Both the position numbers and the translations under genes were made by a program. The notes beneath the pieces were generated by a model that was given only the letters and a program-made list of their open reading frames with translations, did not search any database and had not been told where the DNA came from. DNA of 64,000 nt from positions 37,944,001 to 38,008,000 of the forward strand of contig OZ024752.1 in assembly GCA_964016885.1 (NCBI GenBank), written 5' to 3'. Numbering within the stretch: the first letter of the stretch is position 1; every line of letters begins with the position of its first letter. This stretch comes from Eledone cirrhosa. Lineage: Eukaryota. Shown here piece by piece: positions 1 to 64,000 of this stretch.

Positions 1-195
1 ATGGCCACAATCTTAAGATGGCCACAGTCTTAAAATGGCCACAGTCTTAAAATGGCCAGTCTTGAAATGGCCAGTCTTAAAATGGCCACAGTCTTAAAAT
101 GGCCACAGTTTAAGATGGCCATAGTTTAAGATGGCCATAGTTTTAAGATGGCCATAGTCTTAAGATGGCTACAGTTTTAAGATGGCTAGTCTTAC
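1..195. repeat. Minisatellite ~18-20 bp (aagatggccacagtctt)
   Basis: Direct inspection. Confidence 0.9.
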
Positions 196-697
196 TATAT
201 ATTCCACTAAGTATTTATTGAACTATGTATATATTCAACTATGTATATATTCCACTAAGTATATATTCCACTATGTATATATTCAACTATGTATATATTA
301 AACTAAGTATATATTCAACTATGTATATATTCAACTATGTATATATTCAACCATGTATATATTCAACTATGTATATATTCCACTAAGTATATATTCAACT
401 ATGTATATATTCCACTATGTATATATTCAACTATGTATATATTCAACATGTATATATTCCACTAAGTATATATTCAACTATGTATATATTCAACTATGTA
501 TATATTCAACTATGTATATATTCCACTAAGTATATATTCAACTATGTATATATTCAACTATGTATATATTAAACTATGTATGTATTCAATATATTCAACT
601 ATGTATATATTCCACTAAGTATATATTCCACTATGTATATATTCAACTATGTATATATTCAACTATGTATATATTCCACTATGTATATATATTCAAC
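196..697. repeat. Minisatellite ~16-17 bp (atgtatatattcaact)
   Basis: Direct inspection. Confidence 0.9.
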
Positions 698-904
698 TAC
701 GATGGTTGACTGAAAAGTTCATAGGCTGACCAAGATACTCTCATGGAATGATCAAATGAGATTTATTTTTCAACATAGTCCTTGGAAAGAAACAATGCAG
801 TTATTAATAAGAAGAGTTGAAATTAAATTAATGCATGTAAGATTTCATAGCTCTAAAATCAATCTTTCATAGTCAGCCTATGAACATTTCAGTTAACCCT
901 TGTA
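698..904. mobile_element. Mariner-derived MITE
   Basis: TA-flanked imperfect TIRs cgatggttgactgaaaagttcataggctgac / gtcagcctatgaacatttcagttaacccttg; related copies near 31143 and 31750-31950. Confidence 0.7.
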
Positions 905-1087
905 AGTATTTCAATGAAATACCAGGCTAAGAACATATTCAACTAAAAAAAAGCAGATGGTACCCCACCATGACAATAGTTTAATGCCAAAAGAGTAAAA
1001 AACCCCAACAAAATAGTAAGATAAACAACTACACTGATGGAACATTAGATGTTAAATTGGTAATAATGATCATAATGATGGTATACT

Positions 1088-1314
1088 TTAACCCTTTAGC
1101 GTTTACATTACTTTATATTTACTATTGCATTTTCACAGTAAACACTTTATCTCATAATTATCTCACATAATGTTGTATCTATGAGATTTTGATATTATTT
1201 ATTTATAGAACAATACTTTAACATAAGTATGAGCAGTCAGTTATGGCCGGTTTGAACAGAAAGAGGTGAGAGAATTCTGACCAGATACAGCTGGTTTAAA
1301 TGCTAAAGGGTTAA
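1088..1314. mobile_element. piggyBac-like MITE (TTAA-flanked); further copies ~29490-29702, 33375-33588, 37843-38050, 50072-50294, 53261-53490
   Basis: ttaa-ccctttagc ... gctaaaggg-ttaa termini, six copies in window. Confidence 0.75.
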
Positions 1315-1366
1315 TGAGCCAAAGCTATCTGAGCTATCTGAAGAGAACGAGGGGAAACATGCTTAC

Positions 1367-1428
1367 ATCTTTTAAATACTCAAGTTTTTTTAATTCTTCG
1401 TCAAATGAAATGAGCTGTGTTCGAGCCT
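1367..1428 (-). CDS. PROM1: Prominin-like exon: (Q)ARTQLISFDEELKKLEYLKD; gene continues beyond window start
   Basis: Acceptor ttttatctag, donor gtaagc; 62 nt, phase 1 to 0. Confidence 0.8.
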
Positions 1429-2757
1429 CTAGATAAAATAAAATAGATATTAGTTAAAGATAGATTCACAAAAATACCAACAGTTAAAGATAAATTCAGA
1501 AAAATATCAATAGTTAAAGATAAATTCACAAATATACCAACATTAAAATTAATGAAATGCAATGGTGAGTTTACTTTGAAGAAAAAATATTACTGACACT
1601 TTCTGTGAATATGCTAGACAGATCTTAGGTTTAGCATAGAACTGTATTGTACAAGTCATTGTATATAGTCATTTGTTTAAAAAATATAGCCTTTTGAAAT
1701 ATAACCTTTTTGATACACTCTTGAGTGTTGTCAATGCTTTGTCTCATAGTATCATATTGTATCTTAGGTCTTCAACTCCTTAAGGAATCACAGATGTGCT
1801 ATTGTAACATGCTGTATACTAGTCTTCTTCATCTGCCAGATTTCTGGGCTTTTTAATATTGCCTATATATCTTTTTCTCTATCTGCCACTCTTTCCCAGC
1901 CTCCCAGCCTCCAAAGTTACTTGTAGGATGGTCTTTGCAAGGCCACTGGATTGTTTTGACTGGCCAGTGACTTTCCTGAATTCCTCTGTTCTTTGTCAGG
2001 TTTTGTTTTTCATCCCGCAAGATGTCCAAAAATCCCCCTCCTCACCAAAGAAAGATTGGCGGTGTTGGTGGTTTAGTCGCTGACAACCCATCCATGTTAA
2101 CAGGTTATACTGGGTTACATGATATCAGTAGCACTTGCAAGCAACCTGACACAGTAGTCTGTGCTCTAGCACAAATATATTAAAATAATCAAAAGCCCAT
2201 CCAATATAGGTGAACTAAAAAAGGGTAAAATATTGAAGCAAGAAAACATCAGTAAATGTGACATGTTAATAACTCTCGCTCTGATTGATCGACGAGATCT
2301 CAGACCTCACTTGCTTGTCAAGTAGGGCAGACCTTGCCAAAACAGACCAAGGAAACAATGTTTCCATTGGTCTTTCTATTGTTGATACTATCTACCGGTT
2401 GCAACTCCTTGCAGAAGGAGCAACGTGAAATAAAGTGTCTTGCTCAAAGACACAATGCATCACCCTGTTCGAGAATTAAACTTGCAACTTCACAATTGTG
2501 AATCCAACTCTCTAAGCACTAAGTCACGTGCCTTCATCATCATCAAATGTCCATCTTCCACGCTAGCATGAGTTGGAGGTTTTGTCCCACTTGAGGCAAG
2601 ATTGGTTGGGAGACTGTGTCTCACTTGTACAGAACTGTTACTACATTAAAATAATTATCAAACTTACATAACTTACTTATTTTATTTTATTCAAGAAAAT
2701 ATCATTAAAATGATATATAATTTACTACATTAAAATATATATCAAAACATAACTTAC

Positions 2758-2821
2758 GTTCTTTACAAATGTCTATAATTCCAGAGATATTAATAGATAA
2801 TTCAATAAACCTCTTTTTAGC
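2758..2821 (-). CDS. PROM1: Prominin-like exon: AKKRFIELSINISGIIDICKE
   Basis: Acceptor cattgcag, donor gtaagt; 64 nt, phase 0 to 1. Confidence 0.82.
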
Positions 2822-2897
2822 CTGCAATGATGATTAAGAAAGAACACTACTTTATCAACTTCTGCTACAAGTTAATACATTTTTCAACTATCATTTG

Positions 2898-2970
<73 letters not shown>

Positions 2971-3186
2971 ATTACTTACAACAGTGACATGTACAGATGC
3001 AAGACAAACCACAACAGAAACACAAACCCTCCATCTCAATTTTACTTTTGAAAATCATAAGAACTGTGACACTAGTAAAGTAAATAAATATTCTTAAAAA
3101 GACTCCAGTTGCATTTTTAATTTATTTTCCTTATATTTTTACCCATGTGGGACATTTAAATAAGACCTTACTTTCTTATATATATA

Positions 3187-3512
3187 CAGGGTCGGACGAT
3201 ATTTGTTCGCAAGGAAAAATAACACAGTAGTTTTATTTTTTAAGATTTATTTATCAAACTTGGGTCAGTTTGTCTTCATGACTTGTTATTTCGATCTCAC
3301 TCGATAAACCCGCCATTGGCTTTGATGACGGCCTCAAGGTGGCCTTGGAACCGGCTGCAGGCCTTCGTCACTGTCCCCTGACTTAGGGCCCTAAAGGCAC
3401 TTGTGATCCTGGCCTTCAGATCGTCTTTCGTATTGCAGCTAGATCTGTTGGTGTCTCGTTCCACTGCGCCCCACACAAAGAAGTCGAGGGGGTTGCAGTC
3501 AGGCGAGCTGGG
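3187..3512 (-). mobile_element. Tc1/mariner transposon 3' fragment
   Basis: SSPDCNPLDFFVWG..FQGHLEAVIKANGGFIE transposase C-terminus; TA-flanked end tacagggtcggac. Confidence 0.85.
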
Positions 3513-3524
3513 ATGGGGGGGGGG

Positions 3525-4095
3525 GGGGGGGCTCGAGGCCATAGTATCTAGAATAAGGACGGGTTGGAAGAAGTTTAGGGAGCTGCTTCCTCTGTTGACA
3601 AAGAAGAGTTTCTCCCTGCGTACAAAAGGCCGGTTTTATGATACCTGTGTGAGGAGCGCGATGCTGCATGGTAGTGAGACATGGGCAGCAACTGCAGAGG
3701 ATATGCAACGGCTGGAGAGAAATGAGGCAAGCATGCTCCGTTGGATGTGCAATGTCAATGTGTGTGAATGACCGAGCATGGATGTGTTGAGAGAGAAACT
3801 GTGTCTGAAAGGGATAGATTGTAGTGTGTGAGAGAGAGAGAGGAGACTGCGATGGTATGGACATACGATGCGCATGCAGGATGACCGATGGGTGAAGAAG
3901 TGCCAGGAAATGCCAGTTGAAGGAAGACGTGGTAGAGGTAGACCACGAAAAATATGGGCGGAGGTGGTGAGAGCAGACCTCAGATAGCTGAAGCTCACGA
4001 TGGAGATGACGAAGGACCATGACACGTGGAGAGATGCTGTGCTGAATAGGACCCGTCCCACCCTTGTAAGCAGGGATGTAAAATGATGATGATAA
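3525..4095 (+). mobile_element. RTE-clade LINE 3' fragment
   Basis: SRIRTGWKKFRELLPLL..SAMLHGSETWA..RWYGH..GRGRP; ends in (tga)n tail. Confidence 0.9.
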
Positions 4096-4226
4096 TAATA
4101 ATAATTGTTTCTACTTTTAACACAAGGCCAGCAATTATATATATATATTCTTAATCAAGTAGACATTTTTATATTATTTATAATTTAAAAAGAAATCCAT
4201 ATAATTTTGAAATATATGTAACTTAC

Positions 4227-4295
4227 TTGAATAGCAAGATCGGTAATATTCAAGGCTTCAGTTAACTTTTTTAATATTGCTTTTTGATCATTCAA
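4227..4295 (-). CDS. PROM1: Prominin-like exon downstream of the array: LNDQKAILKKLTEALNITDLAIQ
   Basis: Acceptor ttttattccag, donor gtaagt; 69 nt, phase 0-0, compatible with every cassette. Confidence 0.85.
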
Positions 4296-4367
4296 CTGGA
4301 ATAAAACGAAGGAGTGGGTATAATTAGTTTTGATGAAAATCAATATTCGTAAATAGAACAACAACTA

Positions 4368-5057
4368 TCTAAACTATAATAAAGTAAGGAGTGCAGGACT
4401 GCGTACGGCTTATTTCTTTTAATCCAGTTAATAAAATAAGTTGGATTACTTTGAATAAATGATGAATGAATATTACATAATTTATCTACTAAATTTCGTA
4501 GCTGTTGATTAAATATATTTTATTACTTATTTAAAGATTCACTTCTTTAAAATTTTCAAATGTCAACACTTCCTGTTAGCGATTGCTTATATCAACATTC
4601 ATATATTTCCGTCACTAATTTCCTCCTAATGCAGTTTATATATAACATCGTCTTTTTTTAATGTAACATCGTCTTTTTTTAATTAATCAGTAACGTAATC
4701 ATGGATTACGTTACTGATTACATAAGACAGTGTAACACAGTCTTCGTTCAATTTCTGTGTATATTGTCAATTATGATTTTATTTGATGTATCATATCTAC
4801 ATGTATATATACTTGCGTATAATATCAATATGCACACTACACATGCTAGCATATCTACATGTATATATACTTGCGTATAATATCAATATGCACACTACAC
4901 ATGCTAGCATATCTACATGTATATATACTTGCGTATAATATCAATATGCACACTACACATGCTAGCATATCTACATGTATATATACTTGCGTATAATATC
5001 AATATACACACTACACATGCTAGCAGAAAACCACCCGAAGGGTGGTTTTTCTGCTAG
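4368..5057 (+). mobile_element. Non-autonomous Helitron with internal ~58 bp tandem repeat; copies at 41749-42286 (+) and ~50356-51359 (-, interrupted by SINEs)
   Basis: A|TC 5' end (tctaaactataataaag), 3' hairpin gcagaaaaccacc-cgaa-gggtggtttttctgc followed by CTAG|T. Confidence 0.75.
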
Positions 5058-5104
5058 TATCAATAATGCAATTTGAAAGAAAGAGATACATTGTTGTCTA
5101 GCCC

Positions 5105-6095
5105 CGTACTAGTCCTGTATTAGCTCTATATTAGCCCTGTATCAGCTCCATATTATCTCCATACTAGCCCTATATCAACTCCATATTATCCTTATATCAA
5201 CTCAATACTAGCCCTATATTAGCTCCATATTAGTCCTATCTTAGCCCTATATCAGCTCCATATTAGTCCTTTATCAGCTCCATATTAACTCCATACTATC
5301 CCTATATTAGCTCCATACTAGTCCTATATTAGCTCCAGATTAGCCCTATATTAACCCTATATTAGCTCCATATTAGCTCCATATTAGCTCTATACCAGCT
5401 CCATATTAGTCCTTTATCAGCTCCATATTAACTCCATACTATCCCTATATTAGCTCTATACTAGTCCTATATTAGCTCCAGATTAGCCCTATATTAACCC
5501 TATATTAGCCCTATATCAGCTCCATATTAGCCCTATATCAGCTCCATATTAGTCCTTTATCAGCTCCATATTAACTCCATACTATCCCTATATTAGCTCC
5601 ATACTAGTCCTATATTAGCTCCAGATTAGCCCTATATTAACTCAATACTAGCCCTATATTAGCTCCATATTAGTCCTATCTTAGCCCTATATCAGCTCCA
5701 TATTAGTCCTTTATCAGCTCCATATTAACTCCATACTATCCCTATATTAGCTCCATACTAGTCCTATATTAGCTCCAGATTAGCCCTATATTAGTCCTAT
5801 ATTAGCTCCATATTAGTCCTATCTTAGCCCTATATCAGCTCCATATTAGTCCTTTATCAGCTCCATATTAGCTCCATACTAGTCCTATATTAGCTCCAGA
5901 TTAGCTCTATATTAGCCCTATATTAGCTCCATATTAGCCCTATATCAGCTCCATATTAGTCCTTTATCAGCTCCATATTAACTCCATACTATCCCTATAT
6001 TAGCTCTATACTAGTCCTATATTAGCTCCAGATTAGCCCTATATTAACCCTATATTAGCTCCATATTAGCTCTATACCAGCTCCATATTAGCCCT
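5105..6095. repeat. 11 bp minisatellite (tattagctcca variants)
   Basis: Direct inspection. Confidence 0.92.
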
Positions 6096-7494
6096 AAATG
6101 AACAGATTTATGATGAAGAACTCTAACCTTAACCAACCCATCTTTTTTAGTGTATAAGGACAGATTGTCTAATGTTTCCTTCCCATCTCAAAACGTTAGG
6201 GTGTGATTTGAGGGAGATTTAGCTACTATTTCCAGCAGGCTGAGCCTCCAAATATCTGCTCCATTGATAATAGCTCAAGATTATTTAACATCTGCTTCCA
6301 ATCTCAAAACATTAGTGTGTGATTTTCAGAAACAAATAAACAACAACAACAGCAGCAACAAAGACAGAGATAAGTGAATATAAAAAATATAAATCAATGT
6401 AAACGTCCGTATAGAGCTAGTAAGCCATGACAGACTAGAAGTATCTAGTACTTCTTACAGTTGAGAAACAAAAAAACAACAACAATATAGACAGAGATAA
6501 GATAATATAAATAAAAAAAGATAATATACATAAAAAAAAAAAACGAAAAAGTGAATATAAAAATAAAATGAAAGAAAAAATTAAATATGAAAGGTTAACG
6601 TGTAGCAAAATATGTATTAAAAAGAGAGAAAGAAAAATAGAAAACAAGGAAGGTGTTAAAGCTGCTAGAAGGTTCTGTTGTTGAATCTTTAGGTAACCTC
6701 CATGTACAATACAACAACATCGAAGTTTTTTAAACTCTTTCCATCTTTGCTAGTGTGGATATCTGAATATAAAATATTTTTAAAATTTCTCATTATATTG
6801 ATTAAAATATGATTAAAATACACAAACAATCCTAAGTTTTGAACAAGAAATGCTAGAAAATGTAAGACTAATTCATAATAAGTTATTGTTTAGCCCATGG
6901 TCAACCCTGATTGATCAGACATATAATCAAAAGTATACCAGTTCTGACCATCCCATCTTTTTTTCCAGACAGTGTATCTCGGATTGCCATTATCCAATGT
7001 ATCTTGACCTTTTTGAAGATGGTATGGAGGAATGTAAGTGAGATTTAGCAACTATTTCTAGCAGGACGAGTGACCACATAGTAGTTATTTTCGTCAGTTG
7101 GTTCAATTATGAAAACAGTGATCGGTGGTTAATAATATCTGAAACTATGAAACCATGGTAAAAAGAGTTGAAAACACTCTTTAGTTGGTCAAGAACATGA
7201 CATCCTTTCTAGTGTTGGAGGTAAACAAGATAAACACATCCTTTCTAGTGTTGGTGGTCAACAGGATAAACATATCCTCTCTAGTGTTGGAGGTCAATAA
7301 GATAAACATATTCCCTCTAGTGTTGGTGGTCAATAAGATACATCCTCTCTAATGTTGGTGGTCAATAAGATAAATACATCCAGTGGTTGGTGTTAGGATG
7401 TGTTTTCAACCACAGAAACCATGCATGCCATGTATGAATACTGACTTGGTTTGTGACAACACTTCCTACACATGCTAGGAGAATGGATGTTAAA

Positions 7495-7528
<34 letters not shown>

Positions 7529-7599
7529 TATGGTGATGATAATGCTGATAATGATGATGATAAACAGTGACAAGGTAATTAGAAGTTTCAAAAACATAC

Positions 7600-7674
7600 C
7601 CGACTATAATTTGAAATAAGTTTTAGGTCTCGGACATACTTTCTGAGATCATCACAATTAGGACATTTCTTCTC
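7600..7674 (-). CDS. Cassette mini-exon 19: EKKCPNCDDLRKYVRDLKLISNYSR
   Basis: ttttacag/gtatgt, 75 nt, open phase 0-0, CxxC; most similar in pattern to the template segment. Confidence 0.8.
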
Positions 7675-8421
7675 CTGTAAAATGTTATATTGTATATGAC
7701 TCAAGTTAGATTATAGTGTTAGGTCAAGGACAGTTAATCTAACTAATAATTGACTCAGACTGATCCCTGGGGCTCTTGTTCTTTTTATTACCATCTTGAC
7801 ACAACAAACTCTCCAATGTTGGTGCCACGAAAGATACATCAAGTATACCCTATCAGATGGTTGGTGATAGGAAGGGCATCCAGCAGTACAAACCATACTG
7901 AAAAGGGTTGAAAGGAATCTTCAGTTGTATCAAGTGGTCAGTAGCTCTGCATGAGTAATTTGTCTTGTATAAGAGACAGCTGCAATTATGTGATGCCCCT
8001 TAGGTGTTGTCACCAGCTCACGGTGGTGGGATTAGGATGTGTGGAGTCTTAATGGTTGTTGCTCATTGACACCTTTGTATATAAGGACTCAAGGTGTCAT
8101 GAGGTAAGTCAGCTCTCAATCCAAGTTTTCTCTGAGATATGATGGCATGGCGTTATATATGAGTAGTGTGACATTGAGGTTGATGCTGAGCTGGCAATTG
8201 GCCTCCTTAGTATTCAGCTGAACTATTGGATTCATTCAGGTGGAATGCTATTGCATTGTTTTTGCCACACAAAGCTCCAATCTCCAGATCTTGAAATTGA
8301 AATACGTTGCCAGTGCTGACATGTTGTTTGTGAACCCTTCCTACCCTTGCAAGTAAGGGGAACAGATGTTAAATGATGATGTTTCATAATACCAATGTGA
8401 TTAGAAGTTTCACGAACATAC

Positions 8422-8487
8422 CTTAGCAAACCGATCAACAGCTCTTATAAAATCCTCCTCAGTACAAGAATCACAATCCAAGCACGG
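8422..8487 (-). CDS. Cassette mini-exon 18: PCLDCDSCTEEDFIRAVDRFAK
   Basis: ttttacag/gtatgt, 66 nt, open phase 0-0, CxxCxxC. Confidence 0.75.
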
Positions 8488-9499
8488 CTGTAAAATGTTA
8501 TATTTTATTTTTAGAAACATCATATTCTATATGAATCAAGTTAAATTGGGGTGTTAGGCCAAGGACAGTCAATCTATTTAATGATTGACAAAGACTATTC
8601 CCTGGGGCTCTTGTTTATTTTATCATAATCATTACACAGCAATCTCTCTAGTGTTAGTACCACAAAAAATACATCCAGTATACCCTTCAAGGTGGTTGGT
8701 GATAGGAAGGGCATCCAGCAGTACAAACCATACACAAATGGGTTAAAACGAATCTTCAGTTGTATCAAGTGGTCAGTAGCTCTGCTTGAGTAATTTTTCT
8801 TGTATAAAAAACAGCTGCAATTATGTGATGTTCCTTTAGTTTTGTACCCAACTCATGGCGGTAGGATTAGGATGTGTAAGGTCCATATTCTCAGATGAGC
8901 ACAGATCTGGACAATTTCACAATATATGTGGAACATTCGACACTGTTAAGCAACACTAGAGAGTTGCTGATGGACACAGCCCCTTAGGAGTGCATGGCTG
9001 CATTGAATCGGTCGACACGGTGTAAAATAGAAACATCCAGTGATAACCATCAAGGTGTTATTCAGGGATACAGCTAACTTCCTAGTTTGGGAGCTCCAGC
9101 ACCATACAAAGTAGGTGTACTCCACAACATTGTAGACCAAGATAGGGTACTGGTATGTAGGGTGCATGTGCTAGTACCCCATGATAAACATGTCAAGCAG
9201 TGGAGATGGTTGTTCTTCATGGACAAAAGGACTTGAGGTGGTGTCTACCTGTCAGCTTTTAGTTCAATTTTACTCCATTATATAGGAATGGTATCCTATT
9301 GAGGTTAATGCTGAATTGGCGATCAACTTCCTTCAAGTGGAATGTTATATCAGTCATGCTCAGAGTCAATCTCCAGATCTTGAAATATGTTGCCAGTACT
9401 GACTATGTCCGTGAACCCTTCCTACCCTTTGAAGTAAGGGGAATTGATGTTAAATGTTGATGTACAGTGATAATATAATTAGAAGTTTCAGGAACATAC

Positions 9500-9562
9500 C
9501 TGAGATAAATTTTTAAGAGCTTCATCGTATTGAAGTCCTTGACAAATGTCGCAGTCCCATAC
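9500..9562 (-). CDS. Cassette mini-exon 17: VWDCDICQGLQYDEALKNLSQ
   Basis: ttttacag/gtatgt, 63 nt, open phase 0-0, CxxC. Confidence 0.73.
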
Positions 9563-10950
9563 CTGTAAAATGTTATATTTTATGGGAGTCGAGTTAGATT
9601 GTAATGTTAGGCCAAGGACATAATTCTATCCAATGACTGACTCAGACTTATCCCTGGGGCTCTTGTTCCTCTTATTATAATCATGATGCAACAACTTATC
9701 TAGTGTTGGTGCCACAAAAGATACATCCAGTATACCTTTTAAGATGGTTGGTGATAGGAAAGGCATCCAGTAGTAAAAACCATACTGAAAAGAGTTGAAA
9801 GGAGTCTTCAGCTGTGTCAAGTGATCAGTAGCTCTGCTTGAGTAATTTTTCTTGTATAAGAAAAATTACTCAAGCAGAGCTACTGATTAAGCTGTAATTA
9901 TGTGATGTTCCTTAGGTGTTGTCACCAGCTCACGGTGGTGAGATTAGAATGTGTGGGGTCTATATTCTCAGGTGGACAGAGATCAAAGCACTCAATATAT
10001 GTGGAGCATTCTGTACTGGTGAACTACACTACTAAGCTACTGATGGACACAGCACCAAGCAATGTATGCCTGCACTGAATCGGCTGAAGTGTACATAGCT
10101 GGATGAGGGTCACAATGTCACCCTTGAGTGAGGTTTGCACCTGGGATGAGGGCTGTATAGGAGATGACGTACAATTGGGCTGATTAAGATATCTGTTGAC
10201 AGCTAACTCTCCATGTCTGAAGTATGTTGAAATCCAAGTCTCGCAGTTCTGCAATGACATGAGGAATTTAAGACAGTATGACTTTAAGTGTTGTTGGCTC
10301 AGTAGTTGAGAATTGTCAGCCGTCATGGAGCAGATGATTTGGGTCTATTCAGGCATTGGTTATCAACCTATGTGTGTGATGTTCCTTATAGAAAGGTGTA
10401 GGAACAATGCTTGAAAGAACAGGTAGATACTCAGTCTAAGCTGGAGACATCTTGTGATAACCATCAAGGTGTTATTCTGAGATATATCTAGTTTCTTAGA
10501 GTGGGAGCTTCTGCACAATGTAGCAGAGAGATACTCCATAGTAGACTAATATAGGGTACTGGTACGTAAGGTGGCTATGCTAGCACCCAATGGTAAACCT
10601 TCAATACAGTGTAGAAAGTCGTTCCCTGTAGACAACTTTGCAGATAAGGACTTCTAATGTTGTCTGTAAGTCAGCTGTCAGGCCAATTTCACTCAAAGAA
10701 AAGAGTGAGTGGTGTTATATGGGAATGGTATTTCATCGAGGTTAATACTGAACTGGCGATTGGCTTCCTTTAGGTGGAATGACATATCAGTCATTCTTGC
10801 CATGCTCAACTTCAATCTCCAGATCTTGAAATATGTTGCCAGTACTGACTTGGTGTTTGTGAACCCTTCCTACCCTTGCAAGTAAGGAGAACAGATGTTA
10901 AATGATGATGATGTACAGTGACAATGTTATCAGAAGTTTCATGAACATAC

Positions 10951-11016
10951 CTCATTCAAATCATTAATAGCGTTTAAGAAATCATCATCAGTACATTCAA
11001 TGCATTCCTTGCACGG
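10951..11016 (-). CDS. Cassette mini-exon 16: PCKECIECTDDDFLNAINDLNE
   Basis: ttttacag/gtatgt, 66 nt, open phase 0-0, CxxCxxC. Confidence 0.75.
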
Positions 11017-12003
11017 CTGTAAAATGTTACATTTTATTTTTAGAAATCTCATATTTTATACGAGTCAAGTTAGATTATAATGTTAAGCCAAAGACAGTCA
11101 AACTATCTAATAATTGACTCAGACTGATCCCTGGGGCTCTTGTTCCTTTTATTATAATCATGACATGACAACCTCTCTAGTGTTGGTGTCACAAAAGATA
11201 CATCTAGTATACCATTAAGATGGTTGGTGATAGGAAGGGCATCCAGCAGTAAAAACCATATTGAAAAGGGTTGAAAAGAGTCTTCAGTTGTATCAAGTGG
11301 TCAGTAGCTCTGATTGAGTAATTTTTCTTTTATAAATGTGATGTCCCTTAGGACAGAGATCCGGGCACTTAATGTATGTTGAGCAGTCTGTACTGATAAA
11401 CTATACTAACAGGCTGCTGAATGACACAGCATACAGCAGCGCATGGCTACATTGAATTAGCCAACACTGGCCCCAAGTGGTTTATCGCCTGGTTTGAGGG
11501 GTGTAGAACAAATGTCTGAGAGCAGAGGTAGATACTCAGTTGATGTAGGATGGAGACAATCAGTGATAACCATCAAGGTGTTGTTCATGGATATATCCAG
11601 CTTCTTAGAGTGGGAGCTCCTGCACCATACAAGGGAGGTGTACTCCTCAGCACTGTAGACAAAGATAGGGTCCTGGTATGTAGGGTGGATATGCTAGCAT
11701 CCTATGATAAAGCCAATAAGCAGTGTAGAAGGTTGGTCCTTAGTGACACCTTTGCATGTAAGGACTCGAGGTGCTGTCTGTAGCTCAGCTGTTAATGCAA
11801 TTTTACTCCGAGAAAGAAGCGTGTGACATTATATGGGAATGCCATATCAGTCATGCTCAACTTCAATCTCCAGAGCTTAAAATATGTTGCCAGTACTAAC
11901 TTGGTCTTTTATGAACATCTTCCTACCCATGTTAGTAAGGAGAACAGATGTTAAATGATGATGTTGCATATTGACAATGTAATTAGAAATTTAAGTGACA
12001 TAC

Positions 12004-12069
12004 CCGAGATATACTTGCAAGACTTTCTTCAAAATTCAGTCCCATGCAAATACCGCAATCCAATAGCGG
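12004..12069 (-). CDS. Cassette mini-exon 15: PLLDCGICMGLNFEESLASISR
   Basis: ttttacag/gtatgt, 66 nt, open phase 0-0, CxxC. Confidence 0.75.
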
Positions 12070-12716
12070 CTGTAAAATGTTATATTCTATAAGTCAAGTT
12101 AGATTGTAGTATTAGGTCAAGGACAGTCAATCTATCTAATAATCGACTCAGACTGATCCCTGGGGCTCTTGTTCCTATTATAATCCGGACACGATAATCT
12201 CTCCAGTGCTGGTGCCACAAACGATACATCCACTATACCCTCTAAGATGGTTGGTGATAGGAAGGGCATCCAGCAGTAAAAAAACTATACTGAAAATGGG
12301 TAAAAGAAGTCTTCAGTTGTATCAAGTGGTCAGTAGCTCTGCTTGTGTAATTTTTCTTGTATAAAAGGCAACTGCAATTATGTACCTTAGGTGTTGTAAC
12401 TAACTCACAGTGGTAGGGTTAGGATGTGTGTGTCCATATTCTCAGGTGGCCAGAGATCCTGGTACTCTCTCAAAATATGTGGAGCATTCTGTACTGGTGA
12501 ACCATACTAGCAGGCTCCTGCTGGACACAGCCCCCTGTGGTGAATCATGCCGTATCAGTCATCTTTGCCATGCTCAGCTTCAATCTCCAGATCTGGAAAT
12601 ATGTTGCCATTACTAACTTGGTGTATGTGAACCCTTCCTACCCTTTCAAATAAGGAGAACAGATGTTAAATGACAATGATGTACAGTGACAACAATTAGA
12701 AGTTTCACGAACATAC

Positions 12717-12773
12717 CTTATTATTAGGTAATTTCGGTTTGTGTTTGTTACAAAATCTGCAATGATCATTCAA
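12717..12773 (-). CDS. Cassette mini-exon 14: LNDHCRFCNKHKPKLPNNK
   Basis: ttttacag/gtatgt, 57 nt, open phase 0-0, CxxC. Confidence 0.72.
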
Positions 12774-13928
12774 CTGTAAAATATTATATTGTATATAAGA
12801 CAAGTTAGACTGTTATGTTAAGCCAAGGACAGTCAATTTATCCAATGATTCTCTCAGACTGATCCCTGGGGTTCTTGTTCCTTTAATTAATCATGACAAC
12901 ACCCCTAGTGCTGGTGTCACAAAAACTACATCCAGTTAAGGTGGTTGGTGATAAGGAAGGCATCCAGCTGTAAAAACAATACTGAAAATAGTTGAAAGTT
13001 TTCAGTTGTGTCAAGTGGTCAGTAGCTCTGCTTGAGTTATTCTTTTATAAGAGACATCTGCAATTATGTGATGTCCCTTAGGTGTTGTAAGCAGCTTATG
13101 GTGGTGGGGTTAAGAAGTGTGGGGTCCATAATCTCAGGTTGACAGAGATCAAGGAACACTCTCAATATATGCTGAACAGTCTGCACTGGTGAGCTACCCT
13201 AACAAGCTCCTGATGGTCACAGCCCCCAGCAATGCATAGCTGCCTCAAATTGGCCAACACTTGTGTGTAGCTGATTCAGGGACCCCCACTCCTTGTAAGG
13301 GTGGTTAGGACCTTATTGGGGGGTGACATTCAATAGGGCAGATCAAGATGTCTCTCTCCATGTCTGAAGTATGTTGAAATCTGTGTCTCACAGCTCTGAA
13401 ATGTCATGAGGGATTTATGGCAGTAAATGATTAAGTGCTGTAGGCTCAGTAATTGAGAATTCTCAGCCATGTCATGGAGCAGATGACTTGGGTCTATTCA
13501 GGCCTTGGTTTTCAACCTACGTGTATGATGATCCAGCACCATACAGGAGGTGTAATCCACAGCACTGAAGATCAAGATAGGGTACTGGTATGTGGGGTGG
13601 ATGTGCTAGCACCTCATGATGAACTTGCCAAGCAGTGTAGAAGGTTGTTGTTCACAGACACCTTTGTATGTAAAGACTCGAGGTGGTGTCTTCGATCAGC
13701 TGTGAGTCCAATTTCATCCCCAAGAAAGATGATTTGGTGATTGACTTCATTCAGGTAGAATGCCATATGAGACATCTATGTCATGCCCAGCTTTAAACAC
13801 CAGGTCTTGAAATATGTTGCCAATACTGATTTTGTGTTTGTGAACCCTTCCTACCCTTGCAAATAAGGGGAACAGATGTTAAATGATGATGTACAGTGAT
13901 AATGTAATTAGAAACTTCAGGAACATAC

Positions 13929-13994
13929 CCGAGTTAAATTCTTTATTTCTTTGTTAAAATTAAAATCACTGCATATACTGCAATCCTTGTGAAT
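13929..13994 (-). CDS. Cassette mini-exon 13: IHKDCSICSDFNFNKEIKNLTR
   Basis: ttttacag/gtatgt, 66 nt, open phase 0-0, CxxC. Confidence 0.75.
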
Positions 13995-15330
13995 CTGTAA
14001 AATGTTATATTGTCAAGTTAGATTGAAGTGTTAAGCCAAGGACAGTCAATCTATCTAATAATCCCTGGGGCTCTTGTTCCTTTCATCATAATTACGACAC
14101 GACAACCTCTCTAGTGCTGGTGCCATGAAAAATACATCCAGTATACCCTCTAAGATGGCTTGTAATAGAAATGGCATCCAGAAGTATAAACCACACTAAA
14201 AAGAGTTGAAAGTGATCAGTAACTCTGCTTGAGTTATTTTTTTTTGTGTAAGTTACAGCTGCAATTATGTGATGTCCCTTCGGTGTTGTAACCAGCTCAC
14301 GGTTGTGAGATTAGGATGTGTGGAGTCCATAGTCTCAGGTTGAAAGAGATCTGGGCACTCTCTCAATATATGCTGAGCAGTCTGCACTGGTGAACTACCC
14401 TAACAAGCTCCTGATGGACACAGCCCCCAGCAATAAATGGCTGCATTGAATTAAGTGACCACAGTATGTGGCTGATTAGGGACAACCACTGCCCCACTAA
14501 TAGATGTAGCTCCCAGGAAGTGGGTCCTATTGGAGTTGACACTCAATTAGGCACATGAAGATGTTTGTTGCTAGCTCGCTCTCTATGTCTGAAGTATGTT
14601 GAAATCTGTGTCTCGTAGCTCTGCAGTGTCACGAGAAATTTAGGACAGTATGAGATCAAGTGTTGTTGGCTCAGTAGTTGAGAATTGTCTGCGGTGTCAT
14701 GGAGCATATGATTTGGGTCTATTGAGGCCTTGCTTATAAACCTATGAGTGTGATGTTCCTTATGAAAAGGTGTAGGAAAAATATGTGAGAGAACAGGCAG
14801 ATACTTGGTGCAAGATGGAGACAGCCAGTGATGACCTTTAACGTGTTGTTTAGGGATATATTAAGCTTCTTAAAGTGGGAGCCCTTGCACCATTCAGGGG
14901 ATGTATACTTCACAGCAATGTAGGCCATAATAGGGTACTGGAATGTAGTGTGGATGTGCTAGCACCTCATGATAAACCCGCCAAGCAGTGTAGAAGGTTG
15001 TTGCTCATTGACACCTTTGTATATAAGGACTTAAGGTGCCATGAGGTAAGTCAGCTCTCAATCCAATTTTTCTCTGAGATATGATTGCATGGCGTTATAT
15101 ATGAGTGGTGTGACATTGAGGTTGACGCTGAGCTGGTAATTGGCCTCCTTAGTATTCAGCTGGACTATTGGATTCATTGATTTTGCCACACAAAGCTCCA
15201 ATCTGCAGATCTTGAAATATGCTGCCAGTGCTGACATGTTTGTGAACCCTTCCTACCCTTTCAAGTAAGAAAAACCTATGTAAAATGATGTTGTACAGTG
15301 ACAGCATAATTAGAAACTTCAGGAACATAC

Positions 15331-15414
15331 CGGGGTAAAATTTGAACTCAAAATTTCTTCTTCTTCTATTTCTGAGGCATCATAAAAGTCACAATCAGTG
15401 CAAAATACGAATAT
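15331..15414 (-). CDS. Cassette mini-exon 12: IFVFCTDCDFYDASEIEEEEILSSNFTP
   Basis: ttttacag/gtatgt, 84 nt, open phase 0-0, CxxC; seen at end of ORF 15319..15534. Confidence 0.75.
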
Positions 15415-16089
15415 CTGTAAAATGTTACATCTTATATTAGTCAAGTTAGATTGTAGTGTTAGGCCAAGGACAGTCAATATATAATGATTGGTACAGAACG
15501 ATCCCTGGGCTCTTGTTCCTTTTATCATAATCATAACACAACAAACTCTCTAGTGTTGGTGCCACGAAAAATAGATCCAGTATACCCTTTAAGGTGGTTG
15601 CACTTCATGATAAACCTTCCAAGCAGTGTAGAAGGTTGGTTGTCATGGACACCTTTACATGTAAGGACTCAAGGCGCTGACAGTAGGTCAGCTATCAGTC
15701 CAATTTCACTCCAGAAAGGAGGGTGTAGCGTTATATGGGAATGGTATCCCATTGAGGTTAATGTTGATCTGGCGATTGGCTTCCTTCAGATGGAATGACC
15801 TATTAGTCATCTTTGCCATGCTCAACTTCAATCTCCAGATCTTGGAATATGTTGCCAGTACTGACTTGGTGTTTGTGAAGCCTTCCTACTCTTGCAAGTA
15901 AGGGTAATGGATGTTATATAATGAAGATGTACAGTGATAATGTAATTAGAAGTTCCAGGAACATACCTCATTTACACTTTGTACTGACTTGGTGTTTGTG
16001 AAGCCTTCCTACTCTTGCAAGTAAGGGTAATGGATGTTATATAATGAAGATGTACAGTGATAATGTAATTAGAAGTTCCAGGAACATAC

Positions 16090-16152
16090 CTCATTTACAC
16101 TTTGAACATGGTCAGGGAAGTTGAATCCCGCACAAAAACCGCAGCTCAATTC
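16090..16152 (-). CDS. Cassette mini-exon 11: ELSCGFCAGFNFPDHVQSVNE
   Basis: ttttacag/gtatgt, 63 nt, open phase 0-0, CxxC. Confidence 0.75.
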
Positions 16153-17077
16153 CTGTAAAATTGTATATTTTATACGAGTCAAGGTAGATTATAGTGTTAG
16201 GCCAAGGACAGTAAATTTATCGAATGATTGACTCTGATCCCTGGGACTCTTGTTCATTTTATTTCAATCATGATACGGCAAACTCTCCAGGGTTGGTGTC
16301 ACGAAAAATACATCTGGTGATAACCATCACGGATATGTCTAGCTTCTTTGTGTGGGAGCCCCAGCACTATACTGGAGAAGTGTACTTCACAGCACTGTGA
16401 GGGCCATATTCTCAGGTGAGTAGATACATGAGCACTCTCTCAATATATCTTGAGCATTCTGTACTGGTGAACTACACTAGCAAGCTGGTAATGGATACAA
16501 TCACCAGCTGTGCAAGGCTGCATTGAATTGGCTTAGACCAGGGTGAGGCTTATTCGGGGAAACTCGCTCCCTCTAAAGGAGTTTAGTGACTGTCGTAAGG
16601 CGTGTAGGAAAAATATCTGAGAGAACAGGTAGATACTCAGTGTAAGATGGAGACGAGTAATAACCATCAAGGTGTTGTTTAGGGATATATCCAGCATCAT
16701 ACAGGGGAGGTGTAATCCACAGCACTGAAGATCAAGATAGGGTACTGGTATGTAGGGTGGATGTGCTAGCACTGCACCATATATCTAACAAGCAATGTAG
16801 AAAGTTGTTGCTCATAGACACCTTTGTACATAATGATTCAAGGTGATGTCTATTGGTCAGCTGTCTTAAGGTTATTGCTGAACTGGCAATCGCCTTCCTT
16901 CAGGTGGAATGTTATATCATTCATTTGTGTCATGCTCAGCTTGAATCTTCAGATTTTGAAATATGTTGCCAGTTCTGACTTGGTGTTTAGGAACCCTTCC
17001 TACCCTTGCAAGTAAGGGCAATGGATGTTAAATGATGTTGTACAGTGACAATATAATTAGAACTTTTGCAAACATAC

Positions 17078-17140
17078 CATATTATTGTATTCAGCTCTTT
17101 CAAAATCCCATTTCGTACAGTTTTTACAATGCTGGTACTT
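17078..17140 (-). CDS. Cassette mini-exon 10: KYQHCKNCTKWDFERAEYNNM
   Basis: ttttacag/gtatgt, 63 nt, open phase 0-0, CxxC. Confidence 0.75.
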
Positions 17141-17845
17141 CTGTAAAATATCATATTCTATGAGTCAAATTAGATTATAGTGTTAGACCAAGGATAGATA
17201 ATCTATCTAATGATTGACTCAGACTGACCCCTAGGGCTCTTGTTCCTTTTATTATAATCATGACAGGACAACCTCTCTACTTTGGGTGTCTCTAAAAATA
17301 CATCCAGTATATTCTTTAAGGTGGTTGGTGATAGGAAGGGTATTTGGCAGTACAAACCATACTGAAAAGGGTTGAAAGGAGTCTTCAGTTGTCTCGAGTG
17401 GTCCGTAGATCCGCTTGACTATTTTCTCTCATATAAGATACAGCTGCAATTATGTAATGTTCCTTAGGTGTTCTCACAAGCTCACAGTGGTGGGATTAGA
17501 ATGTGTGAGTTCCATATTCTCATGTGGGCAGAGATCCAGCCACTCAATATTTGTCGGGCTTTCTGTACTGGTGAACTACACTACTAAGCTACTGACAGAC
17601 ACAGCACCAAGGAGGGCATGCCTACTTTGAATTGGGCAATATCTGTGTGTAGCTAATTCAGGGAACCCACTCTCCCCAAGCAAGATAGCTACTGGAAAGT
17701 GGATCCTATTTATGATGACATTCCATATGTTGATAGTTCTGAGTTGCTGTTTGCAAACCCTTCCTACCTTTGCAAGTAAGGGGGAACAGATGTTAAATGA
17801 TGATGATGTATAGTGACAATGTAATTAGAAGTTTCATGAACATAC

Positions 17846-17911
17846 CTCAGTAAATTCTGTAATAGCTTCATCGCAAGCGTGTCTGTTACACAGAGAGCAA
17901 TCCATGTATTG
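17846..17911 (-). CDS. Cassette mini-exon 9: QYMDCSLCNRHACDEAITEFTE
   Basis: ttttgcag/gtatgt, 66 nt, open phase 0-0, CxxC; seen at end of ORF 17834..18034. Confidence 0.75.
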
Positions 17912-18999
17912 CTGCAAAATGTTATATTTTATATTAGTCAAGTTAGATTGTAGTGTTAGGCCAAGGACAGTCAATCTATCTAATGATTGACACAGAATGA
18001 TCCCTGGGGTCGTTGTTCCTTTTATTATAATCATGACACAACAAACTCTCTAGTGTTGGTGCCATGAAAGATACATCCAGTATACCCTTTAAGATGGTTG
18101 GTGATAGGGTGAGCATCCAGCAGTAAAAAGAGTTGAAAGGAGTCTTCAGTTGTATCAAGTGGACAGTAGCTCTACTTGAGTAATTTTCCTTGTATAAGAG
18201 ACAGCTGCAATTATGTGATGCCCCCTAGGTGTTGTCACCAGCTCACGGTAGTGGGATTAGGATGGGTGAGGTCCATATTCACAAGTGGGCAGAAATCTAA
18301 GCACTCTCTCAAAATACGATGAGTATTCTGCACTGGTGAACCATACTAGCAGGCTCCACCCCAGCAATGCATGGCAGTAGAATCTGTCAACCTGGTGTGT
18401 GCAACTGATTCAGGGACACCCTCTGAGACTGAGGAAGGTTATCGCCTGGTTTGAGGGGTGTAGGAACAATGTGTGAGAGAACAGGTCGATACTCAGTCTA
18501 AAATGGAGACAGCCAGTGATAACCATCAAGGTGTTGTTTAGGGATATATCTAGCTCCTTTGTGAGGGAGCTCCAGCAGCATACATGGGAGGTGTACTCCA
18601 TAGAACTGTAGACCCAGATAGGGTACTGGTATGTATGGTGGATGTGCTTGCACCTCATGATAAACTTTCCAAGCAGTATAGAAGGTTGGTCATCACGGAC
18701 ACCTTTGCATATAAAGACTCAAGTCGCTGACGGTAGGTTAGCTGTCAGTCCAATTTCACTCCAAGAAAGGAGGGTGTCGTGTAATATCGGAATGGTATCC
18801 TATTGAGGTTAATTCTGAACTGGCAATTGGTTTCCTTCAGGTATCAATCATGCCCAGCTTCAATCTGCAGATCTTGAAATATGTTGCCAGTATTGACTTG
18901 GCTGTTTGTGAACCCTTCCTACCCTTGCAAGTAAGGGAAATGGATGTTAAATGATGATGTTGTACAGTGACAATGTAATTACAAGTTTCATGAACTTAC

Positions 19000-19065
19000 C
19001 CCAACAAAATGTTTCTTAGTCTTTTCATAACTGTGTCTCCCACAATAAATGCAATTTTGGAATTT
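19000..19065 (-). CDS. Cassette mini-exon 8: KFQNCIYCGRHSYEKTKKHFVG
   Basis: ttttacag/gtaagt, 66 nt, open phase 0-0, CxxC. Confidence 0.75.
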
Positions 19066-19739
19066 CTGTAAAATTTTATATTTTATATTTTATATTTAAA
19101 AATGCTATATTTTACATAAGTCAAGTTAGATTGAAGTGTTAGGCCAAGGACAATCAATCTATCCAATGATTGACTCAAAATACTCTCTGGGGCTCTTGTT
19201 CCTTTTATTACAATCATGACACAACAACCTCTCTAGTGCTGGTGCCACAAAATATACATCCAGTATAAACCACACTGAAATGGGTTAACAGGATTCTCCA
19301 GTTGTATCAAGTGGTCAGTAGCTCCAGTAGCACTGTAGATCAATTTAGGGTACTGACATGTAGGGTGGATATGCTAACACCCCATGGTAAACCTGCCAAG
19401 CAGTATAGAAGGATGATCCTCAAGGGCACCTTTGCACTTATGAACTTGAGCCACTGTCCATTGGTCAGCTGACAGTCCAATTTCACTTCAAGAAAGAAGG
19501 GGGTGGCATTATATGGGAACGCTATCCCATTAAGGTTAATGCTGACATAGTGATTGGCTTCCCTCAGGTGGAATGACAGTCATCTTTGTCATGTTCACCT
19601 TCAATCTCCAGATCTTGAAATATGTTGCCAGTACAGACTTGCTGTTTGTGAAGACTTCCTATCCTTGCAGGTAAGGGGAACAGATGTTAAATGATGATGA
19701 TGTACAACAACAATGTATTTAGAAGTTTCGCAAACATAC

Positions 19740-19805
19740 CTGACTTAAAGTAGAAACTTTTCGATTGTAATTGAGTCCTTCACAAATACTGCATTCCAAT
19801 TCCTC
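19740..19805 (-). CDS. Cassette mini-exon 7: EELECSICEGLNYNRKVSTLSQ
   Basis: ttttatag/gtatgt, 66 nt, open phase 0-0, CxxC. Confidence 0.75.
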
Positions 19806-20961
19806 CTATAAAATGTCATATTTCACACGAGTCAAGTTAGATTATTGTGTTAGGTCAATCTATCCAATGATTGACACAGACTGATCCCTGGGGCTCTTGT
19901 TCCTTTCATTATAATCACGACACGACAACCTCTCTAGTATAGGTGCCATGAAAAATACATCCAGTACATCCTTCAATGTGGTTGGTGATAGGAAGGGCAT
20001 CCAGCAGTACAAAATATACTGAAAAGGGTCGATATTCTCAGGTGAGCAGAGATCCGGCGGATACCTTCACAATATATCTTGAGCTTTCTTCCCATGCAAA
20101 CCACACTAGCAAGGTGCTGATGTACACAACCCCCGGTGGTGAGTGGTTGCATGCCTTATCAGTCATATTTGTCATATTCAGCTTCAATCTCTTGGGTCTA
20201 TTCAGGCATTGGTTATCAACCTATGTCTGTGATGTTCCAAATGAAAAGGGAGGGAACAATACCTGAGAGAACAGGTAAATACCTGGTGTAAGATGGGGAC
20301 ATCCAGTGATAACCCTCAAAGTGTTGTTTAGGGATATATCTAGCTCCTTTGTATGGGAGCCCCTGCACTATACAGGGGAGGTGTACTTCACAGCAATGTA
20401 GATCCAGAAAAGGTACTGGTATGTAGCTGTGCTAGCACCCTATGATAAACCTGCCAAGCAGTGTAGAAGGTTGTTCCTTGTAGACACCTTTGCACATAAG
20501 GACTCGTGATGGTGTTTATAGGTCAACTGTCAGGCCAATTTCACTAAAAAAAAGGAGTGGTGTTATATGGGAATGGTATTCCATCGAGGTTAATACTGAA
20601 CTGGCAATTGGCTTCCTTCAGGTGGAATGACATATCAGTCATTCTTGCCATGCTCAACTTCAATCTCCAGATCTTGAAACATATTGCCAGTACTAACTTG
20701 GTGTTTGTGAACCCTTCCTATTCTTGCAAGTTAAATGATGATGTGCAATGATAATTGTTTCTACATTTGGCACAAGGCCAGCAATTACCCAGTACATTAC
20801 TGGTACTTTATTTTATCGACCATGTAAGGATGAAAGGAAAATTTAACCTCGGCAGGATTTGAACTCAGAACGTAAAGGGACGTAACTATGCTGGAAAGCA
20901 TGGCGTCCACGGCCCTTGATGATGTACAATGATAATGTAATTAGAAACTTCATAAACATAC

Positions 20962-21039
20962 CGGAGTAAGATGTGAAGTATCTCCTCTGGCTTTGGCAAT
21001 CTCTCTGTTATCAGTACAATTATTGCAAGCCATGTACCA
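20962..21039 (-). CDS. Cassette mini-exon 6: WYMACNNCTDNREIAKARGDTSHLTP
   Basis: ttttacag/gtatgt, 78 nt, open phase 0-0, CxxC. Confidence 0.75.
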
Positions 21040-22423
21040 CTGTAAAATGTTATATTGTATACAAATTAAGTTAGACTATAGTGATAGGATAAAAGACAGT
21101 CAATCTATCTAATGTTTGGCACAGAACAATCCCTGGGGCCCTTGTTCCTTTTATTATATATAATCATAACAACAACCTCTCCTGTGTTGGTGCCATAAAA
21201 AATAGATCCAGTATATCCTTTAAGGTGATTGGTGATAGGAAGGGCATCTGGCAGTACAAACCATACTGAAAAGGGTTGAAAGGAGTCTTCAGTTGTATCA
21301 AGTGGTAAGTAGCTTTGCTTGAGTAATTTTTCTTGTATAAGAGACAACTGCAATTATGTGTTGTCACCAGCTCACAGTGGTGGGATTAGGATGTGTGGGG
21401 TCCATATTCTCGGGTGAGCAGATATATGGGCAATATAACTTGAGCATTCTGTACTGGTAATGGATGCAACCACCAGCTGTGCAAGGCTGCATTGAATCGG
21501 CTGAGACCAGGGTGAGGCTTATTCAGGGAAACTCGCTCCCTCTAAAGGAGTTTAGTGACTGTGGTGAGGTGTGTAGGAAAAATATCTGAGAGAACAGGTA
21601 GATACTCAGTGTAAGATGGAGACAGCCAGTAATAACCATCAAGGTGTCGTTTAGGGATATATCTAGCTTCTTTGGGTGGGGGCTCCAGCATCATACAGGG
21701 GAGGTGTAATCCACAGCACTGAAGATCAAGATGGGGCACTATTATGTAGGGTGGATGTGCTATCACCCCATGATAAACTTTCCAAGCAGTGTAGAAGGAT
21801 GGTCCTCAGGGGGACTTTTGCATGTTTAAGACTTGAGCCGCTGTCTGTAGGTCAGCTGTCAATCCAATTTCACTCCAAGAAAGGAGAGTGTGGCGTTAAA
21901 TGGGAATGGTATCCCATTGAGTTTAATGCTGAACTGGCAATTGGCTTCCTTCAGGTGGAATGCCATATCAGTCATGCTCAGCTTCACTCTCCAGATCTTG
22001 AAATATGTTGCCAGTACTGAATTGGTGTTTGTAGGAAACAACACATCACCCAGTTCAATTTTCAGACCGGGTGATGTGTTGTTTCCTTGAGCAAAACACT
22101 TTATTTCACATTGCTCCAGTTTACTCAGCTGTAGAAATGAGATGATAGGGACTGGGGTCCCTATCATTCCACTGCAAAGTGGTCATGGAGGTGTCACGGC
22201 AAAAAAACACCCAGCACTCACTGTAAATGAGGTTGGTGTTAGGAAGGGCATCCAGCTGTAGAAATCAAGCCAGAATCAGTTCCCGTCCCACCCTTGCAAG
22301 CAGGGAAAAGCGGACATAAAATGATGATGATGATGATGAACCCTTCCTACCCTTTCAAGTAAGGGAAACAGATGTAAAATGATGATGTACAGTGACAATG
22401 TTATTAAAACTTCAGGAACATAC

Positions 22424-22489
22424 CTCAGTTAATTTCCTCATATCTGTTTCAAAATCAAGATCCTCGCAAGTTTTGCAATCATTGTACAT
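22424..22489 (-). CDS. Cassette mini-exon 5: MYNDCKTCEDLDFETDMRKLTE
   Basis: ttttacag/gtatgt, 66 nt, open phase 0-0, CxxC. Confidence 0.75.
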
Positions 22490-23258
22490 CTGTAAAATGT
22501 TATATTTTATACGAGTCGAGTTAGCTTGTAGTGTTAGGCCAAGGACAGTCAATCTATGTCATGATTGACTGATCCCTGGGGCTCTTGTTTCTTTTATTAT
22601 AATCATGACAGGACAACCTCTCTAGTGCTGGTGCCATGAAAAATACATCCAGTATACCCTCTAAGATGGTTGGTGATAGAAATGGCATCCAGTTGTAAAA
22701 ACCATATGAAAAAAGGTTGAAAGGAGTTTTCAGGTGTATCAAGGGGTCAGTAGCTCTACTTGAGTTATTATTCTTATATAAGATACAGCTGCAATTATGT
22801 GATGTCCCTAGGTGTTGTAAACAGCTCACAGTGGTGAATTAGAATGTATGGGGTCCATATTCTCAAGTGGACAAAGATCCAGGTACTCTCTCAATGTATG
22901 TTGTGCAGTCTGCACTGGTGAACTACCCTAACAAGCTCCTGATAGTCACAGCCCCAGCAATCCATATCTTCATTGAATTGGCTGGCACTTGTCTGTAGCT
23001 GATTCAGGGACCCCCACTCCCTGTAAGGGTGGTTAGTGCTTTATTGGAGATGACATTCAATAGGGCAGATCAAGATGTCTCTCTCCATGTCTGAAGTATG
23101 TTGAAACCTAAGTCTTGCAGCTCTGCAGTGTCATGAGAGATAGGACAGTATGAGATCAAGTATTGTTGGCTCAATAGTTAAGAATTCTCAGCCATGAGAG
23201 TAAATGATGATAATGATGATGTAGATTGACAATTTAATTAGAAGATTCACAAACATAC

Positions 23259-23324
23259 CTGAACAAAATGTTCATCAATTTTTTCCAGAGTATGGTCCGT
23301 ACAATTTTTACAATGCTGGTATTT
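23259..23324 (-). CDS. Cassette mini-exon 4: KYQHCKNCTDHTLEKIDEHFVQ
   Basis: ttttacag/gtatgt, 66 nt, open phase 0-0, CxxC. Confidence 0.75.
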
Positions 23325-23852
23325 CTGTAAAATGTTATATTGTATATGAGTCAAGTTAGATTATAGTGTTAGGCCAAGGACGGTCAATCTATCCAATGAT
23401 TGACACAGACTGATCCCTGGGGCTCTTGTTCCTTTCATTATAATCACGACAAAACAACATCTCTAGTATAGGTGCCATGAAAAATACATCCAGTACATCC
23501 TTCAATGTGGTTGGTGATAGGAAGGGCATCCAGCAGTACAAAATATACTGAAAAAGGCTCGATATTCTCAGGTGAGCAGAGATCCGGCGGATACCTTCAC
23601 AATATATCTTGAGCTTTCTTCCCATGCAAACCACACTAGCAAGGTGCTGATGTACACAACCCCCAGTGGTGAGTGGTTGCATGCCTTATCAGTCATATTT
23701 GTCATGCCCAACATCAATCTCCAGTTCTTGAAATATTTTGCCAGTACTGACTTGGTATTTGCGAACCCTTCCAACCCTTGCAAATAAGGGGAACAGATGT
23801 TAAATGATGATGTTGTACAGTGACAATGAAATTAGAAGTTTCAGGTACATAC

Positions 23853-23918
23853 CTTAGTAAAATTTTCTACATCTTCATCACAAGCATGTTTGTCACAAAT
23901 AGAGCAATCCATGTGTTG
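23853..23918 (-). CDS. Cassette mini-exon 3: QHMDCSICDKHACDEDVENFTK
   Basis: ttttacag/gtatgt, 66 nt, open phase 0-0, CxxC. Confidence 0.75.
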
Positions 23919-24546
23919 CTGTAAAATGTTATATTTTATGAGTCGAGTTAGATTAGTGTTAGGCTAAGTACAGTCAATCTTTCTAATGATTGACTCAGAC
24001 TGTACCCTAAGGCTCTTATCCTTTTTATTATAATCATGACTCAACAACCTCTCTTATGTTAGTACCATGAAAAACGCATCCAGTATACCCATCGAGGTGG
24101 TTGGTGATAGGAAGGGCATCCAGTAGTATAAACCATACTAAAAAGAGTTGAAAGGAGTCTTCAGTTTTTAGGGTTCTGGTATGTAGGGTAGATAAACCTG
24201 CAAATCAGTATAGAAGGTTGTTGCTCATTAACACTTTTGCACGTAAGGAGTCGAGGTGGTGTCGATTGTCAGCAGTCAATCCAATTTCACACAGAAAGAA
24301 GGGTGTGGCATTATAGGGGAATGGTATCCCACTAAGGTTAATGTTGATCTGGTGATTGGCTTCCTTCGGGTGGAATGACATATCAGTCATTCTTGCCATG
24401 CTCGGCTTCAATCTCCAGATCTTGAAATATGTTGCCAATACTGACTTGGTGTTTGTGAACCCTTCCTATCCTTGCAAGTAAGGAGAACGGATGTTAAATG
24501 ATGATGATGTACACCCATAATGTAATTAGAAATTTCAGGAACATAC

Positions 24547-24603
24547 CTTAGCAAAATCTTCAAGATGAATTTTGTAATCTTTTTCACTGCTATTCATGTA
24601 CAG
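24547..24603 (-). CDS. Cassette mini-exon 2: LYMNSSEKDYKIHLEDFAK (no Cys)
   Basis: ttttacag/gtatgt, 57 nt, open phase 0-0. Confidence 0.68.
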
Positions 24604-25938
24604 CTGTAAAATGTTATATTGTATATAAGTTAAGTTAGATTATAGTGTTTGTCCAAGGACAGTCAATCTATCGAATGACTGACTTAGACTGATCCCTGGG
24701 GCTCTTGTTCCTTTTATTATAATCACGACATGACAATCTCTCTAGCATTATTGCCACAAAAGATACATCCAGTATACCCTTTAAGGTGGTTGGTGAAAGG
24801 AAGGGCATCCAGCAGTAAAAAACTATACTGAAAATGGGTGAAAGAAGTCTTCAGTTGTATCAAGTGGACAATAGACCTGCTTGAGTAATGTTTCTTGTAT
24901 AAAAGGCAACTGCAATTATGTGATGTCCCTTAGGTGTTGTAACCAGTTCATGGTAGTGGTATTAGAATGTGTTGGGGTCTATATTCTGAGGTTGGCAGAG
25001 ATCCAGGAACTCTCAATATATGTTGAGCAGTCTGCACAGGTAAACCACACTGACAAGCTGCTGATAGACAACCCCCAGCAGTGAATGATAGCATTGAATC
25101 AGACATCACCTGTGTCTAGCGGATTCAGAGACCACCACTTCCTGTAAGGGAGGTCAGCGCCTGGAGAGAGAATTGTATGGAGGATGATATTCAATAGGGA
25201 AGATCAAGATGTTTCTCTCCAAGTCTGAAGTATGTCAAAGTCTGTGTCTCGCAGCTCTGCAGTGTCATGAGATTTAGGACAATATTACTTTAAGTGTTGT
25301 TGGCTCAGTAATTGAGAATTCTCAGCCATGTCATGGAGCAGATGATTCAGGTCTATTTAGGCCTCGGTTATCAACCTACGTGTGTGATGTTCTCTATGAA
25401 AAGGTGAATGAACAATGTTTGAGAGAACAGATAAATACTTAGTGTAAGATGGAGACATCCAGCGATAACCATCAAGGTGTTGTTTAGGGATATATCTAGC
25501 TCACATACAGGGGAGGTGTACTTCACAGAACTGAAGATCAAGATATGTACTGGTATGTAGGTTGGATGTTCTAACACCTCATGATAAACCCGCCAAGGAG
25601 TGTAGAAAGTTGTTGCTCATTGACACCTTTCCACGTAATGATTGAAGATGGTGTCTATTGGTCAGCTGTCAGTTCAATTTCACTCTGAGAAAGAAGGGTG
25701 TGTTGTTATATGGGAATGGTATCCCATTAAGGTTAATGCTGAACTGGCAATCGCCTTCCTTCAGGTGGAATGTTATATCATTCATCTGTATCATGCCCAG
25801 CTTGAATCTTCAGAGTTTGAAATATATTGCCAGTTCTGACTTGGTGTTTGAGAACCCTTCCTACCCTTGCAAGTAAGCGGAACAGATGTTAAATGGTGAT
25901 GTACAGTGAAAATGTAATTAGAAATTTCAGGAACATAC

Positions 25939-26004
25939 CAGTCGAAAATCTCTTACGGCTTTTGCAAAACCGGGTCCAGCACAATCTTTGCAATCCATGA
26001 TCCA
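25939..26004 (-). CDS. Cassette mini-exon 1: WIMDCKDCAGPGFAKAVRDFRL
   Basis: ttttacag acceptor, gtatgt donor, 66 nt, open phase 0-0, CxxC. Confidence 0.75.
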
Positions 26005-26127
26005 CTGTAAAATGTTTATTTTTTATAGGAATCAAGTTAGATTAAATTGTTAAGCCAAGGAAAGTCAATCTATCAAATGATTGACTCAGACTGATCCCTG
26101 GGGCTCTTGTTTCTTTTATAATAATCA

Positions 26128-27712
26128 CTAGCATTAAAGCTCGGCGTTGCTCGGGGTCATTAAGTTACCAAAGTTAGGTTGCACCACCCATTTTATGGCA
26201 GCACTTTTCTGGGTGAATGAATTGCAGACCTAGAAGCATGAGCTGTGCCAGCAGTGACAATTATAGTTTCGCCTATGGATATTATCTCTGTGCAAAAAAG
26301 TGCTGAAATTTATTGTTTCACAGTACTTGCGCAACACACGGGTAGACAATACCAGCCGAACAACAGAGCTGCGATGGAGTTGTTCTGCATGGTTGTCTGT
26401 GTGTTTTATAAATTTAAGACAGTAGGGAGGGTTATGATATGAGGGAGAGTTAGCTGCTGTTTCTAGCAGGTTTAGTAACCTCATAGAGGATATGTGTTTT
26501 CTAAATTTAAGACAGTAGGGAGTGGTGTGATATGGGGGAGAGTTAGCTGCTGTTTCTAGCAGGTTTAGTGACCTCATAGAAGATATGTTTTCTAAATTTA
26601 AGACAGTAGGGAGGGTTGTGGTATGGGGGAGAGTTAGCTGCTGTTTCTAGCAGGTTTAGTGACCTCATAGAGGATATTATTGTTTATCATTATCTATAAA
26701 AGGCAGATTGTTGTTGTTGTTGTGTGTGTGCACATGTTCCATGTTTATACATTTGCACAATTTCAAACCGATTCGACTCAAAGTCTGTAAGAATCCACGT
26801 TCGTTGAGAGGTTTTAAAAAAGATTTATCGCTTGTTGTTGAATAAATGTATCTGTTGCTTTTGAATAATTGTCGTTTCGTATGAAATGTAATAATTGTTT
26901 CTACTTTTTTGGCACAAGGCCAGCAATTACCCAGTACATTACTGGTACTTTATGTAATAATAAACGTTCTCTCTCTCTCCCTCTCACTCTCTTCTCTCTC
27001 TCTCTTCGGCAATCACGCACGTTGTTTAATTGCTTTAAATGTTGTTAATGAATAGTTGTGTATTCATGGTTATAAATCCCACACGTTGTTTAATTGCTTT
27101 AAATGTTGTTAATGAATAGTTGTGTATTTGTGGTTATAAATCCCACACGTTGTTTAATTGCTTTAAATTTTTTTTTATCAATTTATGTGAGTGTGTGTTT
27201 GTATGTGTTTGTAAATAAATCAGTAAGTTTGAAGCAACTAAAAGTTAGTGTGGTTATAAATCACGCACGTTGTTTAATTGCTTTAAATGTTTTTTTATCA
27301 TTTGAAGTGAGTGTGTGTTTGTATGCGTTTGGAAATAAATCAGTAATTTTGAAGTATAAAAGAGAAAGTAGCAAAATGTGTGGGTTGTAGATAGAGGTAA
27401 GCAGATGATATGAGAGAGTAAAATGGACAGTATCACCATCAAGCTTGGAAAGAGAAAGTAGCAGAAAGTATGAAGTTGTATAGATTTTGAATGGTAGTGG
27501 AAAGAGTTTAGCAGTTTAAATGAGAGAGAAAAATCGTAAAATATTGAGTTTTATCTATTTTTTGCGTAATTGTGGGTGAAATTGAAAAAATTATATGTGC
27601 CAAGACGCAATCGAAGCTATTTCGAATACTGAATTGTAAATTTCAATTGAAGAAATTCTATATCGTAGATTTCTATAACAAAGGAGCATGTCCATACACT
27701 GAGCTTTATAGA
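26128..27712 (-). mobile_element. Non-autonomous Helitron inserted in the first array spacer, with internal tandem repeats
   Basis: Minus strand begins tctataaagctc and ends ccgagcaacgccgagctttaatgCTAG|T; splits the array motif ataatca|..tgacacaac. Confidence 0.7.
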
Positions 27713-28320
27713 TTATGATGACACAACAACATTTCTGGTGCTGGTGCCACAAAAAAAATACATCCAGTATACCCTTTAAGGTGGTTGTTGATAGGAAGGG
27801 CATCTGGCAGTACAAACCACACCAAAAAGTGTTGCAAGGAGTCATCAGTTGTGTGAAGTGGTCAGTACTTCTGCAAGGGAGGCATATTCCACAGCACTGT
27901 AGACCAAGATGGGGTACTGGTATGTAGAGGGGATGCGCTCGCACCCCATGATAAACCTGCCAAGCAGCATAGAAGGTTGTTCCTTATAGACACCTTTGCA
28001 TGTAATGACTCGAGGTGGTGTCTATAGGTCAGCTGTCAATCCAATTTCACTCCAAGATATGATAGTATAGTGTTATATGGAATTGGTGTGACATTGAAGT
28101 TGACGCTAAGCTGGCAATTGGTCTCCTTAATATTCAGGTGGAATGCCATAACAGTCATCTTTGCCATGCTCAGCTTCAATCTCCAGATCTTGAAATATGT
28201 TACCAATACTTACGTGGTCTGTGACAAACTTACCTACTTATGCAAGTAAAGAGAACAGATGTTAAATGATGATGATGATATATAGTGACAATGTAATTAG
28301 AAGTCTTTTTACGAACATAC

Positions 28321-28517
28321 CATACTAAAATTTGCAACAACGTCTGAAGACATGACATGGCTCCTGAGTATACTACAATTGCTGCAATTTACCAACCGCT
28401 CGAGAATGACACGTTTTATGTGAGTCAAGTTATATTGTAGTATTCGGCCAAGCTCAGTCAATCTATCCAGTGATAGAGTCAGATCCTTCAGAGGACCTCT
28501 TAGTCCTTCTAATTCCG
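28321..28517 (-). CDS. PROM1: Prominin-like exon, template of the cassette array: (T)ELEGLRGPLKDLTLSLDRLTELGRILQYNLTHIKRVILERL|VNCSNCSILRSHVMSSDVVANFSM
   Basis: Acceptor tttttttttag, donor gtatgt; 197 nt, phase 1 to 0; internal candidate donor gtaaat at 28392-28387. Confidence 0.88.
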
Positions 28518-29279
28518 CTAAAAAAAAAATAATACAAACCATCTCAATAATAATTTAAACAAAATTTTTTTAAAGCATCCAAGGTTAATCTCCTGTCTCT
28601 GTCTAAAAAGTATAACTTCTATATATCAGCCTTAGAAACTCTGAAAAAATGTCATAATGATGTCCTTCTTTCATCTAGTACTAACTAACAAAAAATGAAT
28701 GTTAAAAAAAAGACTTGATTTGAACTTGAAAAGTTTATATCTAAAATGAATATGTCACTAGTTTAGAAATTGAAGTTTTTAATTTGAATCAAGTTTGGTA
28801 TAAGCTACATATGCAGGAATAAAACACGTGCTGATGATCCTGGATCAGACTTATTAAAACACTTATTTATGATCCTAGATCAAATCTATTAAAATATCTA
28901 TTGATGATCATGGGCCAAATCTATTAAAACACCTGTTGCTGATCTTGGATCAAACCTATTATATAAAACAGCATATATGATTTGGATCATACCTATTAAA
29001 ACACTGATTGATGATCCTGGATGAAACCTATTAAAACACCTATAGATGATCCTGGATCAAATCTATTAAGACAGCATTAATGGAAATACAAAAATGAAGT
29101 TTCATCTCTAAAGATGATGTTCACAGTCCACAAATTATAATTTTATCATTATTAAATAGAACACATCATATCGTCACTCTGTTTCAACAAGATCTAGAAA
29201 TTACTATATTAAGTTCTATAAGTTGCTATATTAAGTTATTATGTCAACAATATCTAGAAGCAATATTCAGGGTACTTAC

Positions 29280-29363
29280 TTTCTCCAAATTTATTTATTT
29301 TATCCAATACTCTAGTTACACCGATGCTCTTATCAAGTGAGTCCATAGACATATTAACAGCAT
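29280..29363 (-). CDS. PROM1: Prominin-like exon: (H)AVNMSMDSLDKSIGVTRVLDKINKFGE
   Basis: Acceptor ttttgttatttag, donor gtaagt; 84 nt, phase 1 to 1, open frame. Confidence 0.85.
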
Positions 29364-30123
29364 CTAAATAACAAAAGAAGTTAATAAAATATAACATAAT
29401 TTCATTTCAATATCAACTTGTTCTAGATTGTATTTCAATGCATCATGGTACACTACTTTAAAGTCTTAAAACATTGTATAACTTTTCATTTAACCCTTTA
29501 AAATTCACATTACTCTATAATACTATTTTATTTTCACAGAAAAGGCTTTACTGCACAATATCAAAGCTACGAGATTTTGATGATGTTATTTATTTTGAGA
29601 ACAATATCTTAACAACGGTATGAGCCGGTTATGGCTAGTTTGAACAGAAAGAGGTGAGAGAATTCTGGCCGGATACGGCCAGTTTAAATGCTAAAGGGTT
29701 AATTACTAGCAGCATTAACATAGTGTAGTTCAAAATATTCAGTGGTGATCTTGTAATTCCTTAAATTGATAACTTATTAAACTCACCAGGTAAACAAAGA
29801 ATTAAATCCAGCAGGAATGGCACCAAACAGGATATTTATAAGCACTTAATCTATTGCTTTAAAGGCATGTTTCAAAATTAGCCAAGGAAAAGTTTGTATT
29901 AAAATAGTGAGGAAATGTCAGATATTCATGCCTTATATATTTGTTTTTTATAATATAATTTGGAGACATTTTGGAAAAAATTGTGAAGTAATCAAATAAA
30001 ATATAAGCCAACAATAAATTTTATGGATTACAGTAATAAATGCTTCACTGATCATTATTGTAATAAAAAAAACCCACCAGCATTTAAAAAGTCATTATGT
30101 TAAAAATAAATAACATTTCTTAC

Positions 30124-30190
30124 GGTCGAGTTTATACGTTAGACTTTTATTTAGAGTTTTCAATTCAACTTTAACAACTGTCCGTGTTTC
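30124..30190 (-). CDS. PROM1: Prominin-like exon: ETRTVVKVELKTLNKSLTYKLD
   Basis: Acceptor ttttcatcaacag, donor gtaaga; 67 nt, phase 0 to 1, open frame. Confidence 0.85.
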
Positions 30191-30901
30191 CTGTTGATGA
30201 AAAGAAACATTAAAACTTTAGTTTCTGCAAGTCAGCTATGTTAATGATCAGACATTTTAATAAAATCATTTGAGGTTACATACTATTATTGCAGTTCATA
30301 GATTATTGGAACACAAGCACAAAGAAAGCTGCCATCTTATAAATAACATACAAATTCCTATAGATATATAATTGTTTCTACTTTTGGCACAAGCCCAGCA
30401 ATTACCCAGTGCATTACTGGTACTTTATTTTATCGACCCCATAAGGATGAAAGGCAAAGTTAACCTCGGCAGGATTTGAACACAGAATGACAAGGGCCAT
30501 AACTCTATGCGTCAAAGCATGGCGTCCGACCTTCTACCGACACTGCCAATCCACAGCCTATAGATATATAATGTTTTCTTACATTGACATGAAGTAGATG
30601 TTTAGTGAGGTGGAGATTGAGTAGGAGAACATTGTAATGTTTATGCCTTTCCTATAGATTTTAATAAAAGGTGGCAAATTGACAGAGTCATTAGAATGTT
30701 GGATAGAATGCTTTGTAGTATTTGTTTCAGCTCTTTACTCTGAGTTCAAATCCCGCCAACTTTGCCTTTCATCCATTCAGGGTCGATAAAAAGTATTATA
30801 AAAGATACTTTTATAACCATATCCACAATCAGTGCTACATCTATAACAATGTAGGGCATTGACAGGTTTCATATTTAGAAATCATCTGAAGTTATGTATA
30901 A

Positions 30902-31105
30902 CAGACATGTCAAACATGCGGCCTGCGGGCCGCACATAGCTCTTTACAGGCACACCTGCGGCCCCGCACAAAGGTTTTTACAGTGTGAGCAGGTTTTATC
31001 TTCGTAAAATTAGTTGTAATGTGCGCAATTAGTTGTCGTGCGCGGCCCTCAGACAACATATGTGACCCATGTGGCCCTCGGGGGACCCTCTGTTTGACAT
31101 GCCTG
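30902..31105. mobile_element. hAT-like MITE
   Basis: TIRs cagacatgtcaaac / gtttgacatgcctg; near 8 bp TSD atgtataa / ttgtataa. Confidence 0.7.
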
Positions 31106-31572
31106 TTGTATAAAATAGTAAAACAGAGTTGGTAATGTATATACGAGTGTGGGCTGAAAAGTTCATAGGCTGACTATGAAGGAGTGATGCTAGTGCTGTG
31201 AAATCTTGTATACTAATTGAAAATAATTGTTTTGACTTTTGACACAAGGTCCGCAATTTGAAAGGAAGAAGGACAAGTCAATTAAATTTCCCCAGTGTAT
31301 AACTGGTATTTTATTTTATCAAACCTGTAAGGATGAAAGGTAAAGCTAACTTTGGCGGGATTTGACCTGAGAAATGGACTTAATAAGGGTTTCTGATTTA
31401 GGCAGAAGGCCAACAATTTTGAGGGAAGGGAAAAATCGATTAAACTGACCCCAGTACATTACTTGTACTTTATTTTATCGACCCTGTAAGGATGGAAGGC
31501 AAAGCTAACCATGGCAGGATTCAAACTCAAAGTCGATGCTGAATATTAAAAAAGAAGAAAAAAAAGACTTAC

Positions 31573-31699
31573 TTCAATTGTGCTATCAATATATTTCCCA
31601 ACTATGTCAGCACTTTTAGCCAATTTGTCTAATATGTCTGAGTCAATAAAACGTTTTTTATAAAGTCCATTTGTTACAAAAACACAGACAACAGCATAT
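31573..31699 (-). CDS. PROM1: Prominin-like exon, end of TM2 and start of large extracellular loop: (L)YAVVCVFVTNGLYKKRFIDSDILDKLAKSADIVGKYIDSTIE
   Basis: Acceptor aatttcag, donor gtaagt; 127 nt, phase 2 to 0; FVTN motif after TM2 is typical of prominins. Confidence 0.9.
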
Positions 31700-32402
31700 C
31701 TGAAATTAGATTTAAAAAAAAAAGTTTTAATCTAATTAATATTTTCAATGGGTGGGCTGAAAAGTTCATAGGCTAGCTGTCTATGAAGGGTTGATGCTAG
31801 AACTGTTAAAATTGTGTGCGTATTAATCTCAATTCTGTTTATTAATAACTGCATTGTTTCTTTCCAGGGACTATGTTGAAAAATAAACCTCATTTGGTCA
31901 TTCCATGAGAGTATCTTGGTCAGACTAAGAACTTTTCAGCTGACCCTCATAGTAACAGCCAAACTGAAAAAAAAATAATTTCATCAAGAAAATCAGTTTA
32001 CAGTTAAATGGCAAGCAGTAGGAATTTGTAAAAGTATATTCCAACAATATGCATATTTTAGGCTTGCATGAACCAGTCTTCCTTTTCATTGTTTTTGCAG
32101 CTACTTTTCCAAAGTGGCATGGGTTGGATGAGACAATGTTTTATAGTCAGATGGCCTTTCTGATGCCAACTCTTTAGTTGCCTCTTATAATATACAGGGA
32201 TACGGTGTATATATTCTAGAAACCAGGATACAAATGTAATGGCATAAATAATCATTATCATTATCATCATCATCGTTTAATGTATATATTCCCATGCTAG
32301 CATAGGTTGGATACAAAACTGGTAGGTTTTAATAACAACGTGAAAATACACTTTGGTTTTTAAACTTTTCATCTAAAATCAATTCAAGATTTTAATATTG
32401 AT

Positions 32403-32574
32403 TACCGTATTTCCCGGCACCGAAGACGCTTCATCCTCGAGGACACACCCTAATTTTGACAACAAAAAATTTGAAAAAAAATAATAACCAACCTTCCACC
32501 TCCAGGACGCATGGTAAATTTTTGAGACTTATTTTAGGAAAAAAGTAGCGTCTTCGACCCCTGGAAATATGGTA
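32403..32574. mobile_element. pogo/Tigger-like MITE; related element ~54065-54270
   Basis: TA-flanked TIRs ccgtatttcccgg..gaagacgc / gcgtcttcg..ggaaatatgg. Confidence 0.65.
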
Positions 32575-33652
32575 GTTCTGTTAATTCAATCTAAAACTGT
32601 ATTCCAAAAAACATCGTTTTCAGAATCATTAGATGTATATAATTTGTTGATAATGCTAAATCATCATCATTATCATTTATGGACTGAGTTCAAATCCCAC
32701 CCAGGTTAACTTTGCCTTTCATCCTTACGGGGTCGATAAAATAAAGTACCAGTAATGTACTGGGTATTTGCTGGCCTTGTGCCAAAAGTAGAAACAATTA
32801 TCATTGTTTGATGTCCATTTTTCCATGCTAGCATGGATTAGAGAAGTTGTCCCATTGTGAGACTGTGTCTTGCTCATACAGAACTGTTTCTGGCTTGGTT
32901 TCTACAGCTGAATGCTCTTCCTTACACCAACTGCTTTTACAGTGTGTATTGAGTGTTTTTGTTGTGACACCAAAATGACCAATTTACAGTGTGGACTGGG
33001 TACTTTTTATCGTGACACCTACATGATTACTTTTCAGTGTGGACTGAGTGCTTTTTATCGTGACACCTACATGACCACTTTACAGTGTAGACTGGGTACC
33101 TTTTATCGTGACACCTACACAACCACTTTACAGTGTGGACTGGGTGTTATAAAGTTTTCAAGTTTTCAAGTTTTCAAAATATGCTCTCAAATTAAAATGG
33201 AAAAATTTTCCCACACCATACACCCATATTATAAAATTTCGAAATACAAGACTTCAAATAGCAAATTGCAACAAAAATAATCCCCAGTAGTAACTAATTA
33301 TATTATAATTATATTAACTGAAACAAATGACTAATTTACAAATTAATGAAAATACCACACAATATCTATAAATGAACCCTTTAGCATTTACATTACTCTA
33401 TATATACTATTGTATTTTTGCGGTAAAGGCTTTATCTTACATAATATCGAAACTATGAGATTTTGATATTATTTATTTTGAGAACAATACCTTAACATCA
33501 GTATGAGCGGCCAGTTATGGCTGGTTTGAACAGATAGGTGTGAGAAAATTCTGGCCGGATATGGCTGGTTTAAATGCTAAAGGGTTAAACAAGAATCTAT
33601 AAATTAAAACAAATGAAAAAAATGAAATTATTGTGAAAGTAAATATACTAAC

Positions 33653-33858
33653 AATATGATTGTGGTGAAAATAACAATAAACGTAGCGTAGCATCTTCTT
33701 TTATATCGAGCATTTTTGGGATCATGTTTCCTTCTTCGTCCTCCACATTTATTTAGGTTTCGACAACAGCACAGGCAAAAGCCAATAAGAGGTATTACTA
33801 CAACAAAGACAATCCCAATGGCAACACAGATAGCAAAGCCAATGAGATACCTCAGTGC
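33653..33858 (-). CDS. PROM1: Prominin-like exon with TM1, Cys-rich loop and start of TM2: [68 protein letters not shown]
   Basis: Prominin-type PLIGxxxCCCRxxxKCGG signature; acceptor cattgcag, donor gttagt; phase 0 to 2. Confidence 0.93.
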
Positions 33859-33949
33859 CTGCAATGATAAAATACATATAAAAGGGTTAAATATTCTTCA
33901 GTTTCTTTCTCATCATTTCAGCTTTACTTCAATTACTTTTCTGGAATTT

Positions 33950-36403
<2,454 letters not shown>

Positions 36404-36644
36404 TTGACAGTCAAGTTTGCAATTTTCAACTGACAGTTGAAAATTGCAAACTTGACTGTCACCACACATTATGAACCTGAAGATTGCGAAAGCATGAAAG
36501 TAATTGTTCAATTAACACTTAACATTTAACATTTAATATTCTATCATACTATTTCATTATAATACCATTATAAATTTTAAAGGATTGTAAATAAAACGAG
36601 TAAATCAGACAAAGTTGGAATTCCTCTTATTAATATATATATAT

Positions 36645-36990
36645 GGAGGCACATGGCTTAGTGGTTAGAGCATTGGCCTTGCAATTGAAAGGTTGTGAGT
36701 TCAATCCTCGGACCAGGTGATGTGTTGTTTCCTTGAGCAAGACACTTTATTTCACATTGCTCCAGTTTACTCAGCTGTAGAAATGAGATGATAGGGACAG
36801 GGGTCCATATCATTCCACTGCAAAGTGGTCGTGGAGGTGCCACGGCAAAAAAGCACCCAGCACTCACTGTAAATGAGGTTGGTGTTAGGAAGGGCATCCA
36901 GCTGTAGAAATCAAGCCAGAATCAGTTCCCGTCCCACCCTTGCAAGCAGGGAAAAAGCGGATGTAAAATGAAATGAAATGAAATGAAATA
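36645..36990 (+). mobile_element. tRNA-head SINE with RTE-like 3' tail; copies ~22034-22338, 39215-39558, 44060-44440, 47794-48128, 50868-51198, 63320-63709
   Basis: Box A/B-like tggcttagtggttag..gagttcaatc; 3' end cccgtcccacccttgcaagcaggg..(tga)n shared with RTE fragments. Confidence 0.85.
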
Positions 36991-38850
36991 TATATATCAT
37001 CATCGTTTAACGTCTATCTTCGACGCTAGCATGGGTTAGACGGGAGTTGTCCCAATTTGAGGCAAGGTTGGTTGGGTGACCGTGTCTCGCTCGTATAGGA
37101 CTATCTGGCAGGTTTTCTATGGCTGGATGCCCTTCCTAACAGTGTGGACTGGGACCTTTTTACCGTGTTACCTACACGACCACATTATAGCGTGGACTGT
37201 GTGTTTTTTTTTTGTCGTGACACCTACATGACCTCATTATTTTGGACGGGATGTTGTAGTACCAACATAACTTTACAGAGAACGGGTGGTGTTGGTGGGA
37301 GTTGGAGAATAGAGTAGGGGTTGTTGGTTGAGGTGTATATTTGGTTAAGAGGTGCCTACTGACTGTAGGTTTCGCTTTGTACATAGGCAAGGCGCGTCTT
37401 CTGTATTACTGCGTGGTACCAAAGATCTCGGTCCAATGACATTGCCTTAGAGAGATGTAAGTGTGTAAGGTCAGAATTTAGCAAATCGTCCCAGGTTTTT
37501 CTGGGTCTACCGACTCCATAACTTCCATCAGTCTTGATATATATATATACCCTTGCAAGCAGGGAAAAGCGGATGTAAAATTGATGAAAAATATGATATC
37601 ATCGTCGTCGTTTTATGCCCACTTTTCCATATACATATATAAGCCTGAAAGATATTTTCCATTTTTTTTTTCGAGGTTTTCTACTTTGTGTGTGCGAAAC
37701 TGGCAGGCAGGTGAAGCAATTGCTGAAATTTCGAAGTCACTGCCAACTATCTTCACTTCTGTTGTAGCAATTCAAATGTTCGAATAATAACGATTTCTGA
37801 TTTAGGTACAAGGACAACAATTTTAGTGGAGGGGAAAGTCGATTAACCCTTTAGCATTTACATTACTCTATATATATTACTTTATTTTTGTGGTTAAGTC
37901 TTTATCTCACACAATTATCTCACATGATATCGAATCTATGAGATTTTGATATTATTTACTTTGTGTACAATACCTTAATGTCAGTATGAGTGACTGGCTA
38001 TGGTGAGAGAATTCTGGCTGGATACGGTCGGTTTAAATGCTAAGGGTTAAATCAACTCCAATGAATTACTGGTACTTTATTCTATCAACCCTGTAAGGAT
38101 GAAAGGCAAAGCTAACCTTGGCAGTATTGGAATCCAAAACATAAAATAATTGTAATAATTGTTTCTACTTTTGGCACAAGGCCAGCAATTACCCAGTACA
38201 TTACTGGTACTTTATTTTATCGACCCCGTAAGGATGAAAGGCAAAGTTGGCCTTGGCGGGATTTGAACTTAATTCTATGCATCAAAGCATGACGTCCAAC
38301 CCTCTACCGATACTGCCAATCTACCACAATAATAATGGTTCGGACACCATGCTTTGTAGCATAGAGTTACCTCCCTTTATGATCTGAGTTCAAATCCTGC
38401 CGAGGTTAACTTTACCTTTCATCCTTACGGGGTCGATAAAATAAAGTACCAGTAATGCACTGGGTAATTTATGGCCTTGTGCCTAAAGTAGAAACAATTA
38501 TTTAGGCACAAAGTCAGTAATTTTAGGGGAGGGTGGTGTGGGTGAGTCGATTAAATCAACCCTAGTGTATTACTGGTACTTTATTTGATCAACCTCGTAA
38601 AGATGAAAGGCAAAGCTAACCTCAGCGGGATTTGAACCCAGAACATAAAGGGTCATAACTCTATGATGCACAGCACCAATAATAACAATAATTATTCTGA
38701 TATAAAAGTATTAAGTAGTAAGAGAGGGAGTGGGGGTTGAGAGAGAGAAGGGGTATGAGTTTTGAAAGAGAGAGAGAGAGAGAAAGGGGGTAAGTATTTT
38801 GAGAGAGAGAAAGGGGGTAAGTATTTTGAGAGAGAGAGAGGGATAAGTGT

Positions 38851-38911
<61 letters not shown>

Positions 38912-38975
38912 TAAGTGTGTTGAGAGAGAAAGAGAAATGAAACATGTTTCCATCCAGTATAGAAGACAAACTTAC

Positions 38976-39037
38976 ACGTCTCCAGTTTTCTGATTCATTC
39001 CTTCTATATTTCTCGTCAAGCGCCAGTTTTCGGATAT
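38976..39037 (-). CDS. PROM1: Prominin-like gene, coding exon (end of N-terminal extracellular domain): xIRKLALDEKYRRNESENWRR
   Basis: Acceptor ttttggtag, donor gtaagt; 62 nt, phase 1 to 0, joins in frame to the TM1 exon. Confidence 0.75.
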
Positions 39038-39768
39038 CTACCAAAATACCAATAACAAACTGATAGTAAGTTAAAGATGACCATAACAACTTGTTTTACA
39101 GACAAAGGGAAGTGATAAACTGTGACATTATGTAACAAAACAAACACATTCAATACACATGTAGTCTCCTGGCACAGGGAACTCCTTGATTTGACTAAAA
39201 CTATATCACATCATTCATCATCATCATCATTTCATTTTACGTCCGCTTTTTCCCTGCTTGCAAGGGTGGGACAGGAACTGATTCTGGCTTGATTTCTACA
39301 GCTGGATGCCCTTCCTAACACCAACCTCATTTACAGGGAGTGCTGGGTGCTTTTTTGCCGTGGCACCTCCATGACCACTTTGCAGTGGAATGATAGGGAC
39401 CCCAGTCCTATCATCTCATTTCTACAGCTGAGTAAACTGGGGCAATGTGAAATAAAGTGTCTTGCTCAAGGAAACAACACATCACCCGGTCTGAGAATTG
39501 AACTCACAACCTTTCGATTGCAAGGCCAATGCTCTAACCACTAAGCCATGTGCCTCCATACATATAGAAATGGCTTCTACAGGACTAGAACAATTTCATT
39601 CGGGAGAAATCATCAGGAAACTTCCTGATGATTTCTCCTGAAAGAAGCCATTTCTATATTAAATATTTATACTCTGCTATGTATTGAGTAGCTTACTTAC
39701 TGTGGTTACCCCCGATATATATATATATATATATATATTGTATATAGTATATAGATATATTGTATATA

Positions 39769-39804
<36 letters not shown>

Positions 39805-40479
39805 AGTGTGAATGTGTGTGTTAAATGAGTATGGATACGTGCGTGTATTTGTGTGTGTAGGGGATGGATTCGTTCCAACCCAACCCCCTTTAATTTTGGG
39901 GGGGCTTTTTTGTTTTACAGACAAAGGGAAGTGATAAACTGTGACATTATGTAACAACACAAACACATTCAATACACATGTAGTCTCGTGGCACAGGGAA
40001 CTCCTTGATTTGACTAAAACTATATCATATATATTGAGTTATTTGTGCCATTTGAAATAAAATAATGAAATTATTGTGTACAGTGCTCAGGTGCACTACA
40101 ACTCATCAAAGGTGCATGTATAGTACATAGAATAATGTACAAATGTCAGGAAAATGAACAGTGTATGAGTCATGATATAATAATAATAATAATAATAAGT
40201 AAATATCTTTAAGTCGTTTGGAAGCCTCGACAATGCAAATGGGTAAATCTCCGGGTAACAAGGTCCGGTGGTGGAGAGAGAGATGTAAGTGGGTGTACGT
40301 TGAGATGCGTGGTGTGTATAAGATGTGTGAGATGTGTAGAATGGAGGGAAGAGTAAAAGGATAAAAATAAAAATAACAACACAAGAGAGAGTTACCTTGG
40401 GAGAGATTTAATAGTCCCTATATATTTCGGATTCACATCCATCAACTGGGGTTTTTTTCCGGGGTGGGGGAAAAGGTTG

Positions 40480-41505
40480 TCTTTCTTCTCAGCACTTGTG
40501 AGGGCAAGCTCACCTTTATCATTCTAGATACCCTTATCTCCAATGATATCACAATTCTCACTGACACACTGCCTCGCAATCTTGAACACCTCCTGTTTCT
40601 GGTCCTCACGTTGCAAAACATGCTTGAATTTTCTATCTTGCGCTTCCCTTCTAGCTAAGTATACTTGTCGCCTAGCTTCCCTCCTGGTCTCTATGTAATG
40701 TACCCTGCTTCCCCCGTTCTCCATTCTTTCCATGCCTGTCTCTTAGCCTTAACTGCCTCATCTACCTTATTGTTCCACCACCAAGTCACTCTCCTCCTCC
40801 CTGTGGTCTTGCTCCAGCCACAGATCTCGTCCGTCGCCTTTAGTAAGTTATTTTTTAGGAACTCCCATTGCTCTTCTACTTTGAATGTCTCTATCTGTTC
40901 TTCTTTACTGTCATAGGCGTTGAGTAAAATATCTTTAAATCTGTTACTGGCTTTCAGCTTCCAGATCTTTCTTCTCCAGGTTGGCTTCTGTTTCCAGGTT
41001 CGTCTAGTTCTGACAGTGAGATTGCTGACAACTAAGCTATGTTGGGAGGTACATTCCTCACTAGGGAAGGCTTTTATGTTTACGACCATCCATCTGTCAC
41101 GTCCTCTGATGAGGATAACATCTATCTGACTAGAATGCTCCCCTGATCTATAGGTGATCAGATGGTTGTCGGGCTTTTTGAAGTTTGTGTTACATATCGA
41201 CATGTCATTGGCGTCACAGAATTCTAGAAGCCTGAAGCCTTCTTCATTTCTTGTGCCAAATCCGTGGCCTCCATGGACACTATAGAAGCTGTCACGGTGT
41301 TTACCTAGATGTCCGTTAAAATCTCCTGCAATGATTAGGAAGTCACTGTCGTTTGTTAGGGCAGTAGTGTGCATTAGGGACTCGTAAAACCTATCCTTAA
41401 ATTCGTCTGGCAACCCCAATTGGGGTGTGTAAGCTGATATTATTGTGGCAATTGTTTTATTCAGGACTAGTCTGAGTTTAATGATTCTTGTGTTCACCCT
41501 GTTCA
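40480..41505 (-). mobile_element. RTE LINE fragment, AP-endonuclease region
   Basis: IISAYTPQ..IAGDFNGHLG..RNEEGFRLLEFC..SQIDVIL..SQHSLVV; frameshift near 40700. Confidence 0.92.
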
Positions 41506-42489
41506 TATATATATATATATATATTATGTAAGAAACTGTCTGATGAGAACATGGCACTGGATACGTGAAATCGCGTGGCCACTGTTGTCATTGAAATATG
41601 TATCAGAGCCTTATCAATAAAGTATTTTGACATCTGAATCTACTTCGCATTTTCTTATTCTCTCTCTCTCTCTATATATATATATATACAAACACACACA
41701 CACACACAAATATTACAGAAAACAAACAATATTAATTATATAATGTAATCTAAACTATAATAAAGTAAGGAGTGCAGGACTGCGAACGGTTTATAATTTT
41801 TTATCTCATTAGTAAAATAAGTTGGATTACTTTGAATAAATAATGAATGAATATTAGATAATTTATCTACTAAATTTCGTGGCTGTTCATTAAATATATT
41901 TTATTATTTATTTAAAGATTCACTTCTTTAAAATTTTCAAATGTCAACACTTCCGGTGACGCTCGCTTAAATAAACATTAATTTTCTGTCACTAATTTTC
42001 TCCTAATGCAGTTTATATATAATATCGTCTTTTTTTAAACGTATCATGGATGACGTTACTGATTACATAAGACAGTGTAACACAGTCTTCGTTCAATTTC
42101 TGTTTATATTGTCAATTACAATTTTATTTGATGTATCATATCTACATGTATATATACTTGCGTATAATATCAATATACACACTACACATGTATCATATCT
42201 ACATGTATATATACTTGCCTATAATATCAATATACACACTACACATGCCAGCAGAAAAACCACCTGAAGGGTGGTTTTTCTGCTAGTATATATAACAAGG
42301 CACAGAAGTAATCAGAATGTACAGATATTGACAGTATTGAGAGAGGGTCAGACACCATGCTTTGCAACATAGAGTTATGACCCTTTACGTTCTGAGTTCA
42401 AATTCCCGCCGAGGTTAACTTTGCCTTTCATCCTTACGGGATCGATAAAATAAAGTACCAGTAATGCACTGGAGTAATTGCTTTCCTTG

Positions 42490-42870
42490 TGCCAAAAGTA
42501 GAAACAATTATTCTATGTACTCAGAACGAATAGGGTCATAACTCTATGTTGCATAGCATAGAGTTATGGCCCTTTACGTTCTGAGTTCAAAGTCCTGCCA
42601 ATGTTAAAAGTACCAGTGACACACTGGGGTAATTGCTGTCCTCGTGCCAAAAGTAGAAACAATTATTCTATGTACTCAGAACGTATAGGGTCATAACTCT
42701 ATGCTGCAAAGCATAGAGTTATGGCCCTTTACGTTCTGAGTTCAAAGTCCTGCCAATGTTAAAAGTACCAGTAACACACTGGGGTAATTCCTGTCCTCGT
42801 GCCAAAAGTAGAAACAATTATTCTATGTACTCAGAACGTATAGGGTCATAACTCTATGCTGCAAAGCATT
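42490..42870. repeat. Tandem repeats (~160 bp) of fold-back SINE fragments
   Basis: Repeated ctcagaacg..gggtcataactctatg..gcatagagttatggccctttacgttctgag. Confidence 0.75.
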
Positions 42871-43049
42871 AAATATGGAAAGAAAAAAAAAGAAAGGTAG
42901 AAAGAGAGGGAAATATTCAAGATTTGAAGCTGAACTGTTTACTGGAAAACTTGATTCTAATTACTGAGGAAAGTTAATTAGAAAGCATGAAGCTCTTACA
43001 GTTCACAGAAATTGAAAAAAAAAACTAATTATATATATGTAGGTATATA

Positions 43050-43388
43050 TGTGAGAGAGGGAGAGAAAGAAGAGAAAGAAGTGATGGGGATAAGAGAAAG
43101 GAGTAGAGAAAGAGGGAGAGTATGTTACTGAGAGAAAGAGAAAGAGACTAAGAGAAAAAGACAAAGAAAGAAAGAGATGGGGGGAGGGGTGATGAAAAGA
43201 GTGAGTGAGTAGAGAGAAAGAGAGAAAGACAGAGAGAGAGGCAGAGGAGAAAGGAGGGGAGAGAAAAAAAGGAGTGATGGAGAAAAGAGGGAGTAGGGAG
43301 AAAGAGAGAGAGTGGGTAGAGAGAAAGAGAGAGAGAGTGAGTAGAGAGAAAGAGAGAGAGTGAGTAGAGAGAAAGAGAGAGAGTGAGT

Positions 43389-43431
<43 letters not shown>

Positions 43432-43745
43432 GTAGAGAGAAAGAAAGAGAGAGAGAGTGAGAAGAGAGAGAGAGAGTGAGTAGAGAGAAAGAGAGAGAGA
43501 GTAGAGAGAAAGAGAGAGTAGAGAGAAAGAGTGAGTAGAGAGAAAGAAAGAGAGGGAGAGAGTAGAGAGAGAGAGAGAGAGAGAGAATAGAGAGAAAGAG
43601 AGAGAGAGTGAGTAGAGAGAGAGAGTGAGTAGAGAGAAAGAAAGAGAGAGAGAGAGAGAGTGAGTAGAGAGAAAGAGAGAGAAGGGCAGAGAGAAAAGGG
43701 CAGAGCGAGAGACAGAGAGAGAAAGGCAGACAGAGAGGGGGGGAG
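43050..43745. repeat. GA-rich microsatellite
   Basis: Direct inspection. Confidence 0.92.
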
Positions 43746-44467
43746 GGGCTACATGTTGTTAATTGATTGCATCAAGTGCTATCGGTTGAAGCTATAAAGA
43801 GAGACTAGAGTTTCAAACAGAGAAACAAATAGAAAAGAAAGCAGTTGGTGATATAGAAGATAGGATGTTATAATTATTAGCCTCAGGTGAGAATATCTCT
43901 CATATGTAAATGTATAAAGCCATGCTAGCGTGGAAGATAGACGTTAAACAATGATGATGATGATGATGATGCTGTTTATGTGGCTGAGAATATTTTTCAG
44001 CTACACTTTTGCACTTAATGAGTTGAATAGTTCTGCAATGATGTGTGGATATCTAAATATCATCATCATCATTTTACGTCCGCTTTTCCCTGCTTGCAAG
44101 GGTAGGACAGGAACTGATTCTGGCTTGATTTCTACAGCTGGATGCCCTTCCTAACACCAACCTCATTTACAGTGAGTGCTGGGTGCTTTTTTGCCATGGC
44201 GCCTACACATCCACTTTACAGTGTGGGCTGGGTGTTTTTTTGCCGTGGCTCCTCCACGACCACTTTGCAGTGGAATGATAAGGACCCCAGTCCTATCATC
44301 TCATTTCTACAGCTGAGTAAACTGGAGCAATGTGAAATAAAGTGTCTTGTTCAAGGAAACAACACATCACCCGGTTTGAGAATTGAACTCACAACCTTTC
44401 GATTGCAAGGCCAATGCTCTAACCACTAAGCCATGTGCCTGCAACGCAGAAGTAAATATATATATAT

Positions 44468-44985
44468 ATATATTTATTAAAATAACAAATTAAAGTTTAA
44501 GCAACGAATCGTGCTTTCACCCTTAACGGGATCTTCTGAAACTAAAAAAAATCAATCTTTGAACGCAGAAGTAAATATTTCGAAAAACATTGCAACCGAA
44601 GGAAAACAGGAAGACGATACTTTGGTTTGTGAAGACGTTGCCTAATTTATTTACATTTTTCTTAACTCTGAAGCCGAGAGTCATTCGGTTTCCGAAATAG
44701 AATATTAGTCTAATGACTTCTTTTATACCATAAACGTGGTTTTGTCTTTGTGTGTAATTGTTCTCATCACTCCACATAACATATTATCTTCGCTTTTTTC
44801 CGTTCATTGCCAGGGAACGTCTTCACGAACCAAAGTATCGTCTTCCTGTTTTCCTTCGGCTGCAACGTTTTTCGAAATATTTACTTCTTCGTTCACAGAT
44901 TGATTTTTTTTAGTTTCAGAAGATCCCGTTAAGGGTGAAAGCAGCGATTCTTTGCATAAACTTTAATCTGTTATTTTAATAAATA
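44468..44985. mobile_element. Fold-back/MITE-like element with ~170 bp inverted arms
   Basis: 44470-44640 is the reverse complement of 44816-44985. Confidence 0.7.
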
Positions 44986-45290
44986 TTTGCTCTAAGGTTC
45001 TCATATATTTGATATACATTTATCCTTATCGAGTCCTCTTTGGATTTTAGTCTTCATATTTATTATTATTACTATATATATATAAATATAATATTAATAA
45101 TAATTGTTTCTACTTTAGGCACAAGGCCAGCAATCACCCAGTGCATTACTGGTACTTTATTTTATCGACCCCGTAAGGATGAAAGGCAAAGTCAACCTCG
45201 GCGGGATTTGAACTCAGAATGTAAAGGGACGTAACTATGCTAGAAAGCATGGCGTCCAACCCTCTACCGATACTGCCAATTCACCGCCCT

Positions 45291-45333
<43 letters not shown>

Positions 45334-45534
45334 GTGAAGACTAAAATCCGAAGAGGGCTCGATAAGGATAATATATATATCGAAATATATAAAACCATAG
45401 AGCAAATATTTATTAAGTTTCAGAAGATCCCGTTAAGGGTGAAAGCAACAATTCTTTGCTTAAACTTTAATCTGTTATTTTTATAATTATATATATATAG
45501 TTCTGCAATTAATTATATATATATATATACAGAG

Positions 45535-46790
45535 AGAGAGAGAAATTCCAAACATGGAAGAAATGGCCTAGAATCAAAAGGCCTCAAAATTAACCTGTCT
45601 AAGACTAAAGTTCTAGTTTGTAGGAAGGAAAATAGGGCACCGGTCCCATCCGGGAAATGGCCATGCTCAGTGTGTAGGAAAGGAGTAGGTAGAAACTCCA
45701 TTTTATGTCCCAAATGCAAAGTTTGGGTGCATAAAAGATGTAGTGGGATCACAGGTAAGCTAACTAAGAACATAGATTTTATATGTGGCCGGTGCTCACA
45801 GAATACTACTAGCTCATTCCATTGCACAGATGGTTCTATAGAAATAGTGGACACCTTCCGTTACTTTGGTGACAAAATCAGCAGTGGTGGAGGGTGCTCT
45901 GAAAGTACAGTAGCTAGAGTCAGAACTGGATGGAAAAAGTTCAGAGAGCTTATACCACTATTAGCCGCTAAAGGGTTCTCTCTAAAAATGAAAGGCAGGC
46001 TGTATGATGCCTGCATACAAACAGCAATGTTACATGGCAGTGAGACCTGGGCATTGTGTGCAGAGGATATATGCAGACTGGAGAGGAACGAAGCTTGCAT
46101 GGTCCGCTGGATGTGTAATAGTAATATACGTGAACGGCAAAGCATAAACGAACTAAGGGAAAAATTAGAAATAAGAGGGATCAGATGTTGTTTACTCGAG
46201 AGAAGACTACGTTGATATGGTCACGTGATGCGCCTGAAAGACGACAGCTGTATAAAAAAGTGCAGGGCAATAAAAATAGACGGTAGCCACGGAGTAGGCA
46301 GACCCAGAAAAACCTGGGACGACTTGATAAATTCTGACCTCACACACTTACACCTCTCCAAGACAATGTCACTGGACCGAGATCTTTGGCGCTACACAGT
46401 AATACAGAAGTCCCGCCTTACCTAAGTACAAAGTGAAACCTACTACAGTCAGTAGGCACCTCTAACAAAAATACCCCCCCCCCCCGTCCCACTACCCCCA
46501 CCACCCCTTTCAATGTAAAGCTATGTTGGTACCACAACATCCAGTCCGAAACAAATGAGGTCGTGTAGGTGTCACGACAAAAAAAAACACAGTCCACGCT
46601 GTAATGTGGCCGTGTAGGTAACACGGTAAAAACCTCCCAGTTCCACACTGTAAACGTGGTTGGTGTTAGGAAGGGCATCCAGCCGTAGAAAACCCACCAG
46701 ACAGTCCTATGCGAGCAAGACAACCACTCTTGCCTCAAGTGGGACAATTCCCATCCAGACCCATGCTAGCGTGGAAAATGGACGTTAAAC

Positions 46791-46820
<30 letters not shown>
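45535..46820 (+). mobile_element. RTE LINE 3' fragment with PHD-like finger region and 3' UTR
   Basis: CRKGVGRNSILCPKCKVWVHKRCSG..GSETWAL; premature stop at 46213. Confidence 0.9.
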
Positions 46821-46823
<3 letters not shown>

Positions 46824-47138
46824 ATACATATATAGGTCAATTGACAAGATGCCAGACCTCATTTGCTTAATGAGTCGGATGGAGCTCATTAAATCGGACT
46901 GAGGAAACAATGTTTCCATTAATCTTTCCAATTGCTAAAACTACCGGTTGCAATGTGAAATAAAGTGTAACTGACAACCTCACAATTGTGAATCCAATTC
47001 TCTAACCACTTAGCCTCATGCCTTCGCTCGCTCGTGCGTGCATGCGTGCGTGCGTGTGTATACCCACACATATCTTTGGCAGTATCGATAGAGGGTTGGA
47101 CACCATGCTTTCTAGCATAGTTACGTCCCTTTACAGTC

Positions 47139-47169
<31 letters not shown>

Positions 47170-47382
47170 ATTAATTGCAGAACTCTATATATATATAATT
47201 ATAAAAATAACAGATTAAAGTTTAAGCAAAGAATTGCTGCTTTCACCCTTAACGGGATCTTCTGAAACTTAATAAATATTTGCTCTATGGTTTTATATAT
47301 TTCGATATATATATTATCCTTATCGAGCCCTCTTCGGATTTTAGTCTTCACATTTATTATTATTATTATTATTATTATTATA

Positions 47383-47572
47383 AGGGCGGTGAATTGGCAG
47401 TATCGGTAGAGGGTTGGACGCCATGCTTTCTAGCATAGTTACGTCCCTTTACAGTCTGAGTTCAAATCCCGCCGAGGTTAACTTTGCCTTTCATCCTTAC
47501 GGGGTCGATAAAATAAAGTACCAGTAATGTACTGGGTATTTGTTGGCCTTGTGCCTAAAGTAGAAACAATTA
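47383..47572 (+). mobile_element. Second SINE family, more than 12 copies in both orientations (e.g. 20752-20915, 30370-30558, 38155-38500, 45098-45290, 50617-50800, 51600-51782, 53585-53768, 55390-55575)
   Basis: tggcagtatcggtagag..gagttcaaatcccgccgagg..ggggtcgataaaataaagtaccag..tagaaacaatta. Confidence 0.85.
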
Positions 47573-48669
47573 TATATATATAGAAATAGTATCCTTTTAC
47601 TATGAATATCTTAATATCTTGCTGGTCTTCGATGGTACTGGCAAACATCCTCTCTTTCTCTCTCCTCCAACCACCACCAGCTATATCAACAGTTAAACTA
47701 ATATATTTCTTCATTGTACTGTATTGTTTGCTTTGCTATTTCTGTTTACTTTTCACTTACACACACACAAACACATATATATATAATTATTAATGGAGGC
47801 ACATGGCTTAGTGGTTAGAGCATTGGCCTTGCAATCGAAAGGTTGTGAGTTCAATTCTCAGACCGGGTGATGTGTTGTTTCCTTGAGCAAGACACTTTAT
47901 TTCACATTGCTCCAGTTTACTCAGCTGTAGAAATGAGATGATAGGACTGGGGTCCCTATCATTCCACTGTAAAGTGGTCATGGAGGTGCCACGGCAAAAA
48001 AGCACCCAGCACTCACTGTAAATGAGGTTGGTGTTAGGAAGGGCATCCAGCTGTAGAAACCAAGCCAGAATCAGTTCCCGTCCCACCCTTGCAAGCAAGG
48101 AAAAGCGGACGTAAAATGATGATGATGAAATGACTTCTACAGGACTAGAACTATTTCATTCCTATGAAATCAACTACATTGTTTCTTGCCATGTTAAAAA
48201 ATAAACCACATTTGGTCATTCCATGAGAGGATCGATGTACAACGAAGGATATATATTAGTTTCCTGCTTAATATAATAGGAAAAGTCATATATTATGAAC
48301 AATATACTATCAACTGACCTCATTCAAATCTAGAGAGAAAAATAGCATTTTAAATAAATATATTGATTTCTAGCATATATATATATATGTTAGAAATCAA
48401 TATATTTATTTAAAATGCTATTTTTAATAAATATATTGAAGGATAAGTATTTACTCTTAATTTTATTCTGAGTTAAGATTCTATTGGTTTTTTTTCCTGG
48501 ATTACACAAAATCTGTGGATAAAATCTTTGTCTTGACTTTTTTTGAACTGGGATTGAATTATTTTTTTTCCATATCTTACGTTAAATATTTTCCATCTTG
48601 ACGTAATAGTCACTTATATGTATGAATTACTGTTGGCTTCTTGCTCACATTAATTTTTCTATTTTCATT

Positions 48670-49160
48670 TCATCATCATCATCATCATCATCATCATTTT
48701 ACGTCCGCTTTTCCCTGCTTGCAAGGGTGGGACGGGTCTTATTCAGCACAGCATCTCTCCACTCGTCACGGTCCCTCGTCATCTCCACCGTGAGCTTCAA
48801 TGATCTGAGGTCTGTTCTCACCACCTCCGCCCATGTTTTTCGTGGTCTACCTCTACCACGTCTTCCGTCAACTGGCATTTCCTGGCACTTCTTCACCCAT
48901 CGGTCATCCTCCATGCGCATCACATGTCCATACCACCTCAGTCTCCTCTCCCGTACACTACATTCTATCCCTCTCAGACATAGTTTCTCTCTCAACACAT
49001 TTATGCTGGGTCGTTCACGCACATTTACACTGCACATCCAACGGAGCATGCTTGCCTCATTTCTCTCCAGCCGTCGCATATCCTCTGCGGTTGCTGCCCA
49101 TGTCTCACTACCATGCAGCATCGCGCTCCTCACACAGGCATCATACAACCGGCCTTTCAT
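48670..49160 (-). mobile_element. RTE LINE 3' fragment, intact frame
   Basis: MKGRLYDACVRSAMLHGSETW..RLRWYGHVMRM..GRGRPRKTW; (tga)n tail. Confidence 0.92.
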
Positions 49161-49370
49161 CTATATATATATAGATGATTATTTCTGAAGACAGCATATA
49201 TATGTGAAGGTATGTATATTCTCCTTGATAGTTTGTATAATTTTGTACATAGATCTTTTGAATATGCATACCAATTCTAACACATATATGTCCTAGAAAC
49301 GATCGTAAAATAATGAACTTTTTTTGTTTAATATAAGGAACTGTTTCTTTGTTTATTCATTATTTTTTAA

Positions 49371-49412
<42 letters not shown>

Positions 49413-49670
49413 TATAAGTATTAATAAAATAGATGTTCTTTTGATCAATTACATTTTATTATACATATGTCGGATGTACAACAGTACGTCCTCATCAGAC
49501 AAAATATAATGATACATGACATACCCTGAGATGTTAAATGGTTAAGATTTAATCAAGGTAGTATTAATATTAATAACTCCTGAAAAGTATTTTTTTCCGT
49601 TGAGTGCTTCCAATCTACTGTAAAACTCATTCTTTGACATAATCATTGAATATTGTTTAACAACTTAATA

Positions 49671-49710
<40 letters not shown>

Positions 49711-52700
49711 GTATGGTTGCTAGGATGTGTCCATAGGTGGTATGTCGGTTGAGCACTCTGTATATATATCAAATATTTTCTTTCTCATGAATATAGGAAA
49801 GATGATGTATGTATAAAAATATATATAAAGAGGTAATTGTTGGGTCACAGAAATAATACATATCCTGAATAATTTCACATTTCCTGAATAATTTCCCATA
49901 CCTAAACATGTGACATACTTTGTCTGGATATTATATTTGGTCAGCATTTGTAGGAAATTCATTCATTTTGTCTTTTACGATTTTTTTTATTTTTCAATAG
50001 GCAATGTAAAAACTGTAATACAGATCTATTGTTTTAGATGCAGTTGACTTACAAATGTCTATATTTGAAAGTTTAACCCCTTAGCATTCACATTACTCTA
50101 TATTTACTATTGTATTTTAACTGTAAAAGCTTTATTTCACATACTTATCTCACATAATATCAAATGTACAAGATTTTGATATTATTTAGTTTGAGAACAA
50201 TACTTTAACGTCATGGCCAGTTACAACCAGTTTGAACAGAAAAAGGAGAGCGAATTCTGGCCAGATATGGCCGGTTTAAATGCTAAAGGGTTAAGAATAC
50301 AGTTTAACCTTATGTTTCAAGATTGCTAAATTATTTTAAACATCATAATTATTATTACCAGCAGAAAAACCACCTTTCGGATGGTTTTCTGCTAGCATGT
50401 GTAGTGTGTATATTGATATTATACACAAATATATATGCATGTAAATAAAATCGTAATTGACAATATACACAGAAATTGAATGAAGTCTGTGTTACACTGT
50501 CTTCTGTAATCAGTAACGTAATCCATGATATATTAAAAAAAAGACGCTATTATATATAAACTGCATTAGGGGAAAATTAGCGACGGAAATATATGCAATT
50601 ATAAGTGTTAGAATATAATTGTTTCTACGTTAGACACAAGGCCAGCAATTACCCAATGCATTACTGGTACTTTATTTTATCGACCCCGTAAGGATGAAAG
50701 GCAAAGTCAACCTTGGCGGGATTTGAACTCAGATCGTAAAGGGACGTAACTATGCTGGAAAGCATGGCGTCCGACCCTCTACCGATACTGCCAATCCACG
50801 TTAGAATATAATGGCTGCTAACCGGAAGTGTTGACATTTGACAATTTTAAAGAAGTGAATCTTTAAATCATCATTTCATTTTACGTCCGCTTTTTCCCTG
50901 CTTGCAAGGGTGGGACGGAAACTGATGCTGGCTTGATTTCTACAGCTGGATGCACTTCCTAACACCAACCTCATTTACAGTGAGTGCTGGGTGCTTTTTT
51001 GCCGTGGCACCTCCACGACCACTTTACAGTGGAATGATATGGACCACAGTCCCTATCATCTCATTTCTACAGCTGGGTAAACTGGAGCAATGTGAAATAA
51101 AGTGTCTGTCTTGCTCAAGGAAACAACACATCACCCGGTCTGAGAATTGAACTCACAACCTTTCAATTGCAAGGCCAATACTCTAACCACTAAGCCATAA
51201 GCTATAAAATATATTTAATCAACAGCCACGAAATTTAGTAGATAAATTATGTAATATTCATTCATTATTTATTCAAAGTAATCCAACTTATTTTACAAAC
51301 GGGGTAAAAAAATATATTCTGGATGCAGTCCCGCACTCCTTTCTTTCTTATAGTTAAGATTGGCAGTATTGGTAGAACATCAACCACCATGCTTTGCAGC
51401 ATAGAGTTACGGCTCTTTATAGTCTGAGTTCAAATCCTGCCAAGGTTAGCTTTGCCTTTCATTCTTACGGGGATCTATAAAATAAAACTCTAGTAACATA
51501 CTGGGGTCGATTTAATCGACTTTCCCCTCTACCTAAATTACTGGCCTTGTACCTAGAGTCAAAATCATTCTTCTTATTATTATTATTATTGACGATGGTT
51601 TGGCAGTATCAGTAGAGCATCAGACACCATGCTTTGCAGCATAGAGTTACGGCCCTTCACGGTCTGAGTTCAAATCCTGCCGAGGTTAGCTTTGCCTTTC
51701 ATCCTTACGGGGTCAATAAAATAAAGCACCAGTAATGTATTGGGGTAATTGCTGGCCTTGTGCCAAAAGTAGAAACAATTATTATATATTTTATCAGCAC
51801 TGTTTAATGTCCATTTTCCCTTGCTAGCATGGGTTAAACGAGTTGTCCCATTGTGAGACAAGTCAGATCAGATGACCATGTCTTGCTCGTACACATTTAC
51901 AATATGGAGACTGGGTGCTTTATATTGTAGCATTAAAACAACCATTTTACAGTGTGGACTCAGAGCTGTAAAGTGGTTTGTTGTCGTGTTGGTGACACTG
52001 CAAAAAGCGTCCAGTCCACCCTGTAAAGTGATTGTGTTGCTGACACAACCTCCCCCTCCAGTTCACACTGTAAGGTGGTTGTGTTGGTGACACAATAAAA
52101 AGCACCCAGTCCACACTGTAAATATGTTTGGTGTTAGAAAGGGCATCCAGCTGTAGAAATCAAGCCAGAAACAGCTATATGAAATTTGAAGTCCTAACTT
52201 TCTATGATTTAGTATTAAAGAATAAAAACTAAAATATATTTTCAAAAAAAAAAAGGCCCCCAATGGAGTATGGCACTAAGCTATAGCTTATTTAGCTTAG
52301 AGGTTGGTTCAGCACTGATGGCAGAACAGTATAATAAATAAAAATTTAGATTTAGTGAGAAAGGAAATATCTCTGGTGGTGGTGGTGGAGGTGGTGTGTG
52401 TGTATGTGAGAGGTAGCAGAGTGATGTGGTGATGGTGTGTATATGTGTATAAATGGAAGCAGAATGATCTGGTGGTGGTTGTGGTGGTGGTGTGTGTATG
52501 TGAGGGGTAGCAGAGTGATGTGGTGGTTGTGTGTGTATGTGAGGGGTAGCAGAATGATGTGGTGGTGGTAGTGGTGGGAGTGGAAGCAGAGTAATGTGGT
52601 TGTGGTGGTGGTGGTGGTGGTGATGTGTGTATGTGTGAATAACCCCCAACCGAAGGTACGTAACCCTAAGCTATAGCTTATAAGTAAGTCCAGCACTGGG

Positions 52701-54834
52701 TTCAGTTAATAAAGATAATTCTCAGTTTGAACCAGGAATAGAAATTAGTTGCTGGGAAAACAACAGATGTGGAATATTTATCAATAGAACAGAAATAGGG
52801 TTCTGTTGGCTGAATACTTGGTACAGGATCTAAATACTGAAATACATATGAATGACAAGAGAGTTGGTTGTTTTAATTTGTTCAACGTAAACATATTTTG
52901 AATGGCCCACACGTCTGAAGTATTTCAGTAAATTATGAAACTAATCAAGAATTTGGAGATTATGTAACTTAACTCTTGCCCTTCGTGTTTTTATTTTTTA
53001 ATGGGTGGATTAAGCCACTGTTTGAAACATAAAATAAGGGTTTCTGATTTAGGTACAAGGCCAGAAATTTTGGTGAGGAGAGGTCAATTACATCAACCCC
53101 AGTGTGTTACTGGTACTTTATTTTATTGACGCCCATAAGGATGAAAAGCAAAGCTAACCTCAGCAGGATTTTGAACTCAGAACGCAAAAGGACATAAATA
53201 CATGCTGCAAAGCATGAGCATGTTGTCTGATGATCTACCAATACTGCCAATCCACTGTCTTTAACCCTTTAGTATTTACATTACTCTATATATACTATTG
53301 TATTTTCACGGTAAAGGCTTTATCTCACATAATTATCTCATATAATATTGAATCTACAAGATTTTGATATTATTTATTTAGAGAACAATACTTTAATGTC
53401 AGTATGAGCAGCCGTTTACAGCCAGTTTGAACAGAAAAAGGTGAGAGAATTCTGGCCAGGTATTGGCTGGTTTCAATGCTAAAGGGTTAAATAGAATAAT
53501 GATGATCATCATCATCGTTTTAATGTCTGCTTTCATTGCTCAGAAGGTTTGGACTATGGAAAGTTTTAATTTAAATATGGTGTATTGGCAGTATTGGTAG
53601 AGGGTCGGACGCCATGCTTTGCAACATAGAGTTACGGCCATTTACGGTGTGAGTTCAATTCCCGCCGAGGTTAACTTTGCATTTTATCCTTACGGGGGGG
53701 TCAATAAAATAAAGCACCAGTAATTCACTGGGGTATTTGCTGGCCTTGTGCCCAAAGTAGAAACAATTGAGATATGAATACTAAAAATAGGAGATTTTAA
53801 ATCAAAGAATCGGGCAAGTTGGTATGAAAAGATGAAGAAGAATCAGCAAGTTGAGAAAAGCAGAATAGGAAGAGTAAAAGAGTGGGAGAAAGGATAAATG
53901 TAAACTATAGGTCAACAGTACTAGAGGATTGCTAAATGTTTATCAGTCAAGTGGATTTATTTTTGTAAGAGGTTTACAACATTTATATATTTATGGTGAG
54001 TAGTGAGCAGTTTTACTTAGGTATGAAATATACATACTTGCTCATGAAAAAAGTATTTAGGATTTACCATATATAGTTGAATATAAGCCGAGGAATATAT
54101 GGGTAAAAAATGTAATGGTAAAAGGTTGGGGTCGGTTTATATATAGGGTCAATATTATGACAATTTTCGGCAACTTCAAATTTTACATAAATAAGGTCTG
54201 CATTTTTGCCCATTTCTCAGACATAAAATAATTGAGGTTGGCTTATATTTGAGTATATATATATATGGTAACTGTTAACAAGAAGAAGAGGCCTGGAGGT
54301 GAAAATAAAGAAAATATGTTAAACATTATCATGACTTGTAAAAGGTGGACATCATATAGGCAGGTAGGATTATAATATTAGCTTCAAAACTACTTTTGAG
54401 AAAATATAACAATTTGGGTGCAGTCTGGGTAAAATCCATGTAACTTTGCGAGGGAGGAATATATGTTTTCAGAGTAAAACCATGAAAATACACTCAGACT
54501 ATTTAAATAATATTTTGAATTTTGAGTATTGTTATAATTATTAAATAAGAGAACTACTTGTATACTCGGGGTAAATAGTTTAAGCAAGCAGTTAGATGAA
54601 TAAGAAAAGAAGAAAAACAAGCCTTTGCTCAAATAAAACTGTTAAATGAGAAATTGAAAACTTCATTGTTGAAATATCACTTTACTGGGGATGGGAAAAT
54701 ACTGGGGATGGGAAAATACTGGGGATGGGAAAATACTGGGGATGGGAAAATACTGGAAATGATACTTCAATTCAGTCTAGATTTTCTCACCAAATATAAA
54801 CGTACACCATTTCAATACAAAACCTATTTCTGTC

Positions 54835-55092
54835 TTAACTTTAACTAAATATATACTGCCTTAACCTTAACTAAATCTATTCTACCTTAACTTTAACTAA
54901 ACCTATACTGTCTTAACTTTAACTAAATATATACTGCCTTAACCTTAACTAAATCTATTCTACCTTAACTTTAACTAAACCTATACTGTCTTAACTTTAA
55001 CTAAACAAACTATCTTAACTAAACATATACTGCTTTAACCTTAACTAAACATATACTACCTTAACTAAACATATACTACCTTAACTAAACAT
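54835..55092. repeat. Minisatellite (ttaactaaa..tatactgcc); 18 bp repeat at 54684-54756
   Basis: Direct inspection. Confidence 0.8.
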
Positions 55093-55689
55093 CCCATCAC
55101 TTCCAATCCACAATAAATAAAATCAAAAGAAGCATTAAATGGAATAAACTAATACTTTAAACAGAGATAATTTTAATGTTACTATATCTGTTGCATAACA
55201 TTAATCTAACTATTTGAGTCCTAAAGAATGTGTGAACAACGGAAAGTTCCATTACTACATCTGATGCATAACATTGGTGTAACTATTTGAGTCCTAAAGA
55301 ATGTGCAGGCAGAGGAAAGTTCCGTATTTAAATTCCTTCCTAACAACTGGAATAATGCATTCCTTGTCTCTGAGCAGTGGCATTTTCTGGTGGATTGGCA
55401 GTATCAATAGAGGGTCGGACGCCATGCTTTGACGCATAGAGTTACGTCCCTTGCCATTCTGAGTTCAAAGCCCGCCAAGGTTAACTTTGCCTTTCATCCT
55501 CATGGGGTCGATGAAATAAAGTACCAGTAATGCACTGGGTATTTGCTGGCCTTGTGCCAAAAGTAGAAACAATTATAAATAAATGTAAATAATATATCCA
55601 GTTTTAATATAAAGCTTCAATTTTTATGAGAAACAGTTGAAAAGAGGGTTACATACAAGCTCCATGAACCTTACTTCAGTTGGTTTCGA

Positions 55690-55950
55690 TTTTTAAAATT
55701 GCATGCTCAACTCAAGGTTTGCTACCTTCCAGACTCTCTCGAGGGTCTTGGGATATGTATCCTTTGCCCATAAAATCTGTTAGGAAAGAATTGTTGGACA
55801 GATTTTACAGGTAAACCGAACCCGAATAAGATGGTTGGATAACATCCATGAGCTCAGCTGGTCTCGGTTGGGGATCAAGCTGGATCAATTGGACACTGCT
55901 GGAAGGATTGTTTGAGGACTCTGGCCCCACAGCCCTTCCAGAAGAAGGAG
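55690..55950 (+). mobile_element. Decayed RTE-like LINE 3' end
   Basis: ERIVGQILQ..RTRIRWLDNIHELSWSRLGI peptide, followed directly by a GAA-rich tail. Confidence 0.6.
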
Positions 55951-56333
<383 letters not shown>

Positions 56334-56789
56334 ATGAATTTCAAAGTTAAAATAAACAAAATAACCCTTTACATATCCTTCTTTCATAAAGTTTTCTTAA
56401 CCTCCCCTCCCATCCCCATAACCCCCCCCCCCCTTTAAAAAACCATGATTTAAATGCTACATTGGTAATTACTTCCTATAAAACACACCAGCTCACCAGT
56501 GTCAAAATAAACCCTTTCAATGACAAACTGCCTGAAACCGCCCCTGGTTCTACAATACAAAACTGTTTATTTTAAAGTGATAATATTTATCTAAAAACTT
56601 TCAATCATAATTTTATATAAGGACCTTTGTTAAGTTACGTTCCCATCACCAGCTTAACTACAAAATTAATCATATTCCTTAATCCCTCCAAATCTTTGAT
56701 TATTTTCAAATTTATTTGAACGACCTCCCATAGGTATAAGCTGAAGCATATAGACAATATGCCCCCACACCCTTCCACTGCAAAGTGGT

Positions 56790-57905
56790 CGTGGAGGTGC
56801 CATGGAAAAAAAGCACCCAGCCGACACTGTAAAGTGGACGTGTAGGTGCCACGGCAAAAAAGCACCCAGCCCACACTGTAAAGTGGACGTGTAGGTGCCA
56901 CGGAAAAAAGCACCCAGCCCATACTGTAAAGTGGACAGTGTAGGTGTCACGGCAAAAAAGCACCCAGCCCACACTGTAAAGTGGACGTGTAGGTGCCACG
57001 GCAAAAAAGCACCCAGCCCACACTGTAAAGTGGACGTGTAGGTGCCATGGAAAAAAGCACCCAGCCCATACTGTAAAGTGGACGTGTAGGTGTCACGGCA
57101 AAAAAGCACCCAGCCCACACTGTAAAGTGGACGTGTAGGTGCCACAGCAAAAAAGCACCCAGCCCATACTGTAAAGTGGACATGTAGGTGCCACGGCAAA
57201 AAAGCACCCAGCCCACACTGTAAAGTGGACGTGTAGGTGTCACGGCAAAAAAGCACCCAGCCCACACTGTAAAGTGGACGTGTAGGTGCCACGGCAAAAA
57301 AGCACCCAGCCCACACTGTAAAGTGGACGTGTAGGTGTCACGGCAAAAAAGCACCCAGCCCACACTGTAAAGTGGACGTGTAGATGTCATGGAAAAAAGC
57401 ACCCAGCCCACACTGTAAAGTGGACGTGTAGGTGCCACGGCAAAAAGGCACCCAGCCCACACTGTAAAGTGGACGTGTAGGTGTCACGGCAAAAAAGCAC
57501 CCAGCCCACACTGTAAAGTGGACGTGTAGGTGCCATGGAAAAAAGCACCCAGCCCACACTGTAAAGTGGACGTGTAGGTGTCACGGCAAAAAAGCACCCA
57601 GCCCACACTGTAAAGTGGACGTGTAGGTGTCACGGCAAAAAAGCACCCAGCCCACACTGTAATGTGGACGTGTAGGTGCCACGGCAAAAAAGCACCCAGC
57701 CCACACTGTAATGTGGACGTGTAGGTGCCACGGCAAAAAAGCACCCAGCCCACACTGTAAAGTGGACGTGTAGGTGCCACGGCAAAAAAGCACCCAGCCC
57801 ACACTGTAAAGTGGACGTGTAGGTGCCACGGCAAAAAAGCACCCAGCCCACACTGTAAAGTGGACATGTAGGTGCCACGGCAAAAAAGCACCCGGCACTC
57901 ACTGT
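56790..57905 (+). repeat. ~49 bp minisatellite, about 22 copies, inside an RTE 3' UTR fragment (56715-58068)
   Basis: Unit gtgtaggtgccacggcaaaaaagcacccagcccacactgtaaagtggac; flanks match the reverse complement of 60060-60390. Confidence 0.92.
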
Positions 57906-58591
57906 AAATGAGGTTGGTGTTAGGAAGGGCATCCAACTGTAGAAATCAAGCCAAAATCAGTTCCTGTATGAGCAAGACAAGGTCAGCCGACCAGACACTG
58001 CCCACAACAGGACAACCCGTCTAATCCATGCTAGCATGGAAGAACGGACGTAAAACGGTGATGATGATGGCAATAAAAAGGTTAACAGAAAAGTAACATC
58101 TGGCTGATAGATAAAGTTTTAATATTAACTAAATCTGTCAATATTGTGTATTGAGGTTAAGATAATACCAAATGTTCAAGTGCAAATATAGATAAATGAT
58201 AGTTCATTGACACAAGGTGAATTTGAGAGCTTTTGAAACTCTTTTTTAAGGGAGATAATTATAACTGTCTTATATTATTGTCATCTTAATCTAAGCTGAC
58301 CTGCTAACTTTTATTATTGCAGATTAAAGGAGTCGGCTGTAAAAACAGTATTTTGAACACTACCTACTAAACTATGCTTGTCACAGCTGAACACTTTGTA
58401 GAATGCAGTCAGGATGTGAAGACAATTTGGAAGTACAACTATGCAATAAAGTTAACAAGCATCTACAATTTGTTTATCAAATTTCACTCACAAGACGTTG
58501 GTTAATCTGAGGCTACAGCAGAATATACTCGCCCAAGGTGTTATGCAAAGAACTAAAACTGACACCATATGGTTGTGAAGCAAACTCTTTA

Positions 58592-58659
<68 letters not shown>

Positions 58660-58675
58660 CACACATTCATACATA

Positions 58676-58713
<38 letters not shown>

Positions 58714-58714
<1 letters not shown>

Positions 58715-59872
58715 TGATGCTGAGGAGGATATTAGAGGGAGCTAGAGCAAAGTGCCTTCCTGCGGTCATGGTTTTCATTGACTTTAGGAAGGCCTTTGAT
58801 TCTGTGGACCGTTACTGCCTGATGAAGATCTTACAGGCTTATGGAATCCCCAAGAGGATAGTGGACCTGATATCACTGCTCTACACCAACACCAAAGCCC
58901 AAGTCATTACACCTGATGGGATGACAGAGTTCTTTGAGATACTGGCTGGAGTGCTCCAGGGAGATACATTGGCTCCCTACCTTTTTGTCATCGTAGTGGA
59001 CTATTGTATGCGCCTTGCACTGGAGAAACACCAGGACTCTGGCTTTACTGTAGCACCGGCTCAGAGCAGTAGAGTTGGGGCGAAAAAGGTATCGGATGCT
59101 GAATTTGCCGACGACATAGTTTTGGTGACAGATACAGTGAGGGAGGCAGAGGATTTGATGCGGGAGGTTGAGACTGTGTCGATGAGTGTGGGGCTGAGAA
59201 TGAATGAGACTAAAACAAAATATCTGGTAGAGAATGTTGAGAAGCCAGAGGGGATCACTAATGTAGGCGGGAAGCCGCTGGAATTGGTTGAGGACTTCCT
59301 GTATTTGGGAGCAAAGATTGGGAATACGGAAGATGATGTGGTTGAGAGGAAGAGCAAGGCCTGGGCGGCGTGTCACAGCTTGAGATCGGTGTGGAAGTTG
59401 GACCTTCGTGGAGACCTGAAAATCCGCCTCTTCATTGCTGTAGTGGAGTCTGTGCTGCTGTATGGGTCTGAGACTTGGACACTGACCAAGAGACTCACTC
59501 AGATGGTGGATGGGTGCTACACGAGAATGCTGAGGATGGCTCTGAACATTAATCAGTATACACTGAGGATGAAAAACTCAGAGCTGTATGGGAGCATCCC
59601 AAAAGTCAGCTCAAAAGTGACACAGAGGAGACTGAGGTTGGCTGGACATGCTCACCGACATCCAGAGTTGACATTGCACTCAGTGCTCCTTTGGGAGCCC
59701 CTACATGGACACACTAGAAGAGGAAGACCAAGGTTAACATATGTTGATGCCCTAAGGACAGACACTGGTCTGTTGGAGATGCAGGATATGGCAGCGATAA
59801 TGAGGGACAGAGACCGCTGGAGAGAACTCGTCCATGGATCTCGGGAATTTTACCCGCCTTAGATAGATAGAT

Positions 59873-59875
<3 letters not shown>
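58714..59875 (+). mobile_element. 5'-truncated RTE-like LINE (second family), open 381 aa RT frame
   Basis: FIDFRKAFDS..GVLQGDTLAPYLF..FADD..YGSETW..RGRP; (taga)n tail; embedded in (TA)n. Confidence 0.93.
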
Positions 59876-59919
<44 letters not shown>

Positions 59920-59962
59920 CATACACACATTCATACATATATTTATATACATATATATATAC

Positions 59963-60009
<47 letters not shown>

Positions 60010-60061
60010 CACATATATATACACACACATATACACATATATATACACACACATATTCATA

Positions 60062-62758
60062 CATCATCATCATCATCATCATCATCACCGTTTTACGTCC
60101 GTTCTTCCACGCTAGCATGGGTTAGACGGGTTGTCCTGTTGTGGGCAGTGTCTGGTCGGCTGACCATGCCTTGCTCATACAGGAACTGATCTGGCTTGAT
60201 TTCTACAGCTGGATGCCCTTCCTAACACCAACCTCATTTACAGTGAGTGCTGGGTGCTTTTTCGTGGCGCCTACACGTCCACTTTACAGTGTGGGCTGGG
60301 TGCTTTTTTGCCGTGGCACCTCCACGGCCACCTTGCGGTGGTGGGGGGGCATATTGTTTATATGCTTCAGCATGTACCCATGGGAGGTCGGGTACCCTGT
60401 ATTACTGCGTGACGCCAGAAGTCACGGTCGTGTGTCATTGACTTTGAGAGGTGTAGTTGGGTAAGGTCGGCTTTTATCACCTCATCCCAAGTCATCTTGG
60501 GTCTCCCCACTCCGCGGTTTCCATCAACTTCTAGTGCTCTGCACCTTTTTATGCAGCTGTCATCCTTCATACGCATCACATGTCCATACCAGCGTAACCG
60601 CCTCTCCTGCACGCAGCATTTGATTCCTCTTATGCTCAGTCTCTCTCTCAATTCATTTATGCTTTGTCGTTCACGTATATTACTGTTACACATCCATCGG
60701 AGCATGCAGGCTTCGTTTCTCTCTAAACTACGTAAGTCTTCCACCTTCAGCGCCCAGGTCTCACTACCATGCAACATCGCTGTTCGGATACACGCATCAT
60801 ACAGTCTGCCTTTCATTCTGAGGGAGAAGCCTTTTGCAGCTAGCAGTGGTAGTAGTTCCCTAAACTTCTTCCATCCCGTTCTTACCCTAGTTATTGTACT
60901 TTCTGAGCACCCACCTCCGTTGCTAATTCGGTCACCTAGGTAGCAGAAGCTGTCTACTGTTTCTACAGGGCCCTCCCAGAGATTGGTGGTACTTGTTTCC
61001 TGTGGCTGTTTGCTTGCTGTTTCAGCACAGCTGCTGCATGTGAATCCTACATTCTTAATTAAGCTTCCTGAGATCCCGCTACATCTCTTGTGTACCCATT
61101 GTTTGCATTTGGGGCAAAGAATGGAGTTCCTACCTACACCTTTCCTACATACTGAGCAAGGCCATTTCCCTGAGGGGATCTGGGTTCTGTTTTCTCGTCT
61201 ACTTATAAGGACCTTAGTCTTTGTCATGTTGACTTTGAGGCCCTTTCTCTCTAGTCCCTGCTTCCAGGTTTGGAATTTATTCTCTAGTTCTACCATAGAT
61301 TCAGCTATGAGTGCGAGGTCATCAGCATACAGGAGTTCCCATGGGCATCCGGTCTTAAACTCCTCCGTTATTGCCTGCAGGACTATGATGAACAGGAGAG
61401 GGCTAAGAACAGAGCCCTGGTGGACCCCAACCTGTACGCTAAATTCCTCGCTATACTCATTGCCAATCCTAACTTTGCTGACTGCTCCCCTATACATGGC
61501 TTGTACCGCTTTCACAAGCCATTCATCTACTCCTAGTTTTCTAAGAGCCCACCAGATTACTGCACGTGGAACTCTGTCAAAGGCTTTCTCAAGGTCGACA
61601 AATGCCAAGTAGAGTGGCTTACTTTTAGCTAGGTACTTTTCCTGTAATTGCCTCACAAGGAAGAGCGCATCAGTGGTGCCTTTCCCTGGAACAAACCCAA
61701 ATTGCATCTCGTCTATATTCACCCGGTCCCTAATCAGCTGTGCTATAACTCTTTCTGTTACTTTCATGACCTGGTCCATCAACTTTATACCTCTATAGTT
61801 TCCTCTATCTAGTGCATCGCCTTTACCTTTGTAGCAGTTGACAATGATGCTACTGCACCAATCTTTTGGTATGGCCCCCTCTAGTATTACCTGGTTAACG
61901 ATACGTGTGGTTATAGTGTGACCTACAGACCCAGATGCCTTCAGCATCTCGGCAGCTATACCCGATGGACCGGTTGCCTTCCCTATCTTCATATCTCTGA
62001 TTGCCTTACTTACTACGCTGCCGCTGACTTGTACTGCTGGTCCCTCTATAGGGTCTACGTGGGGTAGGGTCTCTTCTTCCCATGCATTCTCCTCATTTAG
62101 TAATCTATCATAATGACTCTTCCATGCATCTTTCTTCTCAGCACTTGTGAGGGCAAGCTCACCTTTATCATTCCGGATACACTTCTCTCCAATGACATCA
62201 CAACTATCTCTGACACACTGCCTCGCAATCTTGAATACCTCCTGTTTCTGGTCCTCACGTTGTAAAACATGCTTGAATTTTCTATCCTCTGCTTCCCTCC
62301 TAGCTAAGTATACTTGTCGCCTAGCTTCCCTCTTGGTCTCTATGTAATGTACCCTGCTCCCCCCATTCTTCCATTCTTTCCATGCCTGTCTCTTGGCCTT
62401 GACTGCTTCATCTACCTTATTGTTCCACCACCAAGTCACTCTCCTCCTGCTTGAGGTCTTACTCCAGCCACAAACCTCATCCGTCGCCTCTAGTAAGTTA
62501 TTTTTTAGGAACTCCCAGTTCTCTTCTACGTTAAATGTCTCTATCTGTTCTTCTTTACTGTCGTAGGCGTTGAGTAAAATATCTTTAAATCTGTTACTGG
62601 TTGAGGGGACTTTCAGCTTCCAGATCTTTCTTCTCCAGGTTGGCCTCTGTTTCAGGGCTCGTCTAGTTCTGACCGTGAGGTCGCTGACAACTAAGCTATG
62701 TTGGGATGTACATTCCTCACTAGGGAAGGCTTTTGTGTTTACGACCGTCCATCTGTCA
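60062..62758 (-). mobile_element. 5'-truncated RTE LINE with ~800 aa uninterrupted frame (RT + PHD-like finger) and 3' UTR
   Basis: NYRGIKL..QFGF..FVDLEKAFDRV..GVHQGSVLSPLLF..YADD..CSVC..CPKC..HKRC..CSSC; (tga)n tail. Confidence 0.95.
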
Positions 62759-62918
62759 TATATATATATATACACACATATATACACACACATTCATACA
62801 TATATTTATATACATAGATACATGCATACATATAAACATACACATATATATATACATCTATATTATATATACACATCTATATCATATATACACACACACA
62901 CACATATATATCATATAT

Positions 62919-62954
<36 letters not shown>

Positions 62955-63709
62955 GATATTTATTTAATATCATTGTGTATTATACTCCAGAAACTTGTTG
63001 AGTGCTCTAAATCAGTTATAAACATTTATATTTGTTGAATTACCAACAAATTGAATATCCCTTTTGCTTATTCGACAGCTATTTCTGGACAGGGGTCCTG
63101 ACTCTTTTCTTATTACCCACTCTACTACCCAAGTATCGAGTACTCTGGTCTGTTATGGTCCACCTGGTTCCTTACCACACTTCCTTCATTATATATATAT
63201 ATATATCTCAACTCTACTTTTGAAAAGCACAAGAACTGTGAAACCGGTAAAGGAACCAAATAAATATTTTTAAAAAGGACTCCAGTTGCATTTTCGATTT
63301 CATCTTTTTTCCTTATATATCATCATCATCACCGTTTTACGTTCTTCCACACTAGCATGGGTTAGACAGGTTGTACTGTTGTGGGCAGTGTCCGGTCGGC
63401 TGACCTTGTCTTGCTCATATGGGAACTGACTCTGGCTAGATTTCTACAGCTGGATGCCCTTCCTAACACCAACCTCATTTACAGTGAGTGCTGGGTGCTT
63501 TTTTTTTGCCGTGGCACCTCCACGACCACTCTTCGGTGGAATGATAGGGACCCCAGTCCCTATCATCTCATTTCTACAGCTGAGTAAACTGGAGCAATAT
63601 GAAATAAAGTGTCTTGCTCAAGGAAACAACACATCACCCGGTCTGAGAATTGAACTCACAACCTTTCGATTGCAAGCCCAATGCTCTAAGCACTAAGCCA
63701 TGTGCCTTC

Positions 63710-63773
<64 letters not shown>

Positions 63774-64000
63774 ACACACACACACACACACAGACAGACA
63801 CATACACACATATATAATATATAAAGCTCAACGACTAATGATAAAAAGGAGATGAAGTGATTTACCAGATAAGTACCGCACTGAAATTTAAGTGAAGTAC
63901 ATTCTAGTGGATTATTCAGACATTAGTACAGTCAATGTATTGATGCATTAACTAGGAGATGAAAGTTTAATAGAAACCAGATATTTACTTTTAGCCCTTT

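Follow-up and report, generated by a model that had tools for sequence, protein, structure and literature searches.

The window analyzed here, 64,000 nucleotides of Eledone cirrhosa contig OZ024752.1, carries on its minus strand a stretch of what, judging from homology, is an intact octopod prominin-1-A gene with an array of 19 short cassettes inside one of its introns. An earlier sequence-only reading of the host as prominin-like is borne out by a match of the exon at 33858–33655 to the Pfam prominin profile (PF05478; 62.4 bits against a cut-off of 34.3, E = 3e-17) and by tblastn matches to Octopus prominin-1-A that are collinear over ~84 kb and span the TM2 to TM5 exons. The joined frame contains no stops in 615 aligned columns, the gene groups with octopod prominin-1-A in a tree (bootstrap 80/88), and single-exon searches of the genome returned the host gene and one distant paralogue. 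The first coding exons and a few others were not located, and the exon counts below leave these out.

Upstream of the array, constitutive exons encode the TM2 region with a Cys-rich loop (33653..33858; 62–69% identical to cephalopod prominins) and the end of TM3 with the start of the first large extracellular loop (31573..31699; tblastn), followed by an exon predicted from frame continuity (30124..30190) and one resting on tblastn and the open joined frame (29280..29363). Next comes the 197-nt exon at 28321..28517, here called the parent exon, whose 3' part encodes a default CxxC tip. Downstream of the array, the exon at 4227..4295 (tblastn, 52–54% to octopus prominin) continues the octopus match directly after the parent exon, and the next constitutive exons are predicted at 2758..2821 (joined frame open) and 1367..1428 (frame continuity). 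As had been proposed, both the donor at 28321 and the acceptor at 4295 are phase 0 in the joined frame. The parent exon is single copy in the genome, and protein searches with it as query found no relative (0/122 candidates in one search); a single match to an axolotl mucin-1 with SEA-like repeats was rejected as chance.

All 19 minus-strand segments described earlier were recovered with their splice sites, lengths and open phase-0 frames, from 26004–25939 to 7674–7600. Cassettes 1–19 lie at 25939..26004, 24547..24603, 23853..23918, 23259..23324, 22424..22489, 20962..21039, 19740..19805, 19000..19065, 17846..17911, 17078..17140, 16090..16152, 15331..15414, 13929..13994, 12717..12773, 12004..12069, 10951..11016, 9500..9562, 8422..8487 and 7600..7674. 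They form a series of tandem homologous exons of similar length (57–84 nt) and one phase within one intron: eleven measure 66 nt, two 57 nt (cassettes 2 and 14), three 63 nt (10, 11 and 17), and cassettes 19, 6 and 12 measure 75, 78 and 84 nt, respectively. The acceptor is TTTTACAG in 17 cassettes, TTTTATAG in one and TTTTGCAG in one, with a TAG in cassette 7 that would be a stop if read through from upstream; the donor is GTATGT in 18 and GTAAGT in cassette 8. The CxxC is kept in 18/19 cassettes, after four residues in 15 and after three residues in three; in cassette 2, a Cys-to-Ser change together with a deletion of 9 nt removed it. A further in-frame donor lies 48 nt into cassette 1 (25957). 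Spacing between cassettes is 528–1388 nt, and branch-like YTRAY motifs occur 19–56 nt upstream of their acceptors.

The acceptor-gap-donor pattern has eight matches in the 3.0-Gb genome, all inside the array (reversed control, one), and the surrounding 164 kb contain no further array units. Array copies were found for just one of 18 host exons tested, the parent exon; queries from four others, which included 40 nt of flank, gave 1–29 matches that are probably repeats. Among the pieces listed, DNA contigs of three runs, all from one sample that may be the one behind the assembly, each span four to five cassettes with flanks and together cover six different cassettes, at depths of 6–14 that resemble the depth of the parent exon. 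This cover and the high divergence between cassettes argue against an assembly artefact, which we reject; a simple tandem repeat was also considered and rejected.

Each cassette aligns to the last 78 nt of the parent exon and ends at the homologous donor, and an AG within that exon (28399..28400) aligns with the acceptor AG of every cassette. Blastn against the array and alignment place the approximate duplication template at 27710..28500, comprising the parent exon without its acceptor and ~610 nt of intron, the latter including a fragment of an old dispersed repeat with copies elsewhere in the genome. At the level of sequence, these alignments establish that this ~800-nt block was tandemly copied 19 times. 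The 5' coding half of the copies decayed, while the predicted coding 3' half kept its frame, Cys pair and donor and diversified. An in-frame CAG (in Ile-Leu-Gln) behind TTTTA became the putative cassette acceptor. The parent N-glycosylation sequon, four residues from the end, is kept in 5/19 cassettes; a star-like tree of cassette flanks does not allow the order of duplication to be recovered. The cassettes had been read as interchangeable versions of one exposed segment, and this needs qualification: since they are 3' halves of exon 28517–28321, interchange holds only if an internal donor at 28393 is used.

Chance origin of the open cassette frames is excluded by their codon content: 0/422 codons are stops versus 33.5 ± 5.4 expected (20,000 base shuffles, minimum 12; log10 P ~ −15.5). 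The five other frames contain 12–59 stops, and same-length segments directly upstream and downstream contain 33 and 37, with 15/19 and 19/19 segments interrupted. All length differences among cassettes are multiples of three, as against 4/26 indels in the flanks, which together with the stop count supports the earlier argument that a frame kept amid indel-rich neighbors is not neutral. Across the 14 splice-site columns (−8 to −1 and +1 to +6), three changes occurred versus ~23 expected (Poisson P = 3e-7, treating cassette copies as independent); all three are tolerated or towards consensus, and neither AG nor GT was lost in any cassette. Cysteine positions are kept in 36/38 cases with both TGC and TGT in use, and Cys codons vary only synonymously in 18/19 cassettes.

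Pairwise identity among cassettes is 48%, versus 85% and 82% in the core flanks, and is below both flanks in 171/171 pairs. Estimated omega is 1.65 (2dlnL = 7.0, P = 0.008), or 2.4 without the two Cys columns, and these values are rough since each cassette offers only 19–28 codons and the array is mixed; pooled Nei-Gojobori estimates are dN 0.91 and dS 0.76, and the closest pair, cassettes 3 and 9, has pN < pS. Third codon positions are ~3 times more diverged than flanks, and flank and cassette similarity are uncorrelated (cassettes 4 and 7 are 42% identical, with upstream flanks 95.5% identical), which points to an array that is being mixed by recombination or conversion. Stops, splice columns, identity and omega together agree with the proposal that the segments are coding exons under selection and diversifying.

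The segments correspond, as expected, to the Cys pair of the first large extracellular loop, at the loop mid-point in a model of the O. vulgaris orthologue, where Cys300 and Cys303 cap a 53-residue helix. Residues 145–448 of this model could be aligned lengthwise to single long hairpins (2ch7_A, Z 7.2, rmsd 9.0, 297 aligned). From its secondary structure and aligned ranges, the segment would map to the distal turn of the loop. Sequence search found no solved prominin structure, and Foldseek gave no clear full-length match; the top rank in VIA-align was TTYH (Z 12–13.6, rmsd 9.7–51).

A candidate internal donor within the parent exon, TTG/GTAAAT (28387..28395), lies two codons inside the cassette register and would end the exon in phase 0 at 28393. 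No other donor-like site occurs in the 1773 coding positions examined, a rarity assessed after this one was noticed. The site is weak, scoring 1.0 on a rough matrix made by hand, on which 28321 scores 4.9; GTAAAT is also the predicted constitutive donor of another host exon. Cephalopod orthologues with the same register have Gln, Lys or Ser at that residue, never Val, so the 28393 donor looks derived. A swap through it would shift the Cys pair by 1–2 residues relative to the default tip.

The cassettes are probably spliced in as alternatives, and we give about even chances to the specific arrangement in which lineage-specific half-exons replace the membrane-distal prominin tip via the 28393 donor, with 20 tips in total. 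By default, transcripts would contain the complete parent exon and no cassette; in certain cells or states, 28393 would be used instead, which would remove the default 24-residue tip and join the exon to one cassette of 19–28 residues, itself then spliced to 4295. The five-pass protein would otherwise stay constant and have 20 alternative tips.

The one spliced contig among the pieces listed (X1 record 8; 1946 nt, depth 28.6) contains the whole parent exon, 28321–28517, with no differences and reads through 28393. It comes from four runs of one study for which the kind of library is not on record, in a comparison at 90% likeness that covered 9400–29399 and so leaves out cassettes 18 and 19 and the exon at 4295. 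No junction from 28393 or into a cassette occurs among the 15 listed of 1585, all 15 of which lie in repeats; the comparison was swamped by dispersed repeats, and the contig pieces viewed were the 32 listed of ~324,000. X1 cover was zero in the bin at 16070–16736, which holds cassette 11, and for cassettes 10, 12 and 13 the cover has upper bounds that are low. This hints against inclusion of all cassettes in series in that sample, although holes in contig cover prove nothing.

Alternatively, the cassettes may be real exons added after the whole parent exon, singly or in series, with splicing from 28321 supplying a second or further CxxC modules to the tip. In favor of this, 28321 is the stronger donor and the one that the spliced contig employs, any combination of cassettes keeps the frame since each is phase 0 with an invariant GT, and docking-site scans found no well-supported mechanism of exclusion. 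Such addition would nevertheless give no account of the phase-0 donor at 28393, which is unique and apparently derived, and, as substitutes would, the cassettes share the default tip's register at their start and preserve its terminal sequon. A doubled tip occurs in 0/41 scorable cephalopod prominin sequences, and passages of a review (PMC10967083) describe ER degradation of the mouse protein when 25 residues of EC2 are missing, which indirectly suggests that the loop is length-sensitive. We regard addition as rather unlikely, though as the main competitor to replacement of the tip. A relict array of pseudo-exons, no longer or never spliced, is improbable. As acceptor and donor derive from coding and donor sequence already present in the ancestral unit, finding them is little proof by itself, and the junctions listed include none into a cassette; however, neutral copies cannot diverge ~3 times beyond their flanks and yet carry no stops or frameshifts in 19/19 cases, with Cys codons varying only synonymously in 18/19, and with AG and GT intact throughout, any loss of function would be very recent. 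Silent conversion-donor cassettes occur in antigenic variation, and a library whose cores are copied at the DNA level into the parent exon would fit cores flanked on both sides by parent-locus homology (70% and 77%) and the mosaic exchange between cassettes 4 and 7, but we consider it the least probable reading: donors need no invariant acceptor, yet columns −8 to −1 behave like one, even with a C-to-T change among them that would create a stop on read-through; 15/19 units have stops in their upstream halves; parent-unit flanks, at 70–77%, are below the 82–85% between units; and the parent exon in the spliced contig is identical to the germline one.

If cassettes do replace the tip, how one is chosen is a matter for speculation. 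Since all are multiples of three and lie 528–1388 nt apart, neither frameshift-induced RNA decay nor steric clash would enforce a one-at-a-time choice. Weak acceptors may contribute, as may an ~11-bp element at 27789..27812, a weak docker/selector candidate complementary to a motif 60–75 nt downstream of most cassettes (exact in 11/19, at most three mismatches in 17/19). This element was the best of 358 windows (median −22.7 kcal/mol versus a null minimum of −19.3 in 120 shuffles), its partner recurs inside 15 units, and flank columns are often invariant anyway; scans of 251 and 358 windows found no docking site beyond it. Alternatively, a parent-specific TAG/GTAAGT 87 nt into the intron (28228..28236) could act as a recursive AG-GT site (28234/28233) that regenerates a strong donor, or as a decoy donor. 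It is the only YAG/GTAAGT on the gene strand within 164 kb, GTRAGT is absent from the corresponding stretch in 19/19 units, and it scores poorly as an acceptor (−1.3); a second parent-specific GTAAGT hexamer lies at 28208..28213.

The claim of Dscam-like diversification stands in part. As in the exon 4, 6 and 9 clusters of Drosophila Dscam1, described in passages of PMC6071210 and PMC8373072, tandemly duplicated exons of similar length would vary an extracellular surface, possibly with docker/selector pairing. Dscam1, however, belongs to another protein family, duplicates whole exons with their own splice sites, has conserved docker/selector elements and combines several clusters into thousands of forms, whereas here the acceptor was co-opted from coding sequence and the only candidate pairing is weak. 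Since one array was found among 18 exons tested, diversity would amount to ~20 forms, not combinatorial thousands.

A closer molluscan parallel may be the TEPs, with 12 mutually exclusive exons over 30 kb in Biomphalaria glabrata TEP2 and six in Chlamys farreri TEP, according to the parts of PMC7016707 that treat them. These are likewise alternative exons in tandem that differ in length and sequence around a few fixed residues, one cluster yielding tens of forms of one exposed segment on a constant protein, and the array appears to resemble snail TEP2 more than Dscam1 in its lineage restriction and omega above 1. The TEPs, however, are immune proteins with transcript-proven mutual exclusion; the present host is a five-pass membrane protein without a known immune role, and its predicted half-exon cassettes would compete with a default tip encoded within a constitutive exon. 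The host shares the PF05478 family and its five-pass layout with prominin-1/CD133, and prominins are known to be alternatively spliced; the >20 vertebrate variants mostly involve small optional exons at the N- and C-termini, and the review passages describe no substitution array among them (PMC10967083). A single tip is present in 41/41 scorable cephalopod prominin sequences; arrays may still lie hidden in the genomic DNA of other cephalopods. Neither these sequences nor the literature searched contained a comparable array, in agreement with the earlier statement that no such cluster was known in a prominin.

Given the surface exposure, the long protein branch and an omega above 1, the purpose of such tips may be to alter what parasites, microbes or their adhesins meet on microvilli and shed vesicles, as evasion or decoy, which we put just short of an even chance. 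A role in self-recognition, between cells or between microvilli, is less likely, and gamete or reproductive recognition and other roles are each less likely again. A somatic repertoire of 20 positively selected prominin tips, built from half-exons and a newly gained donor and serving recognition or decoy, is a tentative proposal that we hold somewhat less probable than not; it would be switched on by the new donor in a constitutive exon, possibly via the recursive AG-GT step. If true, prominin would join Dscam and protocadherins as a third, independent way of diversifying the cell surface, reached by a path to exon arrays that the papers searched do not contain. This would also be a case of splicing-based diversification in cephalopods, where, according to passages of PMC6339937, O. 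vulgaris has one Dscam transcript and Dscam is not expanded.

Exon clusters may start from a partial exon, with coding sequence supplying the acceptor and an internal donor perhaps supplying the switch. Annotation pipelines probably miss such arrays, and others may be hidden. The long prominin ectodomain has no agreed molecular function and, in the review passages, no catalytic motif or domain that would explain one (PMC10967083). Twenty natural, positively selected tip variants of 20–28 residues would point to the tip as a binding surface, and would provide a ready panel for finding the prominin ligand.

The gene carrying the cassettes is prominin-like, as the sequence-only reading had proposed: minus-strand exon 33858-33653 matches the Pfam Prominin family and shares 62-69% identity with cephalopod prominins, including O. 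sinensis prominin-1-A. Across the window and 100 kb of neighbouring genome, octopus prominins matched a collinear series of exons on the minus strand, extending between 33.9 kb in the window and a point ~50 kb past its left end, and 18 predicted exons gave 615 aligned columns with no stops. In the tree, the host gene falls with octopod prominin-1-A (bootstrap 80 and 88), and its branch is long, at 0.73 substitutions/site versus ~0.2 in sister octopod lineages. Beyond this locus, two single-exon genome searches gave at most one further hit, a distant prominin-like paralogue (C2:219637793-219637960, 41% identity). The probable last coding exon, ~65.0-65.4 kb beyond the left end of the window (C12 near 37,878,600-37,879,020), has tandem Tyr-Pro-Gln-Glu and Pro-Gly-Pro-rich repeats with no counterpart seen in octopus orthologues; this predicted last exon probably encodes an expanded cytoplasmic tail. 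Elsewhere in the window, non-LTR retrotransposon ORFs (reverse-transcriptase-like and endonuclease-like; identified by eye from translations, the longest 808 aa) occupy 58579-59862, 60367-62793 and 40691-41587 on the minus strand and 45487-46215 on the plus strand, and long intronic tandem repeats comprise an 11/22-nt minisatellite (5099-6096), an AT-rich microsatellite (34096-36404) and a 49-nt array (56776-57908).

The predicted position of the variable segment agrees with the earlier placement of a Cys pair in the large extracellular loop. The O. vulgaris orthologue was modelled with AlphaFold2 from an 18-sequence alignment (mean pLDDT 70.7, pTM 0.47). In this model Cys300/Cys303 would lie at the mid-point of that loop, which spans from about residues 173-182 to 418, and helix 244-296 stops just short of them. 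Residues 145-448 align nearly end to end with 2ch7_A (Z 7.2, rmsd 9.0, 297 aligned), a chemoreceptor domain forming one long hairpin. Since the helix ends before the cysteines and the alignment is hairpin-like, the cassette segment is predicted, from secondary structure and aligned ranges, to form the membrane-distal turn of the loop. TTYH proteins top the structural ranking (Z 12-13.6), in agreement with the TTYH-prominin homology proposed in PMC11405016.

A scan of 4,000-30,000 for minus-strand acceptor-donor pairs recovered all 19 segments (26004-25939 down to 7674-7600) and no others, and their lengths, acceptors and donors were as first described in 19 of 19. All 19 are open in phase 0 and 18 encode CxxC. 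The 422 cassette codons contain no stops, versus 33.5 +/- 5.4 expected from 20,000 shuffles. Stops number 12-59 in the other five frames, and 33 and 37 in the adjoining equal-length segments upstream and downstream. Of 26 flank indels, only 4 are divisible by three. The two Cys columns read TGC or TGT in 36 of 38 cells, and in the 14 splice-site columns three of 266 cells are changed (A>G at -4, C>T at -3 and T>A at +4), against an average of ~1.6 changes per flank column (P ~3e-7, copies treated as independent). Genome-wide (3.0 Gb), the acceptor-gap-donor pattern has eight matches, every one in the array; its reversed control has one. A chance origin of these frames and splice sites is excluded. 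Three DNA runs, all of one sample that may be the assembly's own, give no independent support; among the matches listed, the contigs of each run cover four to five cassettes with flanks (six in total) at depths of 6-14, similar to the parent exon, the constitutive prominin exon at 28517-28321.

Individual cassettes vary in detail. Cassette 1 has two in-frame donors, GTATGT at 66 nt and an inner one at 48 nt; cassette 2 (24547-24603) lacks any cysteine. A third, unpaired cysteine in cassettes 3 (23853-23918), 9 (17846-17911), 16 (10951-11016) and 18 (8422-8487) could allow inter-chain bonds. At 15858-16107 the 3' end of cassette 11 and its donor, but no acceptor, have recently been duplicated in tandem (123 nt, 99% identical).

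The cassettes are half-copies of the parent exon, set in larger units. Each unit copies ~27710-28500, that is, the parent exon minus its acceptor plus ~610 nt of the next intron, including an old dispersed-repeat fragment. The 5' coding half, now intronic, retains 70% identity to the parent and is still matched by octopus prominin in tblastn, and it contains stops and frameshifts. The new acceptor is an in-frame Ile-Leu-Gln stretch aligning with the parent AG at 28400-28399, and cassettes finish at a donor homologous to the parent's; the cassettes thus correspond to the parent exon's last 26 codons, including its own CxxC. The terminal N-glycosylation sequon is kept in five of 19. A YTRAY motif lies 19-56 nt upstream of the acceptor in every unit, with no other AG between them in 12 of 19, and the acceptor TAG of cassette 7 is a stop when read through. 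Units 8, 16 and 18 carry a short acceptor-region duplication just upstream of 19065, 11016 and 8487, with a CTAAC branch-like motif displaced to about -54 to -61 and the cassette-adjacent acceptor intact in all three.

The high divergence first noticed from the sequence is borne out: pairs of cassettes share a median 48% identity (19% as protein) versus 85% and 82% in core flanks, and the cassettes are the less similar part in all 171 pairs. The cassette tree has length 7.8 (8.5 from codon positions 1+2, 5.8 from position 3) and the flank tree 2.0. A codon model puts omega at 1.65 on the cassette tree (P 0.008 versus omega 1) and at 1.75 on the flank tree, rising to 2.4-2.8 once the two Cys columns are removed post hoc. 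Several points warn against over-reading omega: the alignment has only 28 codons, third positions also exceed the flanks, pooled Nei-Gojobori values are dN 0.91 and dS 0.76, the closest pair has pN < pS, and similarity in the flanks does not correlate with similarity in the cassettes (rho 0.03 and 0.13). Cassettes 4 and 7, for instance, share 95.5% upstream versus 42% within the cassette. Cassette net charge ranges from -8 to +4. Within-array exchange has probably homogenised the flanks while the cassettes stayed apart.

The parent exon is present in four sequencing runs, all of one study. A 1946-nt contig from one of them, X1 (depth 28.6), matches 28321-28517 with zero differences and departs from the window sequence beyond both ends, whereas the DNA runs give unbroken 28254-29399 contigs. 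We read X1 as RNA, which implies that the gene is expressed and that at least one form contains the whole parent exon. No cassette junction is among the 15 joints listed of 1585, so the choice between splice models rests on sequence. In one bin alone, 11401-12067, X1 exceeds the DNA runs (summed contig depth 770 versus ~35); since the upstream exon reaches an X1 depth of at most 40, this signal is not the prominin gene's normal mRNA. It may reflect a short stretch of the old repeat fragment matching a highly expressed transcript or, alternatively, an abundant RNA with cassette 15.

That the cassettes are translated as spliced exons is, overall, highly probable. The model we favour, at about an even chance, is that one cassette would take the place of the default tip. 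A candidate donor at 28393 (TTG/GTAAAT) is the sole G/GTRA, GTRAG or G/GTRNG match in 1773 coding positions (591 codon boundaries); it lies in phase 0, two codons inside the cassette register, where orthologues have Gln, Lys or Ser, and GTAAAT also follows another predicted exon of the gene. Its use would swap 24 residues for 19-28. The parent intron also has GTAAGT hexamers at +88 and +108, absent from all 19 units. The first, the only YAG/GTAAGT on the gene strand in 164 kb, has a poor acceptor score; it may be a recursive site that would restore a strong donor once the default tip is removed, or could be a decoy. Downstream of most cassettes lies a motif complementary to an element at 27812-27789 (median pairing energy -22.7 kcal/mol, against a minimum of -19.3 in shuffles); the motif is exact in 11 of 19 units and degenerate in the parent's own copy, a geometry like that proposed for duplication-born docker/selector systems (PMC6071210). 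Because partner copies recur within 15 units, the pairing is only a lead; all three signals were noticed post hoc.

Alternatively, one or several cassettes may be joined after the complete parent exon, which would fit the intact exon in X1 and would give the protein at least one further CxxC tip; we consider this possible and clearly less likely than replacement. Other splicing routes are improbable. So are relict copies, a reading at odds with the stop-free cassettes; gene-conversion donors, which the exchange within the array would fit and the conserved acceptors would not, are slightly less probable still.

Among cephalopod prominins in annotations and assembled transcripts, where genomic arrays could escape notice, each of 41 scorable sequences (43 examined: O. 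sinensis/vulgaris 7, O. bimaculoides 13, Argonauta 1, a Sepia-containing cluster 15/16, other clusters 6 and 1) has one tip, and none an alternative or doubled one. Relative to O. vulgaris, two residues right before the CxxC tip, near the start of the cassette register, are missing from all six O. sinensis RefSeq isoforms; either a deletion or the annotation could account for this. Prominin-1-A is listed in the O. vulgaris ink proteome (PMC10142993). The literature searched, mostly outside subscription papers, yielded no prominin exon cluster or similar cephalopod array; a prominin review (PMC10967083) and studies on Dscam1 (PMC8373072) and O. vulgaris Dscam (PMC6339937) served for comparison. 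The suggested likeness to Dscam extends to the tandem array and not, among the exons tested, to multiple clusters: Dscam1, the classic case, is combinatorial and made of whole-exon copies, unlike this array. Of working systems, snail TEP2 comes closest: 12 mutually exclusive exons encode a single exposed variable segment (PMC7016707). The prominin array appears to work like a tandem alternative-exon cluster and is a candidate for the mutually exclusive class. The array of 19 half-exon cassettes in this octopod prominin is real, strongly selected and diversifying, and is unusual both for the gene family that hosts it and for the way it arose.

Follow-up and report, generated by a model that had tools for sequence, protein, structure and literature searches.

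A tandem array of 19 mini-exons in an octopod prominin-1 gene, probably derived from one truncated exon duplication

Introduction

How did 19 small and mutually unlike exons come to stand in a row inside the gene of an old five-pass membrane protein, and what might they do there? The question is raised by the window analysed here (the whole stretch of DNA, 64,000 nucleotides), the minus strand of which encodes the prominin-1 orthologue of an octopod. Prominins have been described as crossing the membrane five times and forming two large extracellular loops (PMC11405016), and the ink proteins of O. vulgaris are reported to include prominin-1-A peptides (PMC10142993). An earlier, sequence-only reading of this locus had proposed that the mini-exons arose by duplication of a whole exon, followed by loss of the old acceptor and intronisation of the 5' part of the exon. 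Duplication with recruitment of a latent splice site is a described route of intron gain (PMC3443670), and the gain of an intron by such a duplication has been described for potato RdRp (PMC4974935).

Results

The prominin gene and its array of mini-exons

The TM exon at 33676-33858 matched the Pfam Prominin profile (PF05478) with an E value of 6e-16 and 58 bits, against a cut-off of 34.3, and it was 71% identical to O. sinensis prominin-1-A. The prominin exons located by HMM and tblastn in the window and the 60 kb downstream were colinear over profile positions 92 to 790 and covered the membrane segments and both large extracellular loops, the N-terminal exons lying outside this mapping. In a gene tree of 573 columns, this prominin nested with the octopod orthologues (support of 91). 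The gene was fast along its whole mapped length in this lineage (1367-33855 in the window and the downstream loci), with a branch of 0.62 versus 0.04-0.24 in four octopod orthologues. Its membrane and cytoplasmic parts were 59-63% identical to two outgroup cephalopod proteins, whereas the values for other octopods were 68-75%. A second, distant prominin-like TM exon (45% identity) was found on another contig (219636308-219639460) of the 3.0 Gb genome.

A total of 19 units were identified on the minus strand between positions 7600 and 26122, flanked by a 197-nt prominin exon (hereafter the template) and the next constitutive exon. Each unit consisted of an intronic relic followed by a mini-exon bounded by AG and GT (Table 1), and the unit periods varied from 594 to 1462 nt. 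The mini-exons were 57-84 nt long (19-28 codons); all 19 were multiples of three, open in frame 0 and of phase 0-0, and the CxxC motif was kept in 18 of them. Their summed coding capacity was 422 aa. Every relic detected by blastn had an intact mini-exon directly after it. A genome search with one unit returned at least 18 matches, with 18 of 18 inside the window. DNA contigs from three runs of one sample spanned the array with few differences; being genomic, these contigs covered the introns, carried no splice joints and were uninformative on expression.

Table 1. Features of the octopod prominin-1 array, in window positions; mini-exons are numbered c01 to c19 in the order of transcription
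Feature	Position	Strand	Relic	Details
Upstream constitutive prominin exon	29280..29363	-		84 nt, phase 1-1; tblastn/HMM to cephalopod prominins, splice sites read
Template exon	28321..28517	-		197 nt, phase 1-0; tblastn/HMM, alignment to units
Template part homologous to relics	28399..28517	-		alignment
Template part homologous to mini-exons	28321..28398	-		alignment
Candidate donor-like site TTG/GTAAAT in template	28387..28395	-		phase 0, cut at 28393
Template's downstream intron segment	27706..28320	-		intronic part of repeated unit; end within dispersed repeat
Inserted unrelated sequence at first junction	26128..27705			about 1.6 kb, no homology to units
Mini-exon c01	25939..26004	-	26005-26122, broken	66 nt, CxxC
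Mini-exon c02	24547..24603	-	24604-24720, broken	57 nt, the only one without CxxC
Mini-exon c03	23853..23918	-	23919-24031, broken	66 nt
Mini-exon c04	23259..23324	-	23325-23441, broken	66 nt
Mini-exon c05	22424..22489	-	22490-22600, broken	66 nt
Mini-exon c06	20962..21039	-	21040-21157, broken	78 nt
Mini-exon c07	19740..19805	-	19806-19912, broken	66 nt, TAG acceptor
Mini-exon c08	19000..19065	-	19066-19211, 29-nt insertion, broken	66 nt
Mini-exon c09	17846..17911	-	17912-18028, open in old frame	66 nt
Relic of c09	17912..18028	-		117 nt, 67% identity to template 5' part
Signals of c09 relic		-		YTRAY with branch A at -32, acceptor TTTTGCAG, repeat junction at about 18030
Mini-exon c10	17078..17140	-	17141-17255, broken	63 nt
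Mini-exon c11	16090..16152	-	16153-16265, broken	63 nt
Perfect tandem duplication, 2 x 123 nt	15858..16104			last bases and donor of c11 copied, acceptor not
Mini-exon c12	15331..15414	-	15415-15528, net -3, open	84 nt
Mini-exon c13	13929..13994	-	13995-14089, broken	66 nt
Mini-exon c14	12717..12773	-	12774-12889, broken	57 nt
Mini-exon c15	12004..12069	-	12070-12181, broken	66 nt
Mini-exon c16	10951..11016	-	11017-11155, 22-nt insertion, broken	66 nt
Mini-exon c17	9500..9562	-	9563-9678, 1-nt loss, broken	63 nt
Mini-exon c18	8422..8487	-	8488-8626, 22-nt insertion, broken	66 nt
Mini-exon c19	7600..7674	-	7675-7791, TAA at 7711-7713	75 nt
Continuation of dispersed repeat past last unit	7150..7220	-		original intron beyond breakpoint; alignment with 16 dispersed copies
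Downstream constitutive prominin exon	4227..4295	-		69 nt, phase 0-0; tblastn/HMM, splice sites

The 123-nt tandem duplication was backed by a junction-spanning contig and an approximately twofold depth in all three DNA runs of the one sample, which ruled out an assembly artefact. It gives c11 a second donor 123 nt downstream, and the longer exon would hold stops. Further repeats in the window included 23 tandem copies of a 49-nt unit that derives from part of a common dispersed repeat (56776-57908) and, in the intron that follows the array, an 11/22-nt x 45 minisatellite (5099-6096). The insert at the first junction had loosely similar 15-nt ends, which might be a decayed target-site duplication.

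The prominin-1-A proteins of O. sinensis, O. vulgaris, O. bimaculoides and Argonauta hians are orthologous and carry the same two-Cys segment, and this segment was single in all 28 cephalopod prominin sequences inspected, many of which are isoforms of a few genes. Searches of the open literature on octopus prominin, invertebrate prominin splicing and octopus micro-exon arrays brought up no comparable array.

Relics of the template exon upstream of the mini-exons

All 19 relics (approximately 117 nt) aligned to the first 119 nt of the template with 60-76% identity and z-scores of 8.9-18.1, calculated from 200 shuffles each, none of which reached the real score. The colinearity claimed by the sequence-only reading for the ~110 nt upstream of the mini-exons is thus borne out in every unit. 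When frame breaks (a stop or frameshift) were tallied upstream and downstream of the AG, they were present in 17 of the 19 relics and in none of the 19 mini-exons (Fisher p 1e-8), in agreement with the proposal that only the distal part stays coding. The individual breaks named earlier, in the relics of c17, c18 and c19, were all present (Table 1). The relics had accumulated 18 indel events, only two of them multiples of three. A stop at codon 27 was common to ten copies (TAA in nine, TAG in one), so the breaks are not all independent. Two relics, those of c09 and c12, were still open.

Measured against their majority sequence, the relics departed by 10.1, 8.2 and 7.6% at the three positions of the old codons, with no codon-position pattern, and the omega value in the old frame was 1.18 (p 0.41 against 1, with stops and gapped codons masked). 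The flat codon-position rates and this omega value indicate that the relics evolve as non-coding DNA, and support the conclusion that they are now without coding constraint. The claimed intronisation of the 5' part is consistent with this mode of evolution, although the stretch cited for it, 17912-18025, is itself still open. The 22-29-nt insertions in the relics of c08, c16 and c18 repeat an acceptor-proximal motif and shift TCTAAC farther from the AG, so that the putative branch A falls at -54 or -61 in these copies instead of about -32.

A shared junction at the 5' edge of the copied exon

In all 19 units, the repeat of the template's downstream intron (to approximately 27706) switched at one point to exon nucleotide ~1-5. 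The end of this intron segment falls within a dispersed repeat, 16 copies of which, taken from other contigs, continue in the same way as the sequence after the last unit (approximately 7150-7220); this continuation was absent from the unit junctions inspected. The upstream intron of the template gave no blastn match in the array at E<=1. The shared junction, the repeat continuation found only after the last unit and the lack of an upstream-intron trace argue for one duplication that started at the 5' edge of the exon. The duplication likely ran from this edge to a point in the next intron and left the old acceptor behind; judging from the junctions, the old acceptor was probably never copied into the unit, or was lost once. 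The 19 mini-exons go back to the tandem copying of one prominin exon together with part of its downstream intron, and we regard a single duplication as their likely origin. The origin by exon duplication proposed earlier is thereby retained, but the order of events, a whole-exon copy and then the loss of its acceptor, is less well supported by the shared 5'-edge junction and the missing trace of the upstream intron, although a whole-exon copy with one early deletion would give the same product. Microhomology at the junction was considered and dropped because the dispersed copies continue differently; the similar bases on the template side of the first junction may come from the 1.6-kb insertion. 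Unit c01 was excluded from the upstream-repeat identity.

The events can be ordered as follows. A single tandem duplication from the 5' edge of the exon would have placed the old acceptor outside the unit, and a latent acceptor 119 nt inside the copied exon would then have been taken up (predicted use). The front 60% of the copied exon would decay from this point, and its distal 40%, of 19-28 codons, would stay in frame. The founder may have tuned its last 15 nt into an AT-rich CAG acceptor, and the unit may afterwards have expanded in a burst. The template intron was 81.5% identical to the introns of the copies, which were 82% identical among themselves, and the flank trees were star-like, with internal branches of 9-13%. 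A template intron as near as the copies are to each other, together with star-like trees, points to such a burst. A recent 123-nt duplication within the array likewise copied a donor without an acceptor.

Splice signals and the direction of change

The sequence-only reading had derived the new acceptor from a template segment, and the alignment was in line with this: the template's ATTCTCGAG aligned to ATTTTACAG in 17 of the 19 copies, to TTTTGCAG in one and to TTTTATAG in one. The template's TATAAC aligned to TCTAAC in 15 of the 19 relics, so the proposed correspondence held, but the direction of change was probably the opposite of the one assumed. In five octopod orthologues, compared as proteins, the residue at the TCTAAC codon was Ser in four, Thr in one and Tyr in none. 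The Ser in four of five orthologues suggests that TCTAAC is ancestral and the template's TATAAC (Tyr) derived; the branch-point-like TCTAAC would already have been present in the ancestral exon, and the template would have moved away from it. At the acceptor codon, Argonauta has Glu, O. bimaculoides has Asp and the three other orthologues differ, which gives a hint of a GAG-to-CAG direction. With regard to a possible latent splice site, the copied exon presents branch-point-like Ser-Asn codons that are ancestral at the protein level and a CAG that looks gained, the orthologues being available as proteins only.

The majority sequence of the copies matched the five octopod orthologues at 19-21 of 36 residues, and the template at 16-18 of 36. 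In a hand tally of the differing codons, the orthologue residue was kept by the copies at seven, by the template at five and by neither at five. By these comparisons, the template as it stands today is sister to the copies and did not give rise to them in its present form. Two of the five template-ancestral codons lie at the junction and three at the new acceptor; the latter all fall among the five final codons, and each has the backing of a single orthologue. Their position would be expected if the founder had tuned this stretch into an acceptor. From the copies' majority, the 5' part of the template deviated at 29 of 108 nt (15 replacement and four silent codons), whereas its intron deviated at 13.7% (p 2e-4). 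The template may have drifted, or been pushed, away from the branch-point and acceptor signals; the reading frame would be shifted if the template itself were spliced at the inner acceptor, so the loss of the signals there would be favoured.

The acceptor columns -9..-1 and donor columns -1..+6 showed a pairwise identity of 0.89-1.00, against 0.38 at exon positions +1..+9; at the acceptor, conservation stepped from 0.88 over the last 18 intron bases to 0.38 over the first nine exon bases. The mini-exon donors matched U1 at 6-8 of nine positions. The mini-exon acceptors carried a 4-T tract only, whereas most constitutive exons of the gene have long T tracts.

Diversification of the mini-exons

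The identity among copies was 85% in the relics and 82% in the introns, versus 49% (nucleotides) and 21% (amino acids) in the mini-exons. Codon models were run on 22 columns, eight of the 30 codon columns having been removed because fewer than 14 sequences covered them. They gave an omega of 1.6 overall (p 0.0025), or of 2.1 at 86% of sites, with a value near 0.04 for the two Cys (p 2e-4). Without the Cys, omega was 2.3-2.7 on three trees, compared to 1.18 in the relics. These tests used 20-22 columns, an alignment that is uncertain and in-house likelihood code, and their values can be inflated by conversion. Nei-Gojobori counting was less clear than the codon models (pN 0.52, pS 0.48, with pN above pS in only 98 of 171 pairs), and 34 of 93 comparisons at fourfold sites of the mini-exons differed. 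The Phe column was hydrophobic in 17 of 17 sequences, a hydrophobic pattern reached in six of 2000 neutral simulations, and the neutral probability of 19 open frames at this divergence was approximately 2e-7 by simulation. From these results, we infer that the mini-exons diversified by selection on the protein.

The synonymous tree length was 4.4 in the mini-exons, compared to 1.3-1.6 in the relics and 3.2 in the introns, the latter value including 0.8 from one probably misaligned branch. A synonymous length fixed at 2.4 was rejected (p 0.003), whereas one fixed at 3.2 was not. Since synonymous divergence exceeds that of the flanks, part of the contrast between exons and flanks may be due to flank homogenisation, some of which is likely to have taken place. 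The gene-wide fast evolution in this lineage means that relaxed constraint also contributes to the divergence of the mini-exons. The introns after c03 and c06 were 91% alike and the relics of c04 and c07 93% alike, with unlike exons in c04 and c07; such mosaic units (23325-23852, 19806-20961) point to conversion or to unequal exchange within the units.

Of all copies, c19 is the most orthologue-like in appearance, and the length of its part after the Cys pair equals that of the template. The prominins of O. sinensis and O. vulgaris differ by three substitutions and three gaps; one 2-residue gap and one substitution fall just before the Cys pair. Another cephalopod prominin cluster has a Lys/Gln difference near the same Cys pair. 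The spot before the Cys pair may be labile across cephalopods.

Predicted splicing mode and place in the protein

The template is of phase 1-0 and the mini-exons of phase 0-0, so the phase shared by the members of a Dscam1-type cluster is not found here. A phase 0-0 mini-exon cannot replace the template except by way of a candidate internal donor, and only a phase-0 donor can precede it, most simply the template's own. On these phases, it is an evenly balanced proposition that the mini-exons follow the template's donor as optional add-on modules. Each add-on would consist of a Cys-x2-Cys loop and a short amphipathic stretch at a predicted loop turn. An AlphaFold2 prediction for the O. sinensis orthologue (mean pLDDT 69.5, pTM 0.46; helix positions were used) places C298 and C301 in the first large loop, where the long helix 244-292 ends. 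The helix lengths suggest that the mini-exons map to the predicted membrane-distal turn of the first large extracellular loop. No solved prominin structure was retrieved by sequence search, and a fold search gave weak TTYH and long-helix matches only, with TM below 0.25. A protein search with the template exon gave no match among 122 candidates. Axolotl mucin-1, the sole match among 1.84 billion representatives, was rejected as a chance hit, its SEA repeats sharing a short Cys motif.

The candidate donor-like site TTG/GTAAAT lies two codons before the first Cys of the template. It has the best U1 match of the template's 12 internal GT sites (six of nine positions), equal to that of the template's own donor. 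In a search for docking and selector elements with ungapped scoring, the real score exceeded all 20 shuffles in two of the 18 combinations of region and element. The docking candidate at ~6301 did not rise above the genomic background: equal scores were found at 26 sense and 18 antisense places in approximately 100 kb outside the array, since the element is a repeat tail. An inverted pair was present in the intron of each unit, and the template intron lacked a good 5' arm.

Alternative readings of the origin and use of the array

The whole exon may have been copied with its acceptor and used for a time as an alternative exon, until one deletion before the expansion removed the acceptor. This course would yield an identical final sequence, and the differences of the copies' majority from the template and the orthologues at several codons (the five template-ancestral ones) do suggest change on the founder branch; most relics also retain a phase-1 CAG ~90 nt upstream of the acceptor, though it is open only in c09. 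We nevertheless consider it improbable. It needs two events, the array holds no trace of the upstream intron, and three of the five founder changes fall in the new acceptor itself. Moreover, the template intron is as near the copies' majority as the copies are (13.7% versus 13.1%), so a founder phase can only have been short unless the introns were converted. A truncated duplication from the exon's 5' edge therefore remains our preferred origin. It is very unlikely that the mini-exons are simply old, free of constraint or out of use, with a variability that is only apparent because conversion and unequal crossing-over homogenise their repeat-filled flanks. The raised synonymous divergence and the mosaic flanks would be expected from this, but all 19 mini-exons are open and of a length divisible by three, 18 keep CxxC, their splice sites are nearly invariant and conservation changes sharply at both exon edges. 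The low neutral probability of 19 open frames and the omega above 1 within the mini-exons also speak against disuse.

With regard to the splicing mode, the template could be cut at its internal donor-like site, so that one mini-exon replaces its Cys-x2-Cys segment and up to 20 interchangeable tips result. This concerns the mode of splicing and is compatible with an origin by truncated duplication. The site at 28393 is in the needed phase and place, GTAAAT was read as a donor at another exon of the gene, and the template's hydrophobic pattern is kept in the mini-exons. In addition, the Val codon of the site is absent from the orthologues inspected, and no mini-exon has a GTA codon there. However, the site was chosen post hoc in an exon that has changed much in recent times, it has no +5G, and the docking and selector search yielded nothing above background that could enforce a one-of-n choice, which makes a swap of this kind rather doubtful. 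The shared phase and open frames of the mini-exons, the U1 matches of their donors and the failure to detect an exclusion mechanism would also suit an inclusion of all or most of them together, giving a long constitutive loop extension of Cys-x2-Cys modules of up to 422 aa. Against it stand the short T tracts of their acceptors and the fact that structural stalk repeats would be expected to evolve more slowly than introns, whereas the mini-exons evolve several times faster; joint inclusion is accordingly hard to favour. Optional add-on modules spliced after the template's own donor remain the reading that we carry forward.

Discussion

The array resembles described cases of intron gain by tandem duplication (PMC3443670), in which an exon-intron boundary is duplicated, a formerly exonic splice site is recruited and part of the exon becomes intron; here too, the duplicated segment holds formerly exonic sequence that is now intronic. 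It differs from them in its 19-fold amplification, the change of phase from 1-0 to 0-0 and the fast diversification of the part that was kept. Compared with the account of potato RdRp (PMC4974935), the arrangement is reversed, with the predicted acceptor recruited and the donor inherited.

As in the arthropod Dscam1 clusters (PMC3236188, PMC6071210), short homologous exons stand in tandem and encode part of an extracellular region. The Dscam1 copies are described in these sources as whole alternatives, made mutually exclusive by docking/selector pairing, whereas the prominin copies are truncated, unlike the template in phase, and ungapped scoring found no docking site above background for them. 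According to PMC3236188, comparisons between paralogous Dscam exons gave no sign of positive selection, at low power. The schistosome micro-exon genes and SmVAL6 (PMC4350168) share with the array small symmetric exons and repeat-rich introns; their described raised dN/dS in exposed parts and variation by exon choice can be likened to the prominin array. All 19 mini-exons are symmetric (3n, phase 0-0, 57-84 nt). According to the same source, the coding regions of micro-exon genes are mostly micro-exons, and these genes are seemingly restricted to flatworms; here, the exons of 57-84 nt are inserted into a prominin gene that is otherwise ordinary and encodes an old five-pass membrane protein, and the parent exon adjoins them. 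By this comparison, the array is not a micro-exon gene, but in principle it would work like one. The tandem duplicated exon substitutions of human and fly (PMC9741552) are likewise homologous tandem exons, enriched in membrane proteins. They are described as mostly ancient and conservative, whereas the prominin array is lineage-specific, large and reduced to 21% amino acid identity.

A bolder proposal, which we regard as unlikely, would make the outer tip of prominin-1 in one octopod lineage a switchable, positively selected display, in which splicing swaps in one of 19 disulfide-closed tips. The truncated duplication would have changed the phase, and the parent exon would have lost its latent branch point while an internal donor arose in it; the outcome would be a repertoire for recognition or as decoys, built without whole-exon copies or docking sites.

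The schistosome micro-exon genes and the Dscam clusters are known as arrays, whereas here the parent exon stands beside its copies. Since the sequence still shows the parent exon and the decayed 5' parts of its copies, as well as the breakpoint and the original continuation of the intron, the birth of the array can be traced step by step: one truncated duplication would turn an asymmetric exon into symmetric modules that can be stacked. The results indicate strong diversification at one extracellular spot of prominin-1. To our knowledge, the extracellular partners of prominin-1 are poorly known; strong diversification at one spot makes the presence of a ligand or pathogen there a testable idea. 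If the mini-exons are spliced in, the array would let a cell vary the predicted outer tip of a surface protein.

Follow-up and report, generated by a model that had tools for sequence, protein, structure and literature searches.

A single intron of a prominin gene in the octopod Eledone cirrhosa contains 19 short, exon-like cassettes that resemble the end of the exon preceding them. This arrangement raises the question of whether one cassette can be spliced in place of that end, whether cassettes are instead added to it, or whether they no longer contribute to the mRNA. We addressed this question in a window of 64,000 nt (contig OZ024752.1, positions 37,944,001 to 38,008,000 of the forward strand). 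All of the exons, splice sites, and pairing arms described below lie on the minus strand of this window (i.e., transcription proceeds from high to low positions).

The prominin locus and its cassette array

The exon at 33653 to 33858, which encodes TM1, a Cys-rich loop, and TM2, matched the Prominin profile PF05478 (33655 to 33858; 62.4 bits versus a cut-off of 34.3; E = 3e-17) and aligned with cephalopod prominins at 62 to 69%. A family search of the genome assigned PF05478 to this locus and to a single paralogue (on C2), and the locus is the genome's best match to the O. sinensis prominin segment that was searched (70% versus 45%). The relatives named here are prominin-1-A of Octopus sinensis, O. 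vulgaris, O. bimaculoides, and Argonauta hians. Exons matching all of the TM regions of O. sinensis prominin-1-A are colinear across the locus, and the five TM segments and two large extracellular loops expected of a prominin occur in order; the N-terminal exons and a few loop exons of the gene were not located at the locus.

The constant exon at 31573 to 31701 (boundaries predicted from the sequence; tblastn, 44 to 49% to relatives) covers the end of TM2 and the start of the first large extracellular loop and is followed by constant exons at 30124 to 30190 and at 29280 to 29363 (U1; phase 1-1). The next exon, here called T (28321 to 28517; 197 nt; phase 1-0), is orthologous along its full length to an exon of other octopods and is present as one full copy in the genome. 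The intron from T to the next constant exon, D1 (4227 to 4295; phase 0-0; 54% to relatives), is 24,025 nt long, and two further constant exons, D2 (2758 to 2821) and D3 (1367 to 1428), are predicted from splice signals and an open frame. A search with T alone found no relatives longer than T, and the sole match among cluster representatives, a SEA-repeat mucin, was set aside as unrelated. An exon equivalent to the CxxC exon is also present in the second prominin gene (positions 4460 to 4669 of a C2 segment), with no array of copies of that exon in 70 kb, and the cassette unit has no match in the genome outside the prominin locus. Elsewhere in the window, a 298-codon open frame (40691 to 41587) resembles the endonuclease part of a non-LTR retrotransposon.

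The 19 cassettes (26004 down to 7600) are 57 to 84 nt long, in every case a multiple of 3, and are of phase 0-0, stop-free, and flanked by AG and GT, at a spacing of 528 to 1388 nt. Those encoding 22 amino acids (aa) are c01 (25939 to 26004), c03 (23853 to 23918), c04 (23259 to 23324), c05 (22424 to 22489), c07 (19740 to 19805; its acceptor ends in TAG, a stop if read as coding), c08 (19000 to 19065), c09 (17846 to 17911), c13 (13929 to 13994), c15 (12004 to 12069), c16 (10951 to 11016), and c18 (8422 to 8487). The remainder are c02 (24547 to 24603; 19 aa), c06 (20962 to 21039; 26 aa, the ancestral length), c10 (17078 to 17140; 21 aa), c11 (16090 to 16152; 21 aa), c12 (15331 to 15414; 28 aa), c14 (12717 to 12773; 19 aa), c17 (9500 to 9562; 21 aa), and c19 (7600 to 7674; 25 aa). 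A CxxC motif is found in 18 of the 19. In the exception, c02, both cysteines were lost together, in keeping with a disulfide linking the two, and a third Cys occurs in c03, c09, c16, and c18. A 123-bp exact tandem duplication after c11 (15858 to 16104) repeats the donor GAG|GTATGT and the last bases of the exon; use of this second donor would add 123 nt.

Alignment indicated that each unit is a decayed copy of the whole of T (T and the units are ~70 to 80% alike), with the intron upstream of every cassette corresponding to the 5' part of T, and that the cassettes match only its last 26 codons. The copies lost the upstream acceptor, and the new cassette acceptor arose from the old I-L-Q codons of T (28399 to 28408; CATTCTCGAG in T versus cattttacag in the cassettes). 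The first-pass annotation of this DNA had the homology begin right after an internal donor in T; the CxxC segment is included as it held, but the homology starts two codons upstream of that point, at R-L. The decayed upstream part is open over 35 codons in only 2 of the 19 units, and we therefore rejected the cassettes as whole-exon alternatives. In c07, c08, c16, and c18, the acceptor was kept although reading through it meets a broken frame or a stop.

In a majority reading, the decayed part of the units (84 nt before each cassette, compared with 28399 to 28482 in T) matches the four octopod orthologues better (19 to 20 of 28 aa) than T does (15 to 17 of 28), which suggests that T itself has changed fast since the duplication. 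The units are also mosaic, the similarity of flanks being uncorrelated with that of exons (rho = 0.00 and −0.11). The upstream introns assigned to c04 and c07 (23325 to 23721 and 19806 to 20191) share a 397-nt stretch of 93% identity that ends right where the exon begins. The c04 exon itself resembles c10 and c08, as in an exchange at the acceptor boundary.

Judged from their sequences, the cassettes behave as selected exons. Exon identity was below that of both flanks in 171 of 171 cassette pairs (means, 0.47 versus 0.84 and 0.79), and the eleven 66-nt cassettes share identities of 0.52 at the DNA level and 0.24 at the protein level. By a conservative event count, the frame was kept in 6 of 6 exon length changes versus 7 of 31 flank indels (P = 0.0007), the flanks carrying 24 frame-breaking indels among the 31. 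Under neutral drift, the probability of all 19 remaining open is 0.014 at flank-like divergence and 1e-6 at exon-like divergence. Synonymous sites, too, are far more diverged than the flanks, and since this divergence is high and the units are mosaic, homogenization of the flanks may explain part of the contrast between exons and flanks. The pooled dN/dS ratio was ~1.1 on an imperfect alignment, so that positive selection is unproven. Hydrophobic residues were kept at cassette positions 13, 17, and 20 in 11, 9, and 11 of 11 cassettes, respectively (combined P = 0.10, not significant versus drift).

Splicing of exon T and its candidate internal donor

Four runs from one study (X1 to X4) contain T. 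None is recorded as RNA, and X2 to X4 behave as DNA; X1 was taken as RNA on the grounds that a GT-AG intron of 762 nt is missing from its contig and that the genome has a single full copy of T. In this contig (1,946 nt; depth, 28.6), 29363 to 29280 is joined to 28517 to 28321 across the 762-nt intron, which fixes the ends of T, and the upstream loose end coincides with the 3' end of the exon at 30124 to 30190. The next 30 letters after 28321 are those of D1 exactly (30/30 nt) and not those of c14, which starts alike. The terminal donor of T (ATG|GTATGT; 28315 to 28320) is thus in use, and the read-through variant that the first-pass annotation had proposed is borne out by the direct joining of the whole of T to D1 (at 4295). 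In this single sample (X1), the main form reads through T and skips every cassette.

The single spliced contig contains no cassette module and no cassette-bearing junction, either from the end of T to a cassette or from 28393 (the lack of the latter counts against replacement); X1 has little power here, since contigs drop rare forms and cassette use split 19 ways would be faint. X1 also contains unspliced pieces in the array at a depth of 2.6 to 4 (12329 to 12479, 12750 to 12900, 13891 to 14101, 18621 to 18889, and 25700 to 25850). These pieces are either pre-mRNA or DNA, and two of them overlap c13 and c14 together with introns. The X1 depth of the cassette units was low or zero in several cassette bins and was not counted as evidence. 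We rejected an assembly artefact, as DNA-like contigs, perhaps from the assembly's own sample, cover c03, c04, c11, c12, c14, and c15 with 0 to 3 differences.

Within T, the minus strand reads CTC GAG CGG TTG|GTA AAT TGC, and the GTAAAT (28387 to 28392) lies on a codon boundary in phase 0, as had been described. The part of T upstream of this candidate donor (ending at 28393) reads ..GAGCGGTTG, and the 3' end of T (28321) reads ..TTTAGTATG. Joining 28393 to a cassette would remove 72 nt of T for a net change of −5 to +4 aa, depending on the cassette (−2 aa in 11 of the 19), so that the earlier expectation of a single CxxC and near-normal length holds. The junction itself, likewise predicted, was not seen in X1, whose sole contig on 28285 to 29420 has no branch or loose end at 28393; the position, phase, and rank of the site give circumstantial support to its use. 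It is also the only usable in-frame entry for replacement, because U1 ends in phase 1 and the cassettes begin in phase 0. A direct U1-to-cassette join was accordingly rejected for its frame clash, and the GT at CGT|GTCATT was rejected as an entry donor because it falls outside the ten best phase-0 sites.

The strength of the site was scored with a matrix based on human donor frequencies and not trained on octopus sequences, and the 15 of 18 annotated exon ends with GT at the boundary were taken as real donors. The internal donor scores 4.99 and the terminal donor of T 7.43; the former is higher than 2 and lower than 13 of the 15 real donors. It is without +5G and −2A, and the terminal donor is both stronger and nearer to the cassettes, all of which weighs against replacement. 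On the other side, only one other of the 92 internal GTs in 621 codons of the gene scores higher, and that site, AAG|GTAAAT further down the gene, is probably a true exon end. With random codons, an equally good phase-0 site would fall at most 3 codons from the acceptor-equivalent point with a probability of 0.019; given the protein sequence of T, this probability is 0.098 (~10%), a value that is counted against replacement. We consider the internal donor to be moderately beyond chance.

Comparisons with relatives point both ways. The Val codon of T that supplies the GT corresponds to K, Q, or N in five relatives, which favors replacement, although such a derived Val is weak evidence because two-base codon changes are common in T; GTA is the third codon in 1 of the 19 cassettes. 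O. sinensis is 2 aa shorter than O. vulgaris at this place, and the tolerance of relatives for a change in length likewise speaks for replacement. Against it, the segment is invariant within each species among the annotated isoforms of O. sinensis, O. vulgaris, O. bimaculoides, and Argonauta. In a local fold, the internal donor is mostly unpaired and the terminal donor partly paired, to which we gave little weight.

On this evidence, we tentatively favor the internal donor as the entry through which one of the 19 cassettes replaces the last 24 codons of T, a reading to which we assign somewhat less than an even chance. As the best explanation, it rests on the donor motif, the intact cassette frames, the origin of the cassettes as copies of T, and the read-through mRNA. 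The interpretation in the first-pass annotation thus stands only in part. Its mutually exclusive mode has no strict basis, in that we found no steric or reading-frame block to joint inclusion, given the cassette spacing and the lengths in multiples of 3.

Intron signals around exon T and the cassettes

The intron downstream of T differs from its counterparts after the cassettes in carrying the T-specific sequence TAG|GTAAGT (28228 to 28236; boundary, 28234|28233), a candidate recursive splice site that replaces the L arm of the cassette units (see below). It lies 159 nt from 28392 and 87 nt from 28320, i.e., 87 nt into the 24,025-nt intron that it would subdivide. The site reads tctgttctctttacttgcataagtag|GTAAGT, and thus has a pyrimidine tract (11 of 17) and an AG directly before GTAAGT, with TAG in place of CAG and an AAG 3 nt upstream. 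Its donor score of 11.0, versus 7.4 for T's own donor, is in favor of replacement, and it is the only [CT]AG|GT[AG]AGT on the gene strand in 124 kb (two occur on the other strand). A second T-specific GTAAGT (CAC|GTAAGT) is located at 28208 to 28213. In simulations from the unit consensus at the divergence of T, two GTAAGT arose with a probability of 0.0004, one with 0.039, and two sites scoring at least 7 with 0.030. As plain donors, 28233 and 28213 were rejected, since either would lead to a stop after three codons.

The candidate recursive site could accept 28392, delete the tail of T together with the competing donor, and leave TTG|GTAAGT at the junction. Such a step would ease replacement because it would remove the difficulty of why a cassette joins a weak, distal donor. 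The candidate was found after the fact, and it could equally accept 28320.

The cassette acceptors that were checked have 6 to 8 pyrimidines of 17 versus 13 to 14 in constant exons. In the unit consensus, an 8-bp hairpin (AGTCAATC / GATTGACT) lies ~60 to 85 nt before each cassette acceptor, and a CTAAC branch-point-like motif at about −33 is well kept; T reads TATAAC.

Long-range pairing was examined in a docking scan of 779 windows, in which the upstream flanks were tested for partners and showed no dock. A docking site for these flanks in T or in single-copy introns was rejected, as the best value, −18.6 kcal/mol, was no better than that of unrelated windows. The scan gave one strong partner for the downstream flanks (median, −25.3 kcal/mol). 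In the intron from T to cassette 1, an R arm (27787 to 27804; CCCTTCCTATC) is complementary to L arms such as that after cassette 1 (25853 to 25869; GGTAGGAAGGG), and similar L arms follow 18 of the 19 cassettes. An R arm lies ~175 nt before most acceptors and an L arm ~65 nt after most donors, and for 9 of 13 folded units the stem of R and L surrounds the cassette with a mean probability of >0.5. Both arms derive from a common repeat, with pairing energies of −14.1 kcal/mol for generic copies, about −22 for the array, and −6.8 for the L arm of T. The L variant has 11 exact genome copies, six of them in the array, versus 34,194 generic ones.

Several findings count against a dedicated function of this pairing. 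With 1,096 copies, the R variant is common genome-wide, R arms were not found for 4 of the 19 units, the arms are many-to-many, and the arm changes arose once, before the duplication; conservation was supported for L (P = 0.012), while R was no better conserved than its neighbors (P = 0.56). The pairing fits default skipping of the cassettes, as well as the route from exon duplication to competing structures described in PMC6071210. The same arms could also bring neighboring cassettes together.

Proposed replacement, its alternatives, and comparable systems

Replacement might proceed as follows. The cassettes would be skipped by default, their acceptors being poor in pyrimidines and a repeat-derived stem being able to enclose each one. 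In some tissue or state, the internal donor would be used, possibly via a 159-nt splice to TAG|GTAAGT that removes the 28321 competitor and regenerates a strong donor, after which mostly one cassette would be taken, owing to weak acceptors and competing arm pairing and not to a strict lock. The variable tip may be under pressure from an outside binder. For O. sinensis prominin, a low-confidence AlphaFold model with a mean pLDDT of 40 has a helix at residues 184 to 295 followed by the CxxC turn and suggests that the CxxC segment is the predicted tip of the first large extracellular loop; no solved structures matching the prominin profile were found. Taken as a whole, this would be a partial-exon substitution, in which the whole ancestral exon is the default, a new internal donor with a recursive step and stems swaps in one of 19 hypervariable tips, and one octopod lineage would have turned a housekeeping membrane protein into a variable surface receptor with 20 forms. 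So complete a scenario we consider doubtful.

Additive inclusion is a plausible competitor, although we think it less probable than replacement through the internal donor. The internal GT would then be a chance site, and the cassettes would be optional symmetric exons after the 28321 donor (none, one, or several per mRNA), with extra CxxC modules following the native one. Stacking would need no change in T, since a copy with its acceptor at I-L-Q was in frame after the whole of T at once, and it would use the donor that is both shown in use and stronger than the internal one. The lack of a steric or frame barrier suits it and counts against replacement, and an L arm can pair with the R arm of the next unit and so bring neighboring cassettes together. 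What stacking leaves unexplained is the position and rank of the internal donor and the T-specific, donor-like pair downstream; the added modules would also come without the long helix predicted, in a low-confidence model, for the 5' part of T. The single spliced contig likewise has no T-to-cassette junction, and the main form in X1 cannot be one with all cassettes included (422 aa). Replacement and stacking may coexist.

The array might alternatively be a relic, used once and now silent, with the T-side signals incidental. We regard this as unlikely. It would account for the spliced contig without cassettes, and the pyrimidine-poor acceptors and a dN/dS ratio near 1 are in line with it, but all 19 cassettes are open with intact AG/GT, 18 have CxxC, and none has a frameshift, in contrast to the frame-breaking indels of the flanks and to the upstream parts, of which so few stay open. 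Least probable, in our judgment, is that the units serve at the DNA level as sequence donors to T, by gene conversion or deletion, the decayed 5' region and the intron downstream providing the homology arms. Unit flanks are indeed homologous to T on both sides, and the mosaic units (as in c04 and c07) suggest exchange; however, the limited similarity of T to the units and the four acceptors kept despite a broken frame or a stop argue against such a role, and no clean T-to-cassette joint occurs in the DNA-like runs among the matches listed.

As in mutually exclusive clusters, the homologous exons here stand in tandem, share their phase, and differ little in length; whole-exon alternation between two constant exons is not, as the cassettes cannot follow U1 in frame. 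The array works like a variable array of the TEP or Dscam type but is not a member of that class, since whole-exon alternation fails. As described in PMC7016707, BgTEP2 of Biomphalaria glabrata (12 mutually exclusive exons over 30 kb) and the TEP of Chlamys farreri (6) are, like the present case, mollusc tandem arrays of variable length that change fast and affect one exposed segment. The TEP exons alternate whole, with variants known from transcriptomes, whereas the cassettes here are the 3' third of T and would need an internal donor, and no cassette transcripts were seen in the X1 contig. In Drosophila Dscam, srp, and related clusters, which rely on docking-site/selector or bidirectional RNA pairing (PMC6071210), exon duplication copies stem-loop arms and creates competing pairings, and here, too, units carry an R and an L arm; unlike Dscam and srp, the arms come from a common repeat and pair many-to-many, and no unique docking site was found.

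In Drosophila Ubx, exon 1 ends in two alternative donors, and the gene also has optional micro-exons and recursive splicing at (Y)nNCAG/GUAAGU (PMC3245913). It shares with the present locus alternative upstream donors, small symmetric exons, and a juxtaposed acceptor/donor motif. The Ubx micro-exons are added and not swapped, and its ratchet point is inside a 52-kb intron, whereas the motif here is 87 nt from the donor and reads TAG. Genes of the ROCO-LRR type, in which each module has its own exon and the exons are shuffled, under diversifying selection, and alternatively spliced, are a model for additive inclusion; they encode repeat-domain proteins whose modules stack naturally, whereas prominin has one CxxC turn at this place. 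Mammalian Prominin-1/CD133 belongs to the same family and has short optional extracellular exons, but exons 3, 11a, 19, and 22 are single and unrelated and not an array of homologous variable copies (PMC5049760). Our literature search, with supplements and subscription journals outside its scope, found no paper that describes the present array or a set of homologous cassettes served by an internal donor.

The locus escapes any annotation based on the major transcript. Variable arrays such as those of Dscam and the TEPs swap whole exons; use of the internal donor would show another route, in which a copied exon retains no more than its exposed third and yet serves as a substitute, the parent exon being the default. 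Prominin is present in the ink of O. vulgaris (PMC10142993). If replacement is true, prominin would have a variable surface and would be a candidate for variable recognition in cephalopods.
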